Position numbers and translations under genes: made by a program | The notes under the pieces: model-generated | What the model saw: the letters and a program-made list of their open reading frames with translations, nothing else | Told to the model about the DNA's origin: nothing | Databases searched by the model: none | Shown here: one piece after another, positions 1-34,337 of the stretch | Layout: each line of letters begins with the position of its first letter | How positions within the stretch are numbered: the stretch's first letter is position 1 | NCBI GenBank assembly: GCA_964348775.1 | Contig: CAYGDR010000001.1 | Span: 1-34,337, forward strand | Length of the DNA: 34,337 nucleotides | Direction: 5' to 3' | DNA from: an uncultured Candidatus Saccharibacteria bacterium | GTDB lineage: Bacteria; Patescibacteriota; Minisyncoccia; Phycocordibacterales; UBA9973

Positions 1-38
1 CTAACATTCTATAGAACATTGGAATGTACATTTTTAAA

Positions 39-87
39 CAAAAAACCCGTCCCCGTACAACAAAATTAATTGTTATACAAGGACGGG
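39..87 (-). terminator. Intrinsic terminator of the T-box leader
   Basis: The minus strand has CCCGTCCTTGTATAACAA-loop-TTGTTGTACGGGGACGGG (outer stem at 46..52 / 81..87), followed by TTTTTTG (39..45). Confidence 0.75.
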
Positions 88-207
88 CTTCGCCGTGGTA
101 CCACCTTGCTTACTTCTCATTACTGCTATATCGGGCTTACCCGCCGTGTTCTACTTGATTTCTTCCCAGAGCTCAGAGGTGATAGCCTCTTCAACGCTTG
201 CAAACTA
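39..207 (-). promoter_or_regulatory. T-box riboswitch leader (tRNA-sensing attenuator); the regulated gene lies off-window to the left
   Basis: The minus strand reads ...AAGCAAGGUGGUACCACGGCGAAGCCCGUCCUUG... This folds as helix A1 CAAGG/CCUUG, a 7-nt bulge UGGUACC (the conserved T-box UGGN that pairs with tRNA NCCA), and helix A2 ACGG/CCGU. The 3' strand of this antiterminator is also the 5' arm of the downstream terminator, so the two structures are mutually exclusive. Confidence 0.75.
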
Positions 208-235
208 ACTATACCAAATCATTAAAAAAACTCAA
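208..235 (-). promoter_or_regulatory. Sigma70-like promoter driving the T-box leader
   Basis: Minus strand: TTGAGT (230..235), a 16-nt spacer, then TATAGT (208..213). It sits just downstream of the DUF202 gene stop. Confidence 0.5.
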
Positions 236-240
236 TGAAG

Positions 241-531
241 TTAGTTTGAGTTATATATCTCCTTAAGAGATTTTTTTAATTTAACAAACCTATAAAATGC
301 AAGAAAAATCGAGACCGCTGCGACGACGAAAGAAATCCAAGCAGTCGCAACAAGAAATTTATCTTCAGGAAATAGCTTAATTAGTGTAAATCCTGCACCA
401 AAAGCAACTAAAATTGTCCTAATATAAGCTAAAATAGTTCTTTCTACGGCCATCACTGTCCTATCAAACGCAAGATGGTCCCTTAGTATCATCTCACTCG
501 GATCGTTTTGCATATAATGTTTTGTTTCCAT
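241..531 (-). CDS. DUF202/YidH-family small membrane protein
   Basis: 96 aa. It carries the LRDHLAFDRTVMAVERTILAYIRT motif typical of DUF202, followed by two hydrophobic helices. Confidence 0.7.
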   Translation of the reverse strand: METKHYMQNDPSEMILRDHLAFDRTVMAVERTILAYIRTILVAFGAGFTLIKLFPEDKFLVATAWISFVVAAVSIFLAFYRFVKLKKSLKEIYNSN

Positions 532-552
532 AATTTTATTATATCACTTTAA

Positions 553-2277
553 TTACATCTTCTCTGGAGCTTTGATGCCTAGGAGGTGGAGGCCATTTTT
601 CATGACTATGGAAAATGCGAGGGTTATTGCGAGACGGTAAGAAGAACCGGTGTCTTCTTTATTTAATATCTGCGTATTGCCGTAAAAACTGTTGAAGCTT
701 CGCGCAAGCTCGATTAGGAAGTTTGCAATATGATGCGGGGCAAATTCTTTTGCGGATCTTTCCACGATTTCCGGAAATCTATACAATAATTTTTCTATTT
801 CGACAGTTTCCCACCCACTTGGACATCCGATGTCCAAGTGAATGTCCAAGTGAAAGTTTTCGTCCTTTGCTTTCTTTAAAACAGAGCGGGCACGAGCATA
901 AGAATACTGTAGGTAAGGACCAGAATCTCCCTCAAATGATATGGATTTTTCAAAATCGTAAATAATATCTCCTCCGGTAGACTGCTTTAAAATTGAATAC
1001 TTTATAGCAGACACGGATACAGCATTTGAAATTTCTTCCATCTCCGCTTCAGAAAGATTTCGGTCGGCTATTTTTTCTATCACGAGGAGTTTTACATCGT
1101 TCATGAGCGACTCCCCAGTGATAACATTCCCTTTTCGCGAACCCATCTTCCCAGAAGCGAAGCGCATCATGCCGTGAGTTATATGCTTCATCTTTTTCCC
1201 AAAATCCGGGTATATGATAGAAATAGCTTTTGCCACCACTTTCATATAATCCGCCTGCTCGTTTGCTGTGATGACAATAGACAAATCCATATCGGGTTTT
1301 ATTTTGAATTTCTCGACAGTGAGACCAAGCTCTTTGGTCTCATACGCAGGAAGCCCCGCGGAAGTGATAAATACACGGGTATGAAGCTTTGGGTCATATT
1401 TTTCAGCTTTAAATACTATTGCTCCCTGGCTTTCTTCAAATACTTCGCCTAGATTTCCTCGTACGATCTTCTCCCCTACGGGTGCCATCTGATTTTCTAG
1501 GAAGTAGTAATCAAACTTTGTGCCTAGTATTCTGTATAGGTCTTCAAAGGCTTCCATGGTCGCTGTAAAGCCCCAATCATAAATCTTGTTTATGGTTTCA
1601 TCATTTCGTTCGTAAATTTTCTTATTTATCTCGTCAATTTCTTCTTTATTTGATTCGTAATGCTTTGAACCAAGCACATAGGCCTCGCCGATATTCGATG
1701 CTTTTAGCTTAAGCGGAATATTGTCATCTTTTTGGAGGTGCGCATTATGGATAAGCCCCCACACAGCTTTGGCCACATGCAGGCCCACATCACCTTGATA
1801 GTTCGCTCTAGAAACTTCTGCACCGGAATATTCCATTATGCGGGCCACAGACTCGCCTATCGCATTCGTCATAAGGTGGCCTATGTGAAAAGGCTTGAAA
1901 GGGTTCGGGTCCGTATACTCGATCATCAGCTTCTTGCTATAAAGCTCCCTATTCTCTCCAAATTTCTCATTTTTGCCGATTATCTCCACATTGCCGGCAA
2001 AAAATTCTCTTGAAAGATAAAAATTTATAAATCCTGGTCCCGCAATTTCAATCTTGCTAATTTCTTTTGGAAGGCCTTTGTTGAGCTCTTCTGTGATTTT
2101 TTCCGCGAGCCGTTTCGGACTCATCTTAAATTCCTTGGCATAGGCCATGGCAATATTCGTAGAGTAATCTCCCATAGACAAATCTGCCGGGTGCTCCAGA
2201 ACAATCTCGTCAGGAGAGATATTTAAAACCTTGACCGCGTCTTTTATTAAATTTTTTATTTTTGCTTCTATATTCAT
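553..2277 (-). CDS. argS: Arginine--tRNA ligase
   Basis: 574 aa. Class I HIGH motif (PFHIGHL), an ArgRS-type N-terminal domain and anticodon-binding C-terminus ending in ...PEKM. Confidence 0.93.
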   Translation of the reverse strand: MNIEAKIKNLIKDAVKVLNISPDEIVLEHPADLSMGDYSTNIAMAYAKEFKMSPKRLAEKITEELNKGLPKEISKIEIAGPGFINFYLSREFFAGNVEIIGKNEKFGENRELYSKKLMIEYTDPNPFKPFHIGHLMTNAIGESVARIMEYSGAEVSRANYQGDVGLHVAKAVWGLIHNAHLQKDDNIPLKLKASNIGEAYVLGSKHYESNKEEIDEINKKIYERNDETINKIYDWGFTATMEAFEDLYRILGTKFDYYFLENQMAPVGEKIVRGNLGEVFEESQGAIVFKAEKYDPKLHTRVFITSAGLPAYETKELGLTVEKFKIKPDMDLSIVITANEQADYMKVVAKAISIIYPDFGKKMKHITHGMMRFASGKMGSRKGNVITGESLMNDVKLLVIEKIADRNLSEAEMEEISNAVSVSAIKYSILKQSTGGDIIYDFEKSISFEGDSGPYLQYSYARARSVLKKAKDENFHLDIHLDIGCPSGWETVEIEKLLYRFPEIVERSAKEFAPHHIANFLIELARSFNSFYGNTQILNKEDTGSSYRLAITLAFSIVMKNGLHLLGIKAPEKM

Positions 2278-2706
2278 TTATTTATGCCCGGTGCTTCCCT
2301 CTCTGCCATGTCCGCGCACAGTTTCAGAAAGGTCTTCTTTAGTTTCGACAATATCGCAATGTTCAAACTTCTGTATTATCATCTGCGCCACCTTATAGCC
2401 CTTTTTTATTACAACTTCTTTAGAAGTGGTATTAAGCAAGTTCATTATGATTTCTCCGCGGTACCCCGCATCTATCACTCCGCCCATAGTTTTCAAGCCT
2501 AGATTGAAAGAGATGCTTGATTTGTCCCAAAATAAGCCGACATGCCCTTCCGGTATTTCCACAGCCACACCGGTATGCACATGGGCCTGAGAATGCGGAG
2601 CAAAAACTACGTCATTAAGAGTATAAAAATCCATGCCTGCATCGCCCGGGTGTCCATGAGTGGGCAATTTTGCTTCTTCGTAGAGTTTTTTAACTTTTAT
2701 TTTCAT
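2278..2706 (-). CDS. dut: dUTP diphosphatase
   Basis: 142 aa. dUTPase motifs GDAGMDF, GVIDAGYRGE and a C-terminal RGHGREGSTG. Confidence 0.9.
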   Translation of the reverse strand: MKIKVKKLYEEAKLPTHGHPGDAGMDFYTLNDVVFAPHSQAHVHTGVAVEIPEGHVGLFWDKSSISFNLGLKTMGGVIDAGYRGEIIMNLLNTTSKEVVIKKGYKVAQMIIQKFEHCDIVETKEDLSETVRGHGREGSTGHK

Positions 2707-3190
2707 TGTTGAAAAAATAGCTAGCGCTTTCTTTCAGGCTTGGCAGGAAAATCTCCGGCTTCTCTTCCATTGTCCTAAAAAGCTCGTCTTTTGTAAACCA
2801 TTTAATTGCCTCCACCTCTTCTTCCGCTTTAACTAGAGGGTAATCGCTATTTATTGTCGCCGTAAACCATTGGGCAAAATATTCGTGGAGCGTAGACCTC
2901 CGAAGCTTGGGGCCGAAGACAGGCTTGAGATTTTTGAGGGCTATTTCTTCTTCTGCCTCTTTTATTATGTTTGATTCGTAAGTCTCTCCTTCTTCTACTG
3001 TCCCCGCCACCGAGGGGCCCCACAGGCCAGGATGCTTTCTTTTGGTAAATGACCGCTGGGCAAGTAGAACTTCCCCTTTTTCGTTCCAAAGCCAAAGTCC
3101 CGTGATCCTCGCGATTTCGGACGGCAATCTATCTTTGCTCTCCTTGTGTTCTATTATTTCATCCTGTTCGTTTACTATGGGAATTTTCAT
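2690..3190 (-). CDS. NUDIX hydrolase
   Basis: 166 aa. Nudix box GTVEEGETYESNIIKEAEEEIAL. It overlaps the dut start by 17 nt. Confidence 0.8.
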   Translation of the reverse strand: MKIPIVNEQDEIIEHKESKDRLPSEIARITGLWLWNEKGEVLLAQRSFTKRKHPGLWGPSVAGTVEEGETYESNIIKEAEEEIALKNLKPVFGPKLRRSTLHEYFAQWFTATINSDYPLVKAEEEVEAIKWFTKDELFRTMEEKPEIFLPSLKESASYFFNNENKS

Positions 3191-3226
3191 ATTTTTATTA
3201 TATATTTTCCCACATTAAACACAATC

Positions 3227-3258
3227 TAGCATTAGTGGACGATCGTTTATTAATGCTA
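3227..3258 (+). repeat. 32-nt hairpin-containing direct repeat, copy 1 (TAGCATTAGTGGACGATCGTTTATTAATGCTA)
   Basis: It matches the copy at 3836..3867 at 30 of 32 positions. The internal stem is TAGCATTA/TAATGCTA. Its last base is the A of the 3258 ATG. Confidence 0.8.
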
Positions 3259-3830
3259 TGATGATAAGTATGGGTCATGATGCGCTAAGAATGGGAAATT
3301 TAAAAAAGAAAGTTCTTTTACTTATTGGAGCTGGACTTGCCTTTGGTCTTACCCAATCCCCCAGAAAGCAGTGGTGGATACTTAAACAAATCCCCAAAGA
3401 ATGGAATAAGATTAATCGTCAAGCTCTTGAAAGAGCGGTAAATTCTCTTTACAAATCACAATTAGTGCAAGTTGAAAATAATCAGGATGGTACGACCACT
3501 TTAATTTTAAGCAAGGAGGGGAAAAGAAAAGTCTTGCAATTTAATATTAACAAAATGGAAATTAAAAAACCTGAAAAATGGGACGGAAAATGGCGAGTAG
3601 TTATGTTTGATATACCTGAGAAGATAAGAAGGTTAAGAAATTCTTTACGATTCCATTTCCAAGAGATTGGCCTTATAGAACTTCAAAAATCGGTTTTTGT
3701 TTTTCCTTACCCATGTCATAAGGAAATTGAGTTTATTTTAGAATTCTACAATGCGCGTAAATATGTGCGTTTTCTATTAGTAGACAAAATAGACAGTGGC
3801 CTTCATTTAGAGAAAAAATTTAAGTTGTAA
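3258..3830 (+). CDS. PaaX-like (winged-helix plus Cas2-fold domain) putative transcriptional regulator
   Basis: 190 aa. The WDGKWRVVMFDIPEKIRRLRNSLRFHFQEIGLIELQKSVFVFP block resembles the PaaX middle/C-terminal domain signature (WDGxW...IPE...R..LR..L...G). The start is uncertain because several Met codons lie near the N-terminus. Confidence 0.6.
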   Translation: MMISMGHDALRMGNLKKKVLLLIGAGLAFGLTQSPRKQWWILKQIPKEWNKINRQALERAVNSLYKSQLVQVENNQDGTTTLILSKEGKRKVLQFNINKMEIKKPEKWDGKWRVVMFDIPEKIRRLRNSLRFHFQEIGLIELQKSVFVFPYPCHKEIEFILEFYNARKYVRFLLVDKIDSGLHLEKKFKL

Positions 3831-3835
3831 TAATT

Positions 3836-3867
3836 TAGCATTAGTGGACGACCGTTTATTATTGCTA
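3836..3867 (+). repeat. 32-nt hairpin-containing direct repeat, copy 2 (TAGCATTAGTGGACGACCGTTTATTATTGCTA)
   Basis: Near-identical to 3227..3258. It starts 6 nt after the PaaX-like stop. Confidence 0.8.
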
Positions 3868-3871
3868 AATA

Positions 3872-4465
3872 TTATTTTTGAGGTTTTAACTTGAAATGCT
3901 TGGTAATGATGTCAGCTACTTTGTTTGGGGAAAGTTTGGTATTGTCTATGATGAAATTATTTTTGAGATCGGGTGAGGTTTTAAAGTTAAGTCTTTTTAG
4001 GTATTCGCGCATCTTTTCCTTGCTGTGTAATTTTCTAAATGACCTACGCGAACGGCCGCTTACCCGTTTTAGAAGCTCCTTATCGCTTGCAACCAAGTGC
4101 ACTGGATAAAACTTTGCTCCAAGTTTAGTGAGTTTTTTCTCCAGAACTTTTACAAATTTTGGATCCGAAAGGCCTGTCCTAGATATAAAGTCATGCCAAT
4201 AACAATGATTGAAAACTAGGCTAACTCTTTCTTTAACTAGTTGTTCTGGAATAAAATATCTCAAGTTCTCCTTCATCTCGTTCGAGATATAGGTGTGGCG
4301 CGGGAAAATTTCGTCCACAAAATCGGAGATTTGGTGGTTGTGTAAAAATTTAAAATCCAGCTTTTTACTCAAAACTTCCCCAACAGTAAATTTACCTACA
4401 GCAATCGGGCCATAAATAAAAACTACTACGGGTTTTTTATTTGAGGATTTTTTGGATTTTTTCAT
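3872..4465 (-). CDS. P-loop NTPase / small-molecule kinase-like protein
   Basis: 197 aa. Lys-rich N-terminus followed by a Walker-A-like GPIAVGKFT. It overlaps the tmk stop by 29 nt. Substrate unknown. Confidence 0.5.
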   Translation of the reverse strand: MKKSKKSSNKKPVVVFIYGPIAVGKFTVGEVLSKKLDFKFLHNHQISDFVDEIFPRHTYISNEMKENLRYFIPEQLVKERVSLVFNHCYWHDFISRTGLSDPKFVKVLEKKLTKLGAKFYPVHLVASDKELLKRVSGRSRRSFRKLHSKEKMREYLKRLNFKTSPDLKNNFIIDNTKLSPNKVADIITKHFKLKPQK

Positions 4466-5141
4466 AAACTTTTTTGTGAATAATCTCGGGCTTGTCTAAT
4501 TTGCCTTCTGTAATGCATTCTACTTTTACCCAGCCCTTTTGCGTTTTTGCCAGCCACAATGCGCTTTTGCGGGAGTTTTCCAAAAACTTCACATCTTTTT
4601 CATGGACATCGCTCTTATTTGCTTTTTTCTTGCCAAGATAAGCCCGCCTGCTCTTTTTGTTTCTCTCGCGAATTAATTTTAGAACCGTCGGTATAGGCAC
4701 ATTGAGATAGAAAACTACATCAGGCTTTGGAATTTTAAACACTTCATACTCCATCTCTGCGAGCCATTTTAAAAATCCTTCTCGCTTTTTTGTATTAGAA
4801 ATTTTTCCTCCCTGGTGGATCTGGTTTGCGCTCGCATAACGGTTTGCTATCACAATATTTCCAGCTTTGAGCCAGCTCTTTATCTTATCCTTCGATTCAA
4901 AACGATCGGCAGCATATAAAACAGAAGCAATTTTCGGATGCACTTTTACGAAATCATAATATCGCTCAGAAAGGCAATGGCCGATAAATTTACCGAAAAA
5001 GTTTGAATAGTAGTCCGGGAAATCAATGACTTTTACCTCTTTCTTGTCCTTTTTTAAGTGAGCAACCAAAAGGTCAGTCTGGGTGGCCTTGCCAGACCCG
5101 TCTGTGCCATCTATAACTATGAGTTTTCCCCTCTGTGGCAT
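4437..5141 (-). CDS. tmk: dTMP (thymidylate) kinase
   Basis: 234 aa. LIVIDGTDGSGKATQ P-loop and a thymidylate-kinase-like layout. Confidence 0.85.
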   Translation of the reverse strand: MPQRGKLIVIDGTDGSGKATQTDLLVAHLKKDKKEVKVIDFPDYYSNFFGKFIGHCLSERYYDFVKVHPKIASVLYAADRFESKDKIKSWLKAGNIVIANRYASANQIHQGGKISNTKKREGFLKWLAEMEYEVFKIPKPDVVFYLNVPIPTVLKLIRERNKKSRRAYLGKKKANKSDVHEKDVKFLENSRKSALWLAKTQKGWVKVECITEGKLDKPEIIHKKVYEKIQKILK

Positions 5142-5159
5142 AGAGGAAATATAGCACTA

Positions 5160-5705
5160 TTAGCCATTGGGATAAAGCTCTTTGTAGACCTCGGGTTTTA
5201 CCAGACGGAAGTACTCTTTACGCTTAGAATTTATTTTTTTCATTGAAATACCATACTTCCCGGCAAAATTAACAATTCTGTCCTCTGCTAATTTTACTTC
5301 GCTCTCACTGGGAACCATGAGCTCAATCTCGCACATACTATATCCAAAATTCATTTCGTCTAAGGTGATATTAAAGTCGCCCTGTTTGTATTTTCTTCTT
5401 CTGGCTTCGTAATCTACAATCGGAATCAATCTTTCTTTTACAAATACATTGAGATTCGCAACTTTGAAATACTTTTCTATTTCTTTTTCGATTTCTATCT
5501 CTTGTTTCACCCCTGAACTTTTGGCGATTTTGAGCTCGAATGAACCATTGCGGTAGCGAAGCTGTATCCCTTCTTTTAGAAGAGAGTAATCGGGATAGTC
5601 ATAATAGATATCGTGGTCAATTTTTTCCCCAAGGAATTCAGAATCGCCAGTTATGGCTTTAATCTGGTCTTCTGCAGGCTGGCATTGTTTTTCTACTTCT
5701 ATCAT
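5160..5705 (-). CDS. CYTH-domain protein (CyaB/ThTPase-like triphosphate tunnel metalloenzyme)
   Basis: 181 aa. N-terminal ExExK signature (IEVEKQ) and alternating charged beta-strand pattern. Confidence 0.6.
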   Translation of the reverse strand: MIEVEKQCQPAEDQIKAITGDSEFLGEKIDHDIYYDYPDYSLLKEGIQLRYRNGSFELKIAKSSGVKQEIEIEKEIEKYFKVANLNVFVKERLIPIVDYEARRRKYKQGDFNITLDEMNFGYSMCEIELMVPSESEVKLAEDRIVNFAGKYGISMKKINSKRKEYFRLVKPEVYKELYPNG

Positions 5706-5709
5706 ATAT

Positions 5710-6120
5710 TTATACGCCGAGCTTTTGGAGCGTGCCTTTTAGAAAGCCGTCGATCGGCTGGAGCTTTATAATTTCAGAAAGCGGGAGCCATTGAAAATCC
5801 GTATGCTCATCGCTTAGCTTTACTTCTCCTTCGCCTTCGCCTATATAAGTAAGCCTTACAATATGCTTATGAGGCCTTATGATATCCTGAGCGTTTATGA
5901 GTTTTGGCTCGCCAGTGATTAAAAGCCCGGTCTCCTCCATGACTTCTCTCTTTAAGTTTTCTAGCAATTCAGTGCCTGGGTCGATCCTACCGCCGACTAT
6001 CTCCCATTGCGTTCCTGCCTCCGGATACTTTATAGCCGAGCGCAAAAGTACCAGATATTTATCTTCTTTATTCTTCATTAAAATTTTTACTCCTACTTGA
6101 AGTTCCATTTTTTTACACAA
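5710..6120 (-). CDS. NUDIX hydrolase (MutT-like)
   Basis: 136 aa. Nudix box GGRIDPGTELLENLKREVMEETGL. The start may instead be the internal Met at 6108. Confidence 0.8.
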   Translation of the reverse strand: MCKKMELQVGVKILMKNKEDKYLVLLRSAIKYPEAGTQWEIVGGRIDPGTELLENLKREVMEETGLLITGEPKLINAQDIIRPHKHIVRLTYIGEGEGEVKLSDEHTDFQWLPLSEIIKLQPIDGFLKGTLQKLGV

Positions 6121-7393
6121 ACTTCTTAGGTATCGGGAATTTTTTAGCTAGCTTTTTCACTTCTTTGTGAACCATATCTTTAACTTTTTTATCGTCTTTG
6201 TTCTTGAGTACTTTTATCATCCATTCTGCTACCATTTTGCATTCTTTTTCCTTAAAACCGCGGGTAGTGATAGCTGGCGTACCAAACCGGATACCGGAAG
6301 GATCGAATGGCTTTCGAGTATCGTCTGGAATTGCATTCATATTGAGCGTTATACCGACTTCGTCGAGCACTGTCTGTGCCTCTTTGCCGGTTACTCCGAG
6401 CGAGCCAAAAATATCAACTTGGATCATATGGTTAGAAGTACCTCCAGTTATCATGCGAATTTTATTTTTCTTGAAAACTGCTTCCATCGCTTTAGCGTTT
6501 TTAAGAATTTGAGCAGCATATTTCTTAAATGCTGGAGTTGAGGCTTCTCCCAAAGCTACGGCTTTTGCCGCTATCTGGTGCATATGCGGACCACCTTGAA
6601 ATCCGGGAAAAACGGAACGATCGATCAATGTGGGAAGGTTTTCTATGGTTTTTTCCGGAGCCTTGAGAGGGTTAGAAACTACTCCTTTCGAAAGTATCAT
6701 TGCGCCTCGAGGCCCACGAAGAGTCTTGTGAGTAGTGGTAGTCATTATTTGAAAACCGTAGTCAAAAGGATTTTTATGCACTCCCCCTGCAATCAGTCCT
6801 GCGATATGTGCCATGTCTGCCATTGCAACTGCTCCAACTTCTTTAGCAATTGCTGAAAACTTGGCGTAATCAAGCTCACGAGGATATCCAGAAAATCCTG
6901 CCAAAATTATTTTTGGTTTTTCTTTTAAAGCCGTTTGTCGAAGACCTTCATAATCAATTTCCCCTGTTTCTATGTTTTTCATTTTATAGCGAACAAATCG
7001 AAAAAGCTTAGCCATATAAGTAACGGGGTGCCCATGGGTTAAATGACCACCATGACCTAGGTCCATACCGAGCACAGTATCTCCGGGTTCAAGCCAGGCA
7101 AAATATGCAGCGACATTTGCCGCAGCTCCGCTCAATGGTTGAACATTCGCATGGTCACACCGAAATAACTTTTTCGCCCGATCAATGGCCAATTGCTCGA
7201 CTTGATCGGTAAAATCCTGCCCGCCATAATACCTCCTGCCGGGATAGCCTTCAGAGTATTTGTTTGTAAACACGGAGCCGTTTGCCTCAAGAACATCTTC
7301 TGAAACATAGTTCTCCGATGGTATGAGCTCGAGCCCCTCTGCCTGTCTTTTTTCCTCCCCTTTTATAAGTTTCTCAATTAGTTTGTCTCGCAT
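6113..7393 (-). CDS. glyA: Serine hydroxymethyltransferase
   Basis: 426 aa. LIPSENYVS, GYPGRRYYGG and TTTTHKTLRGPRG (PLP lysine) motifs. Confidence 0.95.
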   Translation of the reverse strand: MRDKLIEKLIKGEEKRQAEGLELIPSENYVSEDVLEANGSVFTNKYSEGYPGRRYYGGQDFTDQVEQLAIDRAKKLFRCDHANVQPLSGAAANVAAYFAWLEPGDTVLGMDLGHGGHLTHGHPVTYMAKLFRFVRYKMKNIETGEIDYEGLRQTALKEKPKIILAGFSGYPRELDYAKFSAIAKEVGAVAMADMAHIAGLIAGGVHKNPFDYGFQIMTTTTHKTLRGPRGAMILSKGVVSNPLKAPEKTIENLPTLIDRSVFPGFQGGPHMHQIAAKAVALGEASTPAFKKYAAQILKNAKAMEAVFKKNKIRMITGGTSNHMIQVDIFGSLGVTGKEAQTVLDEVGITLNMNAIPDDTRKPFDPSGIRFGTPAITTRGFKEKECKMVAEWMIKVLKNKDDKKVKDMVHKEVKKLAKKFPIPKKFV

Positions 7394-8241
7394 GGCCCCA
7401 TTCTATCACAAGAGAATATAATAGTCCCAAGCAAGTCTGTGCGTAAAATTTTGACCCCAAAACGAGCTAGTGTGTCAAGGACTTCCCTGTGGGGGTGGCC
7501 ATAACTGTTGCCTTTTCCGTCTGAAATCAGAGCGTAGTCTGGAGAAACCGCGCGGACAAAAGAATCCGATGTAGACGTGCGCGAACCGTGATGACCCACT
7601 TTTAAAATATCGCTATCAAGCTCGGACATGGACCCCTCGGCAAGAACAATATTTTCAGTTTTTATTGTGGAGTCGCCGGCAAGCAAGATTGAAGTATCTC
7701 CATATACCAGGCTTGCTACTACCGACCCGTCATTTGTGGTCCAGCCTGAAACATCTCTGTCTGGAAACAAAATATCTATTACTGCTCCTCCGCCTATATG
7801 AATTTTCATTCCTTTTTTCGCCAATACGACGGGAATATTTTTTCTTTTTATTTCATCTCGTAAATTTTGATAAGCTTTGGAATCAGTAATTGTCCCCGGC
7901 TCGAAAACTTTTCCTACTTTATAGACTTTTAGCACATCTAAGAATCCGCCAATGTGATCCAGATCTGGATTTGTAATGATCAGCGCATCTATGGATCTAT
8001 CAAAAGGAGGCATGACGCGAGACAAAGCGCTTAATACGCGCTTTGGCGGCCCGCCGTCTATCAATACTTGTGTACCGGTAGGAGACTCAATGAAAAGCGC
8101 ATCACCCTGTCCGACATCAAGCATGGCAAAGGTTAATTTGCGGTTAGAATTTTGCCAATCAAGATAAAAGACAAAAATAACGGCAAACAGGAGAAGTGCT
8201 GTCAGATACAATAAACCGTATTTTTTAATAGTCTCTGACAT
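7378..8241 (-). CDS. ComEC-type metallo-beta-lactamase-fold domain protein (stand-alone, N-terminal TM anchor)
   Basis: 287 aa. MLDVGQGDALFIESP, NPDLDHIGG and KVGHHGS motifs, as in the C-terminal MBL domain of ComEC/Rec2. Confidence 0.8.
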   Translation of the reverse strand: MSETIKKYGLLYLTALLLFAVIFVFYLDWQNSNRKLTFAMLDVGQGDALFIESPTGTQVLIDGGPPKRVLSALSRVMPPFDRSIDALIITNPDLDHIGGFLDVLKVYKVGKVFEPGTITDSKAYQNLRDEIKRKNIPVVLAKKGMKIHIGGGAVIDILFPDRDVSGWTTNDGSVVASLVYGDTSILLAGDSTIKTENIVLAEGSMSELDSDILKVGHHGSRTSTSDSFVRAVSPDYALISDGKGNSYGHPHREVLDTLARFGVKILRTDLLGTIIFSCDRMGPCETN

Positions 8242-8258
8242 GGTATAATTCTAAGTAT

Positions 8259-8780
8259 ATGAAAAAATTCAAAGAAATGAAATTTAATTTGGGCGTTCTA
8301 AAAGGCATCTCCAAAAAAAACATTGAAGAGCACCTCAAGCTTTACGCGGGATATGTAAAAAATACCAACGAGCTACTGGAGAGTGAGGAATACAACCGCC
8401 GCTTCCCCTTTGAATGGAATGGTATGAGAAATCACGAAATATATTTCGCCTCTCTTGTTGGAGGCGGAACCCCTACACCTACAAGTGGTGCTTTAGCAGA
8501 AGTAAATTGGGATAAATTCAAAGCACTGGCACTTACCCGCGGTGTCGGATGGGCAATGCTCTATTACGACCCACTTTCAAAACAACTCATCCAAAGTTGG
8601 GTAGACGAACAACATTTGGGTCAACTATCACAATGCATCCCAATCCTCGCACTTGATATGTGGGAGCATGCGTATGTATATGACTATCCTACTTCTGAGA
8701 AGAAAAAATATGTTGAAGCCTTTTTTGAGAATCTAAATTGGGCTGTGGTCGAAGAAAACTTCCAAAAAGCCTCCAAGTAA
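8259..8780 (+). CDS. Fe/Mn superoxide dismutase-like protein (short form)
   Basis: 173 aa. C-terminal DMWEHAYVYDY signature and an NHEIYF motif. A TGgTATAAT extended -10 lies 9 nt before the ATG. Confidence 0.75.
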   Translation: MKKFKEMKFNLGVLKGISKKNIEEHLKLYAGYVKNTNELLESEEYNRRFPFEWNGMRNHEIYFASLVGGGTPTPTSGALAEVNWDKFKALALTRGVGWAMLYYDPLSKQLIQSWVDEQHLGQLSQCIPILALDMWEHAYVYDYPTSEKKKYVEAFFENLNWAVVEENFQKASK

Positions 8781-10200
8781 AATACATATAAATCAGGACT
8801 ACAAGCCAAAACGGAAAATTTGGTATTGTAAGTGAAGCAAATGGAATTTTTGAAAAGAATTCTATTGTTCCAAGCTCGTAGTGCAAAAACAAATAGGATA
8901 TCAATCCAAAAGGCACCGCAAGAGTGTAATGGAATAGCCCGGCAAAACCCGTAAGAAAACCAAACACCATGGTGATAGGTATAAAAGGCAGGATAAAAAC
9001 ATTTGCGGGCAAGGCTACAAGCGAAAGATTGCCCATTTTATATAAAATAAACGGCAGGACAAAAATGTAAGCGGCAAATGTGATAGATATTACCTCGCGC
9101 AGGCCGAATTTTTTCGGCATCCACATAAAATATTTCTCTACTCTAGGTGCAAGGAATATAACCGCAACTGTTGCAATAAAAGAAAGCTGGAAAGACACGT
9201 CATGGACAAGCACAAATGGATTCCAGGCTATCATTGCTACTCCTACCACGAGGAGCGCTCGGGCAATATCATAATTGCGCCCTGTGGCCCGAGCCACCAG
9301 GGCAAGCACCGCCATAATTCCTGCCCGCACAGCCGTGGACTGCCCGCCGGACATAACAACAAAAAGCAAAATTCCCAGAATACCTGCGCCGAAGGCAAAA
9401 TTTATGGGCAGGAAAGCAAATATTTTCATAATCCATTCAGCCACAATTGTGACATTTTGGCCGGAGAGAGCGACTATGTGGACAGTGCCGGTATTTATAA
9501 GATTTTGCCTCATTTCCTCGCTAAATGAGGCCCTTTCGCCTAATATAAGCCCACCCATTAGGGCATTTTCTGGGCTCTGTACGGCAAAATTGATTTTCTC
9601 TAAAAATGTATTTTTAACTGAAAACAGCAGGCGCTTTAGGGGGTTTCCATGCCCTCTGTCAATAATCTCTACTTCTGGATAATACATTGCGTAAAAAATT
9701 CCGTCTTTCTTTAAATAATTCACATAATCAAACTCTTTGCCTTGGTCGGTGATAAAATTTTCGGGCTTTTCGAGTTCGCCCTTTAAAATTATCGCATCGC
9801 CGTATTCATAATCATCCTCTACGGGAAGATACGCGAGAATTTTCGTCTTCTCGTCTTCGTCTATCTCTAAAGTCAGTTTTTGATTATCTTCGGTTCGCAC
9901 TGGCTCATCTATTATGATCCCCGCAAAAGAAGCTTTTTTGCCGACTTGTGATTCAAAAATATCCGGTGCTGGCTGATCTGCAAGATGAAACCTAAAAATT
10001 CCCAGACAAAATGCCAAAATTAAAATTGAAAACAAAATTCCTGACTGATTTTTGGAAACCGAAATAAAAAACAAAAATAATCCAGCTCCAAGGACCGCGA
10101 GCGCAAGAATAAAATAAAAATTGAGCAACAAAAAAGATCGTAAAAGCACTCCTAGAATAAAACCAAAGCAAACCGAATAAAAAATCCTATCCGGCATCAA
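8689..10200 (-). CDS. comEC: ComEC/Rec2 DNA-uptake channel protein (membrane competence domain, no MBL domain)
   Basis: 503 aa, polytopic. It has a DUF4131-like N-terminal region and a competence-domain block (GTVHIVALSGQNVTIV). Its 3' end overlaps the convergent SOD-like gene by 92 nt. Confidence 0.8.
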   Translation of the reverse strand: MMPDRIFYSVCFGFILGVLLRSFLLLNFYFILALAVLGAGLFLFFISVSKNQSGILFSILILAFCLGIFRFHLADQPAPDIFESQVGKKASFAGIIIDEPVRTEDNQKLTLEIDEDEKTKILAYLPVEDDYEYGDAIILKGELEKPENFITDQGKEFDYVNYLKKDGIFYAMYYPEVEIIDRGHGNPLKRLLFSVKNTFLEKINFAVQSPENALMGGLILGERASFSEEMRQNLINTGTVHIVALSGQNVTIVAEWIMKIFAFLPINFAFGAGILGILLFVVMSGGQSTAVRAGIMAVLALVARATGRNYDIARALLVVGVAMIAWNPFVLVHDVSFQLSFIATVAVIFLAPRVEKYFMWMPKKFGLREVISITFAAYIFVLPFILYKMGNLSLVALPANVFILPFIPITMVFGFLTGFAGLFHYTLAVPFGLISYLFLHYELGTIEFFSKIPFASLTIPNFPFWLVVLIYMYFTWRLFGSFLRPQPNLDSQKRLQHIFSSQK

Positions 10201-10651
10201 GTTCCACTGGCTCGCCGTCGGCGAAACTGGTGGCGATCAGATCCGCACGGTCGTTGTATTTGTCTTCGTTGTGGCCTTTCACATAGCTCCATTTTGGCTT
10301 TAGTTCCTGATTGAGCGCATAAAGCTCGCGCCAGAGTTCCTGATTTAAGACTGGCTTGTTTGCGGCAGTGCGCCAATTGTTCTTCTGCCAGTTTGTCATC
10401 CATTCGGTAATGCCCAATATTACATATTTAGAATCTGAAACTATCTCAATACGGAGGCGTTGCCTCCGTATCTCTGAATTTTTGACATATTTAAGAGCTT
10501 CAATAGGCGCGGTAAGCTCCATCTGATTGTTTGTGGCATGATCCGCTCTCCCGCCGATCTCAAAAACTTTTTTGTCAATTAAAAAAACAGCTCCCCAGCC
10601 TGCCTTTCCTGGATTCCCCCTCGCCGCTCCGTCAGTGTAAATCTTTATCAT
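10187..10651 (-). CDS. rnhA: Ribonuclease HI
   Basis: 154 aa. IYTDGAARGNPG, NNQMEL, SDSKY and NDRADLIA catalytic DEDD context. Confidence 0.9.
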   Translation of the reverse strand: MIKIYTDGAARGNPGKAGWGAVFLIDKKVFEIGGRADHATNNQMELTAPIEALKYVKNSEIRRQRLRIEIVSDSKYVILGITEWMTNWQKNNWRTAANKPVLNQELWRELYALNQELKPKWSYVKGHNEDKYNDRADLIATSFADGEPVELDAG

Positions 10652-10653
10652 AG

Positions 10654-12315
10654 CTATAGTATATCAACTACTCTTAGTCTTAGCTCCTCCCTGCCTCGAA
10701 AACGGGACAAGTCGAATGTTGCTAGAAGATTTACTATTTTATCTTTTTCAAGCGGGGTTTTAAATGAATCTAAGCCGGAAAAAAAAGAGACTGCCACGGC
10801 TTTATTCCTGTCCCCATCAGAAAAAATTATCTCCAGGTGCTCGCCGGAGCCATTTTTGCCGAATTTTTTCAAATTCTCAATTTTCACTCCCGGAAATGAA
10901 AAAACCGGTTTCTCGTTGCCTAAGCCAAACGGAGAAAGTTTCTCAATTTCTTTCCAATTTTTTGTTTTTACAAGCGAAAGATCAGAAGTCATATCGAAAG
11001 AAGCACTGTTATCGGCTTTCGATCTTTTTACTTTTCCAAATGATTGAGAAAGCGCATCTTCTAAAAAGTGAACTTTGTCGGTATGGATGGTAAATCCTCC
11101 TGCAAGCTCGTGCCCACCGAAATCGAGGAAATATTCTTTTGTTTCGGTCATAAGCTCCACCACTGACACAGAGCCATCACTCCTGCAGGAGCCTTTGATC
11201 GAATCATTATCGTCCTTGCCCCAGACAAAAACAGGCTTTTGATACAAATCAGACACTTTTCCCGCAACCAAGCCGAGCACTCCCACCCGCCAAGCAGGAT
11301 TGCCTATTACTATCACTTCTTTTTCTTCTCTCAAAGGACTCATGTCGAATTTTTTATTCACCTCGCGCATTATGCCAGTGACAATAGTCTTTCTTTCATC
11401 ATTTATTTTAGACAAATGGTCTGCAAGTACCCCAGCCTCCTTTGGATCATCGGTGGAAAGAAGCTCAAACGCCCGCATTGGGTTATCCATGCGGGAAGCG
11501 GCGTTGAGCCGAGGGGTCAGCATGTAGCCGATATCGTCTTCGGAGAGATATCTTTGATCTATATTCATTTTTGCGAGAAGCTTCTGCAAACCCGGTCTTC
11601 CAGATTTGCGGATGACCTTCATGCCAAAATGCGCGATGGCGCGGTTTTCTCCGGTGAGCGGAACCATGTCAGACAAGGTGGCAAGCCCAGCCATGTCTAG
11701 CATCCACTTCTCCGCACCTGGCCGGACTTTGAAATATTCGCCATATTTTTTTAGGAATCCTTGTGCCAGCTTGAAGGCCACGCCAGAACCGCAGAGCATT
11801 TTTTCCGGATAATTATCTACCTTTGGATTTAAAATCGCATAAGCGCGAGGCAGATTTTCTTGGGGCAAGTGATGGTCTGTGATGATCACATCCATGCCAT
11901 CGGCTTCCGCCTGTGCCACTTCAGAAAGCGCGGTAATGCCCAAGTCGACAGTGATGATAAGCTTGGTATTTGTCTTGGAAAACTGCCTGATTGCCTCCAT
12001 GTTTAGGCCATAGCCTTCGGAATTTCTCTGCGGGATATAAACTTCAAAATTTTTATAGCCGATAAGCTTGAAAAGGTCTTGCAAAATCACGGCTCCCGGC
12101 ACGCCGTCGCAGTCGTAGTCCGCATAAATGACTATTTTTTCTCCTCGGTCCACCGCTTCAAATATGCGCACGCAGGCGCGCTCCATATCCCGCATCAGAA
12201 ATGGATCATGAAAATCGCGCTCATAGTCGGGGTTTAGGAAAATCTCTGCCTCTTCTTCGCCAGAAATGCCCCGTTTTAGAAGAAGCTCTCTCAATAATTC
12301 CCCATATTTTTCCAT
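10654..12315 (-). CDS. recJ: Single-stranded-DNA-specific exonuclease RecJ
   Basis: DHH motifs (YADYDCDGV, TVDLGI, ITDHH) and a DHHA1 GGHELAGG motif. I place the start at Met53 of the tracked ORF (MEKYGELL..., ATG at 12313..12315), which avoids overlapping the divergent HIT gene. Confidence 0.88.
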   Translation of the reverse strand: MEKYGELLRELLLKRGISGEEEAEIFLNPDYERDFHDPFLMRDMERACVRIFEAVDRGEKIVIYADYDCDGVPGAVILQDLFKLIGYKNFEVYIPQRNSEGYGLNMEAIRQFSKTNTKLIITVDLGITALSEVAQAEADGMDVIITDHHLPQENLPRAYAILNPKVDNYPEKMLCGSGVAFKLAQGFLKKYGEYFKVRPGAEKWMLDMAGLATLSDMVPLTGENRAIAHFGMKVIRKSGRPGLQKLLAKMNIDQRYLSEDDIGYMLTPRLNAASRMDNPMRAFELLSTDDPKEAGVLADHLSKINDERKTIVTGIMREVNKKFDMSPLREEKEVIVIGNPAWRVGVLGLVAGKVSDLYQKPVFVWGKDDNDSIKGSCRSDGSVSVVELMTETKEYFLDFGGHELAGGFTIHTDKVHFLEDALSQSFGKVKRSKADNSASFDMTSDLSLVKTKNWKEIEKLSPFGLGNEKPVFSFPGVKIENLKKFGKNGSGEHLEIIFSDGDRNKAVAVSFFSGLDSFKTPLEKDKIVNLLATFDLSRFRGREELRLRVVDIL

Positions 12316-12351
12316 TGGGAAAATTCTAGCATAATTTGATATAATATACTC

Positions 12352-12768
12352 ATGACCGATAATAATTGCATATTCTGCAAAATAGTGGCCCGAGAAATAC
12401 CTGCTACGATAATCCACGAAGATGAGACCACGCTGGGACTTTTGGACATTGCGCCTGTAAATATAGGCCATGCGCTAGTAATACCAAAGGCGCACTACAA
12501 AAATATATACGAAACACCCGAGGAGATAATGACCGACATGATGAAAACAGTAAAAAAGCTCTCAAAAGCCATAAAAGAAGGCTTGAAGGCCGACGGCATA
12601 AATGTAACCATGAACAACGACCCCGCGGCCGGCCAGATAATATTTCATTCTCATATTCACATCATCCCCAGAATTGCAGACGACGGTTTTGGCCACTGGA
12701 AAGGCAAAAGAGGCTACCAGGAAGGAGAAAAAGACGAAGTAGTGAAAAAAATCACTGAAGCGCTTTAA
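12352..12768 (+). CDS. HIT-family (histidine triad) nucleotide hydrolase
   Basis: 138 aa. HSHIHIIP histidine triad. A TGaTATAAT extended -10 (12337..12345) lies 6 nt before the ATG. Confidence 0.88.
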   Translation: MTDNNCIFCKIVAREIPATIIHEDETTLGLLDIAPVNIGHALVIPKAHYKNIYETPEEIMTDMMKTVKKLSKAIKEGLKADGINVTMNNDPAAGQIIFHSHIHIIPRIADDGFGHWKGKRGYQEGEKDEVVKKITEAL

Positions 12769-12886
12769 ACCTTTGACAAACGAGCCTAATAAACTCATAC
12801 TTTCTTTGGAGTTGCCTAACCGCCACACGGATGCGATACGCATCACGATGTAGGACGAGTACTGGCAATGGAAAAAGGGTACCTAA

Positions 12887-13540
12887 GTGGAGACTTGGGA
12901 AATCGCACTGGTGGAATGCCTGCTCTTTGTTGGCCTGGCCTTTGCCTTACGGAGTTTTGTCAGGTACACGAAGGAGAAGACCGACATCGAAAAGGCGGAA
13001 AAAGATCGGGTAACCTACAACTGCCAGCGCATTGAATGGGCGGCAGAACACGGTCCATATTTTTGCGAAAATGTGGTCAGAGACAGTCTGGTCCTGGTGC
13101 GAAGGGATCTCTGCGAGGCAGAATACGCCGCATGGGAAGAACGGGTCAAGTCCGGACAAACTAAGCCGTACGACTCGATTGAGCTCGTGATCAAGCCGGC
13201 ATTCGTATTCCTCAAAGACAAATCCGCTCGCGACCATTTCATGTATGTCGGCTCATGGAAAGATGCCAAAAACTTGAAGCTGGAAGTGCTCCGACGCCTC
13301 AGCGGCCTCACCAAAGAAGAGTTTGAAGAGGCACAAAAGAGCAATTTTTGGCGATACAAGACTCACGGGTTCAAGGCCATGATCTACAGCACGACACAAC
13401 AAGTAGACAACATCCTTGTTCCTTTCGTTTCAAAAAAGGATCGCGAATGGCAAGCAGCGATGTTCGGTCAGCCAACCCTCGAGGAGGCGCGAACTAACTT
13501 GTTCGAGAAATTGCCGTCGCCCCTCAATACCGAGAACTAA
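12887..13540 (+). CDS. Hypothetical membrane-anchored protein on a GC-rich island
   Basis: 217 aa, GTG start, one N-terminal hydrophobic helix and no recognisable motif. GC is markedly higher than its neighbours (35 of 60 in the line at 13081 by hand count). Confidence 0.5.
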   Translation: METWEIALVECLLFVGLAFALRSFVRYTKEKTDIEKAEKDRVTYNCQRIEWAAEHGPYFCENVVRDSLVLVRRDLCEAEYAAWEERVKSGQTKPYDSIELVIKPAFVFLKDKSARDHFMYVGSWKDAKNLKLEVLRRLSGLTKEEFEEAQKSNFWRYKTHGFKAMIYSTTQQVDNILVPFVSKKDREWQAAMFGQPTLEEARTNLFEKLPSPLNTEN

Positions 13541-13615
13541 AAAACAGCAGGCGCGCCCAAGAGCTACCTGGGACGAACTCAGCGCACTGAGTAAAAATTA
13601 AATCGATGCATGTCG

Positions 13616-13644
13616 GCTGGCGAACCGGAGGGTATCGCCAGCCT
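13616..13644 (+). terminator. Hairpin between convergent genes (GGCTGGCGA-N11-TCGCCAGCC)
   Basis: Perfect 9-bp GC-rich stem followed by TTTCAAC. It lies between the 12887..13540 gene and the pgk stop. The T-run is weak. Confidence 0.5.
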
Positions 13645-13650
13645 TTCAAC

Positions 13651-14853
13651 TTACTGAAGCGCTTTAAGGGCCGGAAGTTCTTTGCCGGCTAAAAATTCCA
13701 GCGTGGCGCCAGCGGCAAGGCTCACATGAGAATAGGATTCGAGACTGCTAAATTCTCTTGCCGCCTCTATGGTATCGCCTCCTGCAATAATAGTCGTGCC
13801 TTTGACATTTTTCATGGCCAAAAGCACTGCACGAGTGCCTTCTTTCATTTTATCGGTTTCGAACTTGCCCATCGGTCCGGCCAAAAGCACGGTTTTTGAC
13901 TTGTTTATAAAATCAGAAAAAAATTCTTGTGTTCTGGGGCCGATGTCTAGCGCCATCCATCCATCCGGCACATCTTCGCTCGCTTCAATTATTTTTATCA
14001 GATTCCCGTCTGAAACAAACAGGTCTACGGGCAAAACAATTTTTTCCTTATTCAAATTTAAAATTTCACCCGCATAAACCACCCAATCTTTTTTTTCTCG
14101 CCTTTCGCTGTCCACAAAAACATCCTCGACAAATGAACTGCCCAGCTTCCTGCCGAGCGCTTTCAAGAAAACATTCGCAAGCGCTCCGCCTATCAAGACT
14201 TTGTCTGCTTTTGGCAAAAGATTGTTGATTGAATCAATTTTATCTGAAATTTTTGCTCCCCCCACTACAAACAAAAAAGGTTTTTCTGGGTTTTCTAAAA
14301 GATTTGAGAGCGATTCTACTTCGCTCTTTAAATAAAGGCCGGCCACCGCGGGCAAATGCCGCTCTATGCCTGTGGTAGAAGCATGCGCCCGATGCGCCTG
14401 CGGAAAACCGTCAAACACGATATAATCCTTACCTTCGCAAAGTTCTTTTGCAAATTCGTTATTGTCGATCATTTCTTCCTTATGGAAACGGACATTCTCA
14501 AGCATTAAAAGCTCTCCGCTCTTTAGCTTTTTCACTTTTTCAAGCACTTCTCGGCCCACGCAATCATCAACCTTCTGCACTGGCTTTCCCAACAGCTCAG
14601 AAAGTTTTTTCGCATGAGCCGTAGTGCGCAGGCTCTCCACTACTTGCCCATCCGGCCTTTTTACATAAGTTAAAATGACAATCTTGCAATTTTGCTCAAT
14701 CAAATATTTGAGCGTAGGCAAGGTCGCCCTTATGCGAAGATCGTCCGACACCTCTAAAGCTCCATTCACTTCCTTTGTGCCTATATCATAAGGCGCACGG
14801 TAAAGAATGGTTTTATTTTTCAAATCTGCGCTCTCAAGTGCTTTTAGTCTCAT
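13651..14853 (-). CDS. pgk: Phosphoglycerate kinase
   Basis: 400 aa. N-terminal RAPYD..., the FVVGGAKISDKI hinge motif and a C-terminal GGDT motif. Confidence 0.93.
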   Translation of the reverse strand: MRLKALESADLKNKTILYRAPYDIGTKEVNGALEVSDDLRIRATLPTLKYLIEQNCKIVILTYVKRPDGQVVESLRTTAHAKKLSELLGKPVQKVDDCVGREVLEKVKKLKSGELLMLENVRFHKEEMIDNNEFAKELCEGKDYIVFDGFPQAHRAHASTTGIERHLPAVAGLYLKSEVESLSNLLENPEKPFLFVVGGAKISDKIDSINNLLPKADKVLIGGALANVFLKALGRKLGSSFVEDVFVDSERREKKDWVVYAGEILNLNKEKIVLPVDLFVSDGNLIKIIEASEDVPDGWMALDIGPRTQEFFSDFINKSKTVLLAGPMGKFETDKMKEGTRAVLLAMKNVKGTTIIAGGDTIEAAREFSSLESYSHVSLAAGATLEFLAGKELPALKALQ

Positions 14854-15632
14854 AGGCTATCCGCTACTTCTACAATTTTTACAAACTTCTCTGCTGTTAA
14901 GCTTGCTTTGCCCGGCAAAACTCCGTCAACCCCGCCGTTTCTTAAAAAATCTTCGGCATCTTTTTCATTTACCGAACCCCCGTAAATTATTTTTGCTTTA
15001 TTTGCAATTTCCAGACCTGCCATGTCAGAGATAACTTTTCGGATAAAAATGGCCATTTCTTCAGAATCTTTGGCGGTAGCATCTCGGCGATTTGCCGTGC
15101 TTGATAGCGCCCAAACTGGCTCGTAGGCAATAATTATTTTTGAAATCAGGCTTTTATTTATGCCAGCTAGGCATTCTTTGATCTGAGTCCTGACTATGCT
15201 GAAATATTCATGGTTTTCATCTCTATGGTCTTCGCCTACACACAATATGGGGGTAAGGGAGGCAGAAAGAGCAGATTTTAATTTTTTATTTATAAAAAGA
15301 TTATTTTCTCCCAGGGCTCGCCTCTCCGAATGGCCCAAGATCACATATCTCGCACCCATTTCGTAGAGCATTTCTGGAGAAATTTCTCCTGTAAAAGCGC
15401 CGGTTTCGCCCACAAAAGCATTCTGCGCTCCAAGAGAAATTTTTCTAGTCTGCCGGCTGGCAGATTTTAACCCTTCTAGGTAAATATTAGGAGGGCAGAT
15501 GACTACAGAAGTTTTTTTTGTTCTGGCCACCCCTTTTGCAACAGCTTTGAAAAGCTTGTCTGCTTCTTGGGCCGTAAGAGGATTCATCTTCCAATTCCCG
15601 CATACTATTTTGCCTGCTATCTTTTTTGCCAT
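14850..15632 (-). CDS. tpiA: Triose-phosphate isomerase
   Basis: 260 aa. GNWKMN, LGHSERR, AYEPVWA and YGGSV motifs. It overlaps the pgk start by 4 nt. Confidence 0.93.
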   Translation of the reverse strand: MAKKIAGKIVCGNWKMNPLTAQEADKLFKAVAKGVARTKKTSVVICPPNIYLEGLKSASRQTRKISLGAQNAFVGETGAFTGEISPEMLYEMGARYVILGHSERRALGENNLFINKKLKSALSASLTPILCVGEDHRDENHEYFSIVRTQIKECLAGINKSLISKIIIAYEPVWALSSTANRRDATAKDSEEMAIFIRKVISDMAGLEIANKAKIIYGGSVNEKDAEDFLRNGGVDGVLPGKASLTAEKFVKIVEVADSL

Positions 15633-15674
15633 TTTTCTATTCTAGCACCTAGAACCTAGAACCTACAAACTGGC

Positions 15675-17042
15675 TTATTGATCTTCTTTCCACTCGTCCA
15701 CAAACCAGCCACCCGACGGCCCGCCGGAGAAATTAATGTTGGCAAGACCGGATTCATAGCTTATTACCGCTCCGTTGCTTAAGTGGATTTTATATGCGGT
15801 TACTTCCTTCATAGTAGCGTTATTTGAAATTTCCACCACGCCTTCCGGCGCGTAAAGTATGGCGCTTGAAGCATTGTTGGATTGAGTTATGGCGGTAGAG
15901 CTCGTGTTGTTTCTCTGGGAGAGGACCAGCATGTAGGACCCGGCAGTTCCGGACCCTTGGGCTTCAGAATTATTGCTAAATGTGATCTCCCCAGCCGAAC
16001 TGCTCCCTCCAGTACCCGCAATTATTACTCCGCTTAGCGCGCCATAGCTTAGATCCAGCTTGATCATTGAACCGTTGCTCGCATTGATGGTCCCGGTGAC
16101 CCATACGGTGCCAGTAAGAATGAGCGTGGCATTATTTGAAAGGGTTAAGTTGCCATTGATTTTTTTGGGGCCTAAAAAAGCAGCGTCGTCGTCGAGGGTA
16201 TAACTATTGATTGTGCCACCGGCTGTAGCATCCGCCTCCCATGCATCTATTTGCTCTTCGGAGATTGGGAATTCCTCTGCCACTGGATCCTCGAAATTGC
16301 TAAGATTGGGAGTGGTTTGGGTGCCGCTTACTGTGCAGTTGGTTTTCGTATCATATGTAGCGCTTCCATTGATAGTGCAATCAGAAATACTGTCTGATAC
16401 GGCATTTCCTGAAACTGTCGCACGAAGCAGGCTGGCCGAACTAGTAGAACCATTCACTGTAATATCTTCAAGAAAATGGGCTGTAGCATTTTGATCCACT
16501 TGTATTGCGTCGATCTTGCCGGTAGCTCCAGTCGCAATTGCGGTGCCGGTGATTCGAGCACCGTTATTCCCAACAATATTTCCGTTTGAGTAGACATTGC
16601 CGTTTACTTGCGAATTATTATCCATCCGCAAACCTCCCGCTCCCACCTGTACGCCATAGCCGAAAGAAACTCCAGGAGCGGTAGAAATGGTGATTTTTGT
16701 TTTTCTTTGCAAGCTAGAAACATTCCCAAGAGAGCTGATTTCTTTTTCGCTGGCAGAAACTGCAGTGATGGTAGTGGTGGCAGAATTTGAGTTTAGGGTA
16801 ATGGTCTCGCTTGCACCTATGGTCATGCTTTTTTTTATGCGGTATACCGCATCCTCGCTTCCAGACTCGGACAAGAAATAAGACTTTTTGGAATTTAGAT
16901 TTACATTTGCCGTGCGAAACTCGCGCACAGAGGGCGAAACCAGCCCGGCGATAATGGCAAGCGAGATGAAAAGGAAGAAAATCACGGCCACCAGCATGGC
17001 TGCACCTCTAGTTGTCTTGATTTTTTGTCCTGATTTTTTCAT
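15675..17042 (-). CDS. PilX-N-like pilus-associated protein with Ser/Thr/Asn/Gly-rich beta-helix-like body (putative tip or adhesin component)
   Basis: 455 aa. N-terminal RGAAMLVAVIFFLFISLAIIAG anchor as in PilX_N domains, then repetitive NG/SG/TG-rich segments. It is the last gene of the pilin block. Confidence 0.55.
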   Translation of the reverse strand: MKKSGQKIKTTRGAAMLVAVIFFLFISLAIIAGLVSPSVREFRTANVNLNSKKSYFLSESGSEDAVYRIKKSMTIGASETITLNSNSATTTITAVSASEKEISSLGNVSSLQRKTKITISTAPGVSFGYGVQVGAGGLRMDNNSQVNGNVYSNGNIVGNNGARITGTAIATGATGKIDAIQVDQNATAHFLEDITVNGSTSSASLLRATVSGNAVSDSISDCTINGSATYDTKTNCTVSGTQTTPNLSNFEDPVAEEFPISEEQIDAWEADATAGGTINSYTLDDDAAFLGPKKINGNLTLSNNATLILTGTVWVTGTINASNGSMIKLDLSYGALSGVIIAGTGGSSSAGEITFSNNSEAQGSGTAGSYMLVLSQRNNTSSTAITQSNNASSAILYAPEGVVEISNNATMKEVTAYKIHLSNGAVISYESGLANINFSGGPSGGWFVDEWKEDQ

Positions 17043-17055
17043 TTATAATTTTCAA

Positions 17056-17574
17056 TTACTCATCATAGTCTCCGCGGAGTACGACAGTATTATAAAAATC
17101 TGTAGTGCGGCTTAGCGCATCATTATTTGATCGGATAGTCATAAAAATTTTCACCGCCTTGCCTTTTGCAGTAATTATTTCGGCAAAGGAAAGCGCGCTG
17201 ACAGAAAGATTCCCGGGATTTAAATTGCCCAAAAGAACAGAGTTTTCCCGAAATTCCACATTTGTGCCTGCAAGGATAAACTGCACAGTCTTGTTTGCTC
17301 CTCCAGCATCGGTAGAGTTCAAGTTCAAATCAGCCGCGCTTATGGAACCTATTGCATATGCCTGCCGTATCTCACGAGCCATGCGCTCCATGATATTTGC
17401 CCCTCCTAGATGATCAGACTGCACGGTGGTCTCGCGAAAGGCCGTGGTCATAGTAATCATAGAATTTATCACCGCAAGGGAAAGGAGTGCAAATAGAGAG
17501 AGATAGAACAAAAGTTCCACCATTCCATACCCAGAGTTTTTATAAGCTCTGAAATTCTTCTGGTTTTTTATCAT
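17056..17574 (-). CDS. Type IV prepilin-like minor pilin
   Basis: 172 aa. Prepilin leader ...KNSG/YGMVELLFYLSLFALLSL with Glu at +5 after the Gly cleavage site. Confidence 0.7.
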   Translation of the reverse strand: MIKNQKNFRAYKNSGYGMVELLFYLSLFALLSLAVINSMITMTTAFRETTVQSDHLGGANIMERMAREIRQAYAIGSISAADLNLNSTDAGGANKTVQFILAGTNVEFRENSVLLGNLNPGNLSVSALSFAEIITAKGKAVKIFMTIRSNNDALSRTTDFYNTVVLRGDYDE

Positions 17575-18065
17575 GATGAAAAAATATCTAAAATATAAAA
17601 CGACAAGGTTTTTGATACTGCAGTTCCAGTTTCATTCCAAGATACTGTTATCGTAACTAATTTCGTGCCAGGATCATCCGTACCGGATGCGGAAATATCG
17701 TCTGTACTATCGTCTCTATTTACATTTGCAATGCTCACAGTGCGCGTAAAACTTCCTACTGTGTTCGGCGTGGAAGAAAGGGTCCAGGTTCCTCCGAAAA
17801 ATAGAGGATAATAGAGAGACCCTGCTGTCAGATTAGAAATATTTGACCAGGCATTGTCGCGCAAGATCCGCACAGCTTCGGCCCCCTCTTCGAGGAGAAA
17901 GGAGGCCTCGGCTACATGCACTGCCTGCCTTGAAACAAAAATGGATTTTTGGGCCACGGCCATGGCAGCGAGCATGGAAACAGTGATAATGGAAGCTACT
18001 ATCACGACTTCTACCATCAAAAAACCTTTTTGGAAGTTTTTAATTTTGTAATTTCCAATTTTCAT
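17571..18065 (-). CDS. Type IV prepilin-like minor pilin
   Basis: 164 aa. Leader ...FQKG/FLMVEVVIVASIITV with Glu at +5. It overlaps the next gene by 4 nt. Confidence 0.7.
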   Translation of the reverse strand: MKIGNYKIKNFQKGFLMVEVVIVASIITVSMLAAMAVAQKSIFVSRQAVHVAEASFLLEEGAEAVRILRDNAWSNISNLTAGSLYYPLFFGGTWTLSSTPNTVGSFTRTVSIANVNRDDSTDDISASGTDDPGTKLVTITVSWNETGTAVSKTLSFYILDIFSS

Positions 18066-18066
18066 C

Positions 18067-18175
18067 CCGTTAGTAATAGGGCGCGTACGCTTATGCGATG
18101 TTATCTAATATTTTATTGCTAATAATGTGTTTCATGTCTTTGTTGGATTCTATACGTCCGCGATTACTAACGGGA
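18067..18175. repeat. 109-nt intergenic element closed by a long inverted repeat
   Basis: CCCGTTAGTAAT (18067..18078) is the perfect reverse complement of ATTACTAACGGG (18164..18175). After a 4-nt bulge the stem continues as CGCG/CGCG and ACG/CGT. The element fills most of the spacer between the pilin and the minor-pilin genes. Confidence 0.7.
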
Positions 18176-18188
18176 TTCATTAAAAATT

Positions 18189-18656
18189 TTAATTTACGCT
18201 GGCAGCTCCGGTCGAAGAGATGGTTATAGTTTTTGAGTAAGAAGAGGTGGAGATAATTATAGTGCCAGTCTTCGATGGCACTCCGTAAATCCTGCTGAAA
18301 TATAAATTGCCGGAAGTCCCGCTCACGCCTCCCAAAGTAACATTGGTGATTGACGCAGGCGCCACAATATCTATCTCTGTATTGCTGCCTGCTCCTGCGG
18401 AATATGCCGTGCCTGTAAAAATTATAACTTTATCGGATTGGAAATGCACTCCGTATTCTGAAGAATTTACCGAAGCCAGAGTGTCTCCGCGGGATTTGTT
18501 TATGGCAGAAAGCGCGTCGCTGTAAGCCGCCTTTAACACCTGTCTTTCTTTCAAGCTTGAAAACTGGGGAAGCACTACCATGACCAAAATTCCCAAAACC
18601 GCAAATGTCACGAGCACCTCAATCGGCGTAATTCCTTTGTTGTAGATACTTCTCAC
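18189..18656 (-). CDS. Type IV pilin (prepilin-type N-terminal cleavage/methylation domain)
   Basis: 155 aa, GTG start. Leader MRSIYNKG/ITPIEVLVTFAVLGILVMVV with Glu at +5. It starts 15 nt after the RT stop codon. Confidence 0.75.
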   Translation of the reverse strand: MRSIYNKGITPIEVLVTFAVLGILVMVVLPQFSSLKERQVLKAAYSDALSAINKSRGDTLASVNSSEYGVHFQSDKVIIFTGTAYSAGAGSNTEIDIVAPASITNVTLGGVSGTSGNLYFSRIYGVPSKTGTIIISTSSYSKTITISSTGAASVN

Positions 18657-18671
18657 ACGATAATCATATCA

Positions 18672-19673
18672 CTAAACCTTTTCGATCTCTATTGATTTTT
18701 TCAGTTTGAAACTGTTTCCGTGTGAAATTAGTCCAAAATATGACTGTACTGTCTCCGGCTTCGGGTTATCCCTTAGAATTTTCAACATCCTCCTCTTTGT
18801 ACTGGTTCGGAGCACTCTATACCTCGGAAAATGCACCCAGCCAAGAAAATCCACTCCGGAAGCAAAAGTTTTGATGAAAACCTTGTCTGGATGCAATTCT
18901 AGTTTCAATTTTTCTTTCAGAAACTGGGCGATATATCGCCTATATTCAGATAATTCTTTTTTGTTGGCGCTCAAGATCACGAAGTCATCTGCGTAGCGGA
19001 TATAGTACTTCACTTTCAGTTCCCTTTTTATAAATTGATCAAATTCATTCATATACACATTCACCAAAAGCTGAGAGGTTAGATTCCCGAGCGGTAAACC
19101 CTTCGACCCGGAGGCGTCGCCTCCGGGTTTTGACGAGAAACTATCAATTACCTGACCCAAAAGCCAGAGAATGTCTGTGTCAAGGATGCCCTTTGACAGG
19201 ATAGATTTTAGGATATCGTGGTCGATATTGGCGAAGAATTTCTTGATGTCGCATTTGAGAACATGGCAGGTGCGGGTGTTGTTCTTGGAAACTTTGCGGA
19301 AGAAATATCTGAAACGATCCATGGCTTTATGAGTGCCTTTGTTTATCCGGCAGGAGTATGAGTCATGGACGAACTTTTTATCAAAGTATGGGTAGAGTGC
19401 TTTATAGAGGAGATGATGTACTACTCTGTCTCTTACTGTGGCCTTATGGATGTTTCTGGGCTTGGGGTCGGAGATGTTGAAAGCTGTATAATCGCCGTGT
19501 TGGTAAGTTTTGTTTTTTAGATCGTCGAGAAGTTTGAATATATTGTCAGCCAGCTTGGCTTGAAACAAGATAATATCTTTTTTGTGTTTCTTGTCGCGCA
19601 AAAATTCTTGCCAGGCTTGGAGAAGTTTTTCTGTGGTTATGATACTATCGTAGGTATGAATAAACCTTTTCAT
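18672..19673 (-). CDS. DGR-type reverse transcriptase
   Basis: 333 aa. RT motifs include LPLGNLTSQLLVNVY (the GxxxSQ motif characteristic of DGR RTs) and IRYADDFVI (YADD). Its compact size, with no maturase, endonuclease or RNase H extension, also fits. It is adjacent to the TR. Confidence 0.9.
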   Translation of the reverse strand: MKRFIHTYDSIITTEKLLQAWQEFLRDKKHKKDIILFQAKLADNIFKLLDDLKNKTYQHGDYTAFNISDPKPRNIHKATVRDRVVHHLLYKALYPYFDKKFVHDSYSCRINKGTHKAMDRFRYFFRKVSKNNTRTCHVLKCDIKKFFANIDHDILKSILSKGILDTDILWLLGQVIDSFSSKPGGDASGSKGLPLGNLTSQLLVNVYMNEFDQFIKRELKVKYYIRYADDFVILSANKKELSEYRRYIAQFLKEKLKLELHPDKVFIKTFASGVDFLGWVHFPRYRVLRTSTKRRMLKILRDNPKPETVQSYFGLISHGNSFKLKKSIEIEKV

Positions 19674-20052
19674 AATTCTGGGACCCCCCCCCGCAGCGCC
19701 CTCGGCGCTTTTAAAAGCAAAAACGGCCTACTCTCTTTGGTTTAAAGTATACAATGACTTCCCCAAGGCGCACCGTTATATTCTGGGCGGAAAAATCGAA
19801 GATTATTTTCTCGGACTTTTAGAAAATATATTTATTTCAATATATCTTCCGCCGGAAACCAAAATACATCGCTTAATCGTAGCAATTTCCAAGCTCGATG
19901 GGATAAAGTTTTTCTTGCAAATAGCCTGGGAAAACAAGTGTGTTAGGGATATTAAATATTCGGAACTCTCCGAACAACTTCGGGAGATCGGCCGGATGCT
20001 CGGCGGCTGGAAAAAGGGGCTTGAAAAGAGTTTCGAAAAGAAAACTCCCTAG
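19660..20052 (+). CDS. Avd-like four-helix-bundle accessory protein (23S rRNA IVS protein family), opposite strand to the RT; no canonical start in frame
   Basis: The frame is open from 19660 to the TAG at 20050..20052. It translates as ...AYSLWFKVYNDFPKAHRYILGGKIEDYFLGLLENIFISIYLPPETK...KLDGIKFFLQIAWENKCVRDIKYSELSEQLREIGRMLGGWKKGLEKSFEKKTP, the pattern of CPR four-helix-bundle/Avd-family proteins as I recall it. There is no ATG, GTG or TTG before the last about 45 codons. Deleting one C from the C9 tract (19684..19692) would fuse the frame to the ATG at 19656. Confidence 0.6.
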   Translation: MNLFIILGPPPAAPSALLKAKTAYSLWFKVYNDFPKAHRYILGGKIEDYFLGLLENIFISIYLPPETKIHRLIVAISKLDGIKFFLQIAWENKCVRDIKYSELSEQLREIGRMLGGWKKGLEKSFEKKTP

Positions 20053-20066
20053 GTATGCGCTAGGGA
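20046..20066 (-). terminator. Hairpin plus U-run immediately 3' of the TR (minus strand)
   Basis: TCCCTAG-N7-CTAGGGA, followed on the minus strand by GTTTTCTTTTCG. It lies 15 nt downstream of the TR 3' end and overlaps the Avd-like stop codon on the plus strand. Confidence 0.45.
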
Positions 20067-20081
20067 GAAACATTTGAGTTT

Positions 20082-20198
20082 CGGGAGACTACATGATGCT
20101 CGTAGTCGGCGTTCCAAGTGTTGTCGTTCGAGACCGAGTTCCGGTTCACATTGAGCTGACCGTTGTCATCGAAGTTCACATTGGCAACGAAGAATTGT
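20082..20198 (-). repeat. DGR template repeat (TR)
   Basis: It aligns without gaps to 20539..20655 (offset 457 nt). In the 112-bp core, 17 of the 18 differences are positions where this copy has A on the minus strand. In the VR reading frame it carries 7 AAC and 2 AAT codons. Confidence 0.9.
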
Positions 20199-20500
20199 AC
20201 GGTGAGCCATCTACCTCACTGCCCGCCTTACCTGCAAGTTTAAAGACTGCAAAAGAGACAAAGCTGTATATTATTCGAGGCCTAAAAGCCTACCAGCGCA
20301 CCGCACCAACTTTTATGTTTTTTGTTTTAAAAAAGAATCCACTCTCCTCCAAGCCATAGCCGGGAGAATTCTCAAATTAATTTTTAAGCAATCATGGCTC
20401 GAAGTTTTTGTCCGCGAGCATTTCCAAATTGCATATTTAGTATATCAAAAAGAAAGACCCCCAGCCCAGTGACAAAGTGTCAAAGGATCCGAGGGCCCAA

Positions 20501-20515
20501 ACCCGCCTTGCGGGT
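20501..20515 (-). promoter_or_regulatory. GC-rich hairpin just downstream of the VR and target stop (candidate DGR target-recognition hairpin or terminator)
   Basis: The minus strand has ACCCGC-AAG-GCGGGT, about 23 nt past the VR 3' end and 13 nt past the stop codon. Confidence 0.45.
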
Positions 20516-20528
20516 AAAAGATAAAAAA

Positions 20529-21164
20529 CTACTGTTGCCGGGAGACTACACGATGCCCGAAGCCGGCGTACCAAGTGTAGTCGAACGAGACCGAGTCCCG
20601 GTACACGCTGAGCTGACCGCGGCCATCGAAGTACACAACGGCAACGAAGACATTGGAGAGGTCTTCGAGGACCGCTTCGCCGTCGGTGGTGCAGACGAAG
20701 AAGGTGGCGTAGCCGCCCTTGCGGAGTTTGCCTTTGTGATCGACGCAGAACTTGATGCCCTGCTCCCACTGGAGGCGCCGAGCTTCGAGCTCAGAGGCAG
20801 TCTTGCCGAGGAAATCGGCAAACTTGCCATTCACCACCAGCTTGTCCACCCGCGTCTTCGTCTTCGACGCCGGCTTGGACTTCACGCCGAGGAGCGCAGG
20901 GTCGTAGCCACCGGAGAACACCCGCTTGGCATCGTCGTCGGTAGTGGTGGCGTCGGTGGGGTCGATCTCCACACCCTCGAAGAGCGGCTCGAGGTAGACC
21001 TTCGGCTCGGGCGGAACTTCCGGCGCGGACTTCGGCTGTGTTCTCGTCAGCACCCATTCATCCCCCAAGTACTCTTGCGCGATGTCCGGCCCGCCCATCT
21101 TGTTGACAACCGCCGTCATGTCGACGCCGCCGATCAAAACCGTGTAATCGTATTTCTGAGCCAT
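20529..21164 (-). CDS. DGR target (variable) protein with C-terminal VR
   Basis: 211 aa, preceded by a strong SD (GGAGGTGAAAAATG). The C-terminal ...NVFVAVVYFDGRGQLSVYRDSVSFDYTWYAGFGHRVVSRQQ is encoded by the VR, and its ending resembles the GFR-type terminus of C-type-lectin-fold DGR targets. GC is about 60-67% in hand-counted lines. I see no obvious signal peptide. Confidence 0.85.
   Translation of the reverse strand: MAQKYDYTVLIGGVDMTAVVNKMGGPDIAQEYLGDEWVLTRTQPKSAPEVPPEPKVYLEPLFEGVEIDPTDATTTDDDAKRVFSGGYDPALLGVKSKPASKTKTRVDKLVVNGKFADFLGKTASELEARRLQWEQGIKFCVDHKGKLRKGGYATFFVCTTDGEAVLEDLSNVFVAVVYFDGRGQLSVYRDSVSFDYTWYAGFGHRVVSRQQ
20539..20655 (-). repeat. DGR variable repeat (VR)
   Basis: This is the counterpart of the TR. 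TR AAC/AAT codons appear here as GTT, TAC, CGC, AGC, TAC, GAC, TTC, TAC and TAC. The VR ends 7 nt before the target stop codon. Confidence 0.9.
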
Positions 21165-21259
21165 TTTTCACCTCCGACTTATAGTCGGCACTTTTCGCAT
21201 ACCATATAGGCAGCGCGCCGCGAAATGCGGCATTTCAAAGACCACGAGTATTCTTATAT

Positions 21260-21288
21260 ATTATACACTTTCTAAGCAAAAAAGTCAA
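21260..21288 (-). promoter_or_regulatory. Near-consensus sigma70 promoter for the DGR target gene, inside the 3' end of pilC
   Basis: Minus strand: TTGACT (21283..21288), a 17-nt spacer, then TATAAT (21260..21265). An approximately 88-nt leader follows, containing small GC hairpins and the SD. Confidence 0.65.
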
Positions 21289-22513
21289 TAAATTGCAAGT
21301 AGCCGATGTTGCCAAGTATCGAATAAAGCGGAGAGATCATGGATATCGCAAAAAAGCCTACTCCTCCGCCAATCACCACCATAAGGAGAGGCTCAATGAT
21401 GGTGGAGAGGTTTTTGGTTTTATTTTCAATCTCTTCCTCGTAAAATATAGCGATGTCTAGAAGCATATCGGAAAGCTTGCCGGTTTCTTCGCCCACCTGG
21501 ATCATTTCTGACATCATCACCGGATAAAGTTTCTGGTTTTCCTGAAAAGTCTGATAGAAAGGCGAGCCTTTTTCTATTGCAGTCTTTGTGGCTTCTAGCA
21601 CTCGGCGATAATATATATTCTGCACCACATCTTCGGTGATCTCGACCGCTCTAGTAATAGAAACCCCCGAGAGAAGAAGCGAAGATAGCGTCCTTGCCGT
21701 ACGAGCGGTATTTAATTCCCTGTCCAAAGTGCCGATAACAGGCATCCGGATAACCAGGTAGTCTATGTACTTGGAAAGAATTTTAGATCGGATAAGCGCA
21801 AAGATCGCGACAAAAGCGGAAATAACTATTAGAAATGTAAGGATTAGGTGATTGGAAAAGAAATTGCCCATCCAAATGAGCACCCTGGTCGAAGTCGGAA
21901 GCACTACCCCAAGCTCTTTGAATGTGCCGGCAAGCGTGGGCACAACAAAAGCAAACATGAGTATGCCGATAATGAGCATGGCAGACATTATCACTCCTGG
22001 GTAAATCAGGGCTCCGCCTATTTTTTTGTTTAGGGCATGGGCTTTTTCTAAATTCGCGCCGATTTCGCCAAGGGCGTTCGACAAATTTCCTGACTCCTCT
22101 CCGGCGCGGGTCATGGAAACAAAAAGGCTGGAAAAGACATCAGGGAATTTTGCCAGGCCGGAAGAAAGCGTGCCTCCTTGGTTTATGTCATTTCCCAAGG
22201 AAATTAGAATTTTTTTGAAAGCCTGGTTCTTGGTCTGCTTTTCAAGCACCGAAAGCGCTCGCGCGAGAGAAAGGCCGGCGCGGAGCATTCCGCCCAAGTT
22301 CTTTGTAAAAATTATCTGCTCGGCTGCACTTACCCTGCCGAAAAACCTTTCAAAAAAAGCTGTAAAGTTGAAACCCTCCGTCTTTTCGTTCACGGATATC
22401 GGAGTATTGCCTTTGGCCCTTAAGTCTTTAGAAAGGGCAAATCGGTCCGGGGCCTCGAGCACTCCTTCTATCACTTCCCCTGTCTTTGTTTTTGCTTTAT
22501 ATTTGAATAGCAT
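21272..22513 (-). CDS. pilC: Type IV pilus assembly platform protein PilC (GspF family)
   Basis: 413 aa. Two GspF-type repeats with three TM segments, and typical LSxGxxLxxAL blocks. Confidence 0.9.
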   Translation of the reverse strand: MLFKYKAKTKTGEVIEGVLEAPDRFALSKDLRAKGNTPISVNEKTEGFNFTAFFERFFGRVSAAEQIIFTKNLGGMLRAGLSLARALSVLEKQTKNQAFKKILISLGNDINQGGTLSSGLAKFPDVFSSLFVSMTRAGEESGNLSNALGEIGANLEKAHALNKKIGGALIYPGVIMSAMLIIGILMFAFVVPTLAGTFKELGVVLPTSTRVLIWMGNFFSNHLILTFLIVISAFVAIFALIRSKILSKYIDYLVIRMPVIGTLDRELNTARTARTLSSLLLSGVSITRAVEITEDVVQNIYYRRVLEATKTAIEKGSPFYQTFQENQKLYPVMMSEMIQVGEETGKLSDMLLDIAIFYEEEIENKTKNLSTIIEPLLMVVIGGGVGFFAISMISPLYSILGNIGYLQFIDFFA

Positions 22514-22580
22514 CCCGGTACTAAAATTTTAAACTTTTATTTATAGTGGTCATTTTTTGTAATCAAAAATTTAGTACGGG
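22514..22580. repeat. Imperfect inverted repeat spanning the pilB-pilC spacer
   Basis: CCCGGTACTAAAATTTT (22514..22530) pairs with AAAAATTTAGTACGGG (22565..22580), with two single-base bulges. The element begins at the base after the pilC start codon position and ends 6 nt before the pilB stop. Confidence 0.6.
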
Positions 22581-22586
22581 ACAGAT

Positions 22587-24326
22587 CTATTCAGAAACCA
22601 CCCTAAATACTTCCTCCAAGGTGGTCACGCCCAAAACCGCCTGAAATACTCCGTCTTCGATCATAGTCATCATGCCTTCTTTCTTTGCCTGCGCCTCTAT
22701 TTCATCCTGGGAGCTGCCGTGAACCACCATTTCCTTTATGGCCGCGCTCATTTTAAGCACTTCGTGTATGCCTGTACGGCCGGAGTAGCCGTCTTCGGAC
22801 TCAGGGCTTGGTTTTGCTTTTTGGAAAGGAACTTTGTCCCAGGAAATGCTTGGGTCGATAATATTTTCTTTTTTCAGCATCTCGAGCGTGCGATCGAGGT
22901 CTACAATCTTTGCTAGGTTTTTAACTTCGTCGTCTGACAGAAAATATTCTTCTTTGCTCGGGCTTAATTTTCTGACCAACCTTTGTGCCATGATTATTTT
23001 TACAGTGGAAATGATAAGAAAAGGCTCCACTCCCATGTCGATAAGCCTAGGGATGGCTCCGGCGGCAGAATTGGTGTGGATAGTAGACAGAACCAAATGG
23101 CCCGTAAGCGAAGCGTTGATAGCAAGGCCCGCAGTCTCCACATCTCTTATCTCGCCCACCATCACAATATCCGGGTCTTGCCGGAGAAGAGACCGCAAGC
23201 CATTTGCAAATGTGAGCCCGATCTCCGGCTTTACTTGGGTCTGGTTCACTCTTGGCATCTGGTATTCAATAGGGTCTTCTACTGTCGAGATATTTACCTC
23301 CGGCTTATTCAAAATATCAAGCATTGTGTAAAGCGTAGTGGTCTTCCCAGAGCCTGTGGGCCCGGTTGCCAGCACCATGCCCGTTTTTAATTTGAGCGAT
23401 GCATATATCCTCTCCAAACTCTCTCCATGAAAGCCTAAAGTTTCAAGAGTATAGCCATGAGTGTTTTCTTTCAAAATTCTGATCACCGTCTTTTCGCCGA
23501 AAAAAGTGGGCAGAGTAGAAACACGGAAAGAAATCTTTTCGCCGTTCTGGTCTATCTTAAATCTGCCGTCTTGCGGAAGGCGCTTTTCGTCAAGCTTTAA
23601 GTTCGAAAGGACTTTGATGCGGGCAGTAATCCCGGATCCTGCGCTTTTATCAAGAACCATTGCATCATGCAGTATGCCATCAATGCGGTATCTCACTGTC
23701 AGATCTTTTTCGCCTGGTTCAATGTGTATATCAGAAGCATTTTGGAGTATCGCGTGAAAAATGAGCGAGTCCACTATCTTTACCACCGGCAAGTCTTCTG
23801 CCAGCTCTTTGTCAGACTTATCGCTGTCTCCCTTGCTAGAATCCCGCATCGAGTCGGATTCTTTTTGGATGATGTTGCCGAATTCTGCCTGGAGACTCTT
23901 TCGATACTGCACCAGCATGGACCGGATGGAAGCTTCGTCCGTCAGGCGAGGCAGAATTTTCATGCCGGAGCGCTTCTTTATAAAGTCTATAACCGGAAGA
24001 TCTTCCACATCAAGCATGGCCACTTCCAAGCCCAGCTGGCTTTTTTTGTAGGCAATAATATTGTAGTTTCTGGCAATCGGCTCGGGCACCAGAGAGAGCA
24101 CGGAAAAATCTATTTTTTGATTTTCGAGACTGACAAAAGGAATGCCTAGCGCAAAAGCCTCCATCCTCCGAAGGTCGGATTCAGAAATACTCCCGGAAGA
24201 CAAGAGAATGTCTCCGACTTTTTGATTTTTCTCTTCCGCTTTTTTCTTGGCGTCTTCAAACTGCTCCCTGGTTACAAGTTTTGAATCTAAAATAATCTTT
24301 TGGAACTCTGTCTCATCTATCTGCAT
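22587..24326 (-). CDS. pilB: Type IV pilus assembly ATPase PilB (GspE family)
   Basis: 579 aa. T2SSE N-terminal domain, Walker A GPTGSGKTTT, Asp box, Walker B and His box (LVLSTIHTN). Confidence 0.93.
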   Translation of the reverse strand: MQIDETEFQKIILDSKLVTREQFEDAKKKAEEKNQKVGDILLSSGSISESDLRRMEAFALGIPFVSLENQKIDFSVLSLVPEPIARNYNIIAYKKSQLGLEVAMLDVEDLPVIDFIKKRSGMKILPRLTDEASIRSMLVQYRKSLQAEFGNIIQKESDSMRDSSKGDSDKSDKELAEDLPVVKIVDSLIFHAILQNASDIHIEPGEKDLTVRYRIDGILHDAMVLDKSAGSGITARIKVLSNLKLDEKRLPQDGRFKIDQNGEKISFRVSTLPTFFGEKTVIRILKENTHGYTLETLGFHGESLERIYASLKLKTGMVLATGPTGSGKTTTLYTMLDILNKPEVNISTVEDPIEYQMPRVNQTQVKPEIGLTFANGLRSLLRQDPDIVMVGEIRDVETAGLAINASLTGHLVLSTIHTNSAAGAIPRLIDMGVEPFLIISTVKIIMAQRLVRKLSPSKEEYFLSDDEVKNLAKIVDLDRTLEMLKKENIIDPSISWDKVPFQKAKPSPESEDGYSGRTGIHEVLKMSAAIKEMVVHGSSQDEIEAQAKKEGMMTMIEDGVFQAVLGVTTLEEVFRVVSE

Positions 24327-24334
24327 TATTTACA

Positions 24335-24383
24335 GTATACCCCCACACTTATATTTAAACAAAATATAAGTGTGGGGGTATAC
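24335..24383. repeat. Perfect 20-bp inverted repeat with a 9-nt loop, just upstream of pilB
   Basis: GTATACCCCCACACTTATAT (24335..24354), loop TTAAACAAA, then ATATAAGTGTGGGGGTATAC (24364..24383). It lies between the stop of the 24394..25563 gene and the pilB ATG. Confidence 0.85.
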
Positions 24384-24393
24384 AAAGAGAGAG

Positions 24394-25563
24394 CTAAAAC
24401 ATACTCTCGCACCTTTGCCTGTACTCTTCTTGTATTATTTGAGCGCAATATGGCTTTAAGTCTTCTTTGGGCTTGCGATAAGAGGACATTATGCCGAAAA
24501 CTCTACTGTAGCAGTCATTTCTTGCTCCTTCCCCCGAGGCCCCGCATATGGCAAATGGCACCGTGCGGTCCCCCACTGCATAGCTAGAACCGGCATTTAT
24601 GACAACGCAGTAATCATTCCATTTTTGGTTCGGCATAAGATTACACAGTTCGAAAGTTTTACCCGACTGCCCCAGCGCAATTGGGTGAATCTGCCGAGCC
24701 AGCCCGTCAAAACACATCCTTTGGTGTTCAGTGTTCTTGACTTTGAGGCATAATTCTCCAACTTTTTTGATATCCCCCTTAAAAAGCTGATAAGCCAGCG
24801 AAGGCTGGTTGGACCAGCAGCCCAGGAGGTATTTTTGATCGATCCGCGGATCATTGCATGGATACATGGGATCTTCCGGCTTTACCCAGCGATCCGGGGA
24901 GGGCTCCCCATCATGCACTGCCCAGATATTTTCCATAAAAATTCCATCGTAGCAGTTGAAGGCGGGAAATTCCGGCATCGTGTCAATGGCAATATCGCAG
25001 GTCTCAAGGGCTTCAACTATGTTTTTATAGCCTACATTCGCCAAAAATCCATGGCCTATAGCATGGGCGCATTGGCTATAAACTGAAGGCCCTTCTTTCC
25101 GGCACTCCGCAAAGCTTTTTTCTACCTGGCTCATGCCTCCATTTCCAATAGCATGAAGCAAAAAACCATGATAGCAGGAGGAGAGAAAATAATCCTGGCA
25201 TTTTACTAAGCCGGCCGGTCCGTATTTTTCATACAGATAATCTCCCACAGTATGATTTAGAAGGTGCGTCTCTCCAGTAAAAGGCATTCCTGACCTAAAA
25301 AGGTCTATTTGCGCCTGCTCTGGGCCCACTCTTTCTATCAGTCTTTTATAAAGAACCACCTGCTGGTCGAGATTTTGCGTTGCCTTAATTTCTGTGATTT
25401 CGGTGCTAGAAACTTTATCCAAGCCAATTCCACCGCCGAGCGACAATAGTCCAAACTTGAAAATAATCGCGACAATAGCGATTATTATACTCACAAAAAG
25501 CGCGTATCGCGTTAGGTCGATAGCGCTTGCAGTTTTTTTTAATTTTGCCAAATAATGCCTCAT
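24394..25563 (-). CDS. Membrane-anchored Cys/His-rich protein, paralog 3 of a tandem trio (unassigned family)
   Basis: 389 aa, N-terminal TM helix. Motifs CYHGFLLHAIG, CAHAIGHGF and NCYDGIFMEN, shared with the two upstream genes. Confidence 0.6.
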   Translation of the reverse strand: MRHYLAKLKKTASAIDLTRYALFVSIIIAIVAIIFKFGLLSLGGGIGLDKVSSTEITEIKATQNLDQQVVLYKRLIERVGPEQAQIDLFRSGMPFTGETHLLNHTVGDYLYEKYGPAGLVKCQDYFLSSCYHGFLLHAIGNGGMSQVEKSFAECRKEGPSVYSQCAHAIGHGFLANVGYKNIVEALETCDIAIDTMPEFPAFNCYDGIFMENIWAVHDGEPSPDRWVKPEDPMYPCNDPRIDQKYLLGCWSNQPSLAYQLFKGDIKKVGELCLKVKNTEHQRMCFDGLARQIHPIALGQSGKTFELCNLMPNQKWNDYCVVINAGSSYAVGDRTVPFAICGASGEGARNDCYSRVFGIMSSYRKPKEDLKPYCAQIIQEEYRQRCESMF

Positions 25564-25580
25564 AATTTGAGCATGTTAAG

Positions 25581-26810
25581 CTAATCGTTCGGATTTTGAA
25601 TGATAGAATTTTGTCCTGACATTGATGATACCCCGAGACAATAATTTTGTAAATCAACCGGAGCTTGCTTGCAGGCTTTGGGCAATTGATTTTTGATTAC
25701 AGGACTGGAAGGAGACATGACGCCTAGCATCGAAAAACAAGCTGTTTTAAATTTATCCTCAAGACTATTACAAAAGGCGACTGATTCGGCCACTTTGGTC
25801 GGAATAGTGGAAAGCGTACTCGATACCATGGCCGGATAGCAATCTCTTTCAAAATTCGGATCATCTTTTTGAGGTATAGCGCAGACTGACTTTAGTCTTG
25901 CAAGCTCAAAATTTCGCGAAGCGCCTATTATACCCAAGGAATGCATCTTGCACCTTTTAGCCCCGTTGGGTACTTGAGCGCTCGAGCAAAGATCAAAAAC
26001 TTTTTTTGGGTCATGGTCAAACTTAACCAAAGCTACATGCACTATTTCCTCCCAGCAGCCCTCGGCAAATTTGCCGACCTGGGCCCTACACAAAGTCTCG
26101 AGCTCCTCCATCCTAGCCGGCCAGTTGAGCCACGATGCAGGAGCCAGATCGTGCGATACAAGATTGAGCGCGGTTTGATATTCCATAAAAACTCCGGAAA
26201 TACAAAAACGGTTCTGTGCCACCTCCTTAAACACTTCGCACAGATCCAGGGCTTTCGGAATACTCGCGTCAGTCTGCACTAAAAGCAAGTGCCCGATTAT
26301 ATGGTTGCAATCCGCGCGAGGTGTTTCGCCGCAAATAGTGGGTATCACAGCCTTACTCAAGCTCTTTTCCGGCAAAGAAAGCACATAGCTCTCAATCACT
26401 CCGTGGATTGATCCATAGCTGCATCTAGTCGGCATATTTTGTACCATATCTTTCCAAATACTCGGATCGCGCTTGTAAGAACCCCAGCCGATGCCGTGAG
26501 CGATCAAGTGGCAGCCGATAGCGCTCTTGTCTATTTGCTGCAGACTATCTAAAACTTTAAAGCTAAGCTCATAGCTATTTTTCTCTCCCAGCTTTTTAAA
26601 TTCTTCCGCGTAGCAATTTTCTTTACCCTTGTAGAGAGCGACATTTTTCACGCAGTAGTCTGAAACTTCAGCCGCGATTTTATAAAAAGATCCTTGGTCT
26701 TTTGAACTCGCAGATTTATTAAGACGATCTCTGAGGCTCACAGCCGCCAGAACGATCAGCAAGAAAATAAAAATGTTGAGTAATTGCGATGTTTTGATCT
26801 TAGATAGCAT
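25581..26810 (-). CDS. Membrane-anchored Cys/His-rich protein, paralog 2 (unassigned family)
   Basis: 409 aa, N-terminal TM helix. Motifs GCHLIAHGIGW, DCNHIIGHLL and FCISGVFMEY. Confidence 0.6.
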   Translation of the reverse strand: MLSKIKTSQLLNIFIFLLIVLAAVSLRDRLNKSASSKDQGSFYKIAAEVSDYCVKNVALYKGKENCYAEEFKKLGEKNSYELSFKVLDSLQQIDKSAIGCHLIAHGIGWGSYKRDPSIWKDMVQNMPTRCSYGSIHGVIESYVLSLPEKSLSKAVIPTICGETPRADCNHIIGHLLLVQTDASIPKALDLCEVFKEVAQNRFCISGVFMEYQTALNLVSHDLAPASWLNWPARMEELETLCRAQVGKFAEGCWEEIVHVALVKFDHDPKKVFDLCSSAQVPNGAKRCKMHSLGIIGASRNFELARLKSVCAIPQKDDPNFERDCYPAMVSSTLSTIPTKVAESVAFCNSLEDKFKTACFSMLGVMSPSSPVIKNQLPKACKQAPVDLQNYCLGVSSMSGQNSIIQNPND

Positions 26811-28155
26811 ATTGCTTTAACATTATTTTTATTCTTTCAAGGCAAGCCAACCTTCTCTCGCCTAATTTTTCACAAAGCATATTAGCAGAATTTTTGAAAT
26901 CACCATATTTTTGAAATATGCTTTCTACGGCTCCACCAATAGTGCATATTTCGACTCCTTCCGTGCTTGGCATTTGGCCACATTGTTCCAAGATGATAGA
27001 CGCTTTACCGAGGGAAGTCTGCGCCACATAATATCCTAGAGATTCATAACATGTCTCCCGAAGTAGCGTATGTGGTCCCAGAGAACAATTTTTACCTACT
27101 GAAACCAGGGACCCATTGAGAGCGCCGCCCAAAAATACCTGACTCTGGTATCTGGCGCAATTACGATGGTAGCGTTCGTCAAGATCCGTGCAGAATTTCC
27201 AGGGATTTTTTGCTTCAAAAAAACCACCTGACGAAGATGAAACATTCTCCATGAAAACTCCGTCATAGCAATATTGCCTGTAACGCTCGGTTAAAATGTC
27301 GCAATCAGACAAGGCTTGATTAAGGTTTCCATTTTCCCATGTGTATATGCCGTGTCCCGTACCATGTATGCACCCGGTATAACCCTCTGTAAGTTCGGAT
27401 GGAAAAAGTTTCAGACATTCGATTTCTATGTCTTTGATCTTATTGGTGCCTTCATTTAAGAGCATCGCTTCGGTAACGCCATGGAAGCAGCCGAAAGCAA
27501 AGGCCGTGTCGCAGATTTTTATGCCTTCCAGGCCCGATTTTTTATAAGACAAATTTCCTACAACATGCGCAAACTCGTGGGCGTTCCCCACCACTTGGCC
27601 GTTTACGATAAAAGCTTCCTTTATATAATTCCACCCGTCCTTCGGATTCTCTTGGCTCAAAAGCTTTACAAATTCGATCTGGCGGCCATAATCAAAATTT
27701 CTAAAATCCAAAACAGAGGTATTCTCACTGAAAGAAAAACTGCTTTTTCTCTCTTCGCCCTTCTTTAGAACTTCAACTGTCATCACCAGGCTCGGGAAAA
27801 GGTGGTCATGCATCGGCCAGATGCCGGGCTTCTCAAGCCTAAAAGAAAATGATTCGCCTTTCTCTAGGCCCTTGCAAGCATCAAACTTGCTCCCCAAGCA
27901 TCCTCCCGGCTCCGGATAAAGAGTATGGCTGGGATGAAAATTCGAAGCCGGCCAGTGAAGCCGTTCTCCTTGGTTTACCCAGGCAATAGTGGATCCTGCC
28001 GTCGTAATAATTTTATCTGGGAAAAATCCTTCGTCATTTATGAAAACAGTGAGATTTTCGGAGCTAGAGCCGTTCTCCTTAGAATTGTTCTTAAAAAAGA
28101 CAAAAGAGAGAAGCCCCAATACCAAAACCATTAAAATAATGTTATTTTTTGTCAT
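26800..28155 (-). CDS. Membrane-anchored cupredoxin-like domain fused to a Cys/His-rich paralog domain (paralog 1)
   Basis: 451 aa, N-terminal TM helix. A cupredoxin-like segment (ITTAGSTIAWVNQGERLHWPASNFHPSH...PGIWPMHDHLFPSLVMTVEV) is followed by the motifs GCFHGVTEA, GCIHGTGHGIY and YCYDGVFMEN. Confidence 0.6.
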   Translation of the reverse strand: MTKNNIILMVLVLGLLSFVFFKNNSKENGSSSENLTVFINDEGFFPDKIITTAGSTIAWVNQGERLHWPASNFHPSHTLYPEPGGCLGSKFDACKGLEKGESFSFRLEKPGIWPMHDHLFPSLVMTVEVLKKGEERKSSFSFSENTSVLDFRNFDYGRQIEFVKLLSQENPKDGWNYIKEAFIVNGQVVGNAHEFAHVVGNLSYKKSGLEGIKICDTAFAFGCFHGVTEAMLLNEGTNKIKDIEIECLKLFPSELTEGYTGCIHGTGHGIYTWENGNLNQALSDCDILTERYRQYCYDGVFMENVSSSSGGFFEAKNPWKFCTDLDERYHRNCARYQSQVFLGGALNGSLVSVGKNCSLGPHTLLRETCYESLGYYVAQTSLGKASIILEQCGQMPSTEGVEICTIGGAVESIFQKYGDFKNSANMLCEKLGERRLACLERIKIMLKQYAI

Positions 28156-28260
28156 TTTTCGGTAAGTATTGCCTAAATATACTCTCTATGATATCATACT
28201 TAGCGTACAAAGTCCTGTGGCCCAGGGCTTTTATTTTTATCAAAATTTAATAAAAAGATC

Positions 28261-29421
28261 ATGTTAGACCTAAAAACATTCAAATCAGCCCTAGAACAGC
28301 TTGAAGAGGAGAGAAAAATACCAAAGGAAAAAATACTAGACGCCATTGAGCAGGCTATGGCTGCAGCTTACAAGAAAGACTATGGGAAAAAAGGGCAGAT
28401 AATACGGGCAAAGTTCGACTTGGAAACCGGCAAGACAGATTTCTACCAGATAAAGATCGTTGTGGACGAATCAATCGCAAAGACTGATTCCGAAGCCGGC
28501 GACGAAGAATACTCCATCAAAGAAGATGGAGATGAAAGAGTGCGCTTCAACAGCGAGCATCACATAATGTGGGAAGACGCAAAGAAAATGAAAAAAGGAG
28601 TCGAGCTAAATGACGAAGTGGTCTTCCCTCTGGAAGCGAAGGATGATTATGGACGAATCGCAGCCCAGACCGCAAAGCAAGTCATAATCCAAAAAATACG
28701 CGAAGCGGAAAGAACTTCTATCATAGACGAATACGGAACCAAAGAAGGAGAAGTAGTTACCGGAATTGTGCAAAAAATCGAACGAGGCAATGTGTATGTG
28801 GACTTCAATAGAGCTACGGGAATCTTGCCGGTAGAAGAGCAAATCCCGGGCGAATACCTGGAGCGCGGAGCGCGAGTGCGTTCATATCTATACTCAGTAG
28901 AAGACACGCCAAGAGGCATAAATCTGCGCCTTTCCCGCACCCATCCTAAATTCATAGAAAAATTATTCGCGCTTGAGGCTCCGGAAATACAAAATGGAAT
29001 CGTGGAAATCAAATCAATCGCTCGAGAGCCGGGAGCTAGGTCAAAAATAGCCGTGCACTCAAGCGACGATCACATAGACCCAGTCGGCTCCTGCGTGGGG
29101 CAAAAAGGGACGAGGGTAAACACCGTTACCAATGAACTCCGCGGAGAAAAAATAGATATTATCCCTTGGTCTGAAGATCCAAAAACATTTGTGACCAATG
29201 CCCTTTCGCCGGCAAAAGTCCTAAATATTGATACCGACGAAACTGAAAGAAAAGCCACTGTGGAAGTGGCAAATGACCAATTGTCTCTCGCTATAGGAAA
29301 GGGCGGACAAAATGTACGCCTAGCGGCAAAGCTTACAGGCTGGAAAATAGACATCAAGGGAGACGAAGCTCCTGCCGACAAAGAAGAAGCTTCTCCGGAG
29401 GTTGAAACTAAAGAAGAGTAA
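28261..29421 (+). CDS. nusA: Transcription termination/antitermination factor NusA
   Basis: 386 aa with NusA N-terminal, S1 and two KH domains (GxxG: VGQKGTRV, IGKGGQNV). An upstream TTGCCT-17-TATCAT promoter candidate lies near 28173..28201. Confidence 0.92.
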   Translation: MLDLKTFKSALEQLEEERKIPKEKILDAIEQAMAAAYKKDYGKKGQIIRAKFDLETGKTDFYQIKIVVDESIAKTDSEAGDEEYSIKEDGDERVRFNSEHHIMWEDAKKMKKGVELNDEVVFPLEAKDDYGRIAAQTAKQVIIQKIREAERTSIIDEYGTKEGEVVTGIVQKIERGNVYVDFNRATGILPVEEQIPGEYLERGARVRSYLYSVEDTPRGINLRLSRTHPKFIEKLFALEAPEIQNGIVEIKSIAREPGARSKIAVHSSDDHIDPVGSCVGQKGTRVNTVTNELRGEKIDIIPWSEDPKTFVTNALSPAKVLNIDTDETERKATVEVANDQLSLAIGKGGQNVRLAAKLTGWKIDIKGDEAPADKEEASPEVETKEE

Positions 29422-29436
29422 AGGTACAATTACCTT

Positions 29437-30021
29437 ATGGCAAATATAAATCATAAGCCCTCAAAATACATGCTGAACCTTCTGCATGTGCTTAGCCCGT
29501 TCGTAGAAGATAAAAAGGGCGTGTTAAACGGTTTGGTAGAAATAAACCACAACTCTATAAATAAATATGAATTCATAACTGAGTCCGGGCAGTTAAAGCT
29601 TGACCGAGTAGGATATTCCTCTCTTGCCTATCCAGTCGCCTACGGCCTCATTCCGCAGACATGGGACCAAGACAACGATATGCTAGATTTTATCATCGCA
29701 AATGTGACTGAGCCTCTGGTTCCAGGATCTCTTGCGGAGGTCCGCGTGATAGGAATAATGAAATTTGAAGACGGAGGAGAGAGAGACGATAAGGTTATTA
29801 CAGTCTTGTCCGACGATAAGCGAATGGACCACATAAATTCTTTTGAAGATTTGGGTGAGCATTGGAAAAAAGAAACCGAGCATTATTTCGAACACTATAA
29901 GGATCTTAAAAAACCAGGCACTTGCAAGGTATTAGGATTTTTAGGGACCGATGAAGCAATGAAAATTGTAGAAGAATGTGTAGAAAGATACAAAACTGAT
30001 TACGCCGGAAAACTCGAATAA
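29437..30021 (+). CDS. ppa: Inorganic diphosphatase (family I)
   Basis: 194 aa. NKYEF, LDRV..YPVAYGLIPQT..D.D.LD and DDKVI motifs. Confidence 0.85.
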   Translation: MANINHKPSKYMLNLLHVLSPFVEDKKGVLNGLVEINHNSINKYEFITESGQLKLDRVGYSSLAYPVAYGLIPQTWDQDNDMLDFIIANVTEPLVPGSLAEVRVIGIMKFEDGGERDDKVITVLSDDKRMDHINSFEDLGEHWKKETEHYFEHYKDLKKPGTCKVLGFLGTDEAMKIVEECVERYKTDYAGKLE

Positions 30022-30022
30022 T

Positions 30023-30050
30023 TTGCCTAAAAAAGATATAGGTTTATAAT
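30023..30050 (+). promoter_or_regulatory. Sigma70-like promoter for the secreted Ala/Lys/Glu-rich protein gene
   Basis: TTGCCT (30023..30028), a 16-nt spacer, then TATAAT (30045..30050). Confidence 0.55.
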
Positions 30051-30102
30051 GTCTATATACTAGGTCATGGTATTTTTATTAGATATTTAACCAATTTAAC
30101 TT

Positions 30103-30669
30103 ATGAAACCATATAAAAGAGTGATTTTGACAGGTGCAATTTTAACAGCTTTAACCTTTACCTCAAGCGTATCAGCGCAGGACGCCGGGGTAAGCGCTAC
30201 TTCTACTACCCCAGTTTTAGACGCTAGGCTTGAAGCCAAAGCAAAGCTAGAAGCGCAAAGAGCGGAAAATAAGGCAAAGATGGAAGCTGCCAAAGCTGAG
30301 GCAAAAGCGAAAAGGGAGGCCGCAGGAGCAGAAGCAAAAGCCAAGAAAGAAGAATTGAAAAAGCAGAGAGAGGCTTTTGTCCTCGCGCAGGCAAAAGAGC
30401 GGTTTGCTAAAGCTGTAGCTGAAGCAGAAGCAGGGCTCATTTCAGCACAGGCTAAACTGGCTGAAGCTAAAGCTGCGGCTTTGGCTGCCACCGACAAAAC
30501 TGGCTTTGAAAAAGCAAGGAAGCTTTTTATGGAAGCTAGAAAAATAGTGGAAAGGGCCATGAGGCCTCTTATGGCTGCTCCTAAAGTAGCCGCGGTAACT
30601 AGCACTACCCCGACAGCATCAGTCTCAGTGGATGCTTCTGCCACTACAAACACTGGCACAACTCAGTAA
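30103..30669 (+). CDS. Secreted low-complexity Ala/Lys/Glu-rich coiled-coil protein
   Basis: 188 aa. Signal peptide (MKPYKRVILTGAILTALTFTSSVSA/QD), then AKAEAKAKREAAGAEAKAKKEE-type repeats and Thr/Ser-rich ends. An intrinsic terminator follows. Confidence 0.65.
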   Translation: MKPYKRVILTGAILTALTFTSSVSAQDAGVSATSTTPVLDARLEAKAKLEAQRAENKAKMEAAKAEAKAKREAAGAEAKAKKEELKKQREAFVLAQAKERFAKAVAEAEAGLISAQAKLAEAKAAALAATDKTGFEKARKLFMEARKIVERAMRPLMAAPKVAAVTSTTPTASVSVDASATTNTGTTQ

Positions 30670-30684
30670 AGGATGAATTAAAAA

Positions 30685-30706
30685 GCCCCCATTTCGGGGG
30701 TTTTTT
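30685..30706 (+). terminator. Rho-independent terminator
   Basis: GCCCCC-ATTT-CGGGGG stem-loop followed by TTTTTT. Confidence 0.85.
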
Positions 30707-30710
30707 AATT

Positions 30711-30739
30711 TTGACAAAGCAGGGATTTATCTATAAGAT
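30711..30739 (+). promoter_or_regulatory. Sigma70-like promoter for tig, ending 6 nt before the ATG
   Basis: TTGACA (30711..30716), a 17-nt spacer, then TAAGAT (30734..30739). The ATG is at 30746. Confidence 0.55.
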
Positions 30740-30745
30740 ACCTGG

Positions 30746-31816
30746 ATGCTAAAAACAAAAATAACTAAACTTCCTAAGAGCGAAGTAGAAATAGAGGGCG
30801 AGCTCGAAGCGGATATATTCGAATCATACTTTTCCAAAGCTCTAAAGAAAATAGGAGAAAACATCGAGCTTCCCGGCTTTCGAAAAGGAAAAGCGCCGGA
30901 ATCTGTGCTCCTTTCTAACATTAAAGAAGCGCATATTCTAGAAGAAATGGCAGAAATGGCCCTTTCAGAGCATTATCCTAAAATAATCGCAGAAGAGAAG
31001 ATCGATGCCATAGGCAGGCCAGATATTGCAATAACAAAACTCGCGCGAAAGAACCCTTTAGGATTCAAGGTAAAAGTCGCGGTGTTGCCGGAAATAAAGC
31101 TCGCTGACTACAAGAAGCTTGCAAAGAAAACCTTGGGCGAGGTCAAGCCGGAAGAAAAAGACATCATCGTTTCAGACGAAGATCTGGAGAGCACCATAAT
31201 GGATATCAGGAAGTCTCGCGCGCCAAAAATACACATGGCGGATCATGTGCATGACGAAAATGTACCGCATGAGCATCCAGAACCCGAACTCCCCCAAGAA
31301 ATACCAGAACTTAATGATGAGTTTGTGAAGGGCCTAGGGCCTTTTGAGGGCGTGGAAGATTTCAAAGAAAAGCTTAAGGTAAATATAAAGCTTGAAAAAG
31401 AAAACGCGCAGAAAGAAAAAACGAGGCTCAAAATTATAGAAAAAATAATTGAAGAAAGTACAATAGATGTGCCGGAGCTTCTTGTAAATCTAGAGCTTGA
31501 TAAGATCATATACCGCATGGAATCCGATATTACCCAGATGGGGCTCAAGTTTGAAGATTATCTCAAGCATTTAAATAAGACAGTCGAAGATCTTAGAAAA
31601 GATTTCCATGGAGATGCAGAAAAGAAGGCAAGGCTTTCTCTCGCATTAAATGAAATTGCTAAATCTGAAAATATAAAAGCAGATGATGAACAAGTAGCAA
31701 AAGAAGTAGCCGCAATCCTAGAGCATTATAAAGATGCCGACCCGGAACGAGCGCGGATGCATGCAGAAAATGTGCTCACAAATGAGAAAATTTTCCAGTT
31801 TTTGGAAAATCAATAA
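30746..31816 (+). CDS. tig: Trigger factor (short form apparently lacking the FKBP PPIase domain)
   Basis: 356 aa. N-terminal ribosome-binding PGFRKGKAP motif. The C-terminal-arm-like region follows the N-domain directly, with a His/Pro/Glu-rich insert (HMADHVHDENVPHEHPEPELP). Confidence 0.85.
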   Translation: MLKTKITKLPKSEVEIEGELEADIFESYFSKALKKIGENIELPGFRKGKAPESVLLSNIKEAHILEEMAEMALSEHYPKIIAEEKIDAIGRPDIAITKLARKNPLGFKVKVAVLPEIKLADYKKLAKKTLGEVKPEEKDIIVSDEDLESTIMDIRKSRAPKIHMADHVHDENVPHEHPEPELPQEIPELNDEFVKGLGPFEGVEDFKEKLKVNIKLEKENAQKEKTRLKIIEKIIEESTIDVPELLVNLELDKIIYRMESDITQMGLKFEDYLKHLNKTVEDLRKDFHGDAEKKARLSLALNEIAKSENIKADDEQVAKEVAAILEHYKDADPERARMHAENVLTNEKIFQFLENQ

Positions 31817-31902
31817 AAATGATAAATATTATCTTATCTCTTAATAAAGACGGCCGTTGCTATTAGGATATAAGTCTAAAACTGCCTGCTAAAAATAAAA
31901 CG

Positions 31903-31925
31903 GGCGGTGCATACTCTGCACCGCC
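31903..31925 (-). terminator. Rho-independent terminator of the SDR gene
   Basis: GGCGGTGCA-N5-TGCACCGCC (9-bp stem), followed on the minus strand by GTTTTATTTTT. Confidence 0.8.
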
Positions 31926-31947
31926 GCGTCGATTCGATAGTTTTTTC

Positions 31948-32664
31948 CTACGGGATATGAAGAGTTCCGTCCCAGTGGACGAGTCGCCCATGGAAGTCCT
32001 CCGGCTGGTAATCCTTATTTCCCCAGTACTTGATGATCTCGAGGCACTGGGTTGCCCGGACCTTCGGGTCCTCTCCGTCGGTACGCATCTCGGTCGCCAT
32101 ACGGCCGGGATTAAACGCGAAGATGCGCACATTTGGCGGCAAATCACGCGTCGCACAGTAGGTCGTCAGATGGAGGGCGGCCTTGCTCGCCGCGTAACCG
32201 TAGTTTGCGGTGGTCGCCCTTCCCATGCCGTAGACAGTCCCGCGTGAGCTACCGATGTTCACCACGTAGCTCGGGTCCTCGGCGAGGAGAGGCAGGAAGG
32301 CTTGGAGCACCAAGAGCGGTGCGATTGCGTTCACGTCGAACATCATTGTGAGAGCATCGCGGTCGAGATGCCCAAGCTTAGACACCTTTTCGCGCTTGCT
32401 CACCGCAAAGGTGTCTTTGTTGACCCCGGCGTTGTTGATGAGAAGTGAAAGACTTTTCGTCTGTCCTTCCACTTCCCGAGCAGCCTGCTCAATCGAGAAG
32501 TCGTCTTCGACATCGCACTCGACCCAGCTGAGATTGTCGTGCTCCGGCAGACTGGAGCCAAAGCCTCTCGTCCCGCCGAATACCCGGTATCCCCGCTCGA
32601 GCAGGTTCTCGGCCAGCGCCCAGCCGAAACCCCGGTTTGCACCGGTCACAAAAGCTGACTTCAC
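31948..32664 (-). CDS. Short-chain dehydrogenase/reductase (SDR) family oxidoreductase on a GC-rich island
   Basis: 238 aa. TGANRGFG cofactor motif, NNAG, and a YxxxK catalytic pair (YAASKAAL). Strong SD GGGGGTGAAGTAGTGATG. GC is 40 of 60 in the line at 32161 by hand count. Confidence 0.88.
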   Translation of the reverse strand: MKSAFVTGANRGFGWALAENLLERGYRVFGGTRGFGSSLPEHDNLSWVECDVEDDFSIEQAAREVEGQTKSLSLLINNAGVNKDTFAVSKREKVSKLGHLDRDALTMMFDVNAIAPLLVLQAFLPLLAEDPSYVVNIGSSRGTVYGMGRATTANYGYAASKAALHLTTYCATRDLPPNVRIFAFNPGRMATEMRTDGEDPKVRATQCLEIIKYWGNKDYQPEDFHGRLVHWDGTLHIP

Positions 32665-32739
32665 TACTTCACCCCCAAGAAAATGGTTATTTTAGAGCGT
32701 TCTTCCGAATTCAACCACGATTTGATCTACATATCAAGG

Positions 32740-32775
32740 TTGCAAATATTTAAGGCATTTTGTACAATATGTACA
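32740..32775 (+). promoter_or_regulatory. TA-operon promoter with a TGTACA-N3-TGTACA operator-like palindrome
   Basis: TTGCAA (32740..32745), a 17-nt spacer, then TACAAT (32763..32768). TGTACA occurs at 32761..32766 and 32770..32775. The ATG is at 32777. Confidence 0.55.
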
Positions 32776-32776
32776 T

Positions 32777-33025
32777 ATGAAAACGATAAGCATAACCAAC
32801 GCCAGGAAAAATATAAAAGTCCTTGTCGACCGAGTAAAATATCGGGGCGAAGCTTTTGCTATAGGCAGACGGGAAAAGCCGGAGGTAATGGTTATCAAAT
32901 ATCCATCCAATTATCAGAATCTGGACGAACTAACTCTTTTCAACTTGGTTTCGGGTTCTTTTGATTTTTTGGCAGACGAACCGGACCTATATAACATCAA
33001 TGATTGCAAAATACGATTCACTTAA
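32777..33025 (+). CDS. Type II antitoxin, Phd/YefM family
   Basis: 82 aa. MKTISITNARKNIKVLVDRV...PEVMVI pattern typical of YefM/Phd. It overlaps the downstream toxin gene. Confidence 0.75.
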   Translation: MKTISITNARKNIKVLVDRVKYRGEAFAIGRREKPEVMVIKYPSNYQNLDELTLFNLVSGSFDFLADEPDLYNINDCKIRFT

Positions 33026-33359
33026 GAAAGGCGCCATCGTCTTGGTGCCTTTCCCTTTTAGTGATTTATCCGGCTACAAGGCCAGGCCTGCTTTAGTCTT
33101 AGTGGTGAATAAAAAAGCCAGCCGAGTGATAGTTTCTTTTATCGGCAGCCGATTAGAAAAAATGGACAGAGATTTTGATGTCGTAATAAAAGAAAACCAT
33201 AAAGATTTCAGCCTTACTGGACTAAAAACCGCTTCGCTTGTTAAAACCGACAAAATAGCGTCGTTTTCATTTGAAATTTTGCACGGCATAATCGGCAAAT
33301 TATCCCAAGACATCTTGAAACAAATAGACAAAAAGCTGAAAAACATATTTCAAGTTTAA
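33000..33359 (+). CDS. Type II toxin, PemK/MazF family endoribonuclease
   Basis: 119 aa from the ATG at 33000 (MIAKYDSLKKGAIVLVPFPFSDLSGYKARPALVLV...). The tracked ORF start at 32961 would add 13 non-conserved residues. Confidence 0.75.
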   Translation: MIAKYDSLKKGAIVLVPFPFSDLSGYKARPALVLVVNKKASRVIVSFIGSRLEKMDRDFDVVIKENHKDFSLTGLKTASLVKTDKIASFSFEILHGIIGKLSQDILKQIDKKLKNIFQV

Positions 33360-33400
33360 ACTGGGTTCTTAATATATCATATATGATACGCTAAGAAAAA

Positions 33401-34318
33401 TCAGAGGCCAAGAGCGTAAAGCAGTATGGCCATGCGGACATACAGGCCGTTTTGGGCTTGCTTGAAATAGGCGGCGCGGGAATCATTGTCTACTTCCGGC
33501 TCAATTTCATTTATCTTCGGGAGCGGGTGCATGATAATCGCATTCGGTTTTAGCCTATTTAAATGCTCTTTCTTTAGAATAAAAAGGTCTTTTACTTTAT
33601 TGTATTCTTCCGCGGTTCCAAACCGCTCTTTCTGCACCCGAGTCATGTAAAGCACATCAAGGTCGGATAATTTTTCTTCCAAACTGTTCGATATTTCAAA
33701 AGAAATATTATTATTTTTAAGTTCTGCTAAAAAATCTTCCGAAAGCTCAAGTTCTTTCGGAGACATAAAATAAAATTTATTGCCTGGGAAAAACTTTACG
33801 AGAGGCATGAAAGAATGGAGGGTCCGGCTGTTTAAAAGGTCTCCGCCGAATCCAATATTTAAACCTTCGAGTTTGCCATGCTCTTTTTTGATGGTGTAAA
33901 GATCTAAAAATCCCTGTGATGGATGCTCGTTTGCGCCATCTCCCGCATTGATTATAGGCTCAGTCGCAACTTTGGACGCCTTAAAAGGCATACCTGGAGT
34001 AGGGTGGCGCATTACTACAATGTCTGCATAAGCACAAAGCATCTTTGTGGTATCCTCGATGGTCTCACCCTTATAAGTGGAAGTGTTTTCCATGGCATTC
34101 TCGGCGGTTATAACCTGAGCGCCCAATTTAAGCGCTGCTGTCTCAAATGAGAGCCTAGTTCGGGTGGATGGTTCGAAAAATATGCAGGCCACTATCTTGT
34201 CGGCTAAAAGTTTTTCAACCTTTCCCTCTGAGCACTGCTTTTCCATTTCGCCTGCACGAACCAATATTTTTTCGATAACTTCTTTTGTAAAATCTTTCGC
34301 GCTGATTACATGAGGCAT
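33401..34318 (-). CDS. pyrB: Aspartate carbamoyltransferase catalytic subunit
   Basis: 305 aa. FFEPSTRTRLSFE carbamoyl-phosphate motif, HPTPG-like region and the HPLPK motif. Confidence 0.92.
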   Translation of the reverse strand: MPHVISAKDFTKEVIEKILVRAGEMEKQCSEGKVEKLLADKIVACIFFEPSTRTRLSFETAALKLGAQVITAENAMENTSTYKGETIEDTTKMLCAYADIVVMRHPTPGMPFKASKVATEPIINAGDGANEHPSQGFLDLYTIKKEHGKLEGLNIGFGGDLLNSRTLHSFMPLVKFFPGNKFYFMSPKELELSEDFLAELKNNNISFEISNSLEEKLSDLDVLYMTRVQKERFGTAEEYNKVKDLFILKKEHLNRLKPNAIIMHPLPKINEIEPEVDNDSRAAYFKQAQNGLYVRMAILLYALGL

Positions 34319-34337
34319 AAATTTAATTTATATATTC

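Follow-up and report, generated by a model that had tools for sequence, protein, structure and literature searches.

The window, a 34,337-nt stretch of DNA from an uncultured Candidatus Saccharibacteria bacterium, carries a type IV pilus operon in which a diversity-generating retroelement (DGR) lies between two of the pilus genes. The host is an ultra-small (CPR) bacterium. Along the minus strand come, in turn, pilB, pilC, the DGR target with its variable repeat (VR), the template repeat (TR), the reverse transcriptase (RT) gene, three genes for prepilin-like proteins, and one for a large PilX-like protein. Re-deriving gene order, strand, and coordinates from the sequence gave full agreement with the original prediction. 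The parts it had named are all present, but its list was incomplete, since it omitted avd, a plus-strand gene that runs antisense in the interval from TR to RT. The features, in minus-strand order, are:

22587..24326, minus strand: pilB, pilus assembly ATPase, 579 aa (Pfam T2SSE, E 4.8e-122, plus an N-terminal MshEN domain)
21272..22513, minus strand: pilC, platform protein, 413 aa (Pfam T2SSF, E 3e-53, two stretches)
21260..21288, minus strand: promoter TTGACT-17-TATAAT, 11/12 match, best in the region, with its -35 box in the last pilC codons
20529..21164, minus strand: DGR target, 211 aa, with an N-terminal module joined through a Pro-rich linker to a conserved C-terminal domain bearing the VR
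20539..20650, minus strand: VR, target codons 172-209, 112 nt, 84% identical to TR
20501..20515, minus strand: hairpin ACCCGC-aag-GCGGGT, 14 nt past the target stop, present in the minimum-free-energy fold
20082..20193, minus strand: TR, 112 nt, with 10 AAC/AAT codons in the VR frame
20045..20067, minus strand: conserved hairpin and T-run directly 3' of TR, overlapping the convergent avd stop
19660..20052, plus strand: avd, DGR accessory gene, running against all other genes of the locus
19684..19692, plus strand: C9 homopolymer (G9 on the RT strand), within the avd 5' coding region and the RT 5' UTR
18672..19673, minus strand: DGR RT, 333 aa (RVT_1, E 1.1e-25)
18189..18656, minus strand: pilin1, prepilin-like, 155 aa, GTG start, N-terminus KG/ITPIEVLV, then a hydrophobic helix
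17571..18065, minus strand: pilin2, minor-pilin-like, 164 aa, N-terminus KG/FLMVEV, weak PilV/ComGD matches, position kept in relatives
17056..17574, minus strand: pilin3, minor-pilin-like, 172 aa, N-terminus SG/YGMVEL, weak ComGF/GspI matches, position kept in relatives
15675..17042, minus strand: large PilX-like protein, 455 aa, N-terminal membrane helix RGAAMLVAVIFF, repeat-rich body, position kept in relatives

PilB is 62-84% identical to its orthologues in more than 80 related loci. All three prepilin-like proteins combine a Glu at +5 with a hydrophobic helix (KG/ITPIE, KG/FLMVE, and SG/YGMVE), and their matches to N_methyl and ComG/GspG/PilV models all stay under the cut-off, those of pilin1 being weak ones to ComGE, GspG, PilA, and N_methyl. 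The GTG start of pilin1 occupies the position homologous to the ATG of its relatives. The 455-aa PilX-like protein found no family match in Pfam or NCBIfam profile searches, and its single-sequence AlphaFold model had a pLDDT of 40; neither supported the beta-helix originally ascribed to it. Neither a prepilin peptidase nor PilT nor PilMNO is present in the window; the same block as the pilus genes also encodes ComEC, RecJ, and RNase H.

The DGR between the two pilus genes is genuine and self-contained. Over their 112 nt, VR and TR show 18 mismatches; 17 fall on TR adenines, and the remaining one is a T-to-C change at 20607. No second VR was found within the window. The RT carries the DGR-type motif LGNLTSQ at residue 195 and YADD at 227, and is 59-75% identical to the 80 closest Patescibacteria RTs, which come from Patescibacteria-type MAGs except for two records filed under other phyla. 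By analogy, the hairpin at 20501..20515 is a candidate DGR target-recognition stem-loop. A terminator scan described the hairpin at 20045..20067 as an 8-bp stem followed by TTTTCTTTTC; of 22 related loci inspected, nearly all share the motif TTTCTCC-stem-loop-stem-GGAGTTTT or one close to it. This hairpin is a candidate intrinsic terminator or TR RNA element.

The target had no match in Pfam or NCBIfam, and PHROGs gave one weak match of unknown function; its family comprises 616 members, all of them unannotated Patescibacteria proteins. Its AlphaFold model reached a pLDDT of 91.7. Foldseek returned no match at E ≤ 0.001 in PDB or BFVD, and the C-type lectin fold that had been suggested for it was not borne out, no such match being found in either database. 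The absence of a prepilin leader or signal peptide, also noted originally, extends family-wide (0 of 125 proteins, nearly all of them target-family members), and membrane segments are missing from the same 125. The target, being leaderless, is probably cytoplasmic. Published work describes CPR DGR targets as having neither membrane domains nor any other known ones (PMC8144416). At 61% (GC3 82%), the target gene's GC content stands out against the 43.5% of its surroundings; GC-rich target genes are a clade-wide property.

The identity of avd rests on matches to bAvd PF22296 (47.9 bits; cut-off 40) and NCBIfam DivGenRetAVD (E 1.7e-15). Among 80 related loci, 73 have the gene divergent from the RT and seven lack upstream sequence. 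In the window its reading frame lacks a canonical start codon; an ATG at 19656 is out of frame. Over 5666 nt, contig L163 departs from the window in nothing but the tract, whose C11 length brings the avd ATG in frame. Tracts of 7-13 C occur in ~64 of the 80 related loci, with dinucleotide repeats instead in ~7. The variable poly-C tract in avd is a possible on/off switch. The length difference between C9 and C11 may be a sequencing error in a G/C run, and the tract, located in the RT 5' UTR, may be a ribosome-binding or structural element instead of a switch.

To place this arrangement among its relatives, we compared 160 related loci, 80 centred on the RT and 80 on pilC. The original prediction had raised the questions of whether pilC and the pilin genes are contiguous elsewhere and whether DGRs co-occur with type IV pilus loci; contiguity was evident, and PilB was present in 10 of the 80 RT-centred loci. 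Where both genes were detected, pilC and pilin1 were contiguous in 46 of 48 related operons (median gap 8 nt), and in 18 further operons the distance from pilC to tpiA was too short for a DGR. This distance is 5.6 kb in the window versus 3.3-3.5 kb in most relatives. Around 70 related pilus operons are without a DGR at the window's site, and in neither set of 80 loci, pilC-centred or RT-centred, did one occur at the junction of pilC and pilin1.

Related cassettes were found at at least six other junctions of the block tig-ppa-nusA / pilB-pilC-pilins-pilX / tpiA-pgk / hit-recJ-rnhA-comEC, among them those between pgk and hit (L011, L032, L104, and L146/147), tpiA and pgk (L054), hit and recJ (L080), and recJ and rnhA (L019 and L017), as well as beside tig (L043). 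The block-located RTs are dispersed across several RT subclades, and the closest relatives of the window's RT (L003, L013, L004, and L006; 72-75% identity) have no pilus genes in their flanks, within 10 kb. Other cargo has entered the block too: pilB and pilC enclose toxin-antitoxin pairs or a PemK-like toxin in 6 loci, pilC and pilin1 enclose a Fic-like gene and unknown ORFs in 3, and inserts separate pgk from hit in 8 of 42. Since relatives have no DGR at the window's junction and the same junctions take up other cargo, synteny favours one of the two readings first put forward, that of an insertion hotspot, and leaves the other, a coupling to the pilus, unsupported.

The promoter does lie in the last pilC codons, as had been claimed, but it did not originate in pilC and is part of the cassette. 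In 23 related RT-centred loci a strict consensus promoter lies 1492-2138 nt (median 1662) upstream of the RT start; 2.18 Mb of loci hold 50 strict promoter matches in total, ~28 of which precede a DGR target; and the -35 box of related cassettes sometimes falls within the end of the upstream ORF, as it does here. The last nine codons of PilC (21275..21301, YLQFIDFFA) and its stop (21272..21274) derive from the inserted cassette: PilC ends in PLYSILGNIG or a close variant in 18 of 18 relatives inspected, and only the window has the 9-residue extension. In relatives the pilin1 ATG lies at or just past the pilC stop, overlapping it in several, and GTG occurs only in the window. The spacing of 15 nt between the RT stop (18672) and the pilin GTG (18656) was re-derived from the sequence. 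Promoter and spacing, which had been offered as arguments for a link to the pilus, are both real but not specific to it. The next co-directional ORF lies ≤60 nt from the RT stop in ~36 of 78 loci, and, judging from these related loci, both promoter position and tight RT-to-next-gene spacing are generic traits of the Patescibacteria cassette, wherever it sits.

Together, these results suggest that a Patescibacteria-type DGR forms a derived, lineage-specific insertion in the pilus operon, where its linkage to the pilus marks a landing or survival site, and we consider this reading probable. The comparison of gene orders points to a recent insertion into an insertion-prone gene block and not to a conserved pilus accessory. 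A complete CPR "clade 2" cassette of ~2.6 kb (~21301..18657) would have inserted exactly at the overlap of pilC stop and pilin1 start, bringing with it, in order, its own consensus promoter, a GC-rich target ending in the VR, a hairpin, the TR, a hairpin/terminator, the opposite-strand avd, and the RT. From the promoter, the hairpin, and their conservation, we infer that the strong promoter would drive target and TR as one RNA ending at the conserved hairpin 3' of TR. RT and Avd would copy the TR RNA into adenine-mutagenised cDNA that replaces the VR, in keeping with the adenine-specific TR/VR pattern, and this replacement would recode ~14 positions on three beta-strands at the target C-terminus. 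The same insertion would have replaced the pilC stop codon, lengthening PilC by nine residues, and broken the translational coupling of pilC and pilin1. Because the pilin genes now lie 15 nt behind the RT, they are probably co-transcribed with it or transcribed from a weak internal promoter. In relatives, this small, putatively mobile unit occupies many intergenic junctions of one conserved block, junctions that would act as general landing sites for small cargo genes, so that pilus linkage would reflect where cassettes land or survive and does not demonstrate a joint function.

The diversified protein might instead work with the type IV or competence pilus, as a variable ligand-binding accessory or cytoplasmic adaptor, with selection keeping DGR cassettes in or beside the pilus operon for co-expression. 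We consider this unlikely. Among the non-DGR genes near the 80 related RTs, PilB recurs most often, followed by PilC (7 loci), and its 10 loci compare with ~2.8 expected from 2 copies per 0.8-Mb genome (Poisson p ~7e-4), a statistic that ignores shared ancestry and the number of pilB paralogues. Of 80 species-level genomes, 10-15 carry cassettes inside or beside the block that holds the pilus genes, as do 3 metagenomic loci, and in L091 an orphan target-family gene sits between pilB and pilC, a second, independent embedding in the same operon. This embedding and the recurrence of PilB could reflect selection for proximity to pilus genes. The closeness of pilin1 to the RT stop fits such a coupling, for which there is also a precedent in DGRs that diversify pilus adhesins at type V pilus tips in Bacteroides (bioRxiv 10.1101/2024.11.15.621889). 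However, the cassette's position is not conserved, its neighbours at other sites being glycolysis and DNA-repair genes, unrelated cargo uses the same junctions, and the closest RTs lack nearby pilus genes. The target, moreover, has its own promoter and is separated from the pilins by a terminator-like hairpin, and the 125 proteins, nearly all of its family, are uniformly without signal peptide, membrane segment, or prepilin leader.

That a change in pilus expression was itself the selected effect, the target being irrelevant, strikes us as quite improbable. The pilins would then be uncoupled from pilB and pilC and placed behind the RT and an antisense avd with a slippage-prone tract, giving variable pilin expression. 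Several features are consistent with such rewiring: the native overlap of pilC stop and pilin1 start is lost and ATG has become GTG, a terminator-like hairpin and an antisense gene now stand between the pilBC transcript and the pilins, and the poly-G tract in the RT 5' UTR, upstream of pilins that begin 15 nt after the RT stop, measures 9 versus 11 in two assemblies of the same population. Yet the arrangement occurs once, and compact spacing is seen wherever the cassette sits, so that no special adaptation is needed to explain it. It is highly improbable that a DGR between pilC and pilin1 is the ancestral state, lost in relatives; DGRs do occur in the same block in several lineages, but a scar-free deletion restoring the overlapping stop and start would be required in each of at least 64 related operons, and the PilC extension is confined to the window. 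A misassembly that joined DGR and pilus operon is scarcely credible, for although the contig is metagenomic and the target's GC content departs from its surroundings, the junctions recur with 100% identity on three independent contigs from two ENA assemblies (pilC-target on L001 and L164; avd 5' end-RT-pilin1...pgk on L163), which argues against misassembly, and GC-rich targets, common to the whole clade, are no sign of foreign reads.

Regarded as a DGR inserted into a pilus operon, the locus can be set beside several known systems. Type V pilus DGRs of Bacteroides are cassettes linked to pilus genes and horizontally mobile via conjugative elements, their target being a pilin-like adhesin that has a signal peptide and a lipobox and whose gene comes after those for stalk and anchor (bioRxiv 10.1101/2024.11.15.621889). 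The window shares this genetic linkage of DGR and pilus genes; its pilus, in contrast, is of the type IV/Com kind, its target lacks an export signal and is not a pilin, and the locus is free of conjugative elements. The operon itself resembles monoderm/CPR type IV/Com-type competence pilus operons in that several prepilin-like genes and one large PilX-like gene come after PilB-PilC, with ComEC, RecJ, and RNase H in the same block. It differs in pilins that match known models weakly, in its interruption by a retroelement, and in the absence of prepilin peptidase, PilT, and PilMNO from the window.

As in the contingency loci of Neisseria, Haemophilus, and Campylobacter, which undergo slipped-strand phase variation, avd has a homopolymer or dinucleotide tract in its 5' coding region. 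The reading frame depends on how long this tract is, and two assemblies of one population disagree on that length; unlike in those loci, the tract also falls in the RT 5' UTR. Simple-sequence-repeat phase variation is not known from any DGR. In the DGR literature searched, we found no description of a divergent avd with a repeat tract, a consensus promoter, a post-TR hairpin, or GC-rich targets. The prototype, the DGR of Bordetella phage BPP-1 (mtd-avd-TR-brt), likewise has Avd and RT, mutagenic retrohoming from TR to VR at adenines, and a VR at the target 3' end followed by a GC-rich stem-loop. Its avd, however, lies on the same strand between target and TR, whereas the window's is antisense and divergent from the RT, and its Mtd is a phage tail fibre protein with a C-type lectin fold, whereas the window's target is cellular and leaderless, with no C-type lectin match. 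The first survey of Patescibacteria/CPR DGRs is reportedly that of Paul et al. in 2017. The window's DGR is a member of the Patescibacteria/CPR "DGR clade 2" (Roux et al. 2021, PMC8144416), from which it differs in nothing essential. It shares with that clade the DGR-type RT, adenine-specific TR/VR differences, Avd, and a small, C-terminally diversified target without membrane or known domain, and its particularity is the insertion site inside a pilus operon.

The window, itself a complete contig of 34,337 nt, carries a complete diversity-generating retroelement (DGR) with adenine-specific differences between TR and VR. Pfam matches and ORF coordinates bear out the minus-strand gene order of the original prediction, whose list of DGR parts was right for the target with its VR, the TR and the RT but overlooked avd, on the plus strand. 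The features are as follows.

Features of the DGR and of the adjoining pilus genes
24326..22587, minus strand: pilB (T2SSE, E 4.8e-122)
22513..21272, minus strand: pilC (T2SSF, E 3e-53)
21288..21260, minus strand: promoter TTGACT-17-TATAAT
21164..20529, minus strand: target ORF, 211 codons
20650..20539, minus strand: VR, 112-nt repeat pair with TR, target codons 172-209 of 211
20193..20082, minus strand: TR, 112-nt repeat pair with VR
20067..20045, minus strand: hairpin and T-run directly 3' of TR, overlapping the convergent avd stop
19660..20052, plus strand: avd, between TR and RT (bAvd PF22296 and NCBIfam DGR Avd)
19684-19692, plus strand: C9 tract, inside both the 5' coding region of avd and the 5' UTR of the RT
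19673..18672, minus strand: RT (RVT_1, E 1.1e-25)

The VR/TR pair is a textbook one: 17 of the 18 mismatches in 112 nt fall at TR adenines, the other being a T-to-C change. The TR contains ten AAC/AAT codons, and the VR occupies the 3' end of the protein-coding target. In the RT, the DGR-type motif LGNLTSQ ([I/L/V]GxxxSQ) lies at residue 195 and YADD (YxDD) at residue 227. The accessory protein encoded by avd matched bAvd PF22296 with 47.9 bits against a cut-off of 40, and matched the NCBIfam Avd model with E 1.7e-15, yet under that model's cut-off of 80. VR and TR have GTAGTCTCCCG in common, a candidate IMH at the VR 3' end, and diverge beyond it; a GC stem-loop of 6 bp, 14 nt past the target stop codon, is likewise a candidate homing signal for this locus. 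The window yielded neither a second VR nor a remote target when searched, and a GC-rich stretch at 32.0-32.6 kb, considered as a remote target, was rejected as a short-chain dehydrogenase gene. An Rfam scan of the whole window gave no RNA family at threshold. VR variants were sought through exact copies of the window proteins, which yielded identical copies alone, that of the target on L001, an independent contig matching the window.

The element is a member of a known CPR DGR clade. The 80 closest RTs come from Patescibacteria (CPR) MAGs of the Paceibacteria/'Nomurabacteria' kind, except for two records under other phyla; the window bacterium is of this kind too. In this clade avd is as a rule divergent from the RT and next to it, standing immediately upstream of the RT in 73 of 80 related loci, the remaining 7 being loci without upstream sequence. 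Of 22 related loci inspected (L003-L025), nearly all have the hairpin with its fixed flanks (TTTCTCC-stem-loop-stem-GGAGTTTT) and T-run, or a close variant, directly 3' of the TR. This hairpin may terminate both the TR transcript and the convergent avd, or it may be a structural part of the TR RNA that serves in priming.

The surrounding operon encodes the PilB/GspE-family ATPase and PilC/GspF-family platform protein of a type IV or Com-type pilus. Its three pilins begin with class III signals (KG/ITPIE, KG/FLMVE and SG/YGMVE, with Gly at -1, Glu at +5 and a hydrophobic N-terminal helix), and their hydrophobicity maxima of 2.3-2.6 lie at the N-terminus. Their HMM matches were all under the curated cut-offs, the best being to ComG-type models, and the window pilus may be a DNA-uptake (competence) pilus. 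The PilX-like ORF (455 codons) has a membrane helix at its N-terminus; its AlphaFold model, made without an alignment, had a pLDDT of 40 and was unusable. Neither a prepilin peptidase (PilD/ComC) nor PilT was found among the annotated window ORFs; both may be encoded elsewhere in the genome. The operon belongs to a strongly conserved block, with tig, ppa and nusA on one side, transcribed divergently from the pilB side, and pilB-pilC-pilin1-pilin2-pilin3-pilX-tpiA-pgk, hit (on the opposite strand) and recJ-rnhA-comEC-sod-mbl-glyA on the other. This block also contains, at 8689-12471 (minus strand) of the window, the genes of ComEC (Competence and DUF4131 domains), RNase H and RecJ. At about 28150-28260, where gene orientation flips from the minus strand (pilB side) to the plus strand (nusA side), GC skew and AT skew both switch sign. 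This could mark a replication origin or could be due to coding-strand composition alone.

We compared the window with two samples and mapped the window proteins onto all 160 loci: an RT-centred sample of 80 loci, taken from species-representative genomes and each holding one of the closest RTs, and a pilC-centred sample of 80 loci from metagenomes, chosen for the closest pilC genes (65-74% identity). The nesting in the pilus operon is a one-off insertion, and the insertion at the pilC/pilin1 overlap is the derived state. A conserved DGR-pilC-pilin synteny was absent, with a DGR between pilC and pilin in none of the 80 pilC-centred and none of the 80 RT-centred loci. Where pilin1 was detectable (48 pilC-centred loci), the median pilC-to-pilin1 gap was 8 nt, and the two loci with larger gaps each held a non-DGR insert. 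For 18 further loci with divergent pilins, the distance from pilC to tpiA was mostly 3.3-3.5 kb and in every case too short for a DGR; in the window it is 5.6 kb. PilC ended in ...PLYSILGNIG-stop or a close variant in 18 of 18 relatives inspected, and the pilin1 ATG stood at or right behind the pilC stop, in several as the overlap TAATG. The window PilC has nine additional codons, YLQFIDFFA, with the cassette -35 box inside them, and the window pilin1 starts with a GTG at the position homologous to the relatives' ATG. The PilC ends, the nine-codon extension and the homologous GTG thus place the insertion of the cassette (about 21301..18657) exactly at the stop/start overlap. Both junctions are reproduced exactly on independent contigs of two ENA assemblies (L001, L164 and L163) and are therefore not an assembly artefact.

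Two details had been read as signs of integration with the pilus genes: the near-consensus promoter of the target and the 15 nt between the RT stop and the pilin GTG. Both were confirmed, the promoter being the best match in the region, but both are properties of the cassette, so the arguments built on them are generic. A strict search for TTGAC[AT]-N16-18-TATAAT on both strands of 2.18 Mb of fetched loci gave 50 matches, about 28 of them in front of a DGR target. The distance from promoter to RT start was 1492-2138 nt (median 1662) across 23 RT-centred loci and 1615 nt in the window, and in several loci, likewise the window, the -35 box is inside the end of the upstream ORF. As for the spacing, the next co-directional ORF starts no more than 60 nt past the RT stop in about 36 of 78 loci. 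From this layout we infer that the cassette promoter would drive a target and TR RNA ending at the conserved hairpin, and that RT and the divergently encoded Avd would make a mutagenised cDNA that replaces the VR. The pilins, severed from pilBC, would be transcribed together with the RT or by a weak internal promoter, for which TAGAGA-17-TATGAT, ending 7 nt before the pilin GTG, is a candidate.

The original prediction had also offered the pilus locus as an insertion hotspot, and the comparison supports this alternative. In relatives, the cassette, which measures about 2.6 kb from promoter to RT stop, is found at six or more distinct intergenic junctions of the one conserved block, always co-oriented within it and leaving its neighbours undisrupted.

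Sites of related cassettes, with the loci of relatives in which they were found
Between pgk and hit: L011, L032, L104, L146/147
Between tpiA and pgk: L054
Between hit and recJ: L080
Between recJ and rnhA: L019, L017
Beside tig: L043
3.7 kb upstream of pilB: L067
A few kb beyond mbl: L055, L037

In a neighbor-joining tree, the block-associated RTs are spread over several subclades, and the site between pgk and hit is common to three of these. Other cargo sits at the same junctions: Gp49-like toxin and HTH antitoxin pairs or a PemK-like toxin between pilB and pilC at six loci (L090, L091, L123, L149, L157, L160), a Fic-like gene flanked by a duplicated pilC 3' end, or unknown ORFs, between pilC and pilin1 (L096, L104, L109), and inserts between pgk and hit in 8 of 42 cases. 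The window has lineage-specific inserts of its own between nusA and pilB, between pgk and hit, and after tig. The unrelated cargo, together with these inserts, supports the hotspot. The insert between nusA and pilB (24394-28155, minus strand) consists of three tandem, cross-matching Cys-rich paralogues of 389, 409 and 451 aa, which gave no family match and have a homologue upstream of pilB in L094 alone (53% identity). Between pgk and hit, a site of DGRs and inserts in relatives, there is a 217-aa ORF (12887-13540, plus strand; 51% GC) without a family match. After tig, and convergent with it, a GC-rich island (31948-32664, minus strand; 57-60% GC) encodes a short-chain dehydrogenase, and L043 has its DGR at the corresponding spot. 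In L109, the insert encodes a GC-rich 196-aa membrane protein, and its first element is a promoter very like that of the window; as a related cassette this insert was dropped, the match comprising the promoter hexamers and a few flanking bases alone. The cassette is a compact autonomous unit found at many junctions of one pilus/competence/repair block.

We also surveyed the avd 5' ends of L003-L082, L104, L146 and L147. A C tract of 7-13 nt was present in about 64 of 80 related loci, with dinucleotide repeats in about 7, and only about a third of related loci had an in-frame avd ATG. In the window, where the tract is C9, the avd frame has no in-frame start codon. The matching contig L163 is identical to the window over 5666 nt apart from tract length, and its C11 tract (L163:131-141) puts an upstream ATG in frame (MNKPFHNSGTPPPAAPS...). 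Judged from these sequences, the tract looks like a slipped-strand on/off switch of Avd, and hence of mutagenesis, which may be phase-variable; our literature search found no report of repeat-tract phase variation in DGRs. As the tract also lies in the RT 5' UTR, it may instead have a role in that UTR only. Sequencing error may also account for the difference between C11 and C9.

The target belongs to a family of 616 proteins (E<1e-5), all unannotated Patescibacteria proteins. DGR variable proteins are expected to use C-type lectin folds of the Mtd/TvpA type. The AlphaFold model of the target, built on a 69-sequence alignment, reached a pLDDT of 91.7 and a pTM of 0.75, with the variable codons alternating along the last three predicted beta-strands. 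Foldseek against 350,542 PDB chains and BFVD gave nothing at E<=0.001 (SH2 domains with TM<0.2 scored best), and a profile search of PDB sequences gave no match; on these grounds, the C-type lectin fold suggested for the target was not found. Pfam and NCBIfam likewise gave no match, and PHROGs one weak match of unknown function. In contrast to C-type-lectin DGR proteins, the VR-bearing domain here thus has no C-type lectin match, and the confidently predicted fold of a family of more than 600 members, without a known relative, would challenge the C-type lectin expectation, although it may be a very divergent variant of that fold.

The target of the window is also modular. Its N-terminal module of about 45 residues (21015-21164, minus strand; YDYTVLIGGVD.TAV.NKMGGP) is rare, with 12 matches in 1.84 billion proteins in a profile search with a 50-residue query; these matches revealed no partner. 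In the comparison proteins P0004, P0005, P0126 and P0128 it is joined to another C-terminal domain, one that ends ...W.WLD....PALRF, and these proteins probably represent another kind of DGR target. Fusion to two kinds of C-terminal domain fits the modular architecture described for DGR targets. In base composition, DGR target genes of this clade far exceed the genomes they lie in: the window target (61% GC, 82% GC3) stands apart from its neighbours (44-52% GC3), and target genes at 51 related loci show a median excess of 9.8 points in GC and 19.5 points in GC3, whereas RT genes are 4 points under neighbouring genes. A and T are depleted to the same degree, so plain adenine avoidance does not explain the GC richness of the targets.

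Patescibacteria are thought to rely on host cells, with type IV pili among their means of attachment, and carry unusually many DGRs. We weighed the other proposal of the original prediction, that the diversified protein acts with the pilus. In its favour, PilB is the most recurrent neighbour family after the RT, Avd and target families, at 10 of 80 RT-centred loci (PilC, 7 of 80). The expectation for flanks totalling 1.12 Mb, with two pilB paralogues in each 0.8-Mb genome, is 2.8, which gives a Poisson p of about 7e-4; with three paralogues p is 0.011. Both values ignore shared ancestry. Moreover, the 15.6-kb contig L091 has an orphan target-family gene (2859-3344; 161 aa, 53% GC in a 39% GC locus) inside its pilus operon, in the pilB-pilC interval, where it has a toxin-antitoxin pair on one side and pilC on the other; the contig holds neither a TR nor an RT. 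Against it, the arrangement of the window is unshared, and no pilus genes lie within 10 kb of the closest RTs (72-75% identity). We read the association between DGR and pilus as real but loose and regional, not as a conserved functional unit; the nesting was correctly observed and is mostly explained as insertion.

A stronger version, to which we give little credence, is that Patescibacteria DGR cassettes are selectively kept in or beside the type IV/competence pilus block, where a leaderless hypervariable protein would work with the machinery, for example as a diversified specificity factor for attaching to hosts or taking up DNA; slippage of the avd poly-C tract would turn its mutagenesis on and off. 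If this were true, the window would be the most tightly integrated case of a so far unrecognised pilus-DGR partnership. The role of the small leaderless DGR targets of Patescibacteria has been acknowledged as open (PMC8144416). A direct handle on that role would have come from a conserved DGR-pilus operon; a one-off insertion does not provide it. Of more interest than the nesting are the by-products of the comparison: cassette hopping in one block, a target fold without a known relative, the avd tract and the GC-rich targets.

The lack of a leader that had been noted for the target extends to its family: no signal peptide, membrane segment or prepilin leader was found in 125 proteins (the window target and 124 others, nearly all of them family members). 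This fits what has been published on CPR targets, for which membrane binding is a stated open question (PMC8144416). According to the original prediction, no DGR nested in a type IV pilus operon is known to have been characterised, and our literature search likewise found no report of one in, or linked to, such an operon. Foldseek detected no structural similarity between the window target and pilins. Whereas this target carries neither an export signal nor a prepilin motif, in the nearest precedent, the type V pilus tip adhesins diversified in Bacteroides, the target is itself an exported pilin (bioRxiv 10.1101/2024.11.15.621889).

Follow-up and report, generated by a model that had tools for sequence, protein, structure and literature searches.

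Does a pair of similar DNA segments beside a reverse transcriptase (RT) gene, in a 34,337-nt stretch of a contig from an uncultured Candidatus Saccharibacteria bacterium (hereafter, the window), belong to an intact diversity-generating retroelement (DGR), and what occupies the space between the two segments? The ultra-small CPR bacteria carry more DGRs than any other organisms and are also the least well understood. An earlier note on this DNA, made from the sequence alone, had read the locus as a complete DGR, and our analysis supports that reading: the RT is nearest to that of the Bordetella phage DGR (bRT), the differences between template repeat (TR) and variable repeat (VR) are adenine-specific, an Avd homologue is present, and dozens of relatives share the layout. 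Very probably, the locus is a chromosomal DGR of a CPR/Patescibacteria lineage, with an RT of clade 2 (Roux et al.) and architecture B3 (Wu et al.). Judged from its sequence, the element is apparently intact, comprising the RT, a reversed avd gene, TR and VR, a promoter followed by a ~230-nt leader, and a 3' hairpin with a U-tract.

A repeat search of the window returned one direct repeat (20082-20193 and 20539-20650; 112 nt, ungapped, spacing 457, 84% identity), and neither a further copy nor a second VR was found within the window. After alignment, we assign the first copy as the TR (20082..20193, minus strand, 29 adenines) and the second as the VR (20539..20650, minus strand), which spans codons ~172-209 and, with its ~38 codons, forms the C-terminus of a 211-aa target ORF, as had been claimed. 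The earlier note had the repeat ungapped at an offset of 457, which holds, and about 117 bp long, which does not: at positions 20194-20198, beyond the repeat, four of five bases differ without specificity for adenine. Our recount of the 112-nt core reproduced its tally of 18 mismatches, 17 of which hit minus-strand adenines of the template, that is, T on the plus strand. The enrichment is strong (P = 1.5e-11, hypergeometric, for T at 17 or more of the 18 mismatches, given 29 T among 112 plus-strand bases). Opposite these 17 sites, the plus strand of the VR carries A in 8 cases, C in 7 and G in 2, and the sole exception is the A/G difference noted before, which we locate at 20150/20607. At non-adenine positions TR and VR are identical in 82 of 83 cases, as expected given recent homing.

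The pattern is also consistent with the coding frame of the target. In the frame of the 211-aa ORF, each of the 17 adenine-site changes affects the first or second base of a codon; the translations quoted in the earlier note are reproduced, and the TR contains the seven AAC and two AAT codons given there. By codon analysis, adenine changes in the VR cannot reach a stop codon; the potential diversity computed from the TR codons is ~4e16 protein variants, with stop codons never created. TR and VR have a GC-rich 11-nt end in common, beyond which their flanks diverge; this is the candidate IMH, an element without a functional definition in this lineage. A short GC hairpin of 5 bp (CCCGC-AAG-GCGGG, 20502..20514, minus strand), read from the sequence, follows the VR at a distance of 24 nt and the target stop codon at 15 nt; relatives have hairpins there too, and it may serve as a post-IMH inverted repeat, a terminator or both.

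The RT (18672..19673, minus strand, 333 aa) matches Pfam RVT_1 and carries the motifs LGNLTSQ and YADD, in line with the GNLTSQ and YADD reported earlier. We took a DGR RT to be one that is closest to bRT, with motif 4 of the form [LIV]GxxxSQ and a YxDD motif. The best match in the PDB is bRT itself (8ub7_A, 131 bits, E 5e-37), whose IGSLTSQ aligns with LGNLTSQ; the best group II match in the PDB (7uim_D) scores 78 bits. Among NCBIfam models the top match is the group II intron RT/maturase TIGR04416, at 155 bits and below its cut-off of 300, and no DGR-RT model is among the NCBIfam matches. By its closeness to bRT and its motifs, the sequence is best assigned to the DGR clade. No separate RT promoter was found at the locus.

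The RT has at least 585 relatives, and the 80 listed are nearly all labelled Patescibacteria or unclassified; the RTs of these 80 retrieved loci are 59-75% identical to the one here. The layout of target with VR, gap, TR, reversed avd and RT is common to more than 60 related loci, again nearly all Patescibacteria-labelled or unclassified. In 62 of them, with the same order and spacing, 1044 of 1097 TR/VR mismatches lie at adenines. Gene order and relatives alike fit the CPR-type architecture B3, 'TR-(avd)-RT', which is typical of CPR DGRs (Wu et al. 2018, PMC5758913), and CPR DGRs form a clade of their own with domain-less targets (Roux et al. 2021, PMC8144416). As its layout is that of the published B3 architecture, the element adds to a known kind of DGR; as a DGR it is one more example among thousands and carries little weight alone. 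We rejected a functional link to type IV pili, as pilus genes lie near only ~7 of the 80 related loci, in differing arrangements.

On the plus strand, opposite RT, TR and VR, lies avd (19675..20052), which exceeds the cut-off of Pfam bAvd (48.2 bits versus 40) and falls under that of NCBIfam DivGenRetAVD (57.5 bits, cut-off 80). Only profile libraries recognise the protein; a phmmer search against PDB sequences gave no meaningful match. The gene is absent from the earlier note, where it was overlooked because it is on the opposite strand. Its reversed position is kept in every relative with enough flank. The start of the gene is unusual: the candidates are ATA (19672), ATT (19675) and CTG (19678), with no in-frame ATG, GTG or TTG before 19915, and the 5' end holds a C9 homopolymer, which reads as G9 on the RT strand, and then a hairpin, GCGCC-CTC-GGCGC (19684..19708). 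A homopolymer run of 8-13 nt occurs at the avd start in 20 of 22 loci inspected, an in-frame ATN adjoins the start codon of the RT in some seven of these loci, and in most loci an inverted repeat flanks the run, its arm sequences varying by locus (judged by eye in some six loci). An upstream ATG (19656) restored by deletion of one C was also considered; this is possible in the window and is not general across relatives. Against avd being a pseudogene, an idea we rejected, stand the lineage-wide occurrence of the start anomaly and the conservation of the ORFs, which are intact and 81-87% identical among the closest relatives. The conserved arrangement of homopolymer run, hairpin and non-canonical start may regulate Avd dosage.

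The gap between VR and TR measures 345 nt and holds a conserved promoter and a structured RNA leader with two domains. The promoter, on the minus strand at 20439..20447, is a putative extended -10 element (TGATATACT) for the TR-containing RNA. It is conserved across loci, with alignment columns that are invariant or nearly so: a TAnnnT hexamer stands 0-2 nt before the start of the leader model in 38 of 43 loci, accompanied by TGn in 21. Just upstream of the leader there are also repeated CTTTGA-like motifs and inverted repeats.

For the leader we relied on covariation, because the single-sequence minimum free energy of the ~400-nt RNA is uninformative (z = -1.0). Domain 1 (20336..20438, minus strand) consists of two hairpin modules; its covariance model, R2, scores 98.6 bits in the window and is found at the same relative position in 46 of 74 sources, namely the window and 45 of the 73 related loci, with 91% of cells paired, against 42-48% when the structure is slid along the alignment, and a covariation score of 0.87 against at most 0.14. 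Domain 2 (20189..20314, minus strand; model R1, 107.5 bits in the window) is more widespread: it occurs in the window and in 71 of the 73 related loci, making 72 of 74 sources. Here a 12-bp long-range helix, in which 20306-20295 pairs with 20208-20197, has a hairpin and a stem inside it. The share of paired cells is 95.6% and drops to 31-51% on sliding; compensatory changes occur in 22 of 26 pairs and point to selection at the RNA level. The helix ends ~3 nt short of the TR, and in related loci TR homology begins a median of 3 nt past it. In 72 of 74 sources the leader shares the strand of TR and RT and stands immediately next to the TR. Rfam 15 gave no match across the whole window at the gathering threshold, and none in 19600-20700 at E <= 1; the window contains no tRNAs. 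We rejected a small protein encoded in the gap, since close relatives do not keep the reading frames intact even though their nucleotides are 73-86% identical.

On the other side of the TR, a terminator scan together with alignment and covariation in 13 loci identified a conserved segment (20035..20081, minus strand) made up of GAAAC..GUUUCUCC, an 8-bp hairpin (20067-20045) and UUUUCUUUUC. This segment, which runs antisense across the avd stop codon, resembles a terminator and is a possible binding site for Avd. We found no description of the structured 5' leader, its promoter, the terminator-like hairpin after the TR or the C-run at the avd start in the literature covered, which does not include Paul et al. 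2017, reportedly the first survey of CPR/Patescibacteria DGRs.

How else might these observations be explained? The missing canonical start codon and the homopolymer run would suit a decayed, inactive relic, whose avd cannot be translated (no start codon, a slippery C9) and whose TR/VR differences are fossil. So would the outcome of a pattern scan of JGI metagenome contigs with Ns at the adenine sites, which returned 0 matches to alternative VR alleles. We consider a relic unlikely, given that the odd start is a lineage-wide trait, that avd ORFs stay intact in the closest relatives, that non-adenine positions of TR and VR agree almost without exception, and that the RT, the target ORF and every RNA element are undamaged and score highly. 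Within the sample, another contig carries an identical VR. An ordinary segmental duplication or gene-conversion tract that happens to lie beside an unrelated RT (of a group II intron, a retron or a defence system) gains something from the NCBIfam result, with its group II model on top. It is effectively refuted by the adenine bias and the independent recurrence of this bias in 62 loci, by the wide margin with which bRT wins the structural-database comparison, by the adjacent Avd, and by the lack of any intron or retron RNA match in Rfam even at E <= 1.

A separate matter is whether the leader belongs to the DGR RNA at all. It might be an independent small RNA, or regulatory DNA such as an operator or the UTR of the target gene; the ends given for the leader are predicted, its single-sequence fold is unremarkable, and it is closely preceded by the repeated CTTTGA-like motifs and the inverted repeats. 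We find such an arrangement quite unlikely in view of the constant strand and the abutment on the TR in 72 of 74 sources, the coincidence of the terminal helix with the 5' boundary of the TR, the conserved -10 box ahead of the leader and the compensatory changes within it.

With the leader as part of the DGR RNA, the following scheme can be proposed. An RNA of ~400 nt, running on the minus strand from about 20432 to about 20036, would be transcribed from its own extended -10 promoter, fold into the two leader domains and bind RT-Avd. The RT would then copy the TR by cis-primed reverse transcription, misincorporating opposite adenines, and cDNA synthesis would stop at the 12-bp helix abutting the 5' end of the TR. 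The cDNA would replace the VR, guided by the shared GC-rich 3' end (GTAGTCTCCCG). As to how the IMH functions, where priming occurs, where the RNA begins and ends and whether the helix acts as a stop, this scheme draws on the sequence and on analogy with BPP-1 (bioRxiv 10.1101/2023.10.23.563531).

The product that would be diversified is a 211-aa protein (20529..21164, minus strand) whose ORF comprises a small N-terminal module, a Pro-rich linker and a ~160-aa C-terminal domain with the VR. A consensus scan placed a candidate sigma-70-like promoter, TTGACT-17-TATAAT (11 of 12 matches), upstream of the gene at 21260..21288 on the minus strand. The target has no Pfam or NCBIfam match, and a profile of its family built from 132 members has no Pfam or PDB sequence match; the family counts 1190 cluster representatives. 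An AF2 model from the 132-sequence alignment reached a pLDDT of 92.5 and replaced an earlier run with 3 sequences (pLDDT 54), which was discarded. To our knowledge, all solved DGR variable proteins have a C-type lectin fold. Foldseek found no match for the model in the PDB (best E 0.57, query-normalised TM at most 0.21) or in BFVD (best E 0.2), and so no C-type lectin or FGE-like fold of the Mtd, TvpA or AvpA type, in a comparison that can miss very divergent or permuted folds. We found no description of the predicted fold in the literature covered. In the AF2 model, the variable residues occupy alternate positions of two beta-strands and the following loop in the C-terminal domain, a surface that is presumably the ligand-binding face. 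DGR-driven loss of adenine as the cause of the high GC content of target genes is a reading we rejected because A (0.27) exceeds T (0.22) outside the VR.

More tentatively, and with confidence that falls somewhat short of even, we propose that this CPR DGR lineage uses an autonomous ~400-nt RNA with its own promoter and terminator, in which a ~230-nt two-domain 5' leader would act as a protein-binding scaffold and constitute a new RNA family absent from Rfam, with a stop helix formed wholly from upstream sequence, and that it diversifies a scaffold other than the C-type lectin. If true, the target scaffold would represent one more structural way of accommodating massive variation; a family of ~1200 clusters with a confidently predicted fold and no solved match already questions the assumption that all VRs reside in C-type lectins. 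An RNA supported by covariation, with promoter, two leader domains, stop helix, TR and terminator, would also be usable for reconstitution and cryo-EM of a non-phage DGR RNP.

Compared with known systems, the RT shares homologous fingers and palm with group II intron RTs and maturases (78 bits to 7uim_D, 155 bits to TIGR04416), but it stays below the cut-off of 300, lacks intron RNA domains and a maturase/endonuclease extension, and has SQ where those enzymes have SP. The RNA motifs RT-1 to RT-19, which are associated with RTs and include the BPP-1 spacer RNA as RT-10 (Weinberg et al. 2017, PMC5737381), are likewise structured RNAs beside RT genes, at least one of them from a DGR. The leader here differs in lying 5' of the TR with avd between it and the RT, and 19600-20700 is unmatched (E <= 1) in Rfam 15, which may or may not include RT-1 to RT-19.

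The BPP-1 DGR (mtd-avd-TR-brt; PDB 8ub7 series) resembles the present element in its homologous RT (131 bits) with the LGxxxSQ motif, an Avd homologue, A-to-N mutagenesis, AAY codons in the TR and a VR at the 3' end of the target. In both, a helix abuts the 5' end of the TR where the cDNA would stop, and a stem-loop closely follows the TR on its 3' side. However, BPP-1 is phage-borne and this element cellular; its structured RNA occupies a 140-nt 3' spacer, whereas here it lies mostly in the ~230 nt 5' of the TR; the strand beside the TR 5' end pairs downstream in BPP-1 and with an upstream partner here; and its target is Mtd, whereas ours does not resemble Mtd and shows no C-type lectin fold that we could detect. 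The closest counterparts are the B3 DGRs of CPR/Patescibacteria, which have the same gene order, reversed avd and chromosomal location, and likewise a small target without a recognisable domain and with a C-terminal VR; from these the element shows no essential difference.

The diversity-generating retroelement (DGR) reported in the earlier note is both real and complete, with an adenine-specific pair of template repeat (TR) and variable repeat (VR), a reverse transcriptase (RT) nearest to that of Bordetella phage BPP-1 (bRT), an Avd homologue, and relatives with the same layout. A repeat search of the region finds one long direct repeat, which joins the TR (20082-20193) to the VR (20539-20650), both on the minus strand, over 112 nt at a spacing of 457 and with 84% identity. 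The note's description of two gapless segments at that offset with 18 differences, 17 of them adenine-specific, agrees with our base-by-base recount: at 17 of 18 mismatches the base in the TR copy is a plus-strand T, hence a minus-strand A, and the sole exception is an A/G difference at 20150/20607. With 29 T per 112 core bases, 17 or more of 18 mismatches would fall on T with a hypergeometric probability of 1.5e-11. The quoted translations are correct, as is the count of seven AAC and two AAT codons in the TR read in the target frame. The proposed length of ~117 bp gives way to the 112-nt core, since four of the five extra bases (20194-20198) differ and thus lie outside the repeat. All 17 A-site substitutions fall at codon position 1 or 2 of the 211-aa target ORF (20529-21164, minus strand). 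The TR could encode ~4e16 protein variants, with stop codons unreachable; no third repeat copy was found within the window. Because TR and VR are the same at 82 of 83 non-adenine positions, the sequences indicate that the DGR is very probably functional or was so recently.

The RT (18672-19673, minus strand; 333 aa, RVT_1) was compared with all PDB sequences, and by far its top match is 8ub7_A, the 328-aa Bordetella phage DGR RT (131 bits, E 5e-37, nearly full length). Its LGNLTSQ aligns opposite IGSLTSQ of bRT. The best group II intron RT in the PDB reaches 78 bits, and retron and defence RTs score lower still. No DGR-RT model is among the NCBIfam matches, the top one of which, a group II RT/maturase, falls far below its cut-off (155 bits versus 300). 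Scanning GTDB representative genomes with the RT gave at least 585 relatives; the 80 kept are 59-75% identical, and nearly all of them carry a Patescibacteria/CPR label (Nomurabacteria, Paceibacterota and others) or are unclassified.

Screened by self-BLAST, 62 related loci show a TR/VR pair with adenine bias, and the order is always the same: target with C-terminal VR, gap, TR, reversed avd, RT. Target ORFs are mostly ~200-250 aa, the gap spans 257-416 nt and the TR mostly 110-140 nt; pooled, 1044 of 1097 TR/VR mismatches fall on TR adenines. Wherever a related locus extends far enough upstream, the RT is directly preceded by an Avd homologue on the opposite strand. The layout of the window and its relatives is architecture B3, 'TR-(avd)-RT', which makes up 90% of the CPR set of Wu et al. 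(PMC5758913); in Roux et al., DGR clade 2 is restricted to CPR and its targets have no recognisable domains (PMC8144416). CPR DGRs of this type were described in 2017-2018 and the element is an ordinary one among them; there is therefore little new in the DGR itself. Some relatives are B3 variants, with two VRs per TR or a VR across the RT or on the other strand; locus L066 has VRs at 787-902 and 3213-3326, and the VR of L077 is inverted at 2235-2095.

The window is chromosomal, and its genes include ArgRS, SHMT, ComEC, RecJ, PGK, TIM, NusA and type IV pilus genes. The cassette lies within the pilus cluster (15675-24326), where the order is pilB, pilC, DGR and four ORFs, which have no Pfam match and which we read as pilin-like from their N-terminal sequences. 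The RT stop codon precedes the first of these ORFs by only 15 nt, so that they may be co-transcribed with the RT. Among 80 related loci, only ~7 have pilus genes nearby. In a second assembly from the same sample (ENA ERZ27247830, contigs k141_1131495 and k141_349813; our L001 and L002) the locus is split inside avd at about residue 43, and both contigs are identical to the window, VR included.

The third gene of the element, avd, was missed in the earlier note. It has no in-frame ATG, GTG or TTG before 19915, and a start there would take ~80 residues off the N-terminus, about two-thirds of Avd; many loci, the window included, lack a canonical avd start codon. Its 5' end carries a C-run with an inverted repeat (19684-19708; C9 on the avd strand, a G-run on the RT strand). 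A C8-C13 run occurs there in 20 of 22 relatives inspected (L005-L020 and others), 8-70 nt upstream of the RT ATG and in most of them in frame as PPP, and in most loci a short inverted repeat adjoins it, with arm sequences that vary by locus. In about seven loci the RT start codon, read in reverse complement, directly adjoins an in-frame ATN codon (ATT or ATA in the window, ATG in some relatives). Because the ORFs are intact and share 81-87% identity among the closest relatives, we regard avd as probably expressed, through an unusual start.

The target protein matches no Pfam or NCBIfam model. A word-indexed search returned only two full-length homologues; an exhaustive profile search raised this to 1190 cluster representatives at E <= 1e-3 and to 600 at the stricter E <= 1e-10. 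Most are 160-250 aa long; no Pfam family recurs among them, and the profile matches no PDB sequence. AlphaFold2, given 132 family sequences, predicts (pLDDT 92.5) a small N-terminal module, a Pro-rich linker and an alpha/beta domain of ~160 aa. In this model the VR accounts for strands 172-179 and 185-191, a loop and strand 205-209, and adenine-bearing codons occupy alternate strand positions (176, 178; 186, 188, 190) and loops 180-184 and 194-205, a predicted pattern consistent with one exposed face. To our knowledge, all solved DGR variable proteins have a C-type lectin fold. Roux et al. guessed that uncharacterised CPR VR domains are new variants of it (PMC8144416). Our model does not support that guess: Foldseek gave no significant match in PDB (best E 0.57, query-normalised TM <= 0.21) or BFVD (best E 0.2), negatives that are not proof.

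The same target family occurs in only 13 of 62 loci; grouped by eye, the other VR-bearing C-termini fall into at least five more sequence types that share the RT/avd/RNA chassis. Target GC exceeds that of the locus's own RT in 55 of 55 loci (means outside the VR, 0.50 vs 0.36, and for GC3 0.58 vs 0.38; in the window, 0.61 vs 0.41), and the excess is not adenine-specific. Target residues 1-40 (21042-21164; YDYTVLIGGVD..NKMGGP..AQ.YL.DE) recur at 61-70% identity in two proteins, P0004 and P0005, with unrelated C-termini, which suggests a shuffled N-terminal module. In another protein, P0017 (3408 aa), 22 separate stretches match positions ~132-202 of the target-domain profile; it appears to be a giant protein of repeated VR-bearing domain halves.

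The 345-nt gap between VR and TR is 73-86% identical in nucleotides to loci whose target proteins are only 30-48% identical, and no conserved reading frame was found in it among the compared loci. RNAalifold on 13 loci predicts 52 pairs, 36 with compensatory changes. A covariance model of the TR-proximal domain 2, R1 (20189-20314), matches the window and 71 of the 73 related loci (72 of 74 sources in all), each time on the RT strand and directly 5' of the TR, and gives one further weak match in 812 kb searched on both strands. That match, the only one off the expected position (L062:12801-12944, minus; 26.7 bits, E 0.006), may be a second, degenerate DGR RNA. The model of domain 1, R2 (20336-20438), matches in the same relative position in 46 sources, namely the window and 45 of the 73 related loci. 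Pairing figures are inflated because the alignments were fitted to covariance models: for R1, 95.6% of cells pair versus 31-51% with partners slid, with double changes in 22 of 26 pairs and a covariation score of 0.68 versus 0.09-0.15; for R2, 91% versus 42-48% and 0.87 versus at most 0.14. The variety of pair types per position (e.g. CG 34, UA 26, GC 5, UG 4) is hard to explain without RNA structure, and on this comparative evidence the non-coding gap is a conserved structured RNA, hereafter the leader. Rfam 15 gave zero matches across 19600-20700, even at E <= 1. Both hairpin modules of domain 1 carry a similar conserved apical sequence, GG..YUAYGGCUU (alignment A8), and this likeness suggests a duplicated protein-binding module.

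In 38 of 43 loci a TAnnnT hexamer (TATACT, TATAAT or TACAAT) precedes the R2 start by 0-2 nt, and 21 also have TGn; the window sequence, TGATATACT (20439-20447, minus), is a putative -10 promoter element of the TR-containing RNA. Upstream of this promoter, within 20455-20490, is an inverted repeat, TGACA-N3-TGTCA (20470-20482). Relatives share two to four CTT(T/A)GA-like repeats at ~8-10 nt spacing (alignment A4, columns ~105-150), often forming an inverted repeat; this region may be an operator or target-site element. At the other end, the 12-bp outer helix of R1 (20306-20295 with 20208-20197, minus) ends 3 nt ahead of the TR, and in 62 loci the median start of TR/VR homology is 3 nt past it (-3 to +10 nt in 51). 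On the minus strand 3' of the TR follow a conserved GAAAC..GUUUCUCC, an 8-bp hairpin and UUUUCUUUUC; hairpin and UUUUCUUUUC are terminator-like in a terminator scan, and the hairpin segment overlaps the avd stop codon in antisense.

What merits follow-up is lineage-wide: in the RNA, the leader, its promoter and terminator, and the TR boundary set by a helix; in the genes, the unclassified fold of the target, the high GC of target genes and the region where avd starts. In BPP-1, most of the structured RNA is found in the 140-nt spacer on the 3' side of the TR; this spacer holds a stem-loop to which Avd binds, the priming adenosine, a thumb ring and a stem bound by bRT (bioRxiv 10.1101/2023.10.23.563531). 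Here, by contrast, the TR is followed by a short stretch and then antisense avd; by analogy, the leader would be the source of the scaffold functions, and the post-TR hairpin may serve Avd binding and/or transcription termination. The same paper describes a 'cPRT Stop' duplex in BPP-1, in which the strand just upstream of the TR pairs with a spacer strand downstream, whereas the covarying partner here lies ~85 nt further upstream; the R1 helix abutting the TR could likewise act as a reverse-transcription stop. That paper's cross-taxon survey, CPR DGRs included, folded only 40 nt upstream and 100 nt downstream of the TR, and the leader was therefore out of its sight.

Follow-up and report, generated by a model that had tools for sequence, protein, structure and literature searches.

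In the DGR of Bordetella phage, cDNA synthesis needs a complex of the reverse transcriptase (RT) with the accessory protein Avd, and we know of no report of a repeat tract in this Avd (bAvd). Little has, as far as we are aware, been established about the regulation of DGRs, and to keep hypermutating a ligand-binding protein that already works should come at a cost. Known switchable systems include phasevarions, in which repeats control mod methyltransferases, and mutS or mutL switches operated by a repeat or a prophage, while contingency loci have so far been found mostly in host-adapted pathogens. Among CPR bacteria, architecture B3, TR-(avd)-RT, makes up 90% of the DGR set according to the accessible text of Wu et al. 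(2018, NAR, PMC5758913); that text describes the architecture and makes no mention of an avd homopolymer or frame variation; its only "frame shift" is an unrelated one, and the word "pseudogene" does not occur. Roux et al. (2021, PMC8144416) reported below-average DGR activity for the Patescibacteria clade and nowhere mention Avd. Our search of the literature on DGRs and Avd for repeat tracts, phase variation or slippage found no description of an avd tract.

The window, by which we mean the whole 34,337-nt stretch of DNA analysed, carries a complete DGR on its minus strand, with target gene and variable repeat (VR), template repeat (TR) and RT gene, together with an avd gene that lies between TR and RT and is encoded on the plus strand. 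The RT gene (18672..19673, minus strand; 333 aa) matches RVT_1 with 91 bits and adjoins a TR (about 20082..20193, minus strand) that lies upstream of it on the same strand; the spacer between them is 408 nt, the length given in an earlier note on this DNA. The TR is a 112-nt repeat 84% identical to the VR (20539..20650, minus strand), which forms the 3' end of the target gene and ends 10 nt before its stop, and 17 of the 18 TR/VR mismatches fall at TR adenines. It is on this RT match and spacing, on the near-exclusive variation at TR adenines and on the 3'-terminal position of the VR in the target ORF that we assign the cassette to the DGRs. The target gene itself (20529..21164, minus strand; 211 aa) is a GC-rich island (59-64% GC) that yielded no Pfam or NCBIfam match.

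The earlier note had remarked that avd runs antisense to the target, TR and RT. The orientation is as it described, but it is no oddity: in the window and in nearly all usable relatives avd lies on the reverse strand between TR and RT, the ordinary B3 arrangement of CPR DGRs. The RTs of related loci are 59-75% identical to that of the window and divergent from avd, and the comparison of orthologous DGRs that the note had proposed finds this divergent arrangement in almost every genome-contig locus whose upstream sequence could be used. A terminator-like hairpin (CTCCCTAG-7 nt-CTAGGGAG with a T-run; 20035..20067, minus strand) lies 14 nt after the TR and overlaps the avd stop codon; at least 30 of 95 unique relatives have other perfect stems at this site, which may act as a terminator. 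The candidate avd promoter is a weak sigma-70-like match (19516..19544, plus strand; 9 of 12 consensus matches) inside the RT 5' coding region, from a scan that returned weak consensus matches only, at 4 sites versus 2.0 expected, and that carries no weight as evidence.

The plus-strand frame 19660..20052 (131 codons, with its core from about 19702) is stop-free up to the TAG at 20050-20052 and translates as INLFIILGPPPAAPSALLKAK...KKTP*. Its product matches Pfam bAvd (PF22296) with 47.7 bits, above the gathering score of 40, and NCBIfam DivGenRetAVD with E=2e-15 and 56.9 bits, under the equivalog cut-off of 80; a sequence-level search of the PDB with the Avd profile gave no match. An AlphaFold (AF2) model built from 41 homologues (pLDDT 88.6) is a four-helix bundle, with helices at residues 13-33, 37-61, 66-92 and 98-129 and an N-terminal tail (residues 1-11) that is predicted to be disordered. 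In Foldseek this model matches 2gsc, 2rld, 4dwl and 8ub7 at TM 0.7-0.9; the comparison with Bordetella phage Avd (4dwl) gives TM 0.74/0.90 and an rmsd of 1.5 Å, and the match to 8ub7 is to the Avd chains of a DGR RNP. The window protein also keeps all 45 columns that are invariant across a 41-sequence alignment. With a match to the curated bAvd sequence model and a four-helix-bundle fold like that of bAvd, this ORF is a genuine Avd gene, as the earlier note had proposed and as the Pfam search it called for bears out.

The first ATG, GTG or TTG in this frame is, as had been noticed before, only in its last third, a TTG at 19915 (codon 86 of 131). The probable start codon is the ATG at 19656..19658 (plus strand), and its use as the avd start is suggested by homologues that begin MNKLSHISGPPPAAPS... 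at the equivalent ATG. Between this ATG and the Avd core stands a run of nine C (C9; 19684..19692, plus strand; G9 on the minus strand), the sole G or C run of at least 7 in the 34 kb window, which we propose to be a hypermutable repeat tract in the avd 5' coding region and which is here out of frame (OFF). The ATG is one base out of register with the Avd frame, and the reading frame that it opens (19656..19745, plus strand) encodes a 29-aa peptide, MNKPFHNSGTPPRSALGAFKSKNGLLSLV, before a TAA stop at 19743-19745. Removing one C would join ATG and Avd frame, as was seen earlier, and adding two would do the same; the two are in frame only at 3n+2 C, that is, at C8 or C11. Initiation downstream of the tract was considered and rejected, the first canonical start of close relatives lying no earlier than core codon 28, where its use would remove helix 1. 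The start of avd (ATGAATAAACCTTTTCAT) overlaps RT codons 1-6 (MKRFIH) in antiparallel orientation over 18 nt (19656..19673), an overlap also present in close relatives, some of which use one CATG for both starts.

The same sequence exists with another tract length. A Logan contig, L068, is otherwise identical to the window and has C11, which is in frame and reads MNKPFHNSGTPPPAAPSALL; the in-frame partner foreseen in the earlier note was C8, which would indeed join the frame, but the copy found is C11. Among the other copies of the window strain sought by exact-protein look-ups (RT, downstream pseudopilin-like and PilC-like proteins), only L068 spans the tract, and the remaining same-strain contigs end inside the RT or before the DGR. 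Tract length differs in eight contig sets with identical flanks, defined as 150 nt upstream and 200 nt downstream of the tract. Nothing but the tract indel distinguishes the members of the pairs L007/L098, L011/L088, L038/L151 and window/L068 over 3.2-3.4 kb, and the A8 and T8 runs in the same overlaps are unchanged. Six of the eight sets pair an allele whose ATG is in frame with one that is out of frame. As at contingency loci, tract length thus varies between otherwise identical genomes, and the changes, as predicted from the reading frames, swap a full-length for a truncated product. Differences in length between assemblies could partly stem from Illumina or assembler behaviour at long G/C runs, and some MAG contigs with the tract have a coverage of 1-3x only.

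The tract is shared by related loci drawn from independent MAGs and metagenomes; the relatives found are Nomurabacteria, Paceibacterota, Uhrbacteria and further CPR MAGs. Of 117 unique loci, 106 have an uninterrupted run of C6-C15 immediately upstream of the Avd core, C9 being the modal length and C10 the next, and three further loci have (GA)n or (CA)n at the site: (GA)8 in L032, and (CA)15 in L048 and (CA)13 in L052, on either side of the in-frame number of 14. Away from the tract position, 539 kb of related loci hold just two other G/C runs of at least 7. Compared at the sequence level, the frame states of the 106 loci look randomised: an ATG is in frame in 35, one C fewer would be needed in 42 and one C more in 18, while 10 have GTG or TTG as their only in-frame start and one is without an ATG. 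About two thirds of the consensus sequences are out of frame with the upstream ATG. A layout with the ATG 28 nt before C9 and one base off is common to the window and to L002, L009, L014, L018, L026 and L027. Some relatives have a second ATG (CATG common with the RT start) in another frame, and the definition of OFF may vary by locus. In the window the G9 ends 10 nt before the RT ATG, just upstream of it as the earlier note had said, and in the window and close relatives together this distance is 7-14 nt (mostly 10-11); distant relatives have the C run 17-38 nt from the RT ATG, yet still adjoining the Avd core. Seven public contigs start inside or just past the tract, and such breaks are only suggestive of within-population switching; N-terminal truncation is frequent among the public Avd annotations in these clusters.

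Synonymous sites are saturated between related loci (dS about 1.5), and the run is never interrupted. For avd, dN/dS is 0.041 in OFF-OFF pairs and 0.058 in ON-ON pairs (about 0.05 overall), and a single locus of 136 carries an internal stop. Given this dN/dS and the saturation of synonymous sites, the run is selected at the level of DNA and not of peptide: an uninterrupted repeat of hypermutable length in the 5' coding region has been kept by selection where neutral sites have diverged. The conserved Pro codon neighbouring the tract is CCT in 35 cases, CCG in 7, CCC in 5 and CCA in 4, and CCC accounts for 18% of Pro codons in the window. Three-base periodicity of variation starts right after the tract; the six bases adjoining it (GCAGCG) are conserved even at third codon positions, and the codon after the tract differs between near and far groups. 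In 13 loci without a canonical start, the stretch from the upstream stop to the tract offers no near-cognate start either; in L017 just GAC separates the two. This comparison shows that the tract lies within translated sequence. A junction peptide such as NSGTPPPAAPSALLK would tell which frame is translated, and CCACCTCCA is an example of a frame-locked tract sequence.

We favour, with a probability of roughly 65%, the explanation that the tract is a slipped-strand contingency switch that toggles Avd translation and therefore DGR activity. A phase switch was one of three options offered in the earlier note, and it is the one that the comparative data favour; the C9 at the start of avd is probably not a defect. 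Translation would begin at ATG 19656 and run through the tract, which would code for a disordered, Pro-rich N-terminal tail. At 3n+2 C (C8 or C11) the ribosome would enter the four-helix-bundle frame and make an Avd of about 131 aa, and at C9, as in the window, it would terminate after 29 aa and leave little or no Avd. The modelled disorder of the tail suggests that Avd would tolerate changes in tract length. By analogy, the window RT would require Avd as a pentamer that binds it for cDNA synthesis, and because cDNA synthesis in the Bordetella phage system needs the RT-Avd complex, loss of Avd should freeze the VR. Slipped-strand mispairing in replication would change tract length reversibly, although we infer both the rate of switching and its reversibility, and OFF alleles would presumably not be partly rescued by slippage in transcription or translation. 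A population would then be a mix of DGR ON and DGR OFF cells, most of them holding a frozen variable protein while a minority diversify, and the tract would serve as a bet-hedging governor on a hypermutation system. We also consider it reasonably probable that a large clade of CPR (Patescibacteria) DGRs evolved a hypermutable repeat at the beginning of the avd coding sequence and has long retained it, mostly as poly-C and in some lineages as (GA)n or (CA)n, and that this repeat turns targeted hypermutation ON and OFF stochastically, heritably and reversibly. The below-average DGR activity of the Patescibacteria clade (PMC8144416) is consistent with a switch.

Alternatively, the C run may be slippery in expression, such that out-of-frame alleles constitutively yield Avd at a low set level with no ON/OFF states, although we think this unlikely. 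The routes would be +1 (or -1) frameshifting of tRNA-Pro on CCC_C or RNA polymerase slippage on a homopolymer of 9-12 nt, and both kinds of sequence are known to be slippage-prone: tRNA-Pro can re-pair with a C run in each of the frames, and transcription tends to slip on homopolymers of at least 9. Alleles that need one C fewer form the largest class (42/106) and are under strong purifying selection, and an ATG 28 nt upstream of C9 and one base off recurs in many species. The excess of alleles with one C too many (42 versus 18), together with this recurrent layout, speaks against a switch in that it could mark a functional state, reached through +1 ribosomal frameshifting or RNA polymerase slippage. 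However, all three registers are present (35, 42 and 18) and no single shift direction is conserved, nor did we find the conserved slippery or stall context of a programmed ribosomal frameshift, and near and far groups have no conserved codon in common after the tract. Furthermore, the dinucleotide repeats that take the same site suit slipped-strand mispairing well but ribosomal slippage poorly, and the length differences between otherwise identical contigs change the frame directly in DNA. Recoding is in any case compatible with phase variation, as leaky expression on top of it. A different concern is that the true tract is always in frame and C9 is a homopolymer miscall. Short-read platforms are prone to error in G/C homopolymers of 9-12, the tract is a point at which contigs break, the second assembly of the window sequence has C11, and the coverage of some MAG contigs is very low. 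Such an artefact is nonetheless improbable. It would mean that some two thirds of over 100 independent consensus sequences are incorrect, it is at odds with the A8 and T8 runs of the same alignments, which are constant in length, and it leaves unexplained both the conservation of the run through saturated synonymous divergence and the (GA)n or (CA)n at its site. The assembly error allowed for in the earlier note thus fails to explain tracts conserved in 106/117 loci, their dinucleotide replacements and the two thirds of loci that are out of frame.

Little credence can be given to a non-canonical start in frame with C9 (ATA 19672, ATT 19675, CTG 19678 or ATA 19660), with which the gene would be ON and the tract would simply read PPP. 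These codons do occur in the window frame, which is open from 19660 onwards, and L005, L015, L016 and L025 have an ATG (CATG common with the RT start) at the position of the window's ATA 19672, in frame with C9. ATA, ATT and CTG initiate very poorly in the bacteria studied so far, however; the 13 start-less loci are without a near-cognate codon between the upstream stop and the tract, and neither the length polymorphism nor the nucleotide-level conservation of the run would be explained. It is no more credible that the run works mainly for the RT, as an SD-like element, a 5'UTR element or a promoter spacer for RT or TR-RT RNA, with incidental effects on the Avd frame. While it is true that the G-run of the window and close relatives lies 7-14 nt from the RT ATG with no other purine-rich element between them, and that the adjacent GCAGCG is conserved even at third codon positions, the run of distant relatives is 17-38 nt from the RT ATG but fixed beside the Avd core, the (GA)n and (CA)n loci have no G-run, and the proximal end of the run stays equally far from the RT ATG when the length changes. 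The spacing in distant relatives rules out the G-run as a general Shine-Dalgarno element of the RT, and the earlier suggestion that the tract tunes RT initiation finds no support as a general rule. Least credible is the proposal, also made in that note, that avd is a decaying accessory gene turned pseudogene by a frameshift. The window allele is without an in-frame canonical start and its ATG product ends after 29 aa, but the 131-codon frame is intact, the 45 invariant columns are all kept, internal stops occur in just 1/136 loci, and dN/dS among out-of-frame alleles is 0.04, like that of in-frame alleles. An in-frame allele of identical sequence exists as well (L068, C11), and this allele and the dN/dS of OFF alleles effectively refute a pseudogene.

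If the contingency switch is real, a switch on an essential cofactor would be a simple population-level answer to the cost of hypermutation, in which one mutation-prone sequence decides whether another mutation machine runs. DGR regulation would become testable by setting tract length against VR diversity in existing time-series metagenomes, and contingency loci would extend to uncultured CPR bacteria. The switch may also help account for the lower apparent DGR activity of Patescibacteria (PMC8144416). These avd genes are truncated or missed by gene callers and assemblies break at the tract, and DGR surveys may count such cassettes as being without an intact Avd.

Our findings fit into a comparison with several known systems. 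Like BPP-1 bAvd (4dwl; RT-Avd-RNA, 8ub7), the window Avd is a four-helix bundle with a bAvd match, and its gene adjoins the TR and RT of a cassette with adenine-specific TR/VR differences; unlike bAvd, to which it is about 16% identical, it is encoded on the opposite strand between TR and RT, its start overlaps that of the RT, and it has a putatively hypermutable repeat in its first codons. In gene order and orientation, with avd reversed between TR and RT, the window is like CPR architecture B3 as it appears in the accessible text of PMC5758913. With the poly-G/C contingency loci of Campylobacter, Neisseria, Haemophilus and Helicobacter (PMC4965091, PMC6321876) it shares an uninterrupted G/C run of at least 7 in the 5' coding region, a modal length of about 9, length differences between otherwise identical genomes and a predicted toggle between full-length and truncated products. 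It differs from them in that its hosts are uncultured CPR bacteria and in that the switched gene would be a mutagenic RT cofactor and not a surface structure or a restriction-modification enzyme. Frameshift and slippage sites (the +1 site of prfB; dnaX and the A/T runs of IS elements) likewise place a homopolymer between a start codon and a functional out-of-frame ORF, yet here we found no fixed register, conserved flanking codon or stimulatory element, and the length varies in the DNA. Finally, as in phasevarions and switchable mutators, a repeat in one gene would switch a wider programme, which in the case of mutS and mutL is the mutation rate itself; in contrast to those genome-wide effects, the mutagenesis governed by this tract would be confined to the variable region of one target gene.

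The minus strand of the window carries a complete diversity-generating retroelement (DGR), in which a 211-aa target ORF (20529..21164) ends in the variable repeat (VR, 20539-20650) and is accompanied by a 112-nt template repeat (TR, about 20082-20193) and a 333-aa reverse transcriptase (RT, 18672..19673; RVT_1, 91 bits); 17 of 18 TR/VR mismatches lie at TR adenines. The plus-strand frame between TR and RT, open for 131 codons (19660..20052), is a real Avd. It matches Pfam bAvd significantly (47.7 bits, where the gathering score is 40) and NCBIfam DivGenRetAVD at E=2e-15, under the equivalog cut-off, and its AlphaFold model (41 homologues, pLDDT 88.6) has helices at residues 13-33, 37-61, 66-92 and 98-129 and resembles Avd both from Bordetella phage (4dwl; TM 0.74/0.90) and in the DGR ribonucleoprotein 8ub7. 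The earlier note had described an Avd-family frame with no early start codon and a run of C near its 5' end, an observation that holds in every detail: the earliest ATG, GTG or TTG is the TTG at 19915 (codon 86), the C9 run at 19684-19692 is the sole G or C run of at least 7 in the 34 kb window, and the ATG at 19656 misses the Avd frame by one base and encodes a 29-aa peptide (end at 19745).

The same note singled out the antisense placement of avd. The layout is real, but it is normal for DGRs of the Patescibacteria (CPR) and already known: Wu et al. 2018 (PMC5758913) name the order TR-(avd)-RT, in which avd is encoded on the reverse strand, architecture B3, and it makes up 90% of their CPR set. 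An Avd-family profile search of species-representative genomes yielded 67 loci, all or nearly all from CPR MAGs (Nomurabacteria, Paceibacterota, Uhrbacteria, Falkowbacteria and others). Almost all of those with usable upstream sequence have an RT (59-75% identical) divergent from avd, its ATG 22-67 nt before the Avd core, or 96 nt in one locus. The avd and RT ATGs overlap antiparallel by 18 nt (ATGAATAAAnnnnnnCAT) in the window (19656-19673) and close relatives, and in some relatives (L005, L015, L016, L025, L099) one CATG palindrome supplies both start codons, there serving as a second avd start in another frame than the distal ATG.

Other features of the cassette bear on its transcription and its target. 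A terminator-like hairpin (CTCCCTAG / CTAGGGAG) followed by TTTTCTTTT stands 14 nt past the TR (20035-20067, minus strand), overlapping the avd stop and the conserved C-terminal KKTP codons, and at least 30 of 95 relatives have other perfect stems at this site. This could be where the TR RNA stops or folds, and RT would then not simply be co-transcribed through antisense avd. The target gene, with no match in Pfam or NCBIfam, is a sharp GC island (59-64%) between flanks of 40-45%, among them RT and avd at about 41%. A type IV pilus / type II secretion-like cluster (15675-24326) surrounds the cassette and includes a T2SSF (PilC-like) gene identified by Pfam (21272-22513) and, by our reading of the translations, a PilB-like ATPase (22587-24326) and four ORFs whose hydrophobic N-termini resemble those of pilins (15675-18656); the diversified protein may be associated with a pilus.

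The C run is a general feature of these genes. Adding 80 metagenome loci to the genome loci and removing duplicates gave 117 unique loci, and in 106 an uninterrupted C run of 6 to 15 stands directly 5' of the Avd core (C8 in 14, C9 in 40, C10 in 27, C11 in 15). Just two other G/C runs of at least 7 occur in 539 kb of related loci, one of them a second C9 run about 1.7 kb from avd (L058:1252-1260). Synonymous sites are saturated between loci (pS 0.67-0.89, dS about 1.5); a conserved proline two codons past the tract is encoded by CCT 35 times, CCG 7, CCC 5 and CCA 4, and CCC accounts for only 18% of proline codons in the window. The tract encodes residues 1-11, which are predicted to be disordered, so the protein should accommodate more or fewer prolines. 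Three loci have other repeats at the tract position, each out of frame by one repeat unit: (GA)8 at L032:2977-2992, and (CA)15 at L048:2967-2996 and (CA)13 at L052:2971-2996, both one unit from the in-frame number of 14. In seven loci without a repeat, the core is preceded at 7-14 codons by a plain ATG. By these comparisons, the run is kept by selection on DNA, not on peptide. Right after the tract, GCAGCG (19693-19698 in the window) is nearly invariant even at third codon positions (entropy 0-0.14), a conservation that exceeds coding needs.

Three-base periodicity of base variability starts at the first conserved codons past the run, so translation must start upstream of that point, and since a C run cannot hold a start codon, upstream of the tract. 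Of the 106 tract-bearing loci, 61 have no canonical in-frame start there (42 need one C fewer, 18 need one C more and one has no ATG), and 13 of these 61 likewise lack CTG, ATT, ATC and ATA; an upstream ATG is in frame in 35 and only GTG or TTG in 10. The next canonical start in close relatives comes at core codon 28 or later. Gene decay, one of three options raised earlier, is ruled out by a dN/dS of 0.041 among out-of-frame alleles, against 0.058 among in-frame alleles, and by an internal stop in only 1 of 136 loci.

Tract length also varies among sequences that are otherwise the same. In eight sets, contigs share flanks at 100% identity over 150 nt upstream and 200 nt downstream and have tracts of different length: L007/L098 (9/10), L011 and L086/L088 (9/8), L027 and L126/L075 and L076 (9/8), L038 and L148/L151 (12/11), L106/L107 (9/10), L115/L117 (11/10), L143/L145 (12/11) and the window/L068 (9/11). 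In six of the eight, the ATG is in frame in one member but not in the other. Full alignments of L007/L098, L011/L088, L038/L151 and window/L068 show the tract indel as the sole difference across 3.2-3.4 kb, with A8 and T8 runs in the overlaps unchanged. The window's partner is a Logan contig (run ERR3094296) whose 3177 aligned bases depart from the window only by a tract of C11. This length brings the ATG at 19656 into frame, and the product, MNKPFHNSGTPPPAAPSALL..., agrees with the family consensus PPPAAPSALL. Seven public contigs (L022, L053, L077, L092, L118, L121, L132) start inside or at most 6 nt after the tract, which suggests that assembly breaks there, owing to varying tract lengths or to a fall in coverage. 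Many database Avd entries (clusters of proteins P0001, P0008 and P0003) are N-terminally truncated, at 75-112 aa against 124-132, apparently because gene callers resort to internal start codons in out-of-frame alleles.

Pure sequencing error, another of the three options, is a very improbable source of the out-of-frame tracts, as it leaves unexplained the conservation of the run, the dinucleotide repeats at the same site and the two thirds of consensus sequences that are out of frame. The main rival is recoding, in which alleles with one C too many are leaky, whether by slippage of RNA polymerase or by +1 frameshifting of tRNA-Pro. The excess of such alleles over those with one C too few (42 vs 18) and the dominance of C9 and C10 may be a sign of it; they may also come from mutational equilibrium of G/C tracts or from selection for the out-of-frame state. 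We consider recoding unlikely as the explanation, and it could also operate on top of phase variation. That the minus-strand G run acts as a Shine-Dalgarno element for RT is possible in close relatives, with 7-14 nt between it and the RT ATG, but this does not generalize, since 17-38 nt separate the two in distant relatives.

Of the three options, the phase switch is the probable one. At the level of sequence, avd has the marks of a simple-sequence contingency locus: its 5' coding region holds a hypermutable repeat that is maintained by selection, differs in length between otherwise identical genomes and, by its length changes, toggles the product between full-length and truncated forms. Tract length would thereby switch the Avd cofactor. 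The RT-Avd complex is needed for cDNA synthesis in the Bordetella phage DGR, so the effect is likely to be ON/OFF control of mutagenic retrohoming, with the window likely carrying an OFF allele (C9). The below-average activity of the Patescibacteria DGR clade reported by Roux et al. 2021 (PMC8144416) is consistent with such control, though unspecific as evidence.

The Avd and the DGR of the window each add a member to a known kind. Full-text searches of the literature, not extending to the CPR DGR survey of Paul et al. 2017, and term searches and sections of Wu et al. 2018 and Roux et al. 2021 yielded no account of frameshifting, phase variation or a repeat tract in avd. Slipped-strand phase variation is a known mechanism; what is new here is its apparent application, through avd, to the control of a diversity-generating retroelement.
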